Program-made: the position numbers and the translations under genes | Shown here: piece by piece, positions 1 through 32,000 of the stretch | How positions within the stretch are numbered: position 1 is the stretch's first letter | Layout: each line of letters begins with the position of its first letter | Assembly (NCBI GenBank): GCA_021498095.1 | Contig: JAIZWK010000001.1 | Location: forward strand, 2,400,001-2,432,000 | DNA length: 32,000 nucleotides | Direction of reading: 5' to 3' | Origin: Candidatus Harpocratesius repetitus | Lineage (GTDB): Archaea > Asgardarchaeota > Lokiarchaeia > Sigyniarchaeales > Promethearchaeaceae | Notes under the pieces: model-generated | Told to the model about the DNA's origin: nothing | Databases searched by the model: none | What the model saw: the letters and a program-made list of their open reading frames with translations, nothing else

Positions 1-663
1 GTTTTTGATTTAGGATTTGTAAAAGAGGGAGATAAATCCTTTTCGAGCGATTTTCTAACTGAACAAAATAAAATAACACTATTAGAAATGCTTGAAAACA
101 ATGATTTTGAAATACAAGGGTTGTATCCAAGTATTTATATCTATAATGGTTATAGTATTTCTGCATACACAGAATCTAATAATAGTTGGGATCAATCTTT
201 CTATATTTTTACCCCAGATTTTTATAATTCTCAAAATTTCCAGCATTATTTTTATTTACTATCAGGACAATATCCAAAAGCAGACAATGAAGTATTGATA
301 TTGGACGATTTAGCAAAATATCTAAATTTAACTGCTGGATCCAACTGGTCTATTCATCCTGAATATGATATGGATAAAGCGAAGAAAGGTCTTCCATTTG
401 AAAAACCACTGTTACAAGATGAAATCCAGCAACATTTACGAGATAAACCTTATCAAAAAAATTATCCAAAAATTTCGGAAATAACTAAATGCCCATACTG
501 CGATTCTCTTCATATTAATTTTGGATTAGATAAACGAAAGGGTCAGTTTCAGCTGCATAATGGATACATTATCACCAGAGCAGTACTGTATTGTGAAGAT
601 TGCCATAAATTCGACTTTAAAACTGTGAAACTTGAAAATCTTGATGAACTAAAAGAAGATTGA
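1..663 (+). CDS. 5'-truncated ORF, possibly chimeric: FtsX/MacB-like extracytoplasmic segment followed by a C-terminal Zn-ribbon (CPYC...CEDC)
   Basis: Frame is open from base 1 (VFDLGFVKEG...) to TGA 661-663, so the track start at 88 is internal. LLSGQYPKADNEVLILDDLAKYLNLTAGS resembles ABC-permease periplasmic core segments; two CxxC pairs near the C-terminus. Confidence 0.55.
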   Translation, partial: VFDLGFVKEGDKSFSSDFLTEQNKITLLEMLENNDFEIQGLYPSIYIYNGYSISAYTESNNSWDQSFYIFTPDFYNSQNFQHYFYLLSGQYPKADNEVLILDDLAKYLNLTAGSNWSIHPEYDMDKAKKGLPFEKPLLQDEIQQHLRDKPYQKNYPKISEITKCPYCDSLHINFGLDKRKGQFQLHNGYIITRAVLYCEDCHKFDFKTVKLENLDELKED

Positions 664-677
664 TTACTTTTAACTAT

Positions 678-820
678 AGATTAAGTATAGATTAAGTATG
701 AATTGAGCACAGATTAAGTATAAATTGAGCACAGATTAAGTATGAATTGAGCACAGATTAAGTATGAATTGAGCACAGATTAAGTATAAATTGAGTATAG
801 ATTAAGTATAAATTGAGTAT
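678..820. repeat. Tandem array: 6 x 22-bp unit AGATTAAGTAT(G/A)AATTGAG(C/T)A(C/T), preceded by an 11-bp half unit
   Basis: Units at 689-710, 711-732, 733-754, 755-776, 777-798, 799-820; half unit AGATTAAGTAT at 678-688; no spacers. Confidence 0.95.
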
Positions 821-887
821 ATAAGTATAGATGCAGTTCACTTCTCCATCTTTATATCAAAATCACAATATCCTTATTGAGCAATAC

Positions 888-896
888 TTTTTTTTT
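888..896 (+). terminator. Possible archaeal oligo-U terminator (T9)
   Basis: T9 run downstream of ORF 1-663 and the repeat array; position only. Confidence 0.25.
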
Positions 897-1082
897 ACTA
901 TGATAATCTCAACTAAAGCTCTTCAATATATTGAAAAGCAGCGCCATTCATTCGAATTGCCTGTATTACTTTTGTATGAAAAAATATATCGTGGTTGATG
1001 CGGAATCTCAACCTATCCCAAAGCTTCACTTAGTTCTCGGAATTCTATCACTGATTTCTCAGCATACATAGAAATAACACAA

Positions 1083-1696
1083 ATGAATTGGAAAGAACGC
1101 ATATGTACAAATCCGAATTACTGTGAGTTATTACAAATGCCAATTTTGATTACTCACCAACTCATGGAAGCATGGGATAGATTAGAAGTGCACCTTTATG
1201 GAAAGTACTTATACAAGCAGTTAATTCTCATGCGCACCTAAAGATATGGATGAATTCATCCCGCAAATTTTGGAATGAATGACGTCGAGCCATCGATTAT
1301 TATTCTTAGATGCGCTAAATATTATTAAAAAATTGTCTTCAATTCAAACTCGCAGTTATTGATGCTACAGCAGTGCTTCGTATATTACTTGAAATACAAA
1401 AACGAGATGCACTTATACTATGAAGAATATGCTGATGAAAGTGCCATGAATAATTTTAATGCATATTTAGATGCAATTGAGAGATTTATCGGATAAAAGA
1501 TTGGTCTGCTCATGTTTATAACGATAAATTAGAATTGATATTGGTTAGGCAGGATTTCGATATTAAAAAAAGGAAAGATGTTGATAAAGTTTATAAAATA
1601 GATGCATATAGTTGTATTTTTCCCAATAATGAAGCAGATTTTTCTGCTTTCATCAACTGCAGAGAAATTGAAATATCTGGAGAAACTCCATCTTAA
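1083..1696 (+). pseudogene. Fragmented coding remnant(s), possibly a decayed toxin-antitoxin-like pair
   Basis: Protein-like fragments in shifting frames: SAPLWKVLIQAVNSHAHL, KLAVIDATAVLRILL, MHLYYEEYADESAMNNFNAYLDAIERFIG (1407-1496), and a start-less frame 1481-1696 (KLELILVRQDFDIKKRKDVDKVYKID...). Resemblance to HEPN/MNT/PIN proteins is weak. Confidence 0.2.
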
Positions 1697-1782
1697 AAAC
1701 CTAATAATATCTGGATTTGAATTTTCCTTTGCATACCAAAACATCCCTTAAAAAAAATTATAAAAATATTAAATTAATTAGA

Positions 1783-1965
1783 ATGACTGATTATGCAAAT
1801 ATTGCTTTAGTAATCGCTGGATTAGTTCCTATTACTATTTCAGCAACGAAAGTAGAAAAATATTATACGGAATTTTATGGTTATACTTTAATTATCTTAG
1901 GTTTCATTTTAGATGAACAGATATATATTGAATTAATGATTATTGCTATATTTTTTATAATTTAA
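1783..1965 (+). CDS. Small hydrophobic protein (60 aa), possible membrane protein
   Basis: ATG at 1783 within track ORF 1717-1965; MTDYANIALVIAGLVPITIS...YTLIILGFIL...LMIIAIFFII has 2-3 hydrophobic stretches. Confidence 0.3.
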   Translation: MTDYANIALVIAGLVPITISATKVEKYYTEFYGYTLIILGFILDEQIYIELMIIAIFFII

Positions 1966-2070
1966 AAAAGAATTGTTGTTAGCAAATTAATAGAATAATA
2001 TCTAAATCATGATTCAAATAAATAAATGTTTTTGAATATTTTATCATACAAGGAATGTATAAGTTGTTAT

Positions 2071-2520
2071 TTAGAGGATTGAAAGTTTTCCGATGATATA
2101 TCTTCGGTGTTGAAAAAAATATATAATATTTTCTGTTTTTTTACTTATTATCAATAAAATAACCCAATTAATATTTCCATAGATTGGATTTTTGATCATA
2201 GTTTTAATTGACAATTTGTCAATAAATGAAGCAGAATCAGGACCATGAGGATGCGTATGCCATTCCCCAAGATAATCTGTATCTGGATTTCGCTTAATAG
2301 ATTCAATTAATTCAGGATAAATGTGCTCTGTGGATCTAAAAACACCAAATGGTGATTGAGAGATTGGATTTTCATCCTCGATAATATCTGTTATACGATA
2401 TAATTCATTATTAATTTTTTTTCCTACTAAGATTCCACAACGTTCTTTTTTGTAATTTTCATACTTTACATCTCTAAAAAATCGATTATATAATTTCTCT
2501 TCAATTTCAACTTCGATCAT
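2071..2520 (-). CDS. cap3: JAB/MPN+ metallo-isopeptidase, CBASS Cap3-like
   Basis: ERCGILVG (catalytic E) and YLGEWHTHPHGPDSASFID (HxH...S..D). ATG at 2520 overlaps the end of the E2-E1 gene; the track start at 2529 is a GTG. Confidence 0.9.
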   Translation of the reverse strand: MIEVEIEEKLYNRFFRDVKYENYKKERCGILVGKKINNELYRITDIIEDENPISQSPFGVFRSTEHIYPELIESIKRNPDTDYLGEWHTHPHGPDSASFIDKLSIKTMIKNPIYGNINWVILLIISKKTENIIYFFQHRRYIIGKLSIL

Positions 2521-4180
2521 TTTCACCACAAATCGGACATTCTTGCCATTTCGAAAAATTTTGAATTTTGATCATATTTGGTTCTTCAAATATCCAACCT
2601 TGGTAATTTCCTACTAAAAAATGATCATAATCGACCGGTTGAAAGAAATTCTGAAGATTTATTTTTTCAGCGAGTGTTTGGAATGCGAATCGTACAATCT
2701 TGTTTGCAATTTCTTTAATATCTAAATTAATTCCTGGAATTCCCGATTGGTGATATAAATCTTTTTGATGTTGTTCAAAAACCATACTGGGAAATTTGTC
2801 TGGATAAATATCTATTTGGTGATTAATGCAGTTAAGACATGGAGAGCCATCCTTTACTCGAAATATTCTTCCGAAACGGGCATTTTTCAAGCAAGTCCCA
2901 AATATCAAAGGTACATTATTCATTACACAAACTTCATTTAATTCATATTCATCCAATTCATGATCTATGGTAGAAATGACAAGATCGGAATCTTTTAAAT
3001 GAGTAAAGAACTCACTACGCATCATTGGATTAAATGGGGATCCCTTATATGCAGAAACTGAAACTTTGGGAGATAGAAAATGAGTAAATTCTTTCATGGC
3101 AAAAGCTTTTGGGAGACCTAAATAGGGAAGTGGCATGAAATTTCGCATGACGTTTTCAGGTTTGTATATATCAGGATCATATATTACAATATTCTGAATT
3201 CCATTGTGAATTAGTTCTTCATAGACTTTTGAACCCAAGGAACCTAATCCGATTAAAATAATTTTTATTCTTTTTATATTCGAAAATTGAGATTCTTCAA
3301 TATTTTTCTGCCGTTTATACAAAAGATCATAAAATCCCTGATCAGAATCAATAGTTGAATAGAAATAATCACTTAACCTAAAATTTCTATTCCAATGGAA
3401 GAATATAAGAGGAAATTTATTTTTAATTTTAGAACATATCAATAAATCGTCACTAAGTTCATTATTGATAAAAATATCATAAGAATCTAATAAAAGGTTA
3501 ATATTTTCACTCTTTTGAGAGACAATTCTTTCAATAAAAGTTTCATAATTTCCATGAGATAATCTTACGATTTTTAATGGTCTTTTTCTCAATTCATTAA
3601 ATTTTTGAGATTTTTCATCAATAAAAAACCCATAGATTATTTGGAAAGGAAGAGTTGAGAATTCTTCAATAGAAAAAGCATGATAATATATTATATCGAT
3701 GTTTTCATTATAAATTCTATCATATATTCTTGGATTGATAAAATATTTTTCTTTGACTGCATAATCGTCAAGATTATAATTAATTGACGTATGTTCTTCG
3801 GATAATTTTCCAGTATATTTTAAATCAATATAATTCTTAAATTTCTTTAAAACCATATCAAGTCGATAGGAATCTGTCCACGCGGATTCGCCACTGTCTC
3901 TCGGAAAAAGACATATACTAAAATCTTGGAAATAATGACCTTTCCAGAAATCAGTAATTGCTAATTTAGAGTAATTTTCATTAGTATAACAAAAAAATTT
4001 GGGAGGAAACGCAGGATATAATGGATGATAAACTATATCAAAAAAAAATTGATGAGATCCATATTTATAATTACCTCGCCATGCTCTCAAGATTGATTTG
4101 TATTCTAGTGAAAATTCATCATTTTCCTCTAGAAATTGTTTAATAACGTCTTGATCTTCTTCAAAAACTATATTATCCAT
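2507..4180 (-). CDS. cap2: E2-E1 (UBC-like + ThiF-like) fusion, CBASS Cap2-like
   Basis: N-terminal E2 motifs LYPAFPPKF, GHYFQDFSICLF (Cys codon 3911-3913) and downstream W. C-terminal ThiF motifs IILIGLGSLGS, VIYDPD, ENVMRN and two CxxC (PCLNC, ECPIC). Lies between a CD-NTase and a JAB gene. Confidence 0.9.
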   Translation of the reverse strand: MDNIVFEEDQDVIKQFLEENDEFSLEYKSILRAWRGNYKYGSHQFFFDIVYHPLYPAFPPKFFCYTNENYSKLAITDFWKGHYFQDFSICLFPRDSGESAWTDSYRLDMVLKKFKNYIDLKYTGKLSEEHTSINYNLDDYAVKEKYFINPRIYDRIYNENIDIIYYHAFSIEEFSTLPFQIIYGFFIDEKSQKFNELRKRPLKIVRLSHGNYETFIERIVSQKSENINLLLDSYDIFINNELSDDLLICSKIKNKFPLIFFHWNRNFRLSDYFYSTIDSDQGFYDLLYKRQKNIEESQFSNIKRIKIILIGLGSLGSKVYEELIHNGIQNIVIYDPDIYKPENVMRNFMPLPYLGLPKAFAMKEFTHFLSPKVSVSAYKGSPFNPMMRSEFFTHLKDSDLVISTIDHELDEYELNEVCVMNNVPLIFGTCLKNARFGRIFRVKDGSPCLNCINHQIDIYPDKFPSMVFEQHQKDLYHQSGIPGINLDIKEIANKIVRFAFQTLAEKINLQNFFQPVDYDHFLVGNYQGWIFEEPNMIKIQNFSKWQECPICGENDRS

Positions 4181-4192
4181 CTTATAACCCTG

Positions 4193-5062
4193 TTATGCAA
4201 ATCGAGTTCCCGGAGAATCAGGTGATAGACGTGATTTTCTATTTCTGTTCTGATTGCGATAATTTGAATGAAAATCTGCTGATTTTTGGCGGAATATCTC
4301 TTTCCAACCTTCAATAATATCTAAATTTTGAGATAAAGCCCAAGATGCTGCGTCTTTACACTTTTTTTTTTCATAAGAAGTTGCTACATCTGCAATATTA
4401 TTAGATGAATTTGCAGGATCTTCAATTCGACATGTATCAATTGACGTTTCTAAGAATTTAAAAATTTTTTTTAATCCCTCATCAATGCTAATGTATGTAT
4501 CTTGAATTATTTCTATAGAAATCAATTCAATTAAAAAGCTTGGAATATCGATATTATTACGTACTTTCCATAATTTCATCAATTTTAAGAGATCTCTTCT
4601 ACGAAAATCACGAATCACCTTTATATGAGTCTTAACATTTGTTTTTAATGGACTGTCTTCTTTAGATCTATAAATCCAAGCATTGTCTTCATTTGAGCTC
4701 GATCTTTTTGCTGGAACAAGATCGATATGATAACCTTCACGTTTATTTATTCTCAAGGCAACATTTTTTTGTATAATGGACTGTTCTTTTCCCCGAATAA
4801 ATTTTAACACTTCAAAATATATTTCCCTTAGAGATTTTTGTTCTTCAGATGGAAAATACAATAATAAGTCCATATCATATGATTCTCGGATCATTGTTTT
4901 TTTTCCATACGAACCACCCCAATAATAGGTTGGTGTTTTTAGATTCTCTATTGAATTAATGATTCCTTCGTATTTTTCCCGATCATTTTGCATTTCCTTT
5001 TTAAAATTATCGGGAATTTTCTGTTGAATGATTAATTCCTTCAAATATTCAGTTATTGTCAT
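4193..5062 (-). CDS. CD-NTase (cGAS/DncV-like, SMODS) paralogue 1, with disordered C-terminal tail ending PGTRFA
   Basis: GGSYGKKTMIRESYDMDL (GS...DxD), YHIDLVP (third Asp), LMKLWK, EDPANSSNNIA (OAS/CD-NTase-type C-terminal motif); AAGGAG upstream; 12 bp before the E2-E1 gene. Confidence 0.9.
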   Translation of the reverse strand: MTITEYLKELIIQQKIPDNFKKEMQNDREKYEGIINSIENLKTPTYYWGGSYGKKTMIRESYDMDLLLYFPSEEQKSLREIYFEVLKFIRGKEQSIIQKNVALRINKREGYHIDLVPAKRSSSNEDNAWIYRSKEDSPLKTNVKTHIKVIRDFRRRDLLKLMKLWKVRNNIDIPSFLIELISIEIIQDTYISIDEGLKKIFKFLETSIDTCRIEDPANSSNNIADVATSYEKKKCKDAASWALSQNLDIIEGWKEIFRQKSADFHSNYRNQNRNRKSRLSPDSPGTRFA

Positions 5063-5100
5063 TTAAAATTCTCCTTATGGTCATTAACTAATTATACTAA
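5063..5100 (-). promoter_or_regulatory. Upstream region of CD-NTase 1: AAGGAG RBS plus TAGTTAATG element shared with paralogue 2
   Basis: + strand CATTAACTA at 5082-5090 and 6138-6146, each 20 bp from the respective ATG (5062, 6118). Confidence 0.5.
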
Positions 5101-5201
5101 TTTATATTTAAATATACAGTAAAGAGAAAAAGTAAATTAATTTAAATGTGAAACAACCAGACAGATCGATCAGAATTGATTAGAGATTATCTTTACTTTT
5201 T

Positions 5202-6118
5202 TTAAAAAAACCTTTTTAATAATTTAATACCCAGTATTTCTGCTCCAACTTTTAGAGCGAATTTGAAAAAATCATTATATCTCGTATTCTCATATTCCGG
5301 TTGATTATGTTCGATTTTAGCAAGTGGTTGATCTTTTTTTCGAAATACTTCCTTTCAACCTTCAATAGTCTGTAAATTCAAAGATAAACACCATTCTGCA
5401 ATATTTTTTGCCTTTTGCTTCTCAATAGGATCAGATACTTCATCTGCTACGATGTTGTTCGAAGCATTAGCTGGATCAGGAATATTTCATGATTCAATTC
5501 GACTCGCTATAAATTGGAATACATTAATTAAGCCATCTTCCAACCTGATTCTTTCATCTTGATTCATATTGATAGTAATAATTTCAACTAAAAAACTCGG
5601 AATATCAATATTGTTTCTATATTTCCACAATTTAACTATTTTTAATAGGTCTCTTCTCCCAAAATCACGTACAATTTGAATTTGTTTCTCTACAATTGTA
5701 GTTAATCTTTGTTTTTCCTGAGATTTATATAGATATGCCATTGATTCGTTTGTACTTGATCTTTTCGCAGGTACAATGTCAATATGATATCCTTCACGTT
5801 TTTCAATTCTAATAGCAATATTCTTTTGATATGCATTAGGTTCAACGAAAAGTATATAATCTTTAACAATCATATAAATCTCTTCCAAAAGATGAGGATC
5901 ATCAAAAGGAAAGTTGCATAAAATATCAATATCATATGAACATTTAATCAGTGTTTTTTTCCATATGATCCCCCCCAATAATAACTAGGACGAGATAATT
6001 CTTTGATTTGATTATTTAAAATTTCAAAATAGTCTCGATCTTGACGCATTTCTTTTTGTTCTTTTTTGCTGATTTTTTATATTTTTACTAGTTCTTTTAG
6101 ATAATCGGTAATTGCCAT
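5202..6118 (-). pseudogene. CD-NTase paralogue 2, tandem duplicate of paralogue 1, inactivated
   Basis: Manual translation from ATG 6118: MAITDYLKELVKI* (TAA at codon 14); 1-nt loss in the A-run of GSYGKK (A7 vs A8 in paralogue 1); TGA at 5487-5489; TGG>TGA in IEG*KEVF; frame ends ...GAEILGIKLLKRFF* at 5202. Track ORF 5487-5978 is its middle fragment. Confidence 0.9.
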
Positions 6119-6199
6119 TTCAAATCATCTAATTAGCCATTAACTATATATAATAATCGTTCTTTAAAAATATCATCATTAAACAAAGAGAAAATATTC
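6119..6199. promoter_or_regulatory. 81-bp divergent promoter region between CD-NTase 2 and the HNH-SAVED gene
   Basis: Palindromic TATATATA at 6145-6152 (27 bp from ATG 6118) and TTTAAAAA about 30-37 bp upstream of ATG 6200. Confidence 0.4.
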
Positions 6200-7351
6200 A
6201 TGTCAAAATATCCAACTCCTGCTACTAAGCTTAAAATTACAGCCGATCATGGTGGAAAATGTGCGCTGTGTGGTTTAGGAGGAAAAAAGGTTTATACCAA
6301 TTCAAAAGAAGAAAACCAGTTGGATTCATTTAATATTGGACAATTTGCTCACATTTATTCTGAAAATGAAAAAGGACCGCGCTATGATAAGAAGATTCCA
6401 GAGTCATTTCTTGCTTCTAAAGAAAATTTCTTGCTCTTATGTACAAATCATCATAATTATATTGATCAAAATGTGAAAAAGTTTCCCGCTAAAAAATTGA
6501 AAAAAATTCGAGAAAATCATGTTGGAAATGTAAGAAAACGTTTGGATTTGAAGGTAATAGAAAGAGTGATTATTATCTTGTTAAGGGATGACTACTTTGG
6601 AGGATTGAACACCAGTACCATTCAAAATACTCTTTCTGAAAGTGAAGTAGTTGTTAATTATTTAGATTTTCGAACGCAAACCCAAAATTCATCTGAAATT
6701 CCATGGCAAGAAGGTTTTCAATATTATACTAATAAATGGAATGAGTTTAAGACAGATTTCTTTGAAGATTTGAAATCCTCGATAGACTGTTTTCATATTT
6801 ACGGTATCACTCAAATTCCCTATGTATTCTTTTTTGGATTGTTTTTCAATGATACCCCAAAATTATTTGCTCATCAATGGAATCGAGAAAAAAATAAATG
6901 GGAAGGTTTTTCTGAAACGGCTCAAAATGATGTTTTCACATCCTCAATAGAAATTCACGATACAAAGGATATAATTCTAAAAATAGAATTATCGTCAAAA
7001 ATCAATAACAAAATAATTGAAAAATTAGGCTTGAATCTGAAAAATCAAGCCTCCCTTCAAGTAGAAGATCCTTCTCGAACTTGGTTAAAATCAATTAACC
7101 AAACAGAATCATTCTTAAATCATTACAGGAATTTGATGGATGAAATTAAAGAACGATTACCAGAATCGGAAATTCATCTTTTTTATGCCGGACCTGTTCC
7201 ACCTTTATTCCATATGGCTTCTGCTTATAATCCCCGAATGGATCGACCAATAAATATTTATTATTATTTTGTCAATCCTGAAACTAAACTCTCAGAATAC
7301 AAATTTGTATTTAATTCTGTAGAGATCATGCAAAAATACAATTTTCTTTAG
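6200..7351 (+). CDS. cap5: HNH endonuclease-SAVED effector, CBASS Cap5-like
   Basis: GGKCALCG...IGQFAHIYS...GPRY...NFLLLCTNHHNYID (Zn-HNH); C-terminal SAVED-type IHLFYAGPVP; flanked by CD-NTases. Confidence 0.88.
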   Translation: MSKYPTPATKLKITADHGGKCALCGLGGKKVYTNSKEENQLDSFNIGQFAHIYSENEKGPRYDKKIPESFLASKENFLLLCTNHHNYIDQNVKKFPAKKLKKIRENHVGNVRKRLDLKVIERVIIILLRDDYFGGLNTSTIQNTLSESEVVVNYLDFRTQTQNSSEIPWQEGFQYYTNKWNEFKTDFFEDLKSSIDCFHIYGITQIPYVFFFGLFFNDTPKLFAHQWNREKNKWEGFSETAQNDVFTSSIEIHDTKDIILKIELSSKINNKIIEKLGLNLKNQASLQVEDPSRTWLKSINQTESFLNHYRNLMDEIKERLPESEIHLFYAGPVPPLFHMASAYNPRMDRPINIYYYFVNPETKLSEYKFVFNSVEIMQKYNFL

Positions 7352-7370
7352 AGTAGCAAATCTCCAATTC

Positions 7371-8138
7371 TCATCTCTGTTTCTTAAAGATCTCACCCCA
7401 ATATGTGCGATTTAATGCTTGATATGCTTTCTGCTCAATCTCCTTTTTTTCTCTGGAAGTTAAATTATCAGTCACAATATTCTGTTTATTTGCGGGATCA
7501 TAATATTCTCGATCGCAAATATTTCGAGCGATATATTCTAAACATGTTTCTAATTGGATAGAAAGAGAAGTTCTTGTTATATTCCAACAAGCTAAATGAA
7601 CCATGATTTCGAGTAAGAATGTAGAGATAGGAACGTTTTTCCGGAATTTCCAGAGTTTTAGCAGACGAATTACATCTCTTCGATTATATTTCTCAATTTC
7701 ATTGATATGTCGATTTAAACTGGTTCGTAAATATTGTTCCGTTTCAGAATTATAGAGATAAGAATAATCCGGATCGTGGGAATCTTGAACAGATGGCACA
7801 ATATCCACATGAAACGTTTTATTGTATGGCAAACACCATGCCACTTTCTTCTTAATTATTTTATTCCATTCTAAATGAAGTGCATCTTCAACTTGATAAA
7901 AAATCTTTTTTATATCCCCAAAATTAGGTTCCCAGATGAGAAACATATCTAAATCATGATATTCTTTAATCCAAGTATTTTTCTTGAATGATCCAGCCAT
8001 AAACATACTTGGATGTCCGCCAATAGAGTCATTAATGCATCTTCTGATCCGATCTCGCAATTTTAACATACTATCAATTTGAGATTGAGCTGGGTGACTA
8101 TTTCTTAAAACCTTGTTGAGGAATTCTTCGTCATTCAT
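7371..8138 (-). CDS. CD-NTase paralogue 3 (255 aa, no C-terminal tail)
   Basis: AGSFKKNTWIKEYHDLDMF, FHVDIVP, LLKLWK, YDPANKQNIV; ends WGEIFKKQR. Confidence 0.88.
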   Translation of the reverse strand: MNDEEFLNKVLRNSHPAQSQIDSMLKLRDRIRRCINDSIGGHPSMFMAGSFKKNTWIKEYHDLDMFLIWEPNFGDIKKIFYQVEDALHLEWNKIIKKKVAWCLPYNKTFHVDIVPSVQDSHDPDYSYLYNSETEQYLRTSLNRHINEIEKYNRRDVIRLLKLWKFRKNVPISTFLLEIMVHLACWNITRTSLSIQLETCLEYIARNICDREYYDPANKQNIVTDNLTSREKKEIEQKAYQALNRTYWGEIFKKQR

Positions 8139-8304
8139 TTTTATTCTCTTATATTCTTTTCACATGATGAATATGTGGATTCCAACTATTACTATCGCGA
8201 TTGATGTGTATACAAGAATGGTATATATTAATTGAAATATTAATAAGAAAAAACTTGCATTATTTTTTTGGTAATTGCATTATTTATTGAGTTTTACACA
8301 AATC

Positions 8305-9426
8305 TCAAAGGTTTTGGAATACAAGACAATAATGATGGTGAACGTTAGAAATATAGGTAGTTGGATAACCCCAGATTCCCATAAATTTCTGATCCTGACA
8401 CCAAATAAATTCTTGTTTTAGAGATAAGTTCTTTCCAAGGATTTTAGCAAAATCCCAAGCGACTGGTCTCATATTACCTTCTTTATCGCGAATGTTTTGT
8501 AATATAATAATGAAATAACCTTCCTTTTCTACAATTTGAGAGATATTTGAGAATATTTCGCTTAAATTATTTAAATACTTATCATAATCATCAATATTAC
8601 CAAAATCCTTTTCATCATCGCTATATTTCTCATCAAAACCTTGTTCAACCCTCTGTTTTAAAGCAGATTTTACACCTCCTCTTGATGTTCCTAGCATATT
8701 CCAGTAAGGTGGTGATGTAACTACACATTTCATCTTAGGTAACTTCATTTCTTTCCATATTTTAACAGTATTTCGACAATCATCATTGATAACGATATAT
8801 TGTGTTTTTGACTCTTCTTTATTAAAAAATGAATCTAAAGTTTTTTGATTGTCAACAGAACGCTTTTGTGCATAAGAAGCGTATTCCGGATTTAATTCTA
8901 TGCCGAAACAATTTCTATCTAAATCTCTACAAGCAACTAAAGTCGAACCAATTCCAAGAAATGGATCAAAAACCCAATCACCTTCTTTTGAAAAAAATTC
9001 AATGAAATGTCGTGCAAGTGCAGGAGGATAACTTGCAGGATGATTTTTAATTTCTTTAGGAATATCTGAAGGTTTTCCATCTACTATAAGCCAACTCTTT
9101 GTATGTCTTAACCATTCTTTACCTGTTAGATTGTTTAAAGAGTTTCTTTCATCATATTCCCCTTTTTTTTCACATTTATATTGAATTTCTCTTGTTTCTT
9201 TAGCCAAAAGACGAAACAGTTTAGCACTATTAATAAAATCCCCTTTTTCAAAAAGTTTTCTAGTTTCATTTACTAAATCGAGTATTTCATTATTCTTTCT
9301 ATTAATTATATCTGAAGAATTGCTTTTAAAATTAGGATTTTTATCAATCTCATCAAGAATTTCTTTAGGAATAACCCATCTTTTTTGTTTTCCTTTCTTT
9401 TTAGAATTCAACTGGTTTTCACTCAT
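8305..9426 (-). CDS. DNA amino-methyltransferase (probably m4C), circularly permuted motif order
   Basis: HPASYPP, DPFLGIGST (motif I), GIELNPEY, then VTSPPY (motif IV); start overlaps the upstream gene's stop (ATGA, 9423-9426). Confidence 0.88.
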   Translation of the reverse strand: MSENQLNSKKKGKQKRWVIPKEILDEIDKNPNFKSNSSDIINRKNNEILDLVNETRKLFEKGDFINSAKLFRLLAKETREIQYKCEKKGEYDERNSLNNLTGKEWLRHTKSWLIVDGKPSDIPKEIKNHPASYPPALARHFIEFFSKEGDWVFDPFLGIGSTLVACRDLDRNCFGIELNPEYASYAQKRSVDNQKTLDSFFNKEESKTQYIVINDDCRNTVKIWKEMKLPKMKCVVTSPPYWNMLGTSRGGVKSALKQRVEQGFDEKYSDDEKDFGNIDDYDKYLNNLSEIFSNISQIVEKEGYFIIILQNIRDKEGNMRPVAWDFAKILGKNLSLKQEFIWCQDQKFMGIWGYPTTYISNVHHHYCLVFQNL

Positions 9427-11075
9427 AATTCATCCCATGTTTGTCCGCTAAAATAGACAATTCTTTTGTTTATTTGAATTTTTATAGAACTACATTTTTC
9501 TATCACATTTTTATCGACCAAATCTTGATAAATTGTGTCTTCTTCCGTCAATTGCATTGGTAAATCTTGAATTTTTATCGTTTTTCCAAAATTTTCATTA
9601 ATTTTTCTATATAAGGATATTTCTTCTGCACTTTTACTTGTCACAGGTATATATGTTGTTTCATTTAATTTTGATAGATATTCTTTTCCTTTTTCAGTAA
9701 TTCCTACTATGGATGTAATTTTGTACCCTCTACTTATAATTTCAATTGGATCAGATAAATTATTTGGTATTTTATCTATACTTTCGACATTATTGGATTT
9801 TTTCCACCCTTGTGTTTCAAGATCAATTAATCCGATTGTAAAAGCCCAACCAAACATCCTTCTTGTGAAATTGTTTACTCTTTTCTTGTATTTATTATAT
9901 GTGAGAGGAATATAATCTTTAGTTTTATTGTTCCAAATAATATATTTTTTTTGCAAAATTTTGTTAATTTCTTTAATCCTTTGTTTTTTATTCGGTATTT
10001 CCAATAATCTTTCAACTCCAATCAAAGCATTTCTTAAATTTTCAGGTGTTTCCTGCAAAGTAGTTAGAATATAAAAACCTAAAAGATATTGATGAATTGA
10101 AATATTATAACCTTTTTTTTCAAGCTCATTAAGAATCCAGAGCATGATGTAAAAGGGTCTAGCTTTCATATACATATATTCGGAATAATTTGTTAAATCT
10201 TGCTCACAATTAAAAATACCATAATTTACTATCGATTCAGTTAATAATCGTCGTCTTTCCTTTTCTTTTTGCGAGATATTTTCAAGAGATTCGTAATTAT
10301 TATCAATAAAATTTCCATCACAGATAATTTCCCCCTTATTTGTAATTTTATAAGAGTAATTAAATGTACCCCCTGATTCGCTTACTTCTCTCGTTTTAGA
10401 CACTAATCCAATATAATTGGCAAAATCAAGGGAATCCCTTATTTCTTCTTTTGAACCGCGCTTAGTCTTCGAAGATGCTCTTGGAATAAAACTTATGGGA
10501 ATATCATAAGTGATTTGTTTTAGTAGAGATAAATTACTTGATATATTACTTATGGTATTGTTATTCATACAAAAATGGGAAATTAATCTAAAAAATGCTT
10601 TAGATTCATATGCATTTTTAGGAAAATGCAAAAATGCAAGATTTACTCTTTTATCTGTGTTCTTTTGCCTATATCTTGGCATATATAGTACTTCAAAAGG
10701 ATTTGTATATTCAAAAGAATTAAATTTAAAATTATTAAAAAATTTACATATTTCAGAATATATAAACGGAGGAAGTGCATCTTTTTTAATAATTGTTTCA
10801 ATTGGAGTATAAATTCTACGAACTATTGCGAAATTTTGAGTTTCTTCTTCCCAACAAACAGCATACAAATATTCATAAGTCTTTGATCGAAGTTCTTTTC
10901 GAATTTCTTTTATTTTTTCGCTATTAATAATATTCGTTGATTTTGATATTACTTGTTCATTAAAATCATTCAATTGTATTATATTTCCATTAGTTGGAAA
11001 ACCCTTCTTTTCAAAAAATTTAATTAAATCATCAGAGGATTTTATCATTTTAAATTTTATTTCTCTCACCTTCAT
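9423..11075 (-). CDS. 550-aa hypothetical protein with repeated winged-helix-like segments; candidate DNA-specificity subunit
   Basis: Two helix-GL[VI]...IT.KG segments (DFANYIGLV...YKITNKG; FGWAFTIGLI...GITEKGKEYL) and RPFYIMLWIL, reminiscent of FokI/AlwI-type recognition domains; TAATG overlap with helicase gene; no PD-(D/E)xK or HNH motif recognised. Confidence 0.55.
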   Translation of the reverse strand: MKVREIKFKMIKSSDDLIKFFEKKGFPTNGNIIQLNDFNEQVISKSTNIINSEKIKEIRKELRSKTYEYLYAVCWEEETQNFAIVRRIYTPIETIIKKDALPPFIYSEICKFFNNFKFNSFEYTNPFEVLYMPRYRQKNTDKRVNLAFLHFPKNAYESKAFFRLISHFCMNNNTISNISSNLSLLKQITYDIPISFIPRASSKTKRGSKEEIRDSLDFANYIGLVSKTREVSESGGTFNYSYKITNKGEIICDGNFIDNNYESLENISQKEKERRRLLTESIVNYGIFNCEQDLTNYSEYMYMKARPFYIMLWILNELEKKGYNISIHQYLLGFYILTTLQETPENLRNALIGVERLLEIPNKKQRIKEINKILQKKYIIWNNKTKDYIPLTYNKYKKRVNNFTRRMFGWAFTIGLIDLETQGWKKSNNVESIDKIPNNLSDPIEIISRGYKITSIVGITEKGKEYLSKLNETTYIPVTSKSAEEISLYRKINENFGKTIKIQDLPMQLTEEDTIYQDLVDKNVIEKCSSIKIQINKRIVYFSGQTWDEL

Positions 11076-14000
11076 TATTTTCTAAAAATTATCATGGATT
11101 TCATTTCTAATTTAATATCATCATGCTTAAGTAATTTTGATGTGTATTGGGAAAATTTTTCGGTTTGATTTTCTAAAAACGCATCAAATTTTTGTATTTC
11201 CGAAAGAATTTTATATGGATTTGCAGGGGGATTTTTATTTTTATATTTTTCAATTAATTTATTTAAAATATCTCTATATTCATTAAGTATTATCTTATTC
11301 ATAGAAAATGAAAGGAAAAGATGGAATTTTTCCCATAATTTTTTCTGCGCTTGTTTTACTGATTCAATATTGGTAGTATTTAAGAAATCTGTCATTCTTG
11401 GATAAAAATACTTTTTCACTAAAGTGTTTAATTCCGTTTTTTTATTTTCGATTGATTTTTCTTTAACTGTATATTTCAAACTATACTTTTTTATGATTTC
11501 TTCTTTTTCACTTTTAAAAATCTTTTTAATTTTTTCTAGATCAAGATAATCTTGTTCGGATAGTTTTCTATCTTTATCTTCTTTATCTTCTTTATCAAAA
11601 TTAATTAAATCATAAATCTTGATAGATTCATCATTAAAGGAATAACTCTTCTTTATATTATAGTAGAAATTTTTTAAAAATTGTTCGGATTGTAAATAAG
11701 TAATAACTTTAGCATTGAGATCTGATTTAAAAATAGTAAAATATTTCTTTCGATATTTTGGAACGAACAGATCTCTAAGCTTAATACCAAAAACATCTGT
11801 CATTTTTATTAGGAATTTGTCTAAATTACTAAATCTTAGGGCAATATCTTCAGAATTTTCTTGTTGGAAAGATAGATCTGTAATCTTTTTTATTTTATTT
11901 ATAATTTCACACATGCTATCTCTTTGATTTTGTATTATATCTAATTGTTCTTCAAGTGTAAGAATACAATATTCAGTCCCTATTGCTAGGGCTATATTCT
12001 TTATTTTTGATTTGACTTTTGTTAAAAACCTTTCGAGAAATTCAATATTATTATCAGGAATGAAATTTGCGACAAATATATCCTTAATATTAGTAATTCG
12101 ATCAACTCTTCCAATTCTTTGAATCATTTTTACAGGATTCCAAGGAATATCATAATTAATAACCCAATCTGCTTCTGGGATATTGAACCCTTCGCTCAAT
12201 ACATCAGTAGAAATTAAAAACTGATTTTTTTTTTCCATTTTAAATAATTCTAAAACATTAAAACGCTCAGGTTTAGATAATGCTCCGGTTATCAATAAAG
12301 AATTTTCTATGTTATCATGTAGATAATGTGCAGTATCTGCATATTGAGTGAAAATTAGGAATTTAGTATCTGAATGTTTCAAATTGTATCCTTCAAATTT
12401 AATCAGTAATCCTGGATTCGAAAGGAATGTTTTTAACAAGAGTATTTTTTCATCAATTTTGAAAACATTTGATAGTTTCATTCTTTTTTCTTTATTAATT
12501 TCTTGCTGGAAGTTATTTTCTTTAAAAACTAAATAATTTAAGATATTTAGGATATAATCGTATTTATCAAGAATTTTATCAAAATCAGTTAATTTTTTAA
12601 TAGTATTTATAATTTTTTCCATTTTTTTCTTAAAGTTATCATTATTTTCTCTGATTTCTGATAAAATATTCTTATACCCGCTACCTAATATTAATTCTAT
12701 TAAAAATAATTCATTATCAATGAAATAATATATTTTATCATCTGAAATATTTTTAATATTAAATAGCATATTTTTAATTAAATTCAAATCGTAAAATATT
12801 TTAGAGATAACCATAGATAGTTCATCTTCATCTAATTTCAGCAATTCAATCCATTTTTCTGAGATTTGGTTCAAATCAAATTCTTCATTTTCATCTTCTT
12901 TTAAATTAATTAGAATTTTATCTAAAAGGGTCTTCTGTTCTAAAAATTTAATATTTCCATTATCAATATCTTCTTCTTTTTCTTTCTCGTCCTTGCTTTC
13001 ATGAATTCTATAATGAAAAGAAGAGTATATAAAAATTAAAATCGTCATTTCCGACAATAATAAGTTTGATATTGAAGTAAAAAAGGAATAGGGAGAACTT
13101 TCCAATCTTTTTGCTAAAAAAATGTAATAGAATGTGTGAAATTGAGTATCATCTTTTAATGGATCAACATGAGGTAAATTTAGGTCCACAATCATATCTC
13201 TAGTTTCTTTGAAGAGCGAAGAAAATGATGGATTTTGAATTTTGTATTCAAGAGGTTGTAAAATTGGATCTTTTATACTAACATCATTATTTTTTATTTG
13301 ATAATATTCTTTTTTCATCTTTTTCAAATCAAGTCTACTTGTTTGAACAAATAGTGCTTTTCTTATCTTTTTTATTTGTTCCTTTTGAGACAACATAATA
13401 TCTTGATTCATTAAGAGAAATGCTGAAAGTTCATCTTCATTTGTAATTTTCCTCATTGGATTCTCTATTTTTTTTACAAATTCTGATAATTGGTGATATT
13501 CAGCTTCAATATCATTCTGCTTAAATTGATTTTCATCATGGAATATTGATATGATATTATAGATATCTATATAGGAATTATTCATAGGGGTTGCTGTTAA
13601 TAAAATGAATTTCGTCCCAATTTTGGGAATTTTAATCAAATTTTTATAACGATTTGATGTATTGTTTCTAAAATTATGAACTTCATCTATTAAAACCACA
13701 TCATAATGTTTATTTATTTCAAAATCTGAAATTCCAAATGAATACATTGAAATAATATCGATTCGATGGTCTAAAGGTGATATTTGAAACTCTCTTAGAT
13801 AATCTTCCCATTGTTTAATAATCCCTGGTGGTAAAATTAATAAAATTTTTATTTCTTTATAGATCAAATAGTCTGCAAGCAATTTACAAGCGATATAACT
13901 CTTTCCAAGCCCCACTGAACTTGTAATCATAACTCCATTAAAATTCTTCAAAATTTCTTTAGCTCGTTGATAATCTACTTTCTGAAATGGCAATAATTCA

Positions 14001-14788
14001 ATTTTCTCTTCAAGTAAGTATTCTTTGTTCCAATCTAAAATTTGTTGGATTATGAATTTTTTTGGATGAAAATATTTCCATTCTACTTTTTTTTTTTTTT
14101 TTTTAAATTTCGGTGTTGATTCGATAATTCGCAAGATTTTATCATTATAGTCTTGTGAAGATTGCCACAATTCATGAAAATAATTTGTTAGCCACTGATT
14201 CTCTTCCTTAGAATTAAAAACGGCATTTAATTCCACATTAGTTCTTAAACCTGATGTAGATAAATTAGAAGAGCCGAAAATCCCTTTATCATCTAAAGTA
14301 CCACCAAATTCTTCAGGTAAAACCCTATGAAATAAATATAGTTTTGTATGAAGTTTAGATTGGTCAAAAATTTTCACTTTTATTATCCCATCTTGAATAT
14401 TTTCGTAAAATGAGATTAATCCATCAAAATTTTTATCTGATAATGAAATGATTTCATCTTTAATCTTAGAATACAAGGTTTTACTATTATACCTAGGAAT
14501 ATGAGAATATTTCAATGTCGATTTTGTAAGTTTATCGGTGTGATCTCCGATAATCAATAAAAATGGTGCTGAAGTTCCATAAAGTTCGATATAAGATTCA
14601 TTATCGATACGATTTAAATTGATTTTTTCATATATTTCATTATAACCGGATAAAAAAAAGAACCCAGTTGCAATTTTCACTTCTTTACAACCTTGTAAAT
14701 ATTTTTTTATCACATCCCCTAATTTGATTTTTCTATTATCGATAAAAGTTGGAATATCAATTAATTCAGAATTTACTTTTGAATTCAT
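11075..14788 (-). CDS. PLD-family nuclease fused to SF2 (SNF2-related) helicase/ATPase, 1237 aa
   Basis: LHTKLY and GSSNLSTSGLRTNVELN (PLD); SSVGLGKS (Walker A), LIDEVHNFRN, LLTATPMNN, IFTQYADTA, STDVLSEGFN, NYDIPWNPVKMIQRIGRVDR. Confidence 0.9.
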   Translation of the reverse strand: MNSKVNSELIDIPTFIDNRKIKLGDVIKKYLQGCKEVKIATGFFFLSGYNEIYEKINLNRIDNESYIELYGTSAPFLLIIGDHTDKLTKSTLKYSHIPRYNSKTLYSKIKDEIISLSDKNFDGLISFYENIQDGIIKVKIFDQSKLHTKLYLFHRVLPEEFGGTLDDKGIFGSSNLSTSGLRTNVELNAVFNSKEENQWLTNYFHELWQSSQDYNDKILRIIESTPKFKKKKKKVEWKYFHPKKFIIQQILDWNKEYLLEEKIELLPFQKVDYQRAKEILKNFNGVMITSSVGLGKSYIACKLLADYLIYKEIKILLILPPGIIKQWEDYLREFQISPLDHRIDIISMYSFGISDFEINKHYDVVLIDEVHNFRNNTSNRYKNLIKIPKIGTKFILLTATPMNNSYIDIYNIISIFHDENQFKQNDIEAEYHQLSEFVKKIENPMRKITNEDELSAFLLMNQDIMLSQKEQIKKIRKALFVQTSRLDLKKMKKEYYQIKNNDVSIKDPILQPLEYKIQNPSFSSLFKETRDMIVDLNLPHVDPLKDDTQFHTFYYIFLAKRLESSPYSFFTSISNLLLSEMTILIFIYSSFHYRIHESKDEKEKEEDIDNGNIKFLEQKTLLDKILINLKEDENEEFDLNQISEKWIELLKLDEDELSMVISKIFYDLNLIKNMLFNIKNISDDKIYYFIDNELFLIELILGSGYKNILSEIRENNDNFKKKMEKIINTIKKLTDFDKILDKYDYILNILNYLVFKENNFQQEINKEKRMKLSNVFKIDEKILLLKTFLSNPGLLIKFEGYNLKHSDTKFLIFTQYADTAHYLHDNIENSLLITGALSKPERFNVLELFKMEKKNQFLISTDVLSEGFNIPEADWVINYDIPWNPVKMIQRIGRVDRITNIKDIFVANFIPDNNIEFLERFLTKVKSKIKNIALAIGTEYCILTLEEQLDIIQNQRDSMCEIINKIKKITDLSFQQENSEDIALRFSNLDKFLIKMTDVFGIKLRDLFVPKYRKKYFTIFKSDLNAKVITYLQSEQFLKNFYYNIKKSYSFNDESIKIYDLINFDKEDKEDKDRKLSEQDYLDLEKIKKIFKSEKEEIIKKYSLKYTVKEKSIENKKTELNTLVKKYFYPRMTDFLNTTNIESVKQAQKKLWEKFHLFLSFSMNKIILNEYRDILNKLIEKYKNKNPPANPYKILSEIQKFDAFLENQTEKFSQYTSKLLKHDDIKLEMKSMIIFRK
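14087..14104 (-). repeat. In-frame A18 homopolymer (T18 on +) encoding KKKKKK between PLD and helicase domains
   Basis: 18 consecutive T at 14087-14104; codons about 229-234 (TPKFKKKKKKVEW). Confidence 0.9.
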
Positions 14789-15774
14789 TTATTTCACATT
14801 TTTAATTGGAGCGATATTATCCTTTATTTCTTATTTCTTTAAAGTCTTACTTTGGCTTCTTCTCTTTATAATAACATTATTTTACATTCAATTCAGAGAT
14901 TTGATCTAACATTAATTGAAATATCTCTCTCTTCGTTGTTTTGGTCAAATAATCTATCATTATTTTTCTATACTGATATATTCGACGTTAAATTATTTAC
15001 ATTTAAATTTAGAAAAAAAACTCTCACATCCATCTAATTTCGGAAGTAAAACAGATTCCAATTGAATCTTATAACCAATTTCTTAAAATAATGATACAAA
15101 TGCAAAAATATTTTTGAATTTTTGGTTGTCATCTTAAATCATTTTAACTTATTTTTAATGATATATGTTGACAAAATCCGATTTAATTGTTATAATAAAT
15201 CAATGCAGAGAAATTGCTTATTTTTAAATAACTTGATAAAACCATATCAAATCATTATATGGAATGATATATATGGAAAATTCTAAGTAAAAAAATAAGC
15301 TAGTCAGTTAAGAGAAGTTAAACCATCCCCCGTTTCTTTTCGCACCATCAGATATTCAGAAAAACAAAAAATGCAAGGAATTATTTTAGAATTTTATCAT
15401 AATTACCGGAGTAATACATTAACCTATCTAAATTGCTTGGGTGGGGAATCCCTTTTAGAAGATTGCTTGATGGTGCTACTCGAACACTCACAAGAAGTTA
15501 TAAAGTACCTTCCATAAGCAAATCCGATTTCAGAAAATAAAGAAACGAAAAAATTAGAATATAAACTTCATAAATTTCAAACCTTGAAAAAAAGGGAAAT
15601 AAGATAATTCTTACTTTGATTTGAAAATTCATCAATTTTTGGTTTAAAATCAAAAATTAATTACTCAAACTCATAAAATTTTTTTTATATGAAACATTAT
15701 TGCTTTCAACTACTGTAAAATATTCTTATCTTTATTATTATTTTACATGGTTTTAAACATAATTGGTGAACATT

Positions 15775-16230
15775 TTGGCTCGAATGCATTCACGTAAGAA
15801 AGGAAGTTCGGGGTCTACTCGACCAGCAAAGCTAGAAATTTTGCCATGGTTCCCTCACAATGCCGAAGAAGTTGAAGCAAAAGTCATCGAATTGGCAAGG
15901 AAGGGGGAGTCCATGTCTCGGATCGGAATTGAGCTTCGAGATAGTTTTGGTACACCCTTAGTAAAAATAATTACTGGAAAGAAGATTTCCCAAATATTGC
16001 GGGAAAATGATCTTCTTCCGAAGATTCCTGAAGATGTGCTATTTTTGTCGCGAAAAGCGGTAAATATCCGCCATCATTTAGAAGAGAATAAGAAAGATTT
16101 AGAAGCCCGAAAGGGATTAAATCGGACAGAATCGAAAATACGTCGCTTAGTGAAATACTATCGACGGAAGGGAGTGTTGCCCCCTGATTTTAAGTATGAT
16201 CCGGAGAAGATCAAGATTTTCCTCCGATAA
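15775..16230 (+). CDS. rps15: 30S ribosomal protein uS15 (S15P/S13e)
   Basis: MARMHSRKKGSSGSTRP...IPEDV..L..KAVNIRHHLEENKKD...ESKIRRLVKYY; TTG start at 15775 with GGTGA 5 nt upstream (track start 15763 is probably too early). Confidence 0.97.
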   Translation: MARMHSRKKGSSGSTRPAKLEILPWFPHNAEEVEAKVIELARKGESMSRIGIELRDSFGTPLVKIITGKKISQILRENDLLPKIPEDVLFLSRKAVNIRHHLEENKKDLEARKGLNRTESKIRRLVKYYRRKGVLPPDFKYDPEKIKIFLR

Positions 16231-16250
16231 GCGAACGGTGATGAAAAAAT

Positions 16251-17123
16251 ATGTCAAGTAGAGCTCATAAAGGTCGAAAAGGCAAGCGTGCGCGAGGAAA
16301 AACCATTGATAGTTGGAAATCCAAAGAATGGTATGAAGTTTTTGCTCCGAAAGCCTTTAAAGAAGCATTTTTAGGGGAAATTCCGTCATCCACTCCCGAT
16401 TCTTTAGTAGGGCGGACCATCGAAATTTTATTGTATGATTTAACCAAAAATTTTAAACATACAACTATTAAGCTTAAATTTAAGATTGTTGATGTTCAAG
16501 GAAAGCGTTGTAATACAGTTTTCTTTGGACATGAATTGACTCGAGATTTTGTAAGGTCTTTGATTCATAGAGGTTCAAGCCGAGTGGATGGAATTTTCAA
16601 CTATACTACCGCCGATGGTGTTGTTTATCGGGTAAGTACATTTGTTGTTACTCGACGGCGTGCGAAGAGGTCTCAGAAGTTAACCATTCGGAAGATAATT
16701 CATGATGTTTTACAAGAATTTGCCAAAAATATGACGCATGAGAAATTTATTCAAGGTGTGATATATGGTAAGTTTGCGTTAAACATTAAGAAGATTGCAA
16801 AAACAATTTATCCACTTCGGGAATGTCAAATTCGGAAAGTGAAAGTAATCAGTATTCCTGAAGGAGTTACAGATCAAATTGAAGTAAGCGATCAAGAAGA
16901 ATTTGATGAAGTTGAGATAGAATTAAAAGAGCATGGGAAAACGGTAAAGGCAAAGAAACATCAGAAGCATCACGAGCATGAAGCCGAAGAAGGAGAAATG
17001 GGTGAAGGTGAAGGTGCTGCTGATTCTGAGGGATCTGAAGCCGTGGAACCAAGTGAAAGCAGTGAAAGCAGTGAAACAGGCGAAAGTACTGATTCAAGCA
17101 ACTCAGAAAAATCAAATGAATAA
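16251..17123 (+). CDS. rps3ae: 30S ribosomal protein eS1 (S3Ae) with long acidic C-terminal extension
   Basis: DSWKSKEWYEVFAP, GRTIEILLYDLT, GHELTRDFVRSLIHRGSSRVD, KTIYPLRECQIRKVKV; GGTGA upstream. Confidence 0.96.
   Translation: MSSRAHKGRKGKRARGKTIDSWKSKEWYEVFAPKAFKEAFLGEIPSSTPDSLVGRTIEILLYDLTKNFKHTTIKLKFKIVDVQGKRCNTVFFGHELTRDFVRSLIHRGSSRVDGIFNYTTADGVVYRVSTFVVTRRRAKRSQKLTIRKIIHDVLQEFAKNMTHEKFIQGVIYGKFALNIKKIAKTIYPLRECQIRKVKVISIPEGVTDQIEVSDQEEFDEVEIELKEHGKTVKAKKHQKHHEHEAEEGEMGEGEGAADSEGSEAVEPSESSESSETGESTDSSNSEKSNE
17052..17087 (+). repeat. 9-bp coding tandem repeat (AGTGAAAGC-like x4; SES SES SET GES)
   Basis: Units at 17052, 17061, 17070, 17079 within the eS1 tail. Confidence 0.8.
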
Positions 17124-17177
17124 TTTGAACCAATACATTGAACCAATATATGACGTTTCAAGTAGATAGATCGAAAT

Positions 17178-17205
17178 ACAAAGACAAAGACAAAAACAAA
17201 AACAA
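17178..17205. repeat. 6-bp intergenic repeat ACAAAG/ACAAAA x4.7
   Basis: ACAAAG ACAAAG ACAAAA ACAAAA ACAA. Confidence 0.75.
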
Positions 17206-17213
17206 TTCACGTC

Positions 17214-17222
17214 TTTTTTTTT
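17214..17222 (+). terminator. Probable oligo-U terminator of the rps15-rps3ae transcript (T9)
   Basis: T9 about 90 bp after the rps3ae stop, in a convergent intergenic region. Confidence 0.4.
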
Positions 17223-17364
17223 ATTTCTGTTTTTATAATCATAAATTTGCTAATTAGATGGGTAAAATCTGCGAAGTTTTAAAATGCGTGAGAAATCTGA
17301 ACAATATAAAAATTCTCACTCTAATTAATTTTGAATTGCGTAATAATCGGATAGAATAAAAAAA

Positions 17365-17406
17365 TATGCAAGAATGAGCATGTAAGAATGAGTATGCAAG
17401 AATGAG
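17365..17406. repeat. 14-bp intergenic tandem repeat (T/C)ATG(C/T)AAGAATGAG x3
   Basis: 17365-17378, 17379-17392, 17393-17406. Confidence 0.9.
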
Positions 17407-17476
17407 AAGGATTTAGTTTTCAAGAAGAGTTTTTCATGTTCAAAATTTTTAGTTCAAGGTTTCAATTTCATAGTTT

Positions 17477-18937
17477 CTATTCTCGATTTTTAAGATGGGG
17501 TGTTGTTTTATCGAAATAGATGGAATTTGATGGCACATTTTCATGTATTATTGTATTACTTCCAACATGAGCATAAGAGCCGATGGTTTTTCCAGGCATA
17601 ATACTGACTTGAATACCTAGCTGTGCATGATCTCCAACAACAGTGCCTAATTTACGGCGCCCAGTATTAACCCGTTTACCCTTTATTTCCATCATAATAT
17701 TTTGTTTATCTAATCGTAAATTGGCAGTAATTGAACCACAACCAAAGTTCACATGTTCTCCAATGATACTATCTCCGATATACGAGAGATGTGGAATTGC
17801 TGAATGATTCATAATTATAGATCCTTTAATTTCGGAACCGTTTCCAACTTTACAATAGTCTCCCAAAACTGTATATGGGCGAAGGTATGCATTTGGTCCA
17901 ATAACACAGTTCTTTCCAATTACAATAGGGCCTTCTAAATAGCTACCTGATTTTATTATCGAATTTTCACCTAATACTACCGTACCGTGTATAGTGACGA
18001 AATTTTCAACGTTTCCACCGTTATTTATTAAACGAGGAGAGGGCAGGGTTGTTTTTGTTGTGGGTTCGCCTGGAAGTTTGTTAAGAAGATACTTAGTTGC
18101 TTCTAAAAGTTGCCATGGATGTCCTACATCACTCCAAAATGAATCAGAAATATTAAAAACATGGAAAATATCACCTTCATTAATTCGGACGGTAATGGCA
18201 TCTGTTAATTCATATTCTCCTCGAGAGGATTTTGGTATTTGTCTTAAAGCATCGAAAATTGTGGATGAAAAAATATACACTCCAGCATTTGCAAGGTTCC
18301 CATATCGATCATCAGGTGGTTTTTCAATAAGTTTTTGCAAAATACTTCTTGAATCAACTTGTAAAATACCCCATTTAGTAGGATCTGGCATTGATTTGGC
18401 AGAAATCACTCCGTCATATTTTTCTGAGATGTAGTCTAATTGAATTTGTTGATATATACGTGGATCCATGAATAAATCACCGTAAATCAACATAAATGGT
18501 TTGTTGTCAGCAAATGATTCGGCTAATTGAGTTGCATGGCCTGTTCCTAGAAATTCCTTTTGGTCAAGATAAGAAATTTGAAGACCAAGTTTAGATTCTC
18601 CGTTTCCATAAAAATTCTGAATTTGTTCCTTTTTATATCCCACGATAAGTAATATTTCTTTAATTCCAATATTTTTAAGGGCTTCAAGTGTGTGAGAAAG
18701 TAAGGGTTTTCCACCAATGGCAATAAGTGGTTTGGGGCGTGTTTCTGTAAGTGGTGCTAAACGTTTTCCGAAGCCTGCTGCCAAGATTACAGCTTTAGAA
18801 ACAACTTTACGTGATTTTTGTAATGGTTGAGAATTTTGGTTAGATTGAGAATGCTGGTTGGATTGAGAATGCTGGTTGGATTGAGAATATCGGTTGGATT
18901 GAGAATTTTGGTTTGACTGATTCGATTTTTGTGTCAT
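17477..18937 (-). CDS. glmU: Bifunctional sugar-1-phosphate nucleotidyltransferase/acetyltransferase (archaeal GlmU-like)
   Basis: KAVILAAGFGKRLAPLTETRPKPL, LGTGHA, YGD, EKP, DVGHPWQLL, hexapeptide left-handed beta-helix repeats, NFGCGSITANLR. Confidence 0.85.
   Translation of the reverse strand: MTQKSNQSNQNSQSNRYSQSNQHSQSNQHSQSNQNSQPLQKSRKVVSKAVILAAGFGKRLAPLTETRPKPLIAIGGKPLLSHTLEALKNIGIKEILLIVGYKKEQIQNFYGNGESKLGLQISYLDQKEFLGTGHATQLAESFADNKPFMLIYGDLFMDPRIYQQIQLDYISEKYDGVISAKSMPDPTKWGILQVDSRSILQKLIEKPPDDRYGNLANAGVYIFSSTIFDALRQIPKSSRGEYELTDAITVRINEGDIFHVFNISDSFWSDVGHPWQLLEATKYLLNKLPGEPTTKTTLPSPRLINNGGNVENFVTIHGTVVLGENSIIKSGSYLEGPIVIGKNCVIGPNAYLRPYTVLGDYCKVGNGSEIKGSIIMNHSAIPHLSYIGDSIIGEHVNFGCGSITANLRLDKQNIMMEIKGKRVNTGRRKLGTVVGDHAQLGIQVSIMPGKTIGSYAHVGSNTIIHENVPSNSIYFDKTTPHLKNRE
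18825..18914 (-). repeat. 18-bp coding tandem repeat x5 (SNQNSQ/SNRYSQ/SNQHSQ) at the GlmU N-terminus
   Basis: + strand unit GATTGAGAATGCTGGTTG-like at 18825, 18843, 18861, 18879, 18897. Confidence 0.92.
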
Positions 18938-18995
18938 TTTTTTACCCTATTTAATATTGTCATGTTAAATATTGATTAGTGATGATAAGTTTGAT

Positions 18996-20075
18996 TTATT
19001 CTTCGTTATCTTTTTCTGATGTTTTTTTCGCACGATCATGCACAAGTTCTGCATTTTCTTCCAAGATTTTTCTTTTTTCTTCTTCCAAACGCTTCAATTC
19101 CAATTCTTGTTTTACGCGTTCAAGTTCTTTTCGCTTTTCAATTATTTCCTTCTCTTTTTCCAATCTTTCCTTTTCTTGTCGGAGGCGCTCTTCTTCAATC
19201 TTTCGCTGTTCTTCTTCTAACTTTAACTTTTCCAATTCGAGTTTTTTTTCATCTTCTTCTAGTTTTTCTTTTAAGGCTTTAGATTGAGCTTCTAACTCTC
19301 TGCGTTCCAACTCTTCTTGTTCTAGCGTTTTAATATCAACAATTTCCTTTAGAACTTCATCTGCAGCAATCTTTGCTTCTTCAACACTAGCACGTTTTAA
19401 TACACCATCTGCATCTTTTTTCAAGACCCTATCTGCAGCAGTAATTAAGAGTTGTTCTTCAGGAGAAATATCTTCATCAGTTTTCTTTTCAGCTAAGAGT
19501 TGTTCTGCCGTTTTCACAATTTCAGTATTACTAGCGCGGATTTCAGATTCGTCTTTTAATAATTTCAAAAATTTTAAAATCCGGGCTTCAATTTCATTTC
19601 GATCGGATTTTCCAACTGTTTGAAGCACTTGAATCGCATTCTTACGAACAAATTCTTCTGGATCTGAAAGACATGATATTATTAAATCATAGAAAGGAAT
19701 CATGGAAGAAGGATCAGTATCTGCGACATATTTAAGCAGTCGTAACATGCCTTCCCGTTTTTTAGGAGAACCATAGCGAATATAATCTTCAACATAGGGA
19801 AAAATTAATTTTTTATGGGCTTCAACAAATTTTTTTAAAGATATGATTATGGAATAGCGAATAACATCATCATCAAAATTAAGGATTCCAAGCAGGGATG
19901 GCATAATTTTTTCTACAACTTCTTCGGCTGTATCAGTTATGATATTTAAGCTGGGAACGAGATCTTCAATAAACTTCTGATCCCGTTTATCCAAATTAGT
20001 TTTTATTAATTGAACTGCTGCATTATAATCCTTTTTATCTATAAAATTGAAGATTTTTTCCATTGTGTTTTCCAT
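18996..20075 (-). CDS. HEAT/ARM-like repeat protein with C-terminal E/K/R-rich coiled coil
   Basis: LNFDDDVIRYSII, LSDPEEFVRKNAIQVLQTVG are HEAT-like; last ~110 aa are almost all E/K/R/L. Confidence 0.7.
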   Translation of the reverse strand: MENTMEKIFNFIDKKDYNAAVQLIKTNLDKRDQKFIEDLVPSLNIITDTAEEVVEKIMPSLLGILNFDDDVIRYSIIISLKKFVEAHKKLIFPYVEDYIRYGSPKKREGMLRLLKYVADTDPSSMIPFYDLIISCLSDPEEFVRKNAIQVLQTVGKSDRNEIEARILKFLKLLKDESEIRASNTEIVKTAEQLLAEKKTDEDISPEEQLLITAADRVLKKDADGVLKRASVEEAKIAADEVLKEIVDIKTLEQEELERRELEAQSKALKEKLEEDEKKLELEKLKLEEEQRKIEEERLRQEKERLEKEKEIIEKRKELERVKQELELKRLEEEKRKILEENAELVHDRAKKTSEKDNEE

Positions 20076-20117
20076 AATGATTCATTCCCATAGTTGTTTT
20101 AATTTTTGCATTTATTT

Positions 20118-20161
20118 ATTGATATTTGATTGATATCTAATTGATATTTGATTGATATGAA
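20118..20161. repeat. 11-bp intergenic tandem repeat ATTGATATTTG-like x4
   Basis: ATTGATATTTG ATTGATATCTA ATTGATATTTG ATTGATATGAA. Confidence 0.88.
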
Positions 20162-20251
20162 TGATTAAGATCTATTTCAAAGATGTTAATGTTCTTACGA
20201 TTTTTATTCATGCAATTTACATGATTAAGATTAATAATATTTTGATTTATT

Positions 20252-21244
20252 TTATTGATGTTTCTTAAATTTCGAATTATCTTGACGTAGAGCGCTGAAT
20301 TTTTTCAGTAATTCTCGAATTTTGTTATAAGTTAACGCATGAAGTTGATTTTGGTTTAAAAAATGATTAAGATTTTGATATTTTAAGGATAAAGTCAAAT
20401 TATCCTGTGAATCTTCTGCTAATTCAATTTCAAAATAATTTTCTTGTAAAAATTCAAAAAATTTTATGAAGAATTGAGTTTCTTCGGAAATATTATCTGA
20501 ATGCACTTGATTAAATGGTATTTTTATAATTAAGTTAATTTGATGTTCTCCACTAACAATTGAAACTCCTTCAAGATCCATTTCTGCACAATATGTATGG
20601 AAAACTAGATCTATTATGCTTAAATCTTTTATTATATCTTCTTTTGCATTTACAATTGTTAGATCAGTGGTAAAATCAGATATAAATATAGCTCCTTCAA
20701 ACCAAGTTATAATATGAGGTCCAACTATGTCGTAAAGAAAGGTTCCTTCTCGAATGACTTTATCTTTATGGATAATCCTATCAAAAATCTCTCGATCACC
20801 ATAACGAAAATCTAAATTTACTGCAGGGATCTTACTATTTTGGATTAATTCATGAAGTTTTTTAATATCCGTTTTATAGTATTTGATTATGTTCTTATAC
20901 ATGCGGGGAAACATTATATCAAGAAAATCTTTATTGTAAATGAGTTCGTCTTGTGGTGTGTAGAGCGTTGTGTTCTTATTCAAATAACGTCGTATGTTAT
21001 TCACCGCTTGAGAGTAGCAAAACTGGGGAAGATCTTCATATCCTGCTCCTGCCTGCAATCGAACCTTTAATAAGATCCGTTTAGGGCATTGAGGAGAGAG
21101 TACGCATATCATACGGTCATCTTCACAAGCTAAACAATATTCCCGCAATTCTTTAAATAAAAGTTGATTTAGCTGCATCATGGCTTCTGGAGGCACAATA
21201 TCTGTAGAAATATAATTAACTAAATCTTGGACATTAAAAACCAT
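20252..21244 (-). CDS. Hypothetical protein (330 aa) with N-terminal Cys cluster
   Basis: Long ORF with protein-like composition; YCLACEDDRMICVLSPQCP and FCYS; no family recognised. Confidence 0.75.
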   Translation of the reverse strand: MVFNVQDLVNYISTDIVPPEAMMQLNQLLFKELREYCLACEDDRMICVLSPQCPKRILLKVRLQAGAGYEDLPQFCYSQAVNNIRRYLNKNTTLYTPQDELIYNKDFLDIMFPRMYKNIIKYYKTDIKKLHELIQNSKIPAVNLDFRYGDREIFDRIIHKDKVIREGTFLYDIVGPHIITWFEGAIFISDFTTDLTIVNAKEDIIKDLSIIDLVFHTYCAEMDLEGVSIVSGEHQINLIIKIPFNQVHSDNISEETQFFIKFFEFLQENYFEIELAEDSQDNLTLSLKYQNLNHFLNQNQLHALTYNKIRELLKKFSALRQDNSKFKKHQ

Positions 21245-21298
21245 GGTGCTAATTTAACCCAAGAACTGCTTTCCAAAAAAGTTTACGCTGAAAAATAA

Positions 21299-22630
21299 TT
21301 ATGTTGCTTTTGGAGTTACTTTTTTGGCAACAATATAACCAATAACACCAAATACTACAAATAAAGCTGCAATCTGCCATAAAATGTTTATTCCAGAATT
21401 ATCAAGACCAGAAAGATACTCATTTATTTCTGAACAATCATATATTATTAACTCTGAAATATCTGGTTTTTGATCACTTTGATCTGTTTGATCTGTTTGA
21501 TCATTTTGGTCCGTTTGATAACTTTGATTTAATACGAATAAAGTTGTCTTAACTAATCTCATTTGTCCAAAGTTTCCTTGATCTTCAGTTACATCAACAT
21601 AATTAGGATAACCATAGATTGGAATTTGCAATAAACATAAACCTGCTGAGTTAAAGCCCCCAAATAAAAAACTATTATTAAGTAAAATATGTTCCATTGG
21701 AATTGTATCTGTTAAAATATCAATCACTTCAATATGAGAAATGTTTTTTAAGTAAATAGAAAGTAACCCAGCATTCTCTGCAGCCAAATAAACAATATCA
21801 TTATCTAAATCGACAGCTAAGTCTTTTCCATTTATTTCGCTATTAATTAAGCTGGAGTTTGAGTCATTAATTTGATCAACAAGAACACTTCTATTAACAG
21901 GTATATTCAAATTGGAGAAATCAACAATCCGTAATCCAATACTATCTTCAGCTAAAAATAAATAAGGTTGGCTGAATTGCATAGAGTTAAATTTATCACA
22001 ATAAATTCTTCCAATATTTTCAATATTATATAGATTGGAAATGTCAAAATAATAAATTGATTTTTGAAATTGTGCAAAAAGAAGATTGTTTGATACAATT
22101 AAATGAGAACTGCTAATGTTTAATGTTATTGCATTCGTAAGTTCATAATTTATCGGATCTGTAACGTTGAAAACTGAAATTCCTTGATTTTCAAGGGAGA
22201 TAAATAGAAAGTTACCGTTTTCATTAAGCGTCAAAGCAAGTATTGATGAATTCGTATTAATTGATGATAATTCAACAGGATTCAAAGAATCAGATATATT
22301 AAATATTCTAATTTGCTTATTCTCAGTGGCAATGAATAAATATGAATCCGAAATTTCAAAAGCAGTAATTGATGAGGAAAATTGCAAAGAATTGGAACGA
22401 TGGAATATTGCAGAAGAGTCTCCTGCTGCTTTTACTTGGATAACTCGATTATAAGATTGATTTTCAGATAGATTTTCAGATAGATTTTTAGATAGATTTT
22501 TAGATAGATTTTTAGATAAATTTTGAGATTGAATCTGAGAAATAATGAAGAATAAAAGTATAAGATATATCACTAAGTTTTTTTTTCGCTTGTTTTTATT
22601 CAGAAAAATCTTCCTATTGATGATATTCAT
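21299..22630 (-). CDS. Membrane-anchored LVIVD-repeat (beta-propeller) surface protein
   Basis: N-terminal hydrophobic segment; repeats IRIFNISDSLNP, ISVFNVTDPIN, LRIVDFSNLNIP; C-terminal TM (ILWQIAALFVVFGVIGYIVA). Confidence 0.75.
   Translation of the reverse strand: MNIINRKIFLNKNKRKKNLVIYLILLFFIISQIQSQNLSKNLSKNLSKNLSENLSENQSYNRVIQVKAAGDSSAIFHRSNSLQFSSSITAFEISDSYLFIATENKQIRIFNISDSLNPVELSSINTNSSILALTLNENGNFLFISLENQGISVFNVTDPINYELTNAITLNISSSHLIVSNNLLFAQFQKSIYYFDISNLYNIENIGRIYCDKFNSMQFSQPYLFLAEDSIGLRIVDFSNLNIPVNRSVLVDQINDSNSSLINSEINGKDLAVDLDNDIVYLAAENAGLLSIYLKNISHIEVIDILTDTIPMEHILLNNSFLFGGFNSAGLCLLQIPIYGYPNYVDVTEDQGNFGQMRLVKTTLFVLNQSYQTDQNDQTDQTDQSDQKPDISELIIYDCSEINEYLSGLDNSGINILWQIAALFVVFGVIGYIVAKKVTPKAT
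21471..21524 (-). repeat. 9-bp coding repeat x6 (QSYQTDQNDQTDQTDQSDQ)
   Basis: + strand TGATCTGTT-like units starting at 21471. Confidence 0.8.
22460..22519 (-). repeat. 12-bp coding repeat x5 (NLSK/NLSE)
   Basis: + strand ATTTT(C/T)AGATAG units at 22460, 22472, 22484, 22496, 22508. Confidence 0.92.
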
Positions 22631-22687
22631 AGCAAAGCATATTAATGAAGCAGAATAAAAAAAATAATTGGAAAATGAAGTGAAATT

Positions 22688-23713
22688 TCACCATCGATTT
22701 ACAGCATGTTCTGCATGTCCAAATAAGCGATCTTCTTTAGAAATATGAAGAATTTCTCCATTATCCAACACCAAATCTCCTGAAAAATAACCGTATGCTT
22801 TTAAAACCTTCATTCGTAAAACAAGAAAATTGGTATCTTCAACCATGACAAATGTGGGATGGAGTCGCATTTTTACTCGATCGTCATTACTTTCAAAAAT
22901 CCAATCATCTTCTACATTGGCATGGTTCCAATGATAAGTTACTTCATCTAAATGATGTCCCTTGTGATTAAAGAAAATCATATTTTTACTGGATTCTGTT
23001 CCAAATCCATAATCAAAATTGATACCTAATAAGTTTCCTTTCCATAATCCTGAAGCTGATGCCCAATACCATGATGTTTTATAAGGAAACACTGCTCTAG
23101 TCCAATCTATACATCCAAAACTCGGGTTTTCTTCAGAAAACTGATATTCTTTTTCACCTACTTTAAAAGAACCAAAAGCCTGCATACAATTTGCTTTTTG
23201 TGCATAAACAAAGTGTTTTGGGTTTTTAAATGGAATAACATTTATCAGTGAGTCCATACCTTTTGGGTGAAGTAGCTTTATTTCACCACTGAAGCCTTTT
23301 CCTCCAAGATAATCAGGAAAATTAAATTTAAAAAGACGGTGATCGTCTTTCTTCAAACATTCCCAAGATGCATTCTTTATGGAGTATCGAATATCACCAG
23401 AATTGCTCGATGGTGGTAAATTCAATTTTCCCTTGGTGAACCATTCTGATTCACTTGCTTCTGAGGTTTCATGACGTTTGAAATCTAAAAATTGAGCTTT
23501 AATGGTTCCTTGATATCCAACATCAAAAATAACCAAAATTAAACCAAATTCATCATTACGAATTTCATAAAAATCCCATTCCTTAATTCGGAGAGGATTT
23601 GCACGAACTTTAGAGCGGTCGTATTGTAATATAAGATCTCGCGCCCAACCTGATTGAATCAAATGTCCATTACTATCATGTAAAGGCCCTGGTTTTCTAA
23701 TTTCTGATTGCAT
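22688..23713 (-). CDS. DUF2804-family protein
   Basis: QSGWAR...RIKEWDFY...DVGY...DWTRAVFPYKTSWYWAS...GINFDYGFG pattern recalled for this family. Confidence 0.75.
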   Translation of the reverse strand: MQSEIRKPGPLHDSNGHLIQSGWARDLILQYDRSKVRANPLRIKEWDFYEIRNDEFGLILVIFDVGYQGTIKAQFLDFKRHETSEASESEWFTKGKLNLPPSSNSGDIRYSIKNASWECLKKDDHRLFKFNFPDYLGGKGFSGEIKLLHPKGMDSLINVIPFKNPKHFVYAQKANCMQAFGSFKVGEKEYQFSEENPSFGCIDWTRAVFPYKTSWYWASASGLWKGNLLGINFDYGFGTESSKNMIFFNHKGHHLDEVTYHWNHANVEDDWIFESNDDRVKMRLHPTFVMVEDTNFLVLRMKVLKAYGYFSGDLVLDNGEILHISKEDRLFGHAEHAVNRW

Positions 23714-23781
23714 ATTTATAGTTAGTTAATGAAGTAAAAAATATTTTGATGCGATAAAAGGAAATCACTATTTTATAATTA

Positions 23782-25728
23782 TTACTGTGAATTAAAAAAA
23801 AGCAATTTATTTGGTTCATCTTTTAATAATTCTAAGTTTTGATAATATTCTCCTTTATCAGCAAAATAAAGTAAATTATTTTCCACAATATTATTAAAGA
23901 AATGAGTTCCCAGCGAAATATCAGGAATCAAATGATCATGCATTTCTGCAATTTCTCCAATTATGCTAATTTTATTTATTTCTTCGTATGTAATAGGAAC
24001 ACCCAAATTAGGCGAACTCGTCCCCCATCTGCCTGGACCAATCAGCATGATGTTTTGCGAATGAGAACAATAATTAAGATTTATATTTCCAATAATACGA
24101 GCAATTAGATATTTTTCTTGAATACTTAATTCTGAATAATCATGAGGGGATATATAGATTAATCGATCTACAAATACTTTTCGACTTGTACCAATTACTG
24201 GCCCTTTAAACTTTATTACTATGTAGGATTGCTCTATATTTTCGGGAGTTTTGATTCCCTTCGTTTCTTGAGTAACTTGGAATGGACGACATTGAAGTAA
24301 ATGAATTGTATATTCTTCAAAAGATCGAAAATTAATTGTAAATTCAATATCTACTGGAAAAGAGTAAGCTTTTTGTAATTCAGATAAAATATCACCGAGA
24401 TCTTGAAGAACCTTTGAGTTATTTAAAATAGGTGTTAAGGTTAGAATAGAAGTAAACGAATGTTTCAAACCCAGCTGTTGAGCTCGCCGCTCAGCACCCG
24501 GATCAGCAGTAACAAATAAATTAATGGGAATATCAAGATTCATGTGAAAAAATCGATGATAAGGTATTGATTCTAATTTGTTAGTTTTTAGATTAAGAAC
24601 ATCGATATAATATTGAGAATATTTTCTAATTTCAGATAAATCTTTTGAAATGCGTAGGTTTGGTGCATTTAAAGCTACTAAGCAGGTATAATCATCTCCT
24701 GTACGATCTACTGCTCGAGTGCCTAATCCGAAAACTAATCTCAAGAAGCCTGAATTTGGGTCTATTTTTTCATCCCAAACAAAGGGATTATAAGAAAATC
24801 CAACTCCTGCAATGTGAGGAAGAAAATATTGACCATAATCAATGCCTGATACTCTTTGCACTAATAGAGCCATTTCTTCATCTTTTACTAATAAATTACG
24901 ATCTTGGCGATATAACAAAGCTTCTCGGGAAACAGCACTTGCATATATCCGTTTTATTGCTGAAATAAAATTTTCTAAACGCTGTTCAGGTGTACCTTGA
25001 TTGGGACAGAAAATCGTTTCATATTTTCCAGAAAATGAATTTCCGAATGCATCTTCTTGTAAACTACTGGATCGAACAACAATTGGTGATTGACCGAAAT
25101 AATTCAGCATTTCTCGGAATTGTCGAATTATATAGCGTTCAAATTTGCCATTTAAGATTTTTCTTTGGATGTCTTGCAATCCTTGTAAAAATGTATCTTT
25201 ATTTGTTAAGCGCTTTCGATCTTCCCAACAATCGTTCAAAATCAAGAATGTATAGAAAAAATGTGAGCCAATGAAAAATGAATCATGCTGTTCAAGTCTT
25301 TCTTTCATCTCTGGCTTATTTTTTCTAATTATTGCTCTTGCAATTAAGAAACCTGATGCTTTTCCCCCAATTTGACCCGTTCCTATCATTCTTTTTCCGA
25401 TTTTGATTAAATTTCTTAACGATAAATAGTTAACTGCCAAAATTCGCATTCTATCATCATCGGGTAAAACCTTGCGAATTAGTTTATTTTTTAACAATTC
25501 TATCTTTATTTTAATTTCATTTTCTTGTTCTTGGATATATTCTATACCTTGTTGTAGATTTTGTTGTTGTTCTTGTTGTAGATTTTGTTGTTGTTCTTGC
25601 TGTAGATTTTGTTCTGTTTTCAGTTCTGCATTTTTTTCTAGATTTTGTTCTTCAAATTGATAATTCGATTCTTTAAGTTTTTCCATCAAATCTTGGGCTT
25701 TTTTAAAATCGACGAACCATGAATCCAT
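23782..25728 (-). CDS. PEP/pyruvate-binding (PEP synthase/PPDK N-terminal-like, ATP-grasp) protein; C-terminal part of an ORF interrupted by TAG at 25843-25845
   Basis: IGGKASG, IVVRSSSLQEDAFGNSFSGKYET, MALLVQRV, VDIEF, LLQCRP; in frame with 25843-26436 across one TAG. Confidence 0.8.
   Translation of the reverse strand: MDSWFVDFKKAQDLMEKLKESNYQFEEQNLEKNAELKTEQNLQQEQQQNLQQEQQQNLQQGIEYIQEQENEIKIKIELLKNKLIRKVLPDDDRMRILAVNYLSLRNLIKIGKRMIGTGQIGGKASGFLIARAIIRKNKPEMKERLEQHDSFFIGSHFFYTFLILNDCWEDRKRLTNKDTFLQGLQDIQRKILNGKFERYIIRQFREMLNYFGQSPIVVRSSSLQEDAFGNSFSGKYETIFCPNQGTPEQRLENFISAIKRIYASAVSREALLYRQDRNLLVKDEEMALLVQRVSGIDYGQYFLPHIAGVGFSYNPFVWDEKIDPNSGFLRLVFGLGTRAVDRTGDDYTCLVALNAPNLRISKDLSEIRKYSQYYIDVLNLKTNKLESIPYHRFFHMNLDIPINLFVTADPGAERRAQQLGLKHSFTSILTLTPILNNSKVLQDLGDILSELQKAYSFPVDIEFTINFRSFEEYTIHLLQCRPFQVTQETKGIKTPENIEQSYIVIKFKGPVIGTSRKVFVDRLIYISPHDYSELSIQEKYLIARIIGNINLNYCSHSQNIMLIGPGRWGTSSPNLGVPITYEEINKISIIGEIAEMHDHLIPDISLGTHFFNNIVENNLLYFADKGEYYQNLELLKDEPNKLLFFNSQ
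25548..25614 (-). repeat. 24-bp coding repeat x2.8 (QNLQQEQQ)
   Basis: + strand CTTGTTGTAGATTTTGTTGTTGTT at 25548 and 25572, partial at 25596. Confidence 0.9.
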
Positions 25729-25842
25729 TCTTCTAACTGTAAAATTTAATTCTGGAAGAGGTGTCTTCTTGATTATTCTGGTTATTGTCCCACTTTCCCG
25801 AACAGGCGTAAGTTTTCCTTCTAAACCTTCTGATCGATCCCA

Positions 25843-26436
25843 CTAATGAAGCATGTGGATACTTGAAGAATGTCTATTTTCGACTTTCTCAGGATAAATA
25901 TAATAATTGATTGTATTTATATGAGGATAAACATTAATAACAATTTGTGCCGTGTTTTGAATATTTCTTAATGAATGGGATAAATTTTGATTCTGTAAAA
26001 GAGAAAAATAGGCTAATGCTTTCATTTTATGCAAATAGGGACAAATTAATAGAAAGAAATTTGCAACCATTACATCACTATACCAATCAACTATGAGATC
26101 ATTTAGTAAGTCAAAAATATAATAGACATAAGGGCCTTGTTGTTCTATAATTTGAATAATTTGAGCAACAAAGTCTTCAAAACCTTCAGCAGGGTTCAAG
26201 AAAATGGTCGTTGCGGCATATTCATCTTTTATTACTTTTTTCTGATTCCCAAATCGGAAATAAACCAAATTACACCTAGATTTATTAGCAAAACGAGCAA
26301 AATATTCGACAAATGGAATATAATCATCAATTGAAGAAATTTGCCAAACGAAATTATCGCCTGGTTTTATCCCTTGTAAAAGAGAATCCAGTTCTTCTAA
26401 TCCTGTACTAATTTTTTTTTCATCCATACCCCTCAA
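25843..26436 (-). CDS. KaiC/RecA-like N-terminal domain of the same PEP-synthase-like protein, ending at an in-frame TAG
   Basis: ISTGLEELDSLLQGIKPGDNFVW; after TAG the frame continues WDRSEGLEGKLTPVRESGTITRII...RRMDSWF into ORF 23782-25728. Confidence 0.75.
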   Translation of the reverse strand: MRGMDEKKISTGLEELDSLLQGIKPGDNFVWQISSIDDYIPFVEYFARFANKSRCNLVYFRFGNQKKVIKDEYAATTIFLNPAEGFEDFVAQIIQIIEQQGPYVYYIFDLLNDLIVDWYSDVMVANFFLLICPYLHKMKALAYFSLLQNQNLSHSLRNIQNTAQIVINVYPHINTINYYIYPEKVENRHSSSIHMLH

Positions 26437-26544
26437 TCACCATATCAACATTTCATGTAAAAAGATTTCTCAAACAAATGGGGTTTTCTTAATATTTTGA
26501 TTCAATCACCTAATGGGTGAAATTTATATGAAATTCATCCGATT

Positions 26545-26580
26545 TTCCTTTAATTTCAGTTTATACTTCCTTTAATTTCA
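26545..26580. repeat. 14-bp direct repeat TTCCTTTAATTTCA x2 at 22-bp spacing
   Basis: 26545-26558 and 26567-26580, about 110-140 bp upstream of the minus-strand gene start at 26436. Confidence 0.7.
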
Positions 26581-26780
26581 CTAATAATTTGATGTGAATT
26601 AAAAATTTAAATCTTGATCAATTGATCAGTAAGTGAATTGTCTTGTGCTTTTAAATTGCGAATATTTGCTTAAAACTTGATTATATCAAGCAATAGATTT
26701 TAAAATAAAAAACAATCTTGAACTTCTGATCTAATAAATAAAAATAAAAAAAATCAATCATGAAATAATTAATAAATTTT

Positions 26781-27848
26781 TTAAATGTATTCAACAGTAG
26801 TGGTACCGGTTTTCAAGAGATCGCTTAGATTTTTCCTGATTTCATTGACATTCCCAACGTGAAACTTAAAAAGATAAATAAACGTAAGTACAATGCTGGG
26901 AAATGCAATGATAACAATAAATCCGAATAAATATGCTCCTGCAAGTAAGTACACTTCAGCTGGCCCTAAACTATGGATATTTTCTTGTAAAGTTTGAATG
27001 TTTTGAAGGAGAAATCCATAGCCAAACATTATACCTCCTGTTCCTAAAAATTTCCTTAAAGTTCCCTTTCGAATTAACAATCCAACATTTTCACTGTTAT
27101 GGTCAGGATCAATCGATTTTATACAAGCATCCTGCATTATCCATAAGGTTGGAATTAACCAACTCGAAAGTAGAGGGGAAATAAACACAATAATTATAAT
27201 TATTTTTAATAAATTTTGACCTTCTTCAACAGTAGAAATAGGGGAAATCCATGTGAAAATCATACCTACTAGCGAAGTAATCGCAAGTGATGCGGAAATT
27301 ACATCAAAAATCCTATTTCCAATATCTTTCATTTTATTTGCATTTAAATTCGTTGGAACGCGTTCAATATAGTATGTTTTAGTTGGATCATATTTTAAAT
27401 CCATCAAAAAATTCAAAACTTTCCAGAAAACAGAGATCTTTAATTTTTCCTTTGGTTGTTGCTTATTTTTTTTGTTTTTTTTTTCTATATTGTATTTGTA
27501 ATTTTTAACTAAAGGAACTAAATCGCGCTTAAAAAAAATCATTCCAATTTTCTTCCATAAAATAGGAATCAAAAAAAAGATGATTGGACTAAGTAATATT
27601 GCCCAAATCCCAATTGGTCGAAAGTATAGTAATAATAAACCCACAGTAATTACTGTAAAATAAAGGATTTTATGTATCACGTTTAGTTTCTCTAAGCGAA
27701 ATTCGATAATTTTTTCTGCCTTTTCGATAGTATTCAAGTCAGGATTAGAAATTACGAAATTATCCGCTTGAATAGAATTGTCTGTAATATTATAATTATT
27801 ATCGCTCATAAAAAATACTGGAATTTTGTTCCTAAAAAATATACTCAA
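26781..27848 (-). CDS. Multi-pass membrane protein, unknown function
   Basis: About six hydrophobic segments in 355 aa; the start may be a downstream Met (MSDNNY). Confidence 0.75.
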   Translation of the reverse strand: MSIFFRNKIPVFFMSDNNYNITDNSIQADNFVISNPDLNTIEKAEKIIEFRLEKLNVIHKILYFTVITVGLLLLYFRPIGIWAILLSPIIFFLIPILWKKIGMIFFKRDLVPLVKNYKYNIEKKNKKNKQQPKEKLKISVFWKVLNFLMDLKYDPTKTYYIERVPTNLNANKMKDIGNRIFDVISASLAITSLVGMIFTWISPISTVEEGQNLLKIIIIIVFISPLLSSWLIPTLWIMQDACIKSIDPDHNSENVGLLIRKGTLRKFLGTGGIMFGYGFLLQNIQTLQENIHSLGPAEVYLLAGAYLFGFIVIIAFPSIVLTFIYLFKFHVGNVNEIRKNLSDLLKTGTTTVEYI

Positions 27849-27861
27849 AAAAATTTTTTTA

Positions 27862-28107
27862 TTAAAATAATTTATTCAAATAACTTGATTTTTCTTTGAT
27901 AATTTTAGAAAGAGTATCAATTGATTGTGAAAAATATGGACATATGCGCGCTATGCAAACTGCTTCTTCTAAATTTGTTTGAAAATCATTGAATGTACAA
28001 CAGATATGATATTCATCACCGATGACTTCAATTTTTTCCGCATGTATACAACGAGAGCACGGTAGAACCACTAATGCCAGATTCTCCCTACATTCTAATT
28101 TTTCCAT
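27862..28107 (-). CDS. Small Cys-rich protein (81 aa)
   Basis: ATG 28107: MEKLECRENLALVVLPCSRCIH...HICCTF...VCIARICPYF; the track's longer start runs into the divergent gene. Confidence 0.55.
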   Translation of the reverse strand: MEKLECRENLALVVLPCSRCIHAEKIEVIGDEYHICCTFNDFQTNLEEAVCIARICPYFSQSIDTLSKIIKEKSSYLNKLF

Positions 28108-28240
28108 GATTCTCAAACTTATTATAAGAACACACAAACAAAATTCATATTGATTCCAATTATTCCAAAAAATTAATACAAACTTTACAATTTGGTAACA
28201 AACTTTTTTTCCATGTATCATTCTATTAATATTAATTAAG

Positions 28241-29923
28241 ATGCCTCTTCGAAATCTCTTGGGAATGCCCAATTATGTTCGATATACAAAAACCTTGAAA
28301 TTACCACGAATTAAGTCTGGTAATTTCCCAAACCGTAGAATTGTTTTGATTTCTGACACTCACATAAGTTCAGGAACAAATTCCAGTTTTAATTGCGTGA
28401 TGTTTCGAAAAGGATTAGAAGAGATTTCTCAAATTCCCGATGTCGACTATATTATTCATCTTGGAGATCTAACTCATGATGGAACTTATATGGAATATGA
28501 AATCGCCTTAGACATGATTAGGAAAATAAATTCGGAGAAATTTTATATCATTCCAGGCAATCATGATGCAAGAAATGTAGGTTATTTATTATTTGAAGAA
28601 TTAGTGGGAAAACGTACTTTTGAAATTGAAGAACCGCATCTTTATATTTTAGGTGTAGATTCGAGTATCCCAGATCAAAATACTGGTCGAATTGGTTCAA
28701 GAGCTTTGGCATATAGTGAAAAAGCTTTTGAAGATCATACAGATCAAATTAAAATTTTCGCTTTTCACCATCAATTAATACCTATTCCTTATACTGGTAG
28801 GGAGCGTTCGGCTATTTATGATGCTGGAGACGCTCTTGAAATGGCACTGCGCACAAATGTTGATCTAATCTTGAATGGACATCGTCACATTTCTAATATC
28901 TATACCTGTTCGAGTGGAACAAGTGATTTAGTAATTTTTAATTCAGGTACTCTTTCTGCAAATAAGACACGCTATAGAGAATTGTTTACTTACACAGTTT
29001 TAGATATCGAAGAAAATTACGCTAAATTTATAACTAAAAAGTTAATGGATGGGAATTATATTGAACGAAGACGTTATATTCACCAACGATTTCAGCCATT
29101 TCAATTTAATAATATTTCTTCAAATTTAGATGAAAAAGTAAAACCAGATTTAAATTCTATGAAACCAATTGCAAAAATTGTTCATGCAGGAAACTCTCAT
29201 TTTGGTGCTTCTTATTTTCTTTCAGATATTTTCTTACATGCTGTTAGACAAATAAATAGTTGGAATCCAGATATTTTTATCTTTACTGGATCATTAACTG
29301 GAGGAAATAGAGCAGAAGAATATGAATTAGCAAAAAAGCAACTAGCTGGGATAAAGACTTTGCAAATTATACTACCCGGATTTAAAGATTTGACAAAATA
29401 TGGATGGGATCGATTTTCTAATTATTTTAGTGAAACTGAACCAAATTTTGAAAATGAAAATTTAAGAATATTAGGATTAAATACTGTGGATCCTCATATT
29501 AGCAATGGTGCTGTAGGTAGAAAACGAATGAAAGAAATCACTGAATTTTTTTCAGAGAAAGTCGATTCAAAAATAAATATAATTGCAATGAATCACCGTT
29601 TAATTCCTTCACCTAAACTTAAGTTTGAAAAGATTCTTGAAGATTCGGGTAGTGTACTAAAGAATTTTACCGATCCTAGTAATAATATTAATTTGATCTT
29701 GATGGGTAAGAACAATATTGGATTTTCATTACAACTTGAAGAAACAATTCTATCTTTTACAGGTTCTCTTTCTTCAATTCAATGTGTTCGCCCACATTTT
29801 CACACTTTCAATAAAATATACATTTTTTCTAACAGTTCTATATCTGTATATGAACATGTAATTGAACATAATAAATCATATCTTTTAGGTCATTTTTGGC
29901 AATCCACAACTGCAAGTAGATAA
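28241..29923 (+). CDS. Tandem calcineurin-like metallophosphoesterase (Icc/CpdA-like); second domain degenerate
   Basis: Domain 1: SDTH, GDLTHDG, PGNHD, FHH, GHRH. Domain 2 equivalents: GNSH, GSLTGG, PGFKD, MNH, GKNN. Confidence 0.85.
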   Translation: MPLRNLLGMPNYVRYTKTLKLPRIKSGNFPNRRIVLISDTHISSGTNSSFNCVMFRKGLEEISQIPDVDYIIHLGDLTHDGTYMEYEIALDMIRKINSEKFYIIPGNHDARNVGYLLFEELVGKRTFEIEEPHLYILGVDSSIPDQNTGRIGSRALAYSEKAFEDHTDQIKIFAFHHQLIPIPYTGRERSAIYDAGDALEMALRTNVDLILNGHRHISNIYTCSSGTSDLVIFNSGTLSANKTRYRELFTYTVLDIEENYAKFITKKLMDGNYIERRRYIHQRFQPFQFNNISSNLDEKVKPDLNSMKPIAKIVHAGNSHFGASYFLSDIFLHAVRQINSWNPDIFIFTGSLTGGNRAEEYELAKKQLAGIKTLQIILPGFKDLTKYGWDRFSNYFSETEPNFENENLRILGLNTVDPHISNGAVGRKRMKEITEFFSEKVDSKINIIAMNHRLIPSPKLKFEKILEDSGSVLKNFTDPSNNINLILMGKNNIGFSLQLEETILSFTGSLSSIQCVRPHFHTFNKIYIFSNSSISVYEHVIEHNKSYLLGHFWQSTTASR

Positions 29924-29925
29924 TT

Positions 29926-30231
29926 ATGCTGACACAAAGAAGAATTTTCTCAATTGGAATAGCGATGGTAATCATATTTGGAATAATTTCTGGAGCTACT
30001 GGTTATTTTATATTTAGATTCTTTCCAGATTTTTCTATCCATTGGGTTTTAGGAGGTTTTACTTTTCTATTTTGGTGTTCTTTATTTGTTTATTTCCTAC
30101 CTAATAATTACCCTTTAGGCCAAAAAAAGGATATTTTACTCAGATCTGGATATTTATCTGTGATATTTCTTATATTTTATATCCCGTGTTATTTTCTTGG
30201 ATTTTCTATTTTTTTCAAAATAGGATGGTGA
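29926..30231 (+). CDS. Small membrane protein (about 3 TM)
   Basis: 101 aa, three hydrophobic stretches, 2 bp after the phosphoesterase stop. Confidence 0.65.
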   Translation: MLTQRRIFSIGIAMVIIFGIISGATGYFIFRFFPDFSIHWVLGGFTFLFWCSLFVYFLPNNYPLGQKKDILLRSGYLSVIFLIFYIPCYFLGFSIFFKIGW

Positions 30232-30333
30232 TAACAGATTTCTAAAAATAAATTATTTTCAATTAAATTTCACTCGAATACATTCTTTCAAAAGTCCTTT
30301 AAAAGACTAATTTCAAAGTCATTCAAACATTGG

Positions 30334-31542
30334 GTGTTCTATTTCACAATTTTTATGATCTTGAGTTGTTCTTTTTCGAATTTAATAATGTTTTCTGGGA
30401 AGAATAATAACAAATTTTCATCACTTCTCTCATCTCCTCGAGATTTTGATATTATTCAAGATGGCGAATTTAAAAATTCCTTCATAGTTCTCGATGGAGT
30501 TAATCAATTGAAAATTATTTCTCAAAATAATAAAATTCTGGCAGAGAATGTTCTTCAAATTCCTTATGTTAGTGATATAGAAATGGGACCTAATAATACA
30601 ATTTTTATTGTTGATCAATTACAAGATAAAATAATACAAGTTCCACTTTCAAATGTATCACACGTTCTTTGGCAGTGGAATGCACATAATCCTGCAGATA
30701 TCAATTGGTCAGAGTGGCTTTCTCATCAATATTGGGATAATAATTCTGTACTATCATTTTCAAAAAGTGTAAATTCATCTGATTTCTTTTTGGGTATAAG
30801 TTCAATTCAATTATTAAATGGTTCACAACAAGCACAAAATGCTTCATCTCTTTTAGTTTGCTGTGAATCTTTTAACTTTATTTTTGAATTAACTATTTCT
30901 GAAACATCTGAAATTATATGGTCTTACGGTAAATACATTAAATATGATTCTCTTGAATCTCCTCGGGTTGCATTATTAGCTCCAACTTCAGATCTATTTA
31001 TTGGTGAACGCGATTCTCACCTTATTAGTCGAATTAATTATCCTTCTAGATTTTTAATGTCCTATTATTCGCGTACTTTTCCGAATGGTTTTGTGAAAGA
31101 AATTCAAGATATCGATTGGATTTCTCAAAACATGATATTGGTTGCATCATTTGGTACTCCTGGTCTTTCTTTGGTTAATATGAGTTGGCCTTCTTCTTCA
31201 AAATCATTTGATTCTTTAGATATTGCCACTCCACAAGCTATAATGCATAATTCTTCCAAGATTTTTGTTTTAGATGAAAAAAGCTCTTCAATTTATATTT
31301 TAGATTCTTATTCTTTTGAAGTGGAGAAACAAATTGGTGAATCTTGGAGAAATTCTCGACTTTCTTTTGAATTTATTTTCCCAATTGGATATTTAGTTGG
31401 TGTATTTTTGTTGATATTTTGGAAATCTCCCCCAATGAAAAGAGATCTATTGATTACAAATATTATTTTCTTTGGAGTGATAATTATATTATTTATTCAA
31501 AGGCAGACTCTTCTTTATATTCTTTATTGGCATTTTTCTTAA
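30334..31542 (+). CDS. Membrane-anchored beta-propeller-like extracellular protein
   Basis: GTG start, N-terminal hydrophobic segment, repeated SP..FD / P..IE / PRVA / PQAI blade-like starts, two C-terminal TM segments. Confidence 0.65.
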   Translation: MFYFTIFMILSCSFSNLIMFSGKNNNKFSSLLSSPRDFDIIQDGEFKNSFIVLDGVNQLKIISQNNKILAENVLQIPYVSDIEMGPNNTIFIVDQLQDKIIQVPLSNVSHVLWQWNAHNPADINWSEWLSHQYWDNNSVLSFSKSVNSSDFFLGISSIQLLNGSQQAQNASSLLVCCESFNFIFELTISETSEIIWSYGKYIKYDSLESPRVALLAPTSDLFIGERDSHLISRINYPSRFLMSYYSRTFPNGFVKEIQDIDWISQNMILVASFGTPGLSLVNMSWPSSSKSFDSLDIATPQAIMHNSSKIFVLDEKSSSIYILDSYSFEVEKQIGESWRNSRLSFEFIFPIGYLVGVFLLIFWKSPPMKRDLLITNIIFFGVIIILFIQRQTLLYILYWHFS

Positions 31543-31607
31543 TTTTTGAAAACGCAAAGTTTTTGGTTTTTTGTATATTTTCATTTAGTATTGGGTGATT
31601 AAGACCT

Positions 31608-32000
31608 ATGAAAAAAGTAGAACTTCTTGCGCCAGCCCAAAACAAGAAATCTATCCAAGCAGTTGCACCATTTGCCAATGCTGTTTATTTTGGAAGTGAT
31701 GCTTTGAATATGCGAATGAATGCGGATAATTTCTCTTTGCAGGATCTTAAGCCCATTGTTTCTTTCTGCCATGATTTGAATCTACGTGCTTATTTAACAA
31801 CTAATGTAATAATTTATGAAAACGAACTTAATTATTTAGAAAATCTATTTCAAACTGCAAAAATTGCTGAAATCGATGCAGTTATAGTACATGATCTTGC
31901 TGCTGTTGAATTAGCGCGAGAAATGGGCATACCTTTTCATATTTCTACACAAGCAAGTGTTTCAAATTCTCGTGCTGCAAAATTTTATGAAAAACTTGGT
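31608..32000 (+). CDS. Peptidase U32-family protein (TrhP/RlhA-like), 3'-truncated by window end
   Basis: Manual translation: MKKVELLAPAQN...ANAVYFG...NMRMNADNF...AYLTTNVIIYENE...DAVIVHD...FHISTQASVSN; GGGTGA upstream; absent from the track because it has no stop in the window. Confidence 0.9.
   Translation, partial: MKKVELLAPAQNKKSIQAVAPFANAVYFGSDALNMRMNADNFSLQDLKPIVSFCHDLNLRAYLTTNVIIYENELNYLENLFQTAKIAEIDAVIVHDLAAVELAREMGIPFHISTQASVSNSRAAKFYEKLG

Follow-up and report, generated by a model that had tools for sequence, protein, structure and literature searches.

Two intact cyclases flank a single Cap5 effector in a CBASS-like locus of the Asgard archaeon "Candidatus Harpocratesius repetitus"

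A 32,000-nucleotide stretch of the genome of "Candidatus Harpocratesius repetitus" (here, the window) carries a defense locus that is best read as a dual-cyclase variation on known CBASS, in which two intact cyclases flank one DNA-cutting effector. Our favored explanation, to which we assign a probability of about 0.6, is a composite dual-input locus for abortive infection, with two active cyclases positioned to signal to one Cap5. The layout brings together, in an Asgard archaeon, a free-standing cyclase, a cyclase predicted to be under a ubiquitin-like tagging pair (Cap2/Cap3), and a single effector. We infer that both cyclases activate Cap5, that they answer different cues, and that the system is antiviral.

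Layout of the locus and the CD-NTase2 relic

The window encodes Cap3, Cap2, CD-NTase1, a decayed CD-NTase2, Cap5, and CD-NTase3, all of which match CBASS models in Pfam and PADLOC (Table 1). Cap5 is divergent from CD-NTase2 and the CD-NTase1-Cap2-Cap3 genes, and CD-NTase3 converges on Cap5 across a short spacer. Cap3 and the end of Cap2 have 23 nt in common. A preliminary description, made from the letters of the window, had placed the genes correctly and had proposed a CBASS-like locus of type II, with Cap5 as the effector, in a probable Asgard host. The matches to Cap2, Cap3, cyclase, and Cap5 models bear this out, and the PADLOC run that it suggested as a check returned the JAB, E1-E2, PDLC00803, and SAVED_HNH models. 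Its assignment to an archaeal, probably Asgard, host agrees with the ribosomal protein S3Ae encoded in the window and with the nearest homologues, which lie in "Candidatus Lokiarchaeum ossiferum" of the same family.

Table 1. Features of the locus (positions within the window)
Feature	Position	Strand	Description	Model matches
Cap3	2071..2529	-	JAB/JAMM isopeptidase	Pfam Prok-JAB 1.6e-11; PADLOC JAB 8.8e-21
Cap2	2507..4180	-	E2-E1 fusion	ThiF 7e-23; PADLOC E1-E2 5e-19
CD-NTase1	4193..5062	-	intact cyclase, 289 aa	PADLOC PDLC00803 1e-62
Promoter-like region of CD-NTase1	5063..5153	-	second copy of conserved cyclase promoter	
CD-NTase2 pseudogene	5202..6118	-		PADLOC PDLC00803 2e-34 on largest open piece
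Divergent promoter region, Cap5/cyclase operon	6119..6199		81 bp; AT-rich TATA-like boxes on both strands	
Cap5	6200..7351	+		SAVED 4e-24; HNH_2; PADLOC SAVED_HNH 1.2e-39
Spacer between convergent stops of Cap5 and CD-NTase3	7352..7370		19 bp	
CD-NTase3	7371..8138	-	intact tail-less cyclase, 255 aa	SMODS 3e-8; PDLC00803 3.5e-58

The objection that the arrangement might be an assembly artifact, which the preliminary description had itself raised, does not hold. The same layout is found in an independent closed genome, that of L. ossiferum B36 (GenBank accession no. CP163304.1). Furthermore, contigs from a public DNA run, which may be the source sample and hence not independent, bridge the Cap5/CD-NTase3 and Cap5/CD-NTase2 junctions and are identical to the window there and over all four lesions of CD-NTase2. 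The probability that the layout is an artifact, or that the actual genome has an undamaged CD-NTase2, is thus close to nil.

The lesions of CD-NTase2 are a TAA at 6079, a -1 frameshift in the A7 run at 5954-5960, and TGA codons at 5489 and 5357. Despite them, the gene retains the catalytic GS, DxD, and D residues, and its C-terminal tail is either unrelated or decayed. Because CD-NTase2 is a relic, only two of the cyclases would be functional; the proposal that three cyclases share one effector therefore stands insofar as several accompany the sole Cap5, but not as to their number. CD-NTase2 shows 69% amino acid identity to CD292, the tailed cyclase of B36, versus 50% to CD-NTase1, and in the tree it forms a clade with CD292 (support, 100/100) that leaves CD-NTase1 outside. 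This grouping led us to reject a recent in-place duplication as the source of CD-NTase1 and CD-NTase2. The region upstream of CD-NTase1 (TTTAAATAT...TAGTATAA.TAGTTAATG) aligns both with the Cap5-cyclase intergenic region of B36 and with the region upstream of CD-NTase2. CD-NTase2 would thus be the dead remnant of an earlier tailed cyclase, displaced once a divergent cassette of CD-NTase1, Cap2, and Cap3, equipped with a promoter copy of its own, came to lie downstream.

Two cyclase modules and their effector

CD-NTase1 keeps its catalytic residues (GS51, D63xD65 as DMD, and D114 as HID), as does CD-NTase3 (GS50, D62xD64, and D112); the intact GS...[DE]x[DE]...D signature is present in both. 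The C-terminal tail of CD-NTase1 ends in ...SRLSPDSPGTRFA (...SPGTRFA), a motif conserved in four homologues, and corresponds to the disordered tail with a small terminal residue (Gly/Ala) of type II cyclases: in the AF2 model, pLDDT is 87 overall and below 50 for residues 274 to 289. The C terminus of Enterobacter cloacae CdnD is similar, namely TGRFA (10.1101/2022.03.31.486616).

The two accessory proteins are likewise of type II character. Cap2 matches the Cap2 structures 7TO3/7TSQ as well as MoeB and combines an adenylation domain with the E2 catalytic cysteine; this cysteine (C90) is invariant, and GxGxxG and two CxxC pairs are present. Between the CxxC pairs of four orthologues, no E1 crossover-loop cysteine is found; judged by sequence position, an invariant Y476 stands there. 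In E. cloacae Cap2, the crossover-loop cysteine C548 is dispensable in vitro (10.1101/2022.03.31.486616). With this residue absent, conjugation by the Cap2 of the locus may be changed or weaker. Cap3 has an intact metal-binding JAMM motif (E...HTHPHGPDSASFID; E29...H-T-H-x7-S-xx-D), matches the NCBIfam Cap3 model at 5e-10, which is under that model's cut-off, and is 66% identical to B36 Cap3.

CD-NTase3 lacks any C-terminal tail. Its AF2 model (pLDDT, 92) most resembles the folds of CdnD, CdnC, and CdnB (TM, 0.78 to 0.82; 13 to 17% identity). For the cyclases of the locus, the best sequence match is CdnC (7.7e-6). All three cyclases match the same PADLOC model, PDLC00803; CD-NTase1 and CD-NTase3 are only about 29% identical.

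Cap5 has an N-terminal HNH domain (motif AHI...N...HH) and a C-terminal SAVED domain. It matches the Cap5 structure 7RWK at 1.2e-18 over its full length, and also 7RWM and 8FM1. It is the sole effector of the locus and the sole SAVED gene in the genome, in which no further cyclases were found.

CD-NTase3 and Cap5 form one block with 84 to 92% nucleotide identity to B36. One edge of the block lies no more than about 10 bp from the start of CD-NTase3 and the other coincides with that of Cap5, and identity drops to 58 to 61% in the divergent promoter region. CD-NTase3 is 84% identical to B36 CD253 and Cap5 is 90% identical to its B36 counterpart, so that both are more similar than S3Ae (73%). Their dN/dS values of 0.16 and 0.10, respectively, indicate purifying selection, and dS against B36 is 0.52 for both versus 1.25 to 1.6 for other genes. 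To judge from these sequence comparisons, the two genes appear to be a cyclase-effector pair that has been exchanged laterally. As a cyclase and an effector inherited as a unit without ancillary genes, they have the makeup of a type I system. The idea that CD-NTase3 is a mere extra was rejected: given the common block and equal dS, no other gene is as tightly linked to Cap5. The spacer between the two genes is 12 bp in B36, and the genes are convergent in the window and B36 and co-oriented in the related metagenomic locus L044 (contig SDBV01012794.1).

We propose the following mechanism. The locus would sit on an accessory defense island of the Lokiarchaeon, and CD-NTase1 and CD-NTase3 would both supply a cyclic-oligonucleotide signal that binds the SAVED domain of Cap5, upon which Cap5 would cut DNA. 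CD-NTase3 would be a minimal enzyme that moves together with Cap5 in a cassette of two genes, which amounts to a type I unit in convergent orientation. CD-NTase1 would be transcribed together with Cap2 and Cap3, and its ...GTRFA tail is the predicted substrate for conjugation by Cap2 (priming) and deconjugation by Cap3, as in bacterial type II CBASS. The suggestion that the cyclases have different activation routes accords with the one being tailed and accompanied by Cap2/Cap3 and the other tail-less.

Recurrence of the two-cyclase unit

The cyclase lineage of CD-NTase3, defined at no less than 43% identity (here, the b lineage), forms a clade with support of 100/99. The preliminary description had called for a synteny search for loci with several cyclases, and the layout proved to be conserved in other genomes. 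A b-lineage cyclase, a second cyclase, and one Cap5 occur together in all of about 17 distinct loci with enough flanking sequence, a count (17/17) that overstates independence because the loci are related to one another. In none of them was a b-lineage cyclase found alone. The combination of a b-lineage cyclase, Cap5, and a tailed cyclase with Cap2 and Cap3 is present in B36, where Cap5 lies on the opposite strand and no duplicate cyclase exists, and in L044.

The recurring unit is thus a b-lineage cyclase, a second cyclase, and one Cap5, with the type II module as one of three interchangeable modules. The second cyclase is tailed and accompanied by Cap2/3 in 3 loci, of type a253 in about 6, and of type a268 in about 7; these types are unrelated (30 to 40% identical to one another), are combined with near-identical b cyclases, and also occur as the sole cyclase (loci L003, L037, and L062). 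A pairing of a fourth kind, without a b-lineage member, is found in L030. Both cyclases of every pair keep the catalytic GS/DxD/D residues, and in most b-lineage loci the cyclase genes are neighbors on the same strand, 20 to 80 bp apart. Cap5 is exchanged among three types (27 to 39% identity between types) while the cyclases stay, and therefore ligand matching cannot be read from synteny. We found no description in the literature of the two-cyclase/one-effector layout of these archaeal loci.

Tentatively, and at somewhat less than even odds, the b-lineage cyclases define an undescribed CBASS class marked by the obligate pairing of a minimal auxiliary cyclase with an interchangeable second one on a single Cap5. 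If so, the obligate auxiliary cyclase could provide another input, amplify the signal, or stand in where viral inhibitors block the primary cyclase. Three loci would then combine the regulation of types I and II on a single effector, as a prokaryotic counterpart of the many-sensor/one-receptor wiring of cGLR-STING. Animal cGLR-STING resembles the locus in having several nucleotidyltransferase sensors and one nucleotide-gated receptor, which is an analogy only, without a phylogenetic link here.

Alternative readings and known systems

SAVED domains are usually ligand specific. Since CD-NTase1 and CD-NTase3 are so dissimilar, they need not make the same nucleotide, which counts against dual input. 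Cap5 may have one cognate cyclase, with CD-NTase3 and Cap5 as a working type I system and CD-NTase1-Cap2-Cap3 either left over without an effector or undergoing turnover; the roles could also be exchanged. The common history of CD-NTase3 and Cap5, apart from that of the type II module, would fit, as would the turnover seen in the pseudogene and the cassette replacement and the missing crossover-loop cysteine of Cap2. We nevertheless consider it unlikely, because none of CD-NTase1, Cap2, and Cap3 is disrupted, their motifs are conserved, and the tail is strongly so; because the same combination is retained in three divergent loci (the window, L002, and L044); and because canonical relatives of the tailed cyclase clade are paired with Cap5 (L003), while no alternative effector was found in the locus or the genome.

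Also rather improbable is a cooperative synthase, in which the two cyclases jointly produce a single Cap5 signal, whether by assembling into a hetero-oligomer or by working in succession, the one extending or cyclizing an intermediate made by the other. That the b lineage never occurs without a second cyclase while the partner types do occur alone, and that the two genes are closely spaced in most loci, speaks for such cooperation. A specific interface is, however, hard to reconcile with a polyphyletic partner; both cyclases have full catalytic sets; and in the window and B36 they flank Cap5 on opposite sides, in separate transcription units. Finally, CD-NTase3 might belong to, and guard, the upstream restriction-modification-like operon (PLD-helicase, a 550-aa protein, and a methyltransferase), with Cap5 as backup. 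It lies 166 bp downstream of the co-oriented methyltransferase, and B36, too, has a co-oriented N6_N4 methyltransferase upstream of CD253. Yet the two methyltransferases are not orthologous (43% over 63 residues only), similarity to B36 extends just 8 bp beyond the start codon of CD-NTase3 on its upstream side, the stretch between methyltransferase and cyclase contains a T-run and TATA-like boxes, and no other b-lineage locus has a methyltransferase beside the cyclase; this reading is very improbable.

Like the type II systems of E. cloacae (CdnD-Cap2-Cap3-Cap4) and Vibrio cholerae (CapV-DncV-Cap2-Cap3), the locus has a disordered cyclase tail ending in Ala, Cap2 and Cap3 directly downstream of the cyclase in one operon, and an adjoining cyclic-nucleotide-gated effector. 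It departs from the type II arrangement of one co-oriented operon with a single cyclase: Cap5 has a promoter of its own and is read from the opposite strand, it is faced by a convergent second cyclase that is intact and tail-less, and a pseudogene is present. In addition, Cap2 is without the crossover-loop cysteine, the host is archaeal, and the cyclases are short (a core of about 250 aa) and 13 to 17% identical to solved CD-NTases. With the type I CdnG-Cap5 systems of Asticcacaulis sp. and Lactococcus lactis (7RWK and 7RWM; PMC8568899), the locus shares the HNH-SAVED effector and, for CD-NTase3 and Cap5 taken alone, the composition, whereas its cyclase is not demonstrably clade G, its genes face each other instead of sharing an operon, and another cyclase always accompanies the pair. 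The direct counterpart is the B36 locus, with the same order and orientation; it differs in having no pseudogene copy and in its Cap2, which is only 43% identical. Automated detection of type II CBASS in L. ossiferum B36 and P. syntrophicum is reported in a preprint (10.64898/2026.02.13.705702), in the accessible part of which the B36 locus is listed as "type II CBASS" only and the second cyclase goes unmentioned.

The suggested bearing on the origin of eukaryotic OAS/cGAS-type immunity is not borne out. The family is carried by 10 of 400 Asgard genomes, all of one order, and is absent from two genomes of the same genus. The CD-NTases of eukaryotes are nested inside bacterial clades C and D (PMC10732462), and for the CBASS of B36 the accessible part of the preprint infers a donor among bacteria (10.64898/2026.02.13.705702). 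In the outgroups of the family, an effector is simply paired with a cyclase, and the contigs concerned also carry toxin-antitoxin, integrase, and comparable genes of bacterial type.

Gene content and genomic setting of the locus

CBASS is usually described as one cyclase and one effector with optional regulators. The locus analyzed here is predicted to be a conserved, modular exception, combining one effector with two active cyclases under separate control. Reading of the open reading frames and Pfam and PADLOC matches bore out the gene coordinates and protein families expected in the preliminary description, including the PADLOC cyclase, E1-E2, JAB, and SAVED_HNH models; no NCBIfam match reached its cut-off. 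Neither an Rfam nor a tRNA scan of the window gave a match. The stop codons of Cap5 and CD-NTase3 are convergent and 19 bp apart. The arrangement of Cap5 between CD-NTase2 and CD-NTase3 is reproduced by contigs of a public DNA run (possibly the source sample), which bridge both Cap5 junctions with zero differences. The idea that inverted repeats on either side had flipped Cap5 was considered and rejected, since no convincing repeats were found there.

Genes of the locus, with profile matches and divergence from their counterparts in "Ca. Lokiarchaeum ossiferum" B36 (CP163304.1)
Gene	Position	Strand	Match	Amino acid identity to B36	dS	dN/dS
Cap3 (JAB)	2071-2529	-	PADLOC JAB, 8.8e-21	66%	1.25	
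Cap2 (E2-E1)	2507-4180	-	ThiF, 7e-23; PADLOC E1-E2, 5e-19	43%	1.5	
CD-NTase1	4193-5062	-	PADLOC cyclase PDLC00803, 1e-62	58%	1.6	
CD-NTase2 (fragmented)	6118-5202	-	PDLC00803, 2e-34 (largest open piece)			
Cap5 (HNH-SAVED)	6200-7351	+	SAVED, 4e-24; PADLOC SAVED_HNH, 1.2e-39	90%	0.52	0.10
CD-NTase3	7371-8138	-	PDLC00803, 3.5e-58	84%	0.52	0.16

The host genome is a single 4.36-Mb contig with 31% GC, and the GC content of the locus is host-like. Ribosomal protein S3Ae is encoded within the window, and the closest homologues belong to "Ca. Lokiarchaeum ossiferum", a member of the same family; the host, previously called a probable Asgard archaeon, is thereby confirmed as such. The cyclase family was matched in 10 of 400 Asgard genomes, all from one order, and no viral contig carries it. 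Two genomes of the same genus lack the family and contain nothing that matches the CBASS block at the DNA level; their matches, to the flanks and the methyltransferase alone, lie on separate contigs, and therefore the island borders are not definable from an empty-site comparison. Because the locus adjoins an RM-like/DrmD-like system, the CBASS is part of an accessory defense island. The adjoining unit (8305 to 14788) consists of three overlapping genes and is RM-like or DISARM-like. It encodes a PLD-SNF2 helicase with DrmD-like and "phospholipase D anti-phage" NCBIfam matches below cut-off, a 550-amino-acid protein with no family match, and an N6_N4 methyltransferase, the sole gene of the unit with DNA matches in the same-genus genomes.

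Features of the cyclases and Cap proteins

The GS, DxD, and third-Asp catalytic residues are kept in CD-NTase1, CD-NTase3, and the CD-NTase2 pseudogene. The AlphaFold model of CD-NTase3 (pLDDT of 92) aligns with CdnD, CdnC, and CdnB at TM scores of 0.78 to 0.82, with only 13 to 17% identity. CD-NTase3 is tail-less, its sequence stopping where the core fold ends. The C terminus of CD-NTase1 has about 30 extra residues (pLDDT below 50 at residues 274 to 289) and ends in ...SRLSPDSPGTRFA, a motif nearly unchanged in four homologues. In Cap2 structures, the tail of E. cloacae CdnD has a similar ending (...TGRFA; 10.1101/2022.03.31.486616), and CD-NTase1 thus has the hallmark of a Cap2 substrate. 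Among tailed sister-clade cyclases, those of locus L003 (2056-2943) and P0007 end in ...TRWGYKLKN and that of locus L044 (2780-3583) ends in ...PPRFG; the L003/P0007 tail extends five residues past the Gly and may need trimming before conjugation, perhaps by Cap3.

Cap2 has a nucleotide-binding motif, two CxxC pairs, and the invariant E2 cysteine. No cysteine is present at the expected position of the E1 crossover loop in any of the four aligned sequences (Cap2 and three orthologues), in which a Tyr of this region (Y476) is invariant. This cysteine has been reported to be dispensable in vitro (10.1101/2022.03.31.486616), and its absence here suggests that transfer may proceed straight from the adenylate onto the cysteine of the E2. 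The JAMM motif of Cap3 is complete. Cap5 retains the HNH residues, and its alignment with the Cap5 structure 7RWK is full-length; by homology, it is a DNase that would become active when a cyclic oligonucleotide binds the SAVED domain. It is the sole SAVED protein in the genome, and the genome has no cyclase genes other than the three of the locus.

Recurrence of paired cyclases beside one effector

CD-NTase3 is a member of a clade of tail-less cyclases (the b lineage) that is supported at 100/99 in the cyclase tree and that reduces to one cluster at 50% identity within a set of 1.84 billion representatives. About 17 distinct b-lineage loci with enough flank were gathered by look-up, from searches of genomes, and from a scan of metagenomes; each combines a single HNH-SAVED gene with a further cyclase, and in none of them is the b cyclase the sole one. 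The second cyclases fall into three unrelated types: (i) a253 (e.g., L005, L008, L046, L049, L051, and L060), (ii) a268 (e.g., L011, L029, L043, and L052 to L055), and (iii) a tailed type accompanied by Cap2-Cap3 (the window, the B36 locus L002, and L044). At L044, Cap5 and the type II module point away from each other, and the b cyclase gene lies behind Cap5 in the same orientation. Cyclases related to the partner types do occur as the sole cyclase beside Cap5, namely in L037, in L062, and in L003, which is a canonical Cap5-CD-Cap2-Cap3 operon. The b cyclases, which are 56 to 93% identical to each other, are combined with three Cap5 types (27 to 39% identity between types) and the three partner types. 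Such loci show apparently free recombination of the modules; as the loci share relatedness, the between-module correlation of pairwise identities serves only as a description. Two non-b cyclases are paired with Cap5 at L030, which derives from the same family as the window's genome.

Between L008 (5857-7038) and L005 (5933-7042), the Cap5 proteins are only 28% identical, whereas the cyclase pairs are near-identical (a253, 79%; b, 81%); the effector has apparently been swapped beneath a constant cyclase pair. In a MAG from the L. ossiferum genus (L033, 181-3124), a divergent short cyclase with 35% identity to CD-NTase3 comes after Cap2-Cap3 in convergent orientation. This cyclase lies behind two genes of 724 and 345 amino acids without PADLOC matches, and the locus may be another composite one.

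Type II CBASS has been listed by automated detection in L. ossiferum B36 and P. syntrophicum, and a bacterial donor was inferred (10.64898/2026.02.13.705702); the available part of that report does not mention a second cyclase. Our literature searches, which do not prove absence, found no description of two-cyclase CBASS loci.

Since two catalytically intact cyclases are conserved beside one effector, the most economical reading is that both would share Cap5. Conjugation by Cap2 would serve to prime CD-NTase1, with Cap3 resetting it, and CD-NTase3 would be controlled in some other way. The cyclases might instead form a fixed heteromer, a possibility against which the polyphyly of the partners argues; the b cyclase may still have a cooperative or auxiliary role, as this lineage was never found alone. 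The multi-sensor CBASS proposed in the preliminary description is partly supported: two cyclases are functional instead of three, and CD-NTase2 is a relic and not a third sensor. If both cyclases feed Cap5, the locus would be a simple natural example of how prokaryotic immunity integrates signals, and a route to wider sensing or to resistance to viral anti-CBASS proteins. With a five-gene system and a cultured, virus-carrying relative (L. ossiferum B36), this is directly testable. A suggested relevance to the origin of eukaryotic cGAS/OAS found no support: eukaryotic CD-NTases have been placed within bacterial clades C and D (PMC10732462), and no link was found.

Probable cassette exchange and the CD-NTase2 relic

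L002 has the gene order of the window (tail-less cyclase, Cap5 on the opposite strand, tailed cyclase, Cap2, and Cap3), with no duplicate cyclase. Sliding nucleotide identity to B36 is 84 to 92% between a point some 8 bp ahead of the CD-NTase3 start and the start codon of Cap5, falls sharply to about 60% in the divergent promoter, reaches 75 to 82% in the CD-NTase2 core, and is at background past 5320. As a calibration, identity to the L. ossiferum genus is 73% for ribosomal protein S3Ae and 57% for a PPDK-like enzyme. Given the sharp block edges, the equal dS values, and identity above that of S3Ae, CD-NTase3 and Cap5 appear to be one recently exchanged two-gene cassette; the history of the type II genes (CD-NTase1-Cap2-Cap3) is different and older. 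The locus thus appears to combine a cyclase-effector cassette with an exchangeable second-cyclase module and is not a single operon that carries an additional gene; it documents defense-gene modules exchanged one by one among Asgard lineages.

Of the three CD-NTase paralogues, only two are functional cyclases; CD-NTase2 is a relic interrupted by TAA at 6079, by a frameshift within the A7 run at 5954-5960, and by TGA at 5489 and 5357, four lesions that contigs of the same public run reproduce with zero differences. Because each of the three stops fits a single transition from the paralogue codon (Gln, Arg/Cys-position, and Trp codons), the lesions represent decay, not recoding. Use of TGA as a sense codon, raised by the alignment of one TGA with Trp, was rejected, since TAA and a frameshift are also present and neighboring long open reading frames are open under table 11. 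The cyclase tree groups CD-NTase2 with the B36 tailed cyclase and the cyclase P0005 (support of 100/100), with CD-NTase1 outside; this topology and an amino acid identity of 50% led us to reject a recent tandem duplication of CD-NTase1 and CD-NTase2. CD-NTase1 has its own copy of a conserved promoter segment. In the simplest history, a divergent CD-NTase1-Cap2-Cap3 cassette would have replaced the resident Cap2-Cap3, and the resident cyclase (CD-NTase2), then tail-less, would have decayed.

L002 is itself flanked by N6_N4 methyltransferase genes, encoding a 304-amino-acid protein upstream (6620-7534) and a 104-amino-acid fragment downstream (13049-13363), which are not orthologous to that of the window.

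Follow-up and report, generated by a model that had tools for sequence, protein, structure and literature searches.

The C-termini of three CD-NTases in a Lokiarchaeial CBASS island that was probably assembled from two related loci

We analysed a stretch of 32,000 nucleotides of Candidatus Harpocratesius repetitus DNA, hereafter the window, part of which is a Lokiarchaeial (Asgard) CBASS island. The island harbours three CD-NTase genes or remnants (P1, P2 and P3), a sole effector, Cap5, and the conjugation enzymes Cap2 and Cap3, as follows.

2071-2529, minus strand: Cap3, JAB/JAMM isopeptidase of 152 residues (Pfam Prok-JAB, 1.6e-11; PADLOC JAB, 8.8e-21)
2507-4180, minus strand: Cap2, E2-E1 fusion of 557 residues (Pfam ThiF, 7e-23; PADLOC E1-E2; PDB matches to MoeB, SAE2 and Cap2 7to3)
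4193-5062, minus strand: P1, intact CD-NTase of 289 residues with a core of residues 1-257 (PADLOC PDLC00803, 1e-62 over residues 1-257; Pfam DncV-like NTFase)
4196-4291, minus strand: C-terminal tail of P1, residues 258-289 (sequence, alignment A4, AF2, comparison with CdnD, Gly/Ala rule)
5063-5165, no strand assigned: second copy of the divergent promoter region between Cap5 and cyclase, with a stub of the Cap5 start (blastn, four-way alignment)
5166-5280, no strand assigned: filler at the probable joint of two loci, unique in the genome
5202-6118, minus strand: P2, CD-NTase pseudogene (four lesions; last ~12 codons missing)
6200-7351, plus strand: Cap5, HNH-SAVED effector of 383 residues (Pfam SAVED, 4e-24, and HNH_2; PADLOC endonuclease effector, 1e-39)
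7371-8138, minus strand: P3, intact tail-less CD-NTase of 255 residues (PADLOC PDLC00803, 3.5e-58 over residues 1-251; AF2; Foldseek)

PDLC00803, a profile of 253 positions, is the top PADLOC cyclase profile for P1 and P3 and also for P2 (2e-34). All three copies have the features of CD-NTases (Pol-beta NTase fold with G-S...[DE]x[DE]...D), and the catalytic GS...DxD...HxD residues are kept in each of them. The E...HTHPH...S..D motif of Cap3 is complete. No fourth cyclase remnant was detected 3' of Cap3; a 22-nt DNA repeat of the DxD motif is present at 1992-2013, and tblastn gave no significant match.

The initial annotation had drawn attention to the C-termini of the three cyclases, whose sequences are exactly as it described them: P1 ends in ...RLSPDSPGTRFA, P2 read through its lesions in ...YNDFFKFALKVGAEILGIKLLKRFF, and P3 in ...WGEIFKKQR. 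It had interpreted them as three tails swapped on a shared core, giving a conjugation-regulated enzyme, a formerly membrane-associated one and one that stops right after the core.

The latter description fits P3, which ends eight residues past the conserved Trp of the family (terminal IFKKQR) and has no conjugation tail. This is the normal core end of the family, found likewise in the orthologues and in most relatives. The AF2 model of P3 has a pLDDT of 92, with a last helix at residues 247-251, and its top Foldseek matches are CdnC, CdnD and CdnB (E about 1e-11 to 1e-12). The flexible tail with a terminal Gly or Ala residue of type II CBASS cyclases is absent from P3. The P3-type genes of Lokiarchaeia are accompanied by a second, apparently active cyclase and by one HNH-SAVED effector in 8 of the 8 loci with readable context.

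In P1, 32 residues follow the core, i.e. a variable polar linker and then a conserved end, SRLSPDSPGTRFA (4196-4234). Its 13 residues are near-invariant among relatives of just 56-60% overall identity, with R278, P281, D282, P284 and R287 invariant in alignment A4. The earlier description of this tail as polar and disordered agrees with its composition and with pLDDT values <50 over residues 263-289. Nevertheless, because the AF2 model of P1 is weak (mean of 65; six sequences), disorder is here a prediction from a shallow model and from composition.

The Cap2 gene starts 12 nt past the stop codon of P1, and Cap3 overlaps the end of Cap2. The P1 operon thus codes for a full-length Cap2 (E2 and E1) and for Cap3, as in type II CBASS, and P1 has the extended, flexible tail with a terminal Gly or Ala (...GTRFA) of these systems. 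Its final three residues are those of Enterobacter cloacae CdnD (...KTGRFA), whose ...GRFA end the initial annotation had already cited; the C-terminus of CdnD is KPAEPQKTGRFA, and that of the Bacillus cereus cyclase is KPGGFA. A C-terminal Gly or Ala is found only in operons with Cap2 and Cap3 (PMC10097602). From its sequence, the P1 tail is a known type II CBASS conjugation tail, and the assignment of P1 to the conjugation type is well borne out by this tail, by its almost invariant end and by the two genes directly downstream. By analogy with bacterial cyclases, which are conjugated by Cap2 and released by Cap3 (Ledvina et al., 10.1101/2022.03.31.486616; Jenson et al., PMC10097602; 10.1101/2023.09.29.560134), the end of the tail is the presumed site of adenylation and conjugation by Cap2. 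Cap2 would adenylate the ...PGTRFA end and ligate P1 to targets, and Cap3 would remove this conjugation; we infer on the same analogy that P1 is conjugated by the archaeal Cap2. A prediction of the complex of Cap2 (alignment A3) with P1 (A4) gave a score of 0.00 in two uncontrolled runs, which speaks neither for nor against binding.

Cap2 contains two CxxC pairs, an adenylation loop (GLGSLGS) and an E2 Cys, which is located in FSICLF and conserved (SICLF) in alignment A3. The region that separates the CxxC motifs is free of Cys in all five archaeal Cap2 proteins of that alignment, including that of the window; the bacterial Cap2 of locus L059 carries GCGSLY at this place. Thus, the window's Cap2 lacks the canonical E1 catalytic Cys, and its chemistry may differ from that of bacterial Cap2. 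Type II Cap2 enzymes have both E2 and E1 catalytic Cys residues, and the window's enzyme retains only the former. Since conjugates were still formed in vitro via the E2 Cys by the C548A variant of E. cloacae Cap2, the E1 Cys being dispensable under these conditions, its absence lowers the strict membership of the locus in type II but not the proposal that it works alike.

Across the family, tail types sort with accessory genes: no tail in type I systems, RFA or RFG ends with Cap2 and Cap3, and KPW-small-xx ends with E2 only. This link is already published. Cap2 and Cap3 are immediately downstream in 5/5 RF[AG]- or RWG-tailed relatives with readable context (the window, L001, L032/33, L030/31 and L079), and directly downstream of none of the tail-less relatives examined. 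Within the family, the RFA-type tail seems to have been gained once, in a single clade. The contrast between the tails of P1 and P3 is ordinary, i.e. the published Gly/Ala-tail rule repeated in an Asgard archaeon.

P2 carries four lesions: a TAA at codon 14 (6077-6079; Gln in P1), an A-run short by one A (7 A at 5954-5960; 8 A in P1), a TGA at 5487-5489, where the orthologues have Cys, and a TGA at 5355-5357 that replaces an invariant Trp. It is a true pseudogene, inactivated four times over. Contigs of one public DNA run, possibly from the source sample, match the window exactly over 5000-5186 and 5319-6300, P2 lesions included, and do not span 5187-5318. In view of the TAA, the TGA at the invariant Trp and the frameshift, we reject an alternative genetic code or the use of selenocysteine in P2.

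The relatives of P2 indicate what its C-terminus should look like. Its intact orthologues P0003 and P0004 (73-74% identical) end in SRLSPDSPGSRFA, in fuller form QSRLSPDSPGSRFA, and the C-terminus of P0005 is SRLSPDSPGTRFA. The P2 orthologues follow the terminal Gly/Ala rule, in contrast with P2 as it stands (...LKRFF). In the tree, P2 is the sister branch of the genes from L. ossiferum and L032 (support of 100), and P1 stands apart from them, with unresolved branching beside P0005, in a five-row clade of tailed proteins (support of 100). P2 is orthologous to the tailed cyclase encoded in a Ca. Lokiarchaeum ossiferum assembly.

The DNA alignment of P2 with its orthologues is gap-free (77%) from 5962 to 5322, and protein similarity persists to ...NQPEYENTR, at about 5280. 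The odd tail of P2 starts where homology ends, at about 5280-5322; the breakpoint can be placed only within this interval because even orthologues differ in their linkers. The 25 odd residues are a minus-strand reading of 5205-5279, with a stop codon at 5202-5204. They are encoded by a filler of ~110 nt that adjoins the stub of a second Cap5 start and the promoter duplicate upstream of P1. Searches for another genomic copy of 5155-5290 yielded only short chance matches, and tblastn of Cap5 N-termini gave, beyond the first ~17 nt, only chance-level matches. The predicted RNA fold of 5155-5290 is not unusual (z = -0.69). No hidden conjugation tail was found in the other frames of P2, the last ~12 codons being missing in every frame, and, whichever frame is read, the window has a single RLSPDSP motif, that of P1.

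On the other side of the filler, a four-way alignment matched 5063-5150 to the genuine intergenic region between Cap5 and cyclase, and the first ~17 nt of Cap5 to the sequence from 5146 onward. The promoter copy has a TATA-like TTTAAATA followed by GGAG ahead of the P1 ATG. The Cap5 stub of ~17-20 nt begins with an ATG on the plus strand (5146-5148), and a TGA comes directly after it. By blastn, positions 3759-5153 of the window align with 9315-7908 of L001.

P2 ends in junk, with a Cap5 stub and a promoter copy alongside. We therefore consider it probable that the locus is a chimera, two related CBASS loci having been fused at ~5166-5322, where P2 lost its tail; P1 has its type II tail and P3 its default end. 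One block would be P3-Cap5-P2, and the other the Cap5 start stub, the promoter copy and P1-Cap2-Cap3. The former is 83% identical in nucleotides to the locus of the Ca. L. ossiferum assembly, and the latter is far more divergent from it. Identities to that locus are 90% for Cap5, 84% for P3 and 69-73% for P2, against 58% for P1, 45% for Cap2 and 63% for Cap3. As yardsticks, comparison with the genus to which a 6.0-Mb closed genome belongs gave 73-75% for the S3Ae ribosomal protein and 63-65% for an NTP-transferase. Between genera, the similarity of one block greatly exceeds that of a ribosomal protein, which points to recent horizontal transfer. P2 would once have borne a P1-type tail whose last ~12 codons were lost at the joint, and it would have decayed after this loss or come already crippled. 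Either order of arrival, with P1-Cap2-Cap3 or with P3-Cap5-P2 as the second block, predicts the present structure.

P1 and P2 might also stem from a tandem duplication in situ, P2 having decayed later and its tail having drifted through small frameshifts and point changes, without recombination, but we regard this as improbable. The two genes are adjacent on the same strand, with 66% nucleotide identity over 855 nt, and the promoter region is duplicated too. Nevertheless, P2 is 73% identical to the L. ossiferum gene and 50% to P1, and the tree split mentioned above is fully supported. A Cap2 of 45% identity beside a Cap5 of 90% is unexpected of one orthologous operon. A duplicated unit of promoter and cyclase would bring no Cap5 stub, and with a simple unit the upstream copy would not be shortened by precisely its final codons. 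Downstream of 5280, no frame has any remnant of the tail motif.

Membrane anchoring of P2 by an amphipathic C-terminal helix, as one of three regulatory modes on one core, is very unlikely. The read-through frame does yield a 25-residue stretch rich in K, L, F and I, whose best 18-mer has a hydrophobic moment of 0.44, and some bacterial CBASS cyclases fractionate partly with membranes. However, this moment is within chance for AT-rich DNA: 14% of the stop-free 25-mers obtained by translating the window in six frames attain it, as do 21% of the sequences made by shuffling the residues of the tail. Nor is the tail conserved: a family search among 1.84 billion representative proteins gave 536 hits, and none of the best 150 aligned past residue 228 of P0001 (the odd tail corresponding to residues 228-252). 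The orthologues P0003 and P0004 carry a Cap2-type tail in place of an amphipathic one, which is the outcome that the initial annotation itself had named as refuting its reading; the position of the odd tail, at the end of DNA homology and beside the Cap5 stub, also speaks against it. From the alignments, the 'amphipathic helix' is translated junction DNA, not a biological feature. The supposed membrane-type tail, the third of the set, is what recombination left behind, and it has no place in catalogues of CD-NTase regulatory modules. What stands of the proposed modular tail swapping is that tail type tracks accessory genes; the window has two tail states, not three.

A P2 kept alive by recoding, with TGA read as selenocysteine or Trp and a programmed frameshift at the A-run, is also very unlikely. 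In its favour, one TGA coincides with a Cys of the orthologues, and the A7 run that holds the frameshift is slippery. Against it, the other TGA is at an invariant Trp, a TAA is in frame at codon 14, the GGAG ribosome-binding site of the orthologues is lost, and the branch of P2 exceeds its sister branches 5-10 times in length; it is implausible that a single gene would rely on four independent recodings.

The probable chimera would illustrate, clearly and at base level, how modules are exchanged between the CBASS loci of Asgard archaea, and in this it is modestly useful. It is likewise modestly useful to know that the archaea most closely related to eukaryotes include an E1-E2/JAB conjugation module whose substrate tail is conserved and whose E1 lacks the catalytic Cys. 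More tentatively, and with considerable doubt on our part, Lokiarchaeial CBASS could be an obligate two-cyclase system, in which a tail-less P3-type enzyme and a second cyclase share one HNH-SAVED effector. The second cyclase would be tail-less, or Cap2-tailed as in the window, and the two might form a heteromer or serve as sensors that produce a common signal. Only one of them would then be subject to ubiquitin-like priming by a Cys-less E1, and the dead P2 would show that a cyclase severed from its conjugation tail is not retained. We found no account of two-cyclase CBASS in the literature searched.

Among known systems, the island most resembles type II CBASS such as those of Vibrio cholerae DncV, E. 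cloacae CdnD and the B. cereus cyclase. They share the order cyclase, Cap2, Cap3, a flexible cyclase tail of ~30 residues with a hydrophobic-Ala end (RFA as in CdnD, FA in common with the B. cereus enzyme) and an adjoining HNH-SAVED effector. The island differs from the bacterial systems in its Asgard host, in an unusually small cyclase core (~255 residues; closest solved folds CdnC, CdnD and CdnB at 14-18% identity), in a Cap2 without the E1 catalytic Cys, in a divergently transcribed effector and in having a second, tail-less cyclase. P3 is like the cyclases of type I short-cyclase CBASS (PDLC00803 and SAVED): it and nearly all bacterial relatives have ~250 residues and end just past W-x-x-[IV]-[FW]. 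The type I relatives have a SAVED effector alongside, without Cap2 or Cap3. In contrast with type I, the P3-type genes of Lokiarchaeia are never the lone cyclase with the effector (8/8 readable loci). Lastly, family members that end in [KR]-P-W-[A/G/C/S] plus 0-8 residues, found upstream of a stand-alone E2 (L056, L077), are like type II (short), E2-only CBASS, e.g. Serratia marcescens CdnG-E2 (10.1101/2022.05.25.493364). E2 is known to remove residues past the conjugated Gly, with which the KPW-type tails agree. This tail type is absent from the window and illustrates only that tail type tracks the accessory enzyme.

The CBASS genes of the window are arranged as follows.

2071-2529, minus strand: Cap3, a JAB isopeptidase
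2507-4180, minus strand: Cap2, an E2-E1 conjugating fusion
4193-5062, minus strand: P1, a cyclase (CD-NTase)
5202-6118, minus strand: P2, a broken cyclase, read here through its lesions
6200-7351, plus strand: Cap5, an HNH-SAVED effector
7371-8138, minus strand: P3, a cyclase

P1, P2 and P3 have the same top PADLOC profile (PDLC00803, 253 positions) and retain the catalytic GS...DxD...HxD residues, with P1 being 50% identical to P2 and 29% to P3. The predicted model of P3 (pLDDT 92) displays a CD-NTase fold whose nearest solved structures are CdnC, CdnD and CdnB. The nearest relatives of these CBASS genes are in the assembly of Candidatus Lokiarchaeum ossiferum, in agreement with a Lokiarchaeial genome. 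The operon adjoining the island (8305-14788) codes for a methylase, a 550-residue protein without family match and a 1237-residue PLD-SNF2 helicase, so that the entire region is a defence island. A 22-nt segment at 1992-2013, 59 nt past the Cap3 stop codon, repeats at 91% identity the sequence coding for the DxD motif of P3 (7939-7960); the minus frame there reads NHDLDIILL. It may be the final trace of another cyclase; tblastn searches for a cyclase remnant there gave no significant match.

The initial annotation distinguished three types of cyclase tails, i.e. a conjugation tail in P1, an amphipathic membrane helix in P2 and none in P3. The three C-terminal sequences are exactly as it reported them; the reading of P2 did not hold. 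This gene has four lesions: a TAA as codon 14 (CAA in P1), an A-run one A short (7 A versus 8 A in P1), a TGA where the orthologues have Cys and a TGA in place of an invariant Trp. All four are also present in contigs of one public DNA run, which may be the source sample. Searches with the read-through P2 sequence identified three intact relatives. Two of them, one from Ca. L. ossiferum, are 73-74% identical to P2 and end in ...QSRLSPDSPGSRFA, and the third ends in ...SRLSPDSPGTRFA; none carries an amphipathic tail. These sequences indicate that the tail of the intact P2 relatives is that of P1, and that the odd tail of P2 is most probably not ancestral. Maximum-likelihood analysis placed P2 as the sister of the genes of L. 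ossiferum and of the related locus L032 (support 100), with a terminal branch 5-10 times longer than those of its sisters, as expected of a dead gene. P1 lies apart from this group and falls loosely beside the cyclase P0005, in a tail clade of five sequences (support 100).

The odd tail corresponds to residues 228-252 of the read-through P2. When this query was run exhaustively with phmmer against 1.84 billion representatives (536 family hits), none of the best 150 hits aligned past residue 228. The hydrophobic moment of the tail, 0.44, is not above background, being equalled by 14% of the stop-free six-frame 25-mers of the window (29% GC). At the DNA level, P2 aligns with its orthologues without gaps (77%) from 5962 to 5322, beyond which the alignment is fragmented; protein similarity is traceable to ...NQPEYENTR, at about 5280. 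The RLSPDSP motif was found in no other frame of the window outside the P1 copy. On the P1 side, the 90 nt upstream of the gene (5063-5150) can be aligned to the true intergenic region between the divergent Cap5 and cyclase genes, both at P2 and in the related loci, with common elements that include a TATA-like box. The GGAG ahead of the P1 start codon is also present in L001, the CBASS locus of L. ossiferum, and is lost in P2. Beyond 5150, about 17 nt match the beginning of Cap5 (ATGTGAAACAACCAGAC versus ATGTCAAAATATCCAAC), after which similarity drops to background. This Cap5 stub is separated from the end of P2 homology by about 110 nt of filler, of which no other copy was found in the genome and from which the 25 odd residues, with the stop after them, are read. 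The 'third tail' is an artefact of recombination: the reading of P2 as a formerly membrane-associated enzyme is not supported, since its intact orthologues end in a P1-type tail and its own is junction filler.

L001 comprises genes for a P3-like cyclase, Cap5, a tailed cyclase, Cap2 and Cap3. Amino-acid identities to L001 (Cap5, 90%; P3, 84%; P2, 69-73%; P1, 58%; Cap2, 45%; Cap3, 63%) form two groups, which marks the window locus as a probable chimera of two loci. Similarly, blastn against L001 revealed a single 83% block at 5385-8146, and only 67-74% identity across the P1-Cap2-Cap3 side. As yardsticks, the ribosomal protein S3Ae and an NTP-transferase of the window genome are 73-75% and 63-65% identical, respectively, to those of L. 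ossiferum's genus. The P3-Cap5-P2 block (83% DNA; Cap5 90% protein) is closer than S3Ae, which implies recent horizontal exchange among Lokiarchaeia. An incoming P1-Cap2-Cap3 cassette might have replaced the very end of P2 together with a resident Cap2-Cap3, or an incoming P3-Cap5-P2 fragment might have replaced a resident Cap5 beside P1. Both orders predict exactly the same present structure, and in either case the conjugation tail of P2 would have been lost at the joint. The L. ossiferum island lies between a gene for a DNA methylase and a second, near-identical copy of the last ~90 codons of that gene (L001 4620-5534 and 11049-11363), which looks like an insertion scar or an attachment-site duplication.

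Regarding P3, describing it as an enzyme without a tail is acceptable. Its orthologues (84-85% identical) and 15 more clade members (55-62%) all end 4-14 residues from a conserved Trp. Its bacterial relatives, in plain two-gene systems of a cyclase and a SAVED effector, also end near this Trp. P3-type cyclases adjoin another cyclase and a single HNH-SAVED gene in 8/8 loci with readable context, the pairing being seen in the window (6200-8138) and in L021, L022, L023, L069, L072, L073, L075 and L001, all Lokiarchaeia-like. The second cyclase is of a 253-residue, a 268-residue or a Cap2-tailed type, the tree of P3-type cyclases mirrors this partner type, and both cyclases keep their catalytic residues. 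Our literature search found no paper on two-cyclase CBASS.

P1 was rightly described as a conjugation-type enzyme. It carries a 32-residue polar extension ending in ...SPGTRFA, with pLDDT <50 for residues 263-289 in a model that is weak overall. In four proteins of the tail clade with 56-60% overall identity, 12 of the last 13 residues are invariant, and R278, P281, D282, P284 and R287 are kept even in a variant with 45% identity. Cap2 and Cap3 follow directly downstream in 5/5 tailed relatives with readable context. Jenson et al. (PMC10097602) found Gly or Ala at the C-terminal position of 1,583 cyclases whose operons code for full-length Cap2 and Cap3, a position that is not conserved elsewhere. 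The Enterobacter cloacae CdnD ends in KPAEPQKTGRFA, and its extended, disordered tail enters the Cap2 E1 site (Ledvina et al., preprint 10.1101/2022.03.31.486616). The Bacillus cereus cyclase has a 30-residue flexible tail ending in KPGGFA. By analogy, the P1 tail is predicted to be the known Cap2 substrate tail, in an archaeal member. The type II CBASS cyclase P0007 (L030 2056-2943; same protein in L031), whose gene overlaps the start of Cap2 by 41 nt, has five extra residues, YKLKN, after a conserved tail (...PDAPDTRWG), and might be a pro-form requiring trimming before conjugation; P0008 is a near-identical relative of 295 residues.

All five archaeal Cap2 proteins (alignment A3) have the conserved E2 Cys. 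In the C-terminal part of their E1 region (window 2507-2860), the segment bounded by the two CxxC zinc motifs contains no Cys; a bacterial relative harbours GCGSLY there, the site of the E1 catalytic Cys. The latter is dispensable in vitro in E. cloacae Cap2 (Ledvina et al., preprint 10.1101/2022.03.31.486616). Among the 149 sequences scored (from the best 150 of 536 hits, plus P0005), 62 are tail-less and 56 have tails of 13-64 residues. The tails in the best 150 hits are of two kinds, ending in RFA/RFG or in [KR]-P-W-[A/G/C/S] followed by 0-8 residues. The proposal of modular tails on a shared core thus holds in general terms across the family, as tail type follows the accessory enzyme, a pattern already in the literature; the window itself has two tail states, not three. 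In two bacterial loci, L056 (10001-11562) and L077 (4001-5607), a stand-alone E2 gene lies downstream of a [KR]-P-W-type cyclase; these are type II-short CBASS on the same short-cyclase core. In E2-only CBASS, the E2 enzyme trims residues beyond the conjugated Gly, and the [KR]-P-W tails with 0-8 extra residues beside a stand-alone E2 fit these published systems.

Follow-up and report, generated by a model that had tools for sequence, protein, structure and literature searches.

The DNA that we examined, a window of 32,000 nt from Candidatus Harpocratesius repetitus (JAIZWK010000001.1, positions 2,400,001-2,432,000), carries three uninterrupted open reading frames on the minus strand. They are predicted to encode a nuclease fused to a DNA motor, a recognition protein and a methyltransferase. 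At the joints, AGA AAA TAA of gene 1 overlaps ATG AAG GTG of gene 2, and GAA TTA TGA of gene 2 overlaps ATG AGT GAA of gene 3. A preliminary description had noted three genes joined by these two overlaps, and the reading of both junctions, with all frames intact, agrees with it. The G+C content of the trio is 25.9%, compared with 30.3% in the remainder of the window.

11075..14788, minus strand: gene 1 (P0001), 1237 amino acids, uninterrupted frame, proposed motor-nuclease effector
9423..11075, minus strand: gene 2 (P0002), 550 amino acids, uninterrupted frame, recognition protein of Type IIS character that stands alone and lacks a nuclease domain
8305..9426, minus strand: gene 3 (P0003), 373 amino acids, uninterrupted frame, predicted PF01555-family DNA methyltransferase
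11073..11077, minus strand: TAATG stop/start overlap of genes 1 and 2
9423..9426, minus strand: ATGA start/stop overlap of genes 2 and 3

CBASS-type genes (SMODS, HNH-SAVED, CD-NTase and E1-like) lie beside the trio at 2507-8138, and Pfam searches of the neighbouring genes returned CBASS and ribosomal genes only. Between 0.7 and 15.7 kb, two genomes of the same genus and two of the same family gave no DNA match except methyltransferase paralogues, while the adjoining 15.7-20 kb is 70-80% identical in the compared genomes. The trio appears to be carried on a variable defence island.

The predicted motor nuclease

Pfam matched gene 1 to PLDc_2 (7e-10), SNF2-rel_dom (7.5e-8), ResIII (2.9e-6) and Helicase_C (6e-25). 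Its top PADLOC model was PDLC01075, 'HKD+Snf2' (2.5e-44, residues 15-827). The protein, encoded by a gene that is single copy in the genome, has the features of the PLD-SNF2 helicase family, namely a single N-terminal HKD motif and SNF2-type helicase motifs, and among solved structures the closest to it in sequence is 1z63, a Sulfolobus SNF2/Rad54 helicase. We judged the family-invariant residues in an alignment of 24 sequences, and those of the HKD, Walker A, DExH and motif VI elements are all kept. Gene 1 is hence predicted to combine a PLD/HKD nuclease with an SF2 translocase of the SNF2 type in one chain, and the PLD-SF2 helicase identity given to it earlier is upheld by the Pfam domains and by these invariant elements.

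14264..14350, minus strand: single HKD motif, H147-x-K149 ... G172-S-S-N175, invariant in the 24-sequence family alignment
14087..14104, minus strand: A18 tract (coding strand), K229-K234, in the linker between PLD domain and helicase
13289..14026, minus strand: helicase lobe 1, about residues 255-500, with GLGKS (293), DEVH (368) and TATP (398)
12095..12382, minus strand: core of helicase lobe 2, Helicase_C, residues 803-898, with motif VI QRIGR at 890
11078..11863, minus strand: C-terminal region, about residues 976-1237, aligning only with the other two trio helicases

The A18/K229-K234 tract is not kept in relatives; P0005 has YKKFKK there. The helicases of the three trio loci are mutual closest relatives, and the C-terminal region, for which no Pfam family was found, is common to them and lacking in others. 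With gene 1 as tblastn query, L001 and L016 matched to residues 1233/1234, but L002, L003 and L006 only to about 1002-1044.

Since each gene 1 chain has one HKD motif, its PLD active site would need a dimer, by analogy to BfiI and the MtsD dimer. MtsD of the MANTIS system, a PLD-SF2 protein, forms dimers that each contain one PLD site, and its ATPase is required for MANTIS restriction (bioRxiv 10.64898/2026.09.23.753747).

The predicted reader and methyltransferase

Profile searches with Pfam, PADLOC and NCBIfam matched no family in gene 2, and hhalign found no PLD similarity. Two regions could be delimited.

10671..11075, minus strand: gene 2 N-terminal domain, residues 1-135, restricted to the nuclease-free subfamily and possibly used for docking
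9432..10655, minus strand: recognition module, residues 141-548, several winged-helix subdomains by fold and sequence comparison

In VIA-align, the gene 2 module matched Nt.BspD6I residues 2-293 with Z 14.9, the BpuJI recognition domain with Z 12.9 and FokI residues 7-375 with Z 10-11, as against Z 8.8 or less for generic winged helices; the matches to Type IIS recognition domains span about 250 aligned residues. Foldseek likewise matched FokI (E 7e-6), and phmmer found sequence relatives at 2.9e-19 to 7e-8. Residues 141-548 are hence predicted to form a recognition module of the FokI/Nt.BspD6I/BpuJI type.

The N-termini of six such relatives (P0125-P0129, P0133) match gene 2 residues 140-478 in phmmer, and a C-terminal PD...ECK domain is added. 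In Pfam this domain corresponds to FokI_cleav_dom for P0133 (6.6e-5) and, weakly, to Mrr_cat for P0126 (3.4e-3); the contig records of P0133, P0128 and P0129 list FokI_cleav_dom. In P0136, the gene 2-like module is instead fused to an N-terminal PLDc_2 domain. The alignment shows that gene 2 and its L001 counterpart stop where the relatives run on into the PD...ECK domain of about 250 residues. Conversely, residues 1-135 of gene 2 are common to the L001 and L016 counterparts, whereas the nuclease-fused relatives lack this domain and start at about residue 137-144. The N-terminal domain has no recognisable fold in the predicted structure (pLDDT 26-60).

All six gene 2 relatives whose contigs reach the neighbouring gene are adjoined by a gene-3-like methyltransferase (41-56% identical), and the recognition module of gene 2 is evolutionarily linked to the gene 3 methyltransferase family. 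The earlier view of the middle protein as a nuclease-free winged-helix reader is backed by the fold matches and by these endonuclease homologues beside gene-3-like methyltransferases. The nuclease-fused relative in L123 has a methyltransferase on both sides.

Gene 3 matched N6_N4_Mtase in Pfam (4.5e-28) in two pieces, the C-terminal part of the profile coming first in the protein. It is a predicted PF01555-family methyltransferase, circularly permuted relative to the Pfam model; the permutation had been noted before and is confirmed by the swapped order of the pieces. Motif I precedes SPPY.

8947..8967, minus strand: AdoMet-binding motif I DPFLGIG, residues 154-160
8704..8715, minus strand: catalytic motif IV SPPY, residues 238-241, also kept in the L007 and L009 methyltransferases

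The protein aligns co-linearly with the PADLOC Type II methyltransferase models PDLC03363 and PDLC03391. From its SPPY motif, the mark may be m4C; the solved relatives comprise m4C as well as m6A enzymes and match around motif I only. As a single small methyltransferase, it may methylate just one of the two strands if its site is asymmetric. In our tree, the methyltransferases of two trio loci are sisters (support 91/91), and gene 3 groups with MutS-adjacent methyltransferases of its own and same-genus genomes (support 100/99). Because this clade also contains MutS-adjacent, apparently orphan methyltransferases of this archaeal family, the role of gene 3 is not necessarily purely protective.

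Recurrence of the trio and comparison with named systems

A survey of gene neighbourhoods, as proposed in the preliminary description, did find the genes together elsewhere. The nuclease-free form of gene 2 was found three times only, here, in L001 and in L016/L122, so its family is tiny; in 3/3 cases the gene immediately before it encodes a PLD-SNF2 helicase, all three from one subclade, and the frames overlap or abut. L001, a metagenome contig of 24% G+C, carries genes 1 and 2 and ends after gene 2. Its helicase is 44% identical to gene 1, and its gene 2 counterpart is 32% identical over the full length (E 5e-83). L016, a metagenome contig of 39% G+C, carries all three genes in the same order, with many broken frames. 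As the same order recurs on these two unrelated contigs of different G+C, the arrangement is not due to chance. None of the 80 other species-representative PLD-SNF2 loci has the nuclease-free form; in about 46 of them the partner is an MmeI/Type ISP-like methyltransferase.

The trio was compared as a candidate MANTIS/BR type 2, DISARM, CglI/NgoAVII, Type ISP or Type III system, and each assignment was rejected, as the trio lacks the defining features. The earlier statement that the combination could not be matched to a named system thus holds for these. CglI/NgoAVII likewise comprises three genes, which supply a methyltransferase, a PLD nuclease domain, a domain for sequence-specific DNA binding and an SF2 motor (PMC4267653, PMC5737866, PMC5861437), and its reader and motor are on separate proteins as in the trio. 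However, PLD is fused there to a B3-like reader, whereas the trio has it on the SNF2-type motor and uses a FokI-like reader that bears no nuclease. The motor of CglI/NgoAVII is a DEAD-Z1 protein, that of the trio has SNF2-rel_dom, ResIII and Helicase_C, and Z1 is absent from the Pfam matches of gene 1 at E up to 0.1. The CglI/NgoAVII methyltransferase, a C5 enzyme, is of another family than gene 3.

The domain make-up of gene 1, an N-terminal HKD/PLD nuclease and an SF2 helicase-like ATPase, is also that of the effector of MANTIS/Gao_RL/BREX-related type 2 (bioRxiv 10.64898/2026.09.23.753747; PMC12839542). As we propose for the trio, unmethylated sites are recognised in a separate step before the MANTIS effector acts. 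MANTIS requires, however, the DUF499 AAA+ ATPase MtsA, a small DUF3780-type protein and the large N6-adenine methyltransferase MtsC, which bears a recognition domain (bioRxiv 10.64898/2026.09.23.753747; PMC12839542), and none of these is found at the trio locus. DUF499 (PF04465) had 0 matches in the whole 4.36-Mb genome, while 2 of 14 control genomes match (Thermus thermophilus and Thermotoga maritima); gene 3, with 373 residues, had no N6_Mtase, Eco57I or MmeI match in Pfam. Gene 1 scored 100 bits with the NCBIfam PLD anti-phage helicase model NF042964 (cut-off 1100). As to DISARM, genes for the DrmA helicase, for DrmB (DUF1998) and for DrmC as a PLD protein of its own are all missing next to the trio, and the two DrmD models of NCBIfam scored 104 bits (cut-off 610) and 80 bits (cut-off 950).

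Gene 1 is of the same helicase family as the PLD-SNF2 proteins paired with MmeI/Eco57I/Type ISP-like methyltransferase-TRD proteins (PDLC01075), being 31-39% identical to P0006 and P0008, both with such large partners. In these two-gene pairs one large protein methylates and recognises, whereas the trio has two proteins from a Type IIS-like system in its place, a replacement seen in none of the 80 species-representative loci. FokI-like Type IIS systems share the recognition fold of gene 2, its homology to proteins with FokI-type cleavage domains and the resemblance of gene 3 to their partner methyltransferases. Unlike them, gene 2 has no cleavage domain but an extra N-terminal domain, and an ATP-driven nuclease is encoded upstream. 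Type ISP (LlaGI/LlaBIII) and Type III enzymes probably follow the same logic, in which an SF2 motor and a nuclease are coupled to the reading of a site, and perhaps have one-strand methylation and dependence on site orientation in common with the trio. Their nucleases are Mrr/PD-(D/E)xK and not PLD, and their recognition domain lies inside the Type III Mod or Type ISP polypeptide, whereas that of the trio is a separate protein. Type ISP furthermore combines Mrr nuclease, SF2 motor, gamma-class methyltransferase and TRD in one chain, in contrast to the three proteins and PF01555 methyltransferase found here.

A proposed mechanism and its alternatives

We consider it likely that the trio encodes the three subunits of an ATP-dependent restriction-modification system located on a variable defence island. 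Gene 3 would methylate a short DNA site of the host genome, possibly with m4C, and the gene 2 reader would bind the same site when unmethylated. Its N-terminal domain could then recruit or license the gene 1 protein, thus physically loading the helicase. This protein, a putative dimerising PLD nuclease with an SNF2-type double-stranded-DNA translocase, would move along DNA driven by ATP and cut once two PLD domains make one active site; in this way the trio might restrict DNA and act against viruses. We lean, though with some reserve, towards an undescribed class of ATP-dependent restriction-modification in which a dimeric PLD-SNF2 motor nuclease is guided by a stand-alone specificity subunit of Type IIS origin, i.e., a FokI-like reader with a new docking domain.

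Alternatively, the trio might be two unrelated neighbours, a decayed Type IIS system that lost its cleavage domain and kept reader and orphan methyltransferase, and a PLD-SNF2 nuclease that either acts by itself or no longer has the MmeI-like methyltransferase with which such nucleases are usually paired. Gene 2 relatives do form ordinary two-gene Type IIS-like systems, and PLD-SNF2 helicases are mostly paired with large MmeI/Type ISP-like methyltransferases, while some, e.g., that of L002, stand alone. Overlapping frames and the same order in three loci of different G+C nevertheless argue against this explanation, and we regard it as unlikely. Moreover, gene 2 is full-length and gained a conserved 135-residue N-terminal domain, which is not mere domain loss, and the nuclease-free form never occurs without the helicase and is found in 0/80 other helicase loci.

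That gene 2 is a regulator, either an operator-binding controller or repressor or a methylation reader that tunes expression, instead of a nuclease targeting subunit, seems quite improbable. Its top folds are Type IIS recognition domains over about 250 residues, well above the matches of its subdomains to PadR/MarR-type winged-helix regulators (Z 7-8.8). Controller proteins are frequent in restriction-modification operons, but gene 2, with 550 residues, far exceeds the known ones in size, and its sequence homologues are endonucleases. We give still less weight to a role outside defence, in which a methyl-directed DNA repair or chromatin module would be tied to the MutS-linked methyltransferases of the lineage and the SNF2 motor would remodel or process marked host DNA. 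The clustering of gene 3 with methyltransferases encoded directly after MutS in its own and same-genus genomes (100/99) would fit such a module. Yet the trio neighbours CBASS genes in a stretch that is strain-specific and missing from same-genus genomes, its other occurrences are in unrelated organisms, and the PLD-SNF2 family is elsewhere tied to restriction-type methyltransferases.

The trio is probably a new assembly of a restriction-modification system from parts that are themselves known; it is real, probably functional and probably a rare new ATP-dependent variant. If the proposed restriction-modification mechanism is true, the recognition half of a FokI-type enzyme can be detached and serve a translocating nuclease as its specificity subunit. 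The same recognition-plus-methyltransferase module would then occur with three interchangeable nucleases, a fused PD-ExK, a fused PLD and a motor-PLD in trans, and a natural domain-swap series would link Type IIS, CglI-like and Type ISP/MANTIS-like designs. In vitro reconstitution of a reader-licensed PLD-helicase effector has not yet been achieved for MANTIS (bioRxiv 10.64898/2026.09.23.753747), and the trio offers a small, tractable three-protein system for the licensing of such effectors by a separate reader. It also enlarges the sparse list of defence genes in the Asgard lineage.

Layout and surroundings of the three genes

The three genes lie on the minus strand, each as an uninterrupted reading frame:

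11075-14788, minus strand: gene 1 (P0001), PLD-SNF2 helicase, 1237 residues
9423-11075, minus strand: gene 2 (P0002), nuclease-free reader, 550 residues
8305-9426, minus strand: gene 3 (P0003), PF01555 methyltransferase, 373 residues

Reading of the minus strand bore out the overlaps proposed in the preliminary description, TAATG between genes 1 and 2 and ATGA between genes 2 and 3. A gap of ~970 bases (14789-15762) separates the helicase start from the S15 gene and contained no open reading frame of at least 80 residues, no tRNA and no Rfam match. The window has a G+C content of ~29%, and eukaryote/archaea-type ribosomal proteins S3Ae and S13/S15 (15763-17123) mark its source as archaeal; the genome is a single contig of 4.36 Mb. 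A search of sequencing runs for the window DNA found no RNA run and a single DNA run, which may be the source sample.

Downstream of the trio are CBASS-type genes, i.e., SMODS, HNH-SAVED, CD-NTase and an E1-like protein. The stretch at 15.7-20 kb, including ribosomal-protein and NTP-transferase genes, showed 70-80% DNA identity in two same-genus and two same-family genomes. For 0.7-15.7 kb, comprising the CBASS genes and the trio, these genomes had no counterpart but methyltransferase paralogues. Positions ~700-15750 thus behave as one variable island. When 400 genomes of the phylum were searched with a profile, the P0002 family turned up in this genome only, apart from two marginal partial matches, and the G+C content of the trio is below that of its surroundings. 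Taken together, the CBASS neighbours, the missing counterparts, the single occurrence among those 400 genomes and the lower G+C content speak for a mobile defence unit of sporadic distribution.

A recognition module with or without a nuclease

P0002 matched no family in Pfam, PADLOC or NCBIfam. Exhaustive searching of 1.84 billion representatives with phmmer yielded 13 proteins, six of which (491-661 residues) align with their own N-termini to P0002 residues ~140-478 (E 2.9e-19 to 7e-8). In all of these six but P0127, a truncated relative of 491 residues, a C-terminal domain with a PD...ECK motif follows. Pfam assigned this domain to FokI_cleav_dom in P0133 (6.6e-5) and, weakly, to Mrr_cat in P0126 (3.4e-3); contig records give FokI_cleav_dom for P0133, P0128 and P0129. 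In a seventh relative, P0136, an N-terminal PLD domain precedes the same core as in P0002. Word-index searches with the single sequence or a profile retrieved only gene 2 itself, and pattern scans found no relatives among genome contigs, viral contigs or plasmids; in metagenomes they added solely the loci L011 and L012. The profile of gene 2 and its relatives matched no PDB sequence.

The AlphaFold2 model of P0002 (mean pLDDT 64.8) is good at residues 150-540 and poor at 1-149. Its first Foldseek match was FokI (E 7e-6). With VIA-align, Z was 14.9 for the Nt.BspD6I recognition domain (residues 2-293), 12.9 for that of BpuJI and 10-11 for that of FokI (residues 7-375), compared with at most 8.8 for ordinary winged-helix regulators. 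From the sequences of the relatives and these fold matches, we hence assign P0002 to the Type IIS-type recognition modules, without a cleavage domain. The middle protein had been described beforehand as a nuclease-free winged-helix module, in agreement with the fold matches and with homologues that carry added nuclease domains.

P0002 has an additional N-terminal domain of 135 residues, whose fold was not recognised; an ESM Atlas feature search with residues 1-140 gave no usable match. MAFFT aligned this domain under the PLD domain of P0136, but the idea of a dead PLD pairing with the helicase PLD was rejected, as hhalign of the domain alignment (A4) against A5 showed no similarity (probability 0.1%). 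Complex prediction of the domain with the helicase PLD and C-terminal regions gave no call for or against a contact (score 0.00, partner fold uncertain).

Wherever the contig reaches the next gene, nuclease-fused relatives of gene 2 adjoin a PF01555 methyltransferase that shares 41-56% identity with P0003 (loci L007/L008, L009, L011/L124/L125, L017, L018 and L123); at L012 the contig stops before the neighbouring gene. No helicase is present at any of these loci. At L123:542-4520, the FokI-like relative lies between two PF01555 methyltransferases (295 and 402 residues). Two methylases are the classical answer to an asymmetric site, whereas the trio has a single one.

Nuclease-free readers were found with the helicase. 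At L001, the gene for P0005, the nearest relative of the gene 1 helicase (44% identical), overlaps by 8 bases the next gene, whose product of 542 residues matches P0002 from end to end (32% identity, E 5e-83); the contig ends after this gene. At L016 the whole trio is present in unchanged order, with identities of 31-69% by segment for the helicase, ~39% for the reader and ~50% for the methyltransferase; the frames at this locus are interrupted many times, by long-read assembly errors or decay. L122, whose DNA is 97% identical to L016, was rejected as an independent occurrence and is the same element. The G+C content of the trio loci is 39% at L016, 26% in this genome and 24% at L001. The genes thus co-occur elsewhere, which the preliminary description had proposed to survey. 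Among the loci found, the split is clean: a helicase stands beside every nuclease-free reader and beside no reader with a fused nuclease.

None of 80 helicase-family loci from species-representative genomes contained relatives of P0002 or P0003. At ~46 of them, a large MmeI/Eco57I/Type_ISP_C methyltransferase adjoins the helicase. Four, from Clostridia-type genomes (L091:8001-14832, L094, L095 and L097), have the order PLD-SNF2 helicase, DUF4391 protein (~205 residues) and 650-residue PF01555 methyltransferase. At L006, a protein of 403 residues (L006:3285-4496), which matched no Pfam family and is not similar to gene 2, has an MmeI-like methyltransferase on one side and, on the other, a PLD-SNF2 helicase sharing 39% identity with gene 1.

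Helicase and methyltransferase

Pfam places PLDc_2 (128-208), SNF2-rel_dom/ResIII (263-501) and Helicase_C (803-898) in P0001. Across P0001 and 23 aligned relatives, the HKD residues H147, K149 and G172-S-S-N175, Walker A G293, G295 and K296, D368-E-x-H371, T400-P401 and motif VI Q890-R-x-G-R...R897 are invariant and all kept in P0001. These domains and intact motifs uphold the earlier assignment as a PLD-SF2 helicase. Among solved structures, those nearest in sequence are of SNF2/Rad54-type double-stranded-DNA translocases. The top PADLOC model was PDLC01075, a candidate family labelled 'HKD+Snf2' (2.5e-44); DrmD, BrxH, DpdE and the NCBIfam PLD anti-phage helicase match in the common helicase core only, far under cut-offs. 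A C-terminal region (~976-1237) is common to the helicases of the trio loci (this genome, L001 and L016) and missing from other family members.

An A18 tract (14087-14104) in the helicase linker encodes K229-K234, and an A16 tract (L001:3832-3847) lies within the gene 2 homologue. The tracts are in different genes of the system, at positions that are not conserved, and may be slippage-prone switches or a mere by-product of AT-rich genomes.

In P0003, the AdoMet motif DPFLGIG (residue 154) stands before the catalytic SPPY (residue 238), and the Pfam model matches in two pieces. We hence regard the enzyme as a circular permutation of that model; the preliminary description had likewise called it permuted. 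Since two of the PADLOC models for Type II methyltransferases align co-linearly with P0003, enzymes with this motif order are already known. N4-cytosine enzymes usually carry SPPY. Solved relatives, matched around motif I only, include both m4C and m6A enzymes, and the sequence does not give the product.

P0003 groups (support 100/99) with methyltransferases encoded directly after MutS. In this and both same-genus genomes, the gene immediately downstream of a bacterial-type MutS (domains I-V) is such a paralogue, with 50-52% identity to gene 3:

L120:6895-8052 (G000:C1:1022894-1024051): own genome
L110:5333-6481: same-genus genome
L111:1057-2196: same-genus genome

An N-terminal extension of ~85 residues in gene 3 was rejected as trio-specific, since these paralogues share it. 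From the shared extension and clade it follows that this methyltransferase clade has uses beyond restriction; in this archaeal lineage, the MutS-linked paralogue could provide a methyl mark tied to mismatch repair. A third paralogue (L121:6875-7903, at ~1.85 Mb of the own genome; 47% identical, long branch) lies ~1.8 kb from a 678-residue Eco57I/TaqI_C-type protein (L121:9679-11715).

Comparison with named systems and a proposed mechanism

The closest functional analogue is CglI/NgoAVII, with four activities in common. There, however, the PLD is on the reader beside a DEAD-Z1 motor, whereas the trio has it on the SNF2 helicase, and the trio lacks the defining features of CglI/NgoAVII. It likewise lacks those of DISARM, Type ISP and Type III. 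Of MANTIS/BR type 2, DUF499 is absent genome-wide and the large N6 methyltransferase is absent; with Type IIS enzymes the trio shares the recognition-domain feature only. Literature searches found no named system in which a PLD-SNF2 helicase is joined by a FokI-like reader or by an MmeI-like methyltransferase. The proposal that the trio matches no named system held for the systems compared here. We regard the trio as a rare but real arrangement of subunits, new for ATP-dependent restriction-modification and, judged from sequence, probably functional.

Of its mechanism, the parts list and its conservation are directly shown. P0003 would mark a DNA site, which P0002 would bind when unmarked. The N-terminal domain of P0002 might then recruit or license P0001, with the subfamily-specific helicase C-terminus as candidate contact. 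P0001 would translocate with ATP and might cut upon pairing of two single-HKD domains, as proposed from the precedents of BfiI and the dimer of the MANTIS effector MtsD. Cryo-EM showed one PLD site per MtsD dimer, and the MtsD ATPase is needed for restriction (bioRxiv 10.64898/2026.09.23.753747). At an asymmetric site, marking by a lone small methyltransferase may be confined to one strand. In that case, sparing the host DNA just after replication would call for an orientation rule such as those of Type III, Type ISP or MANTIS.
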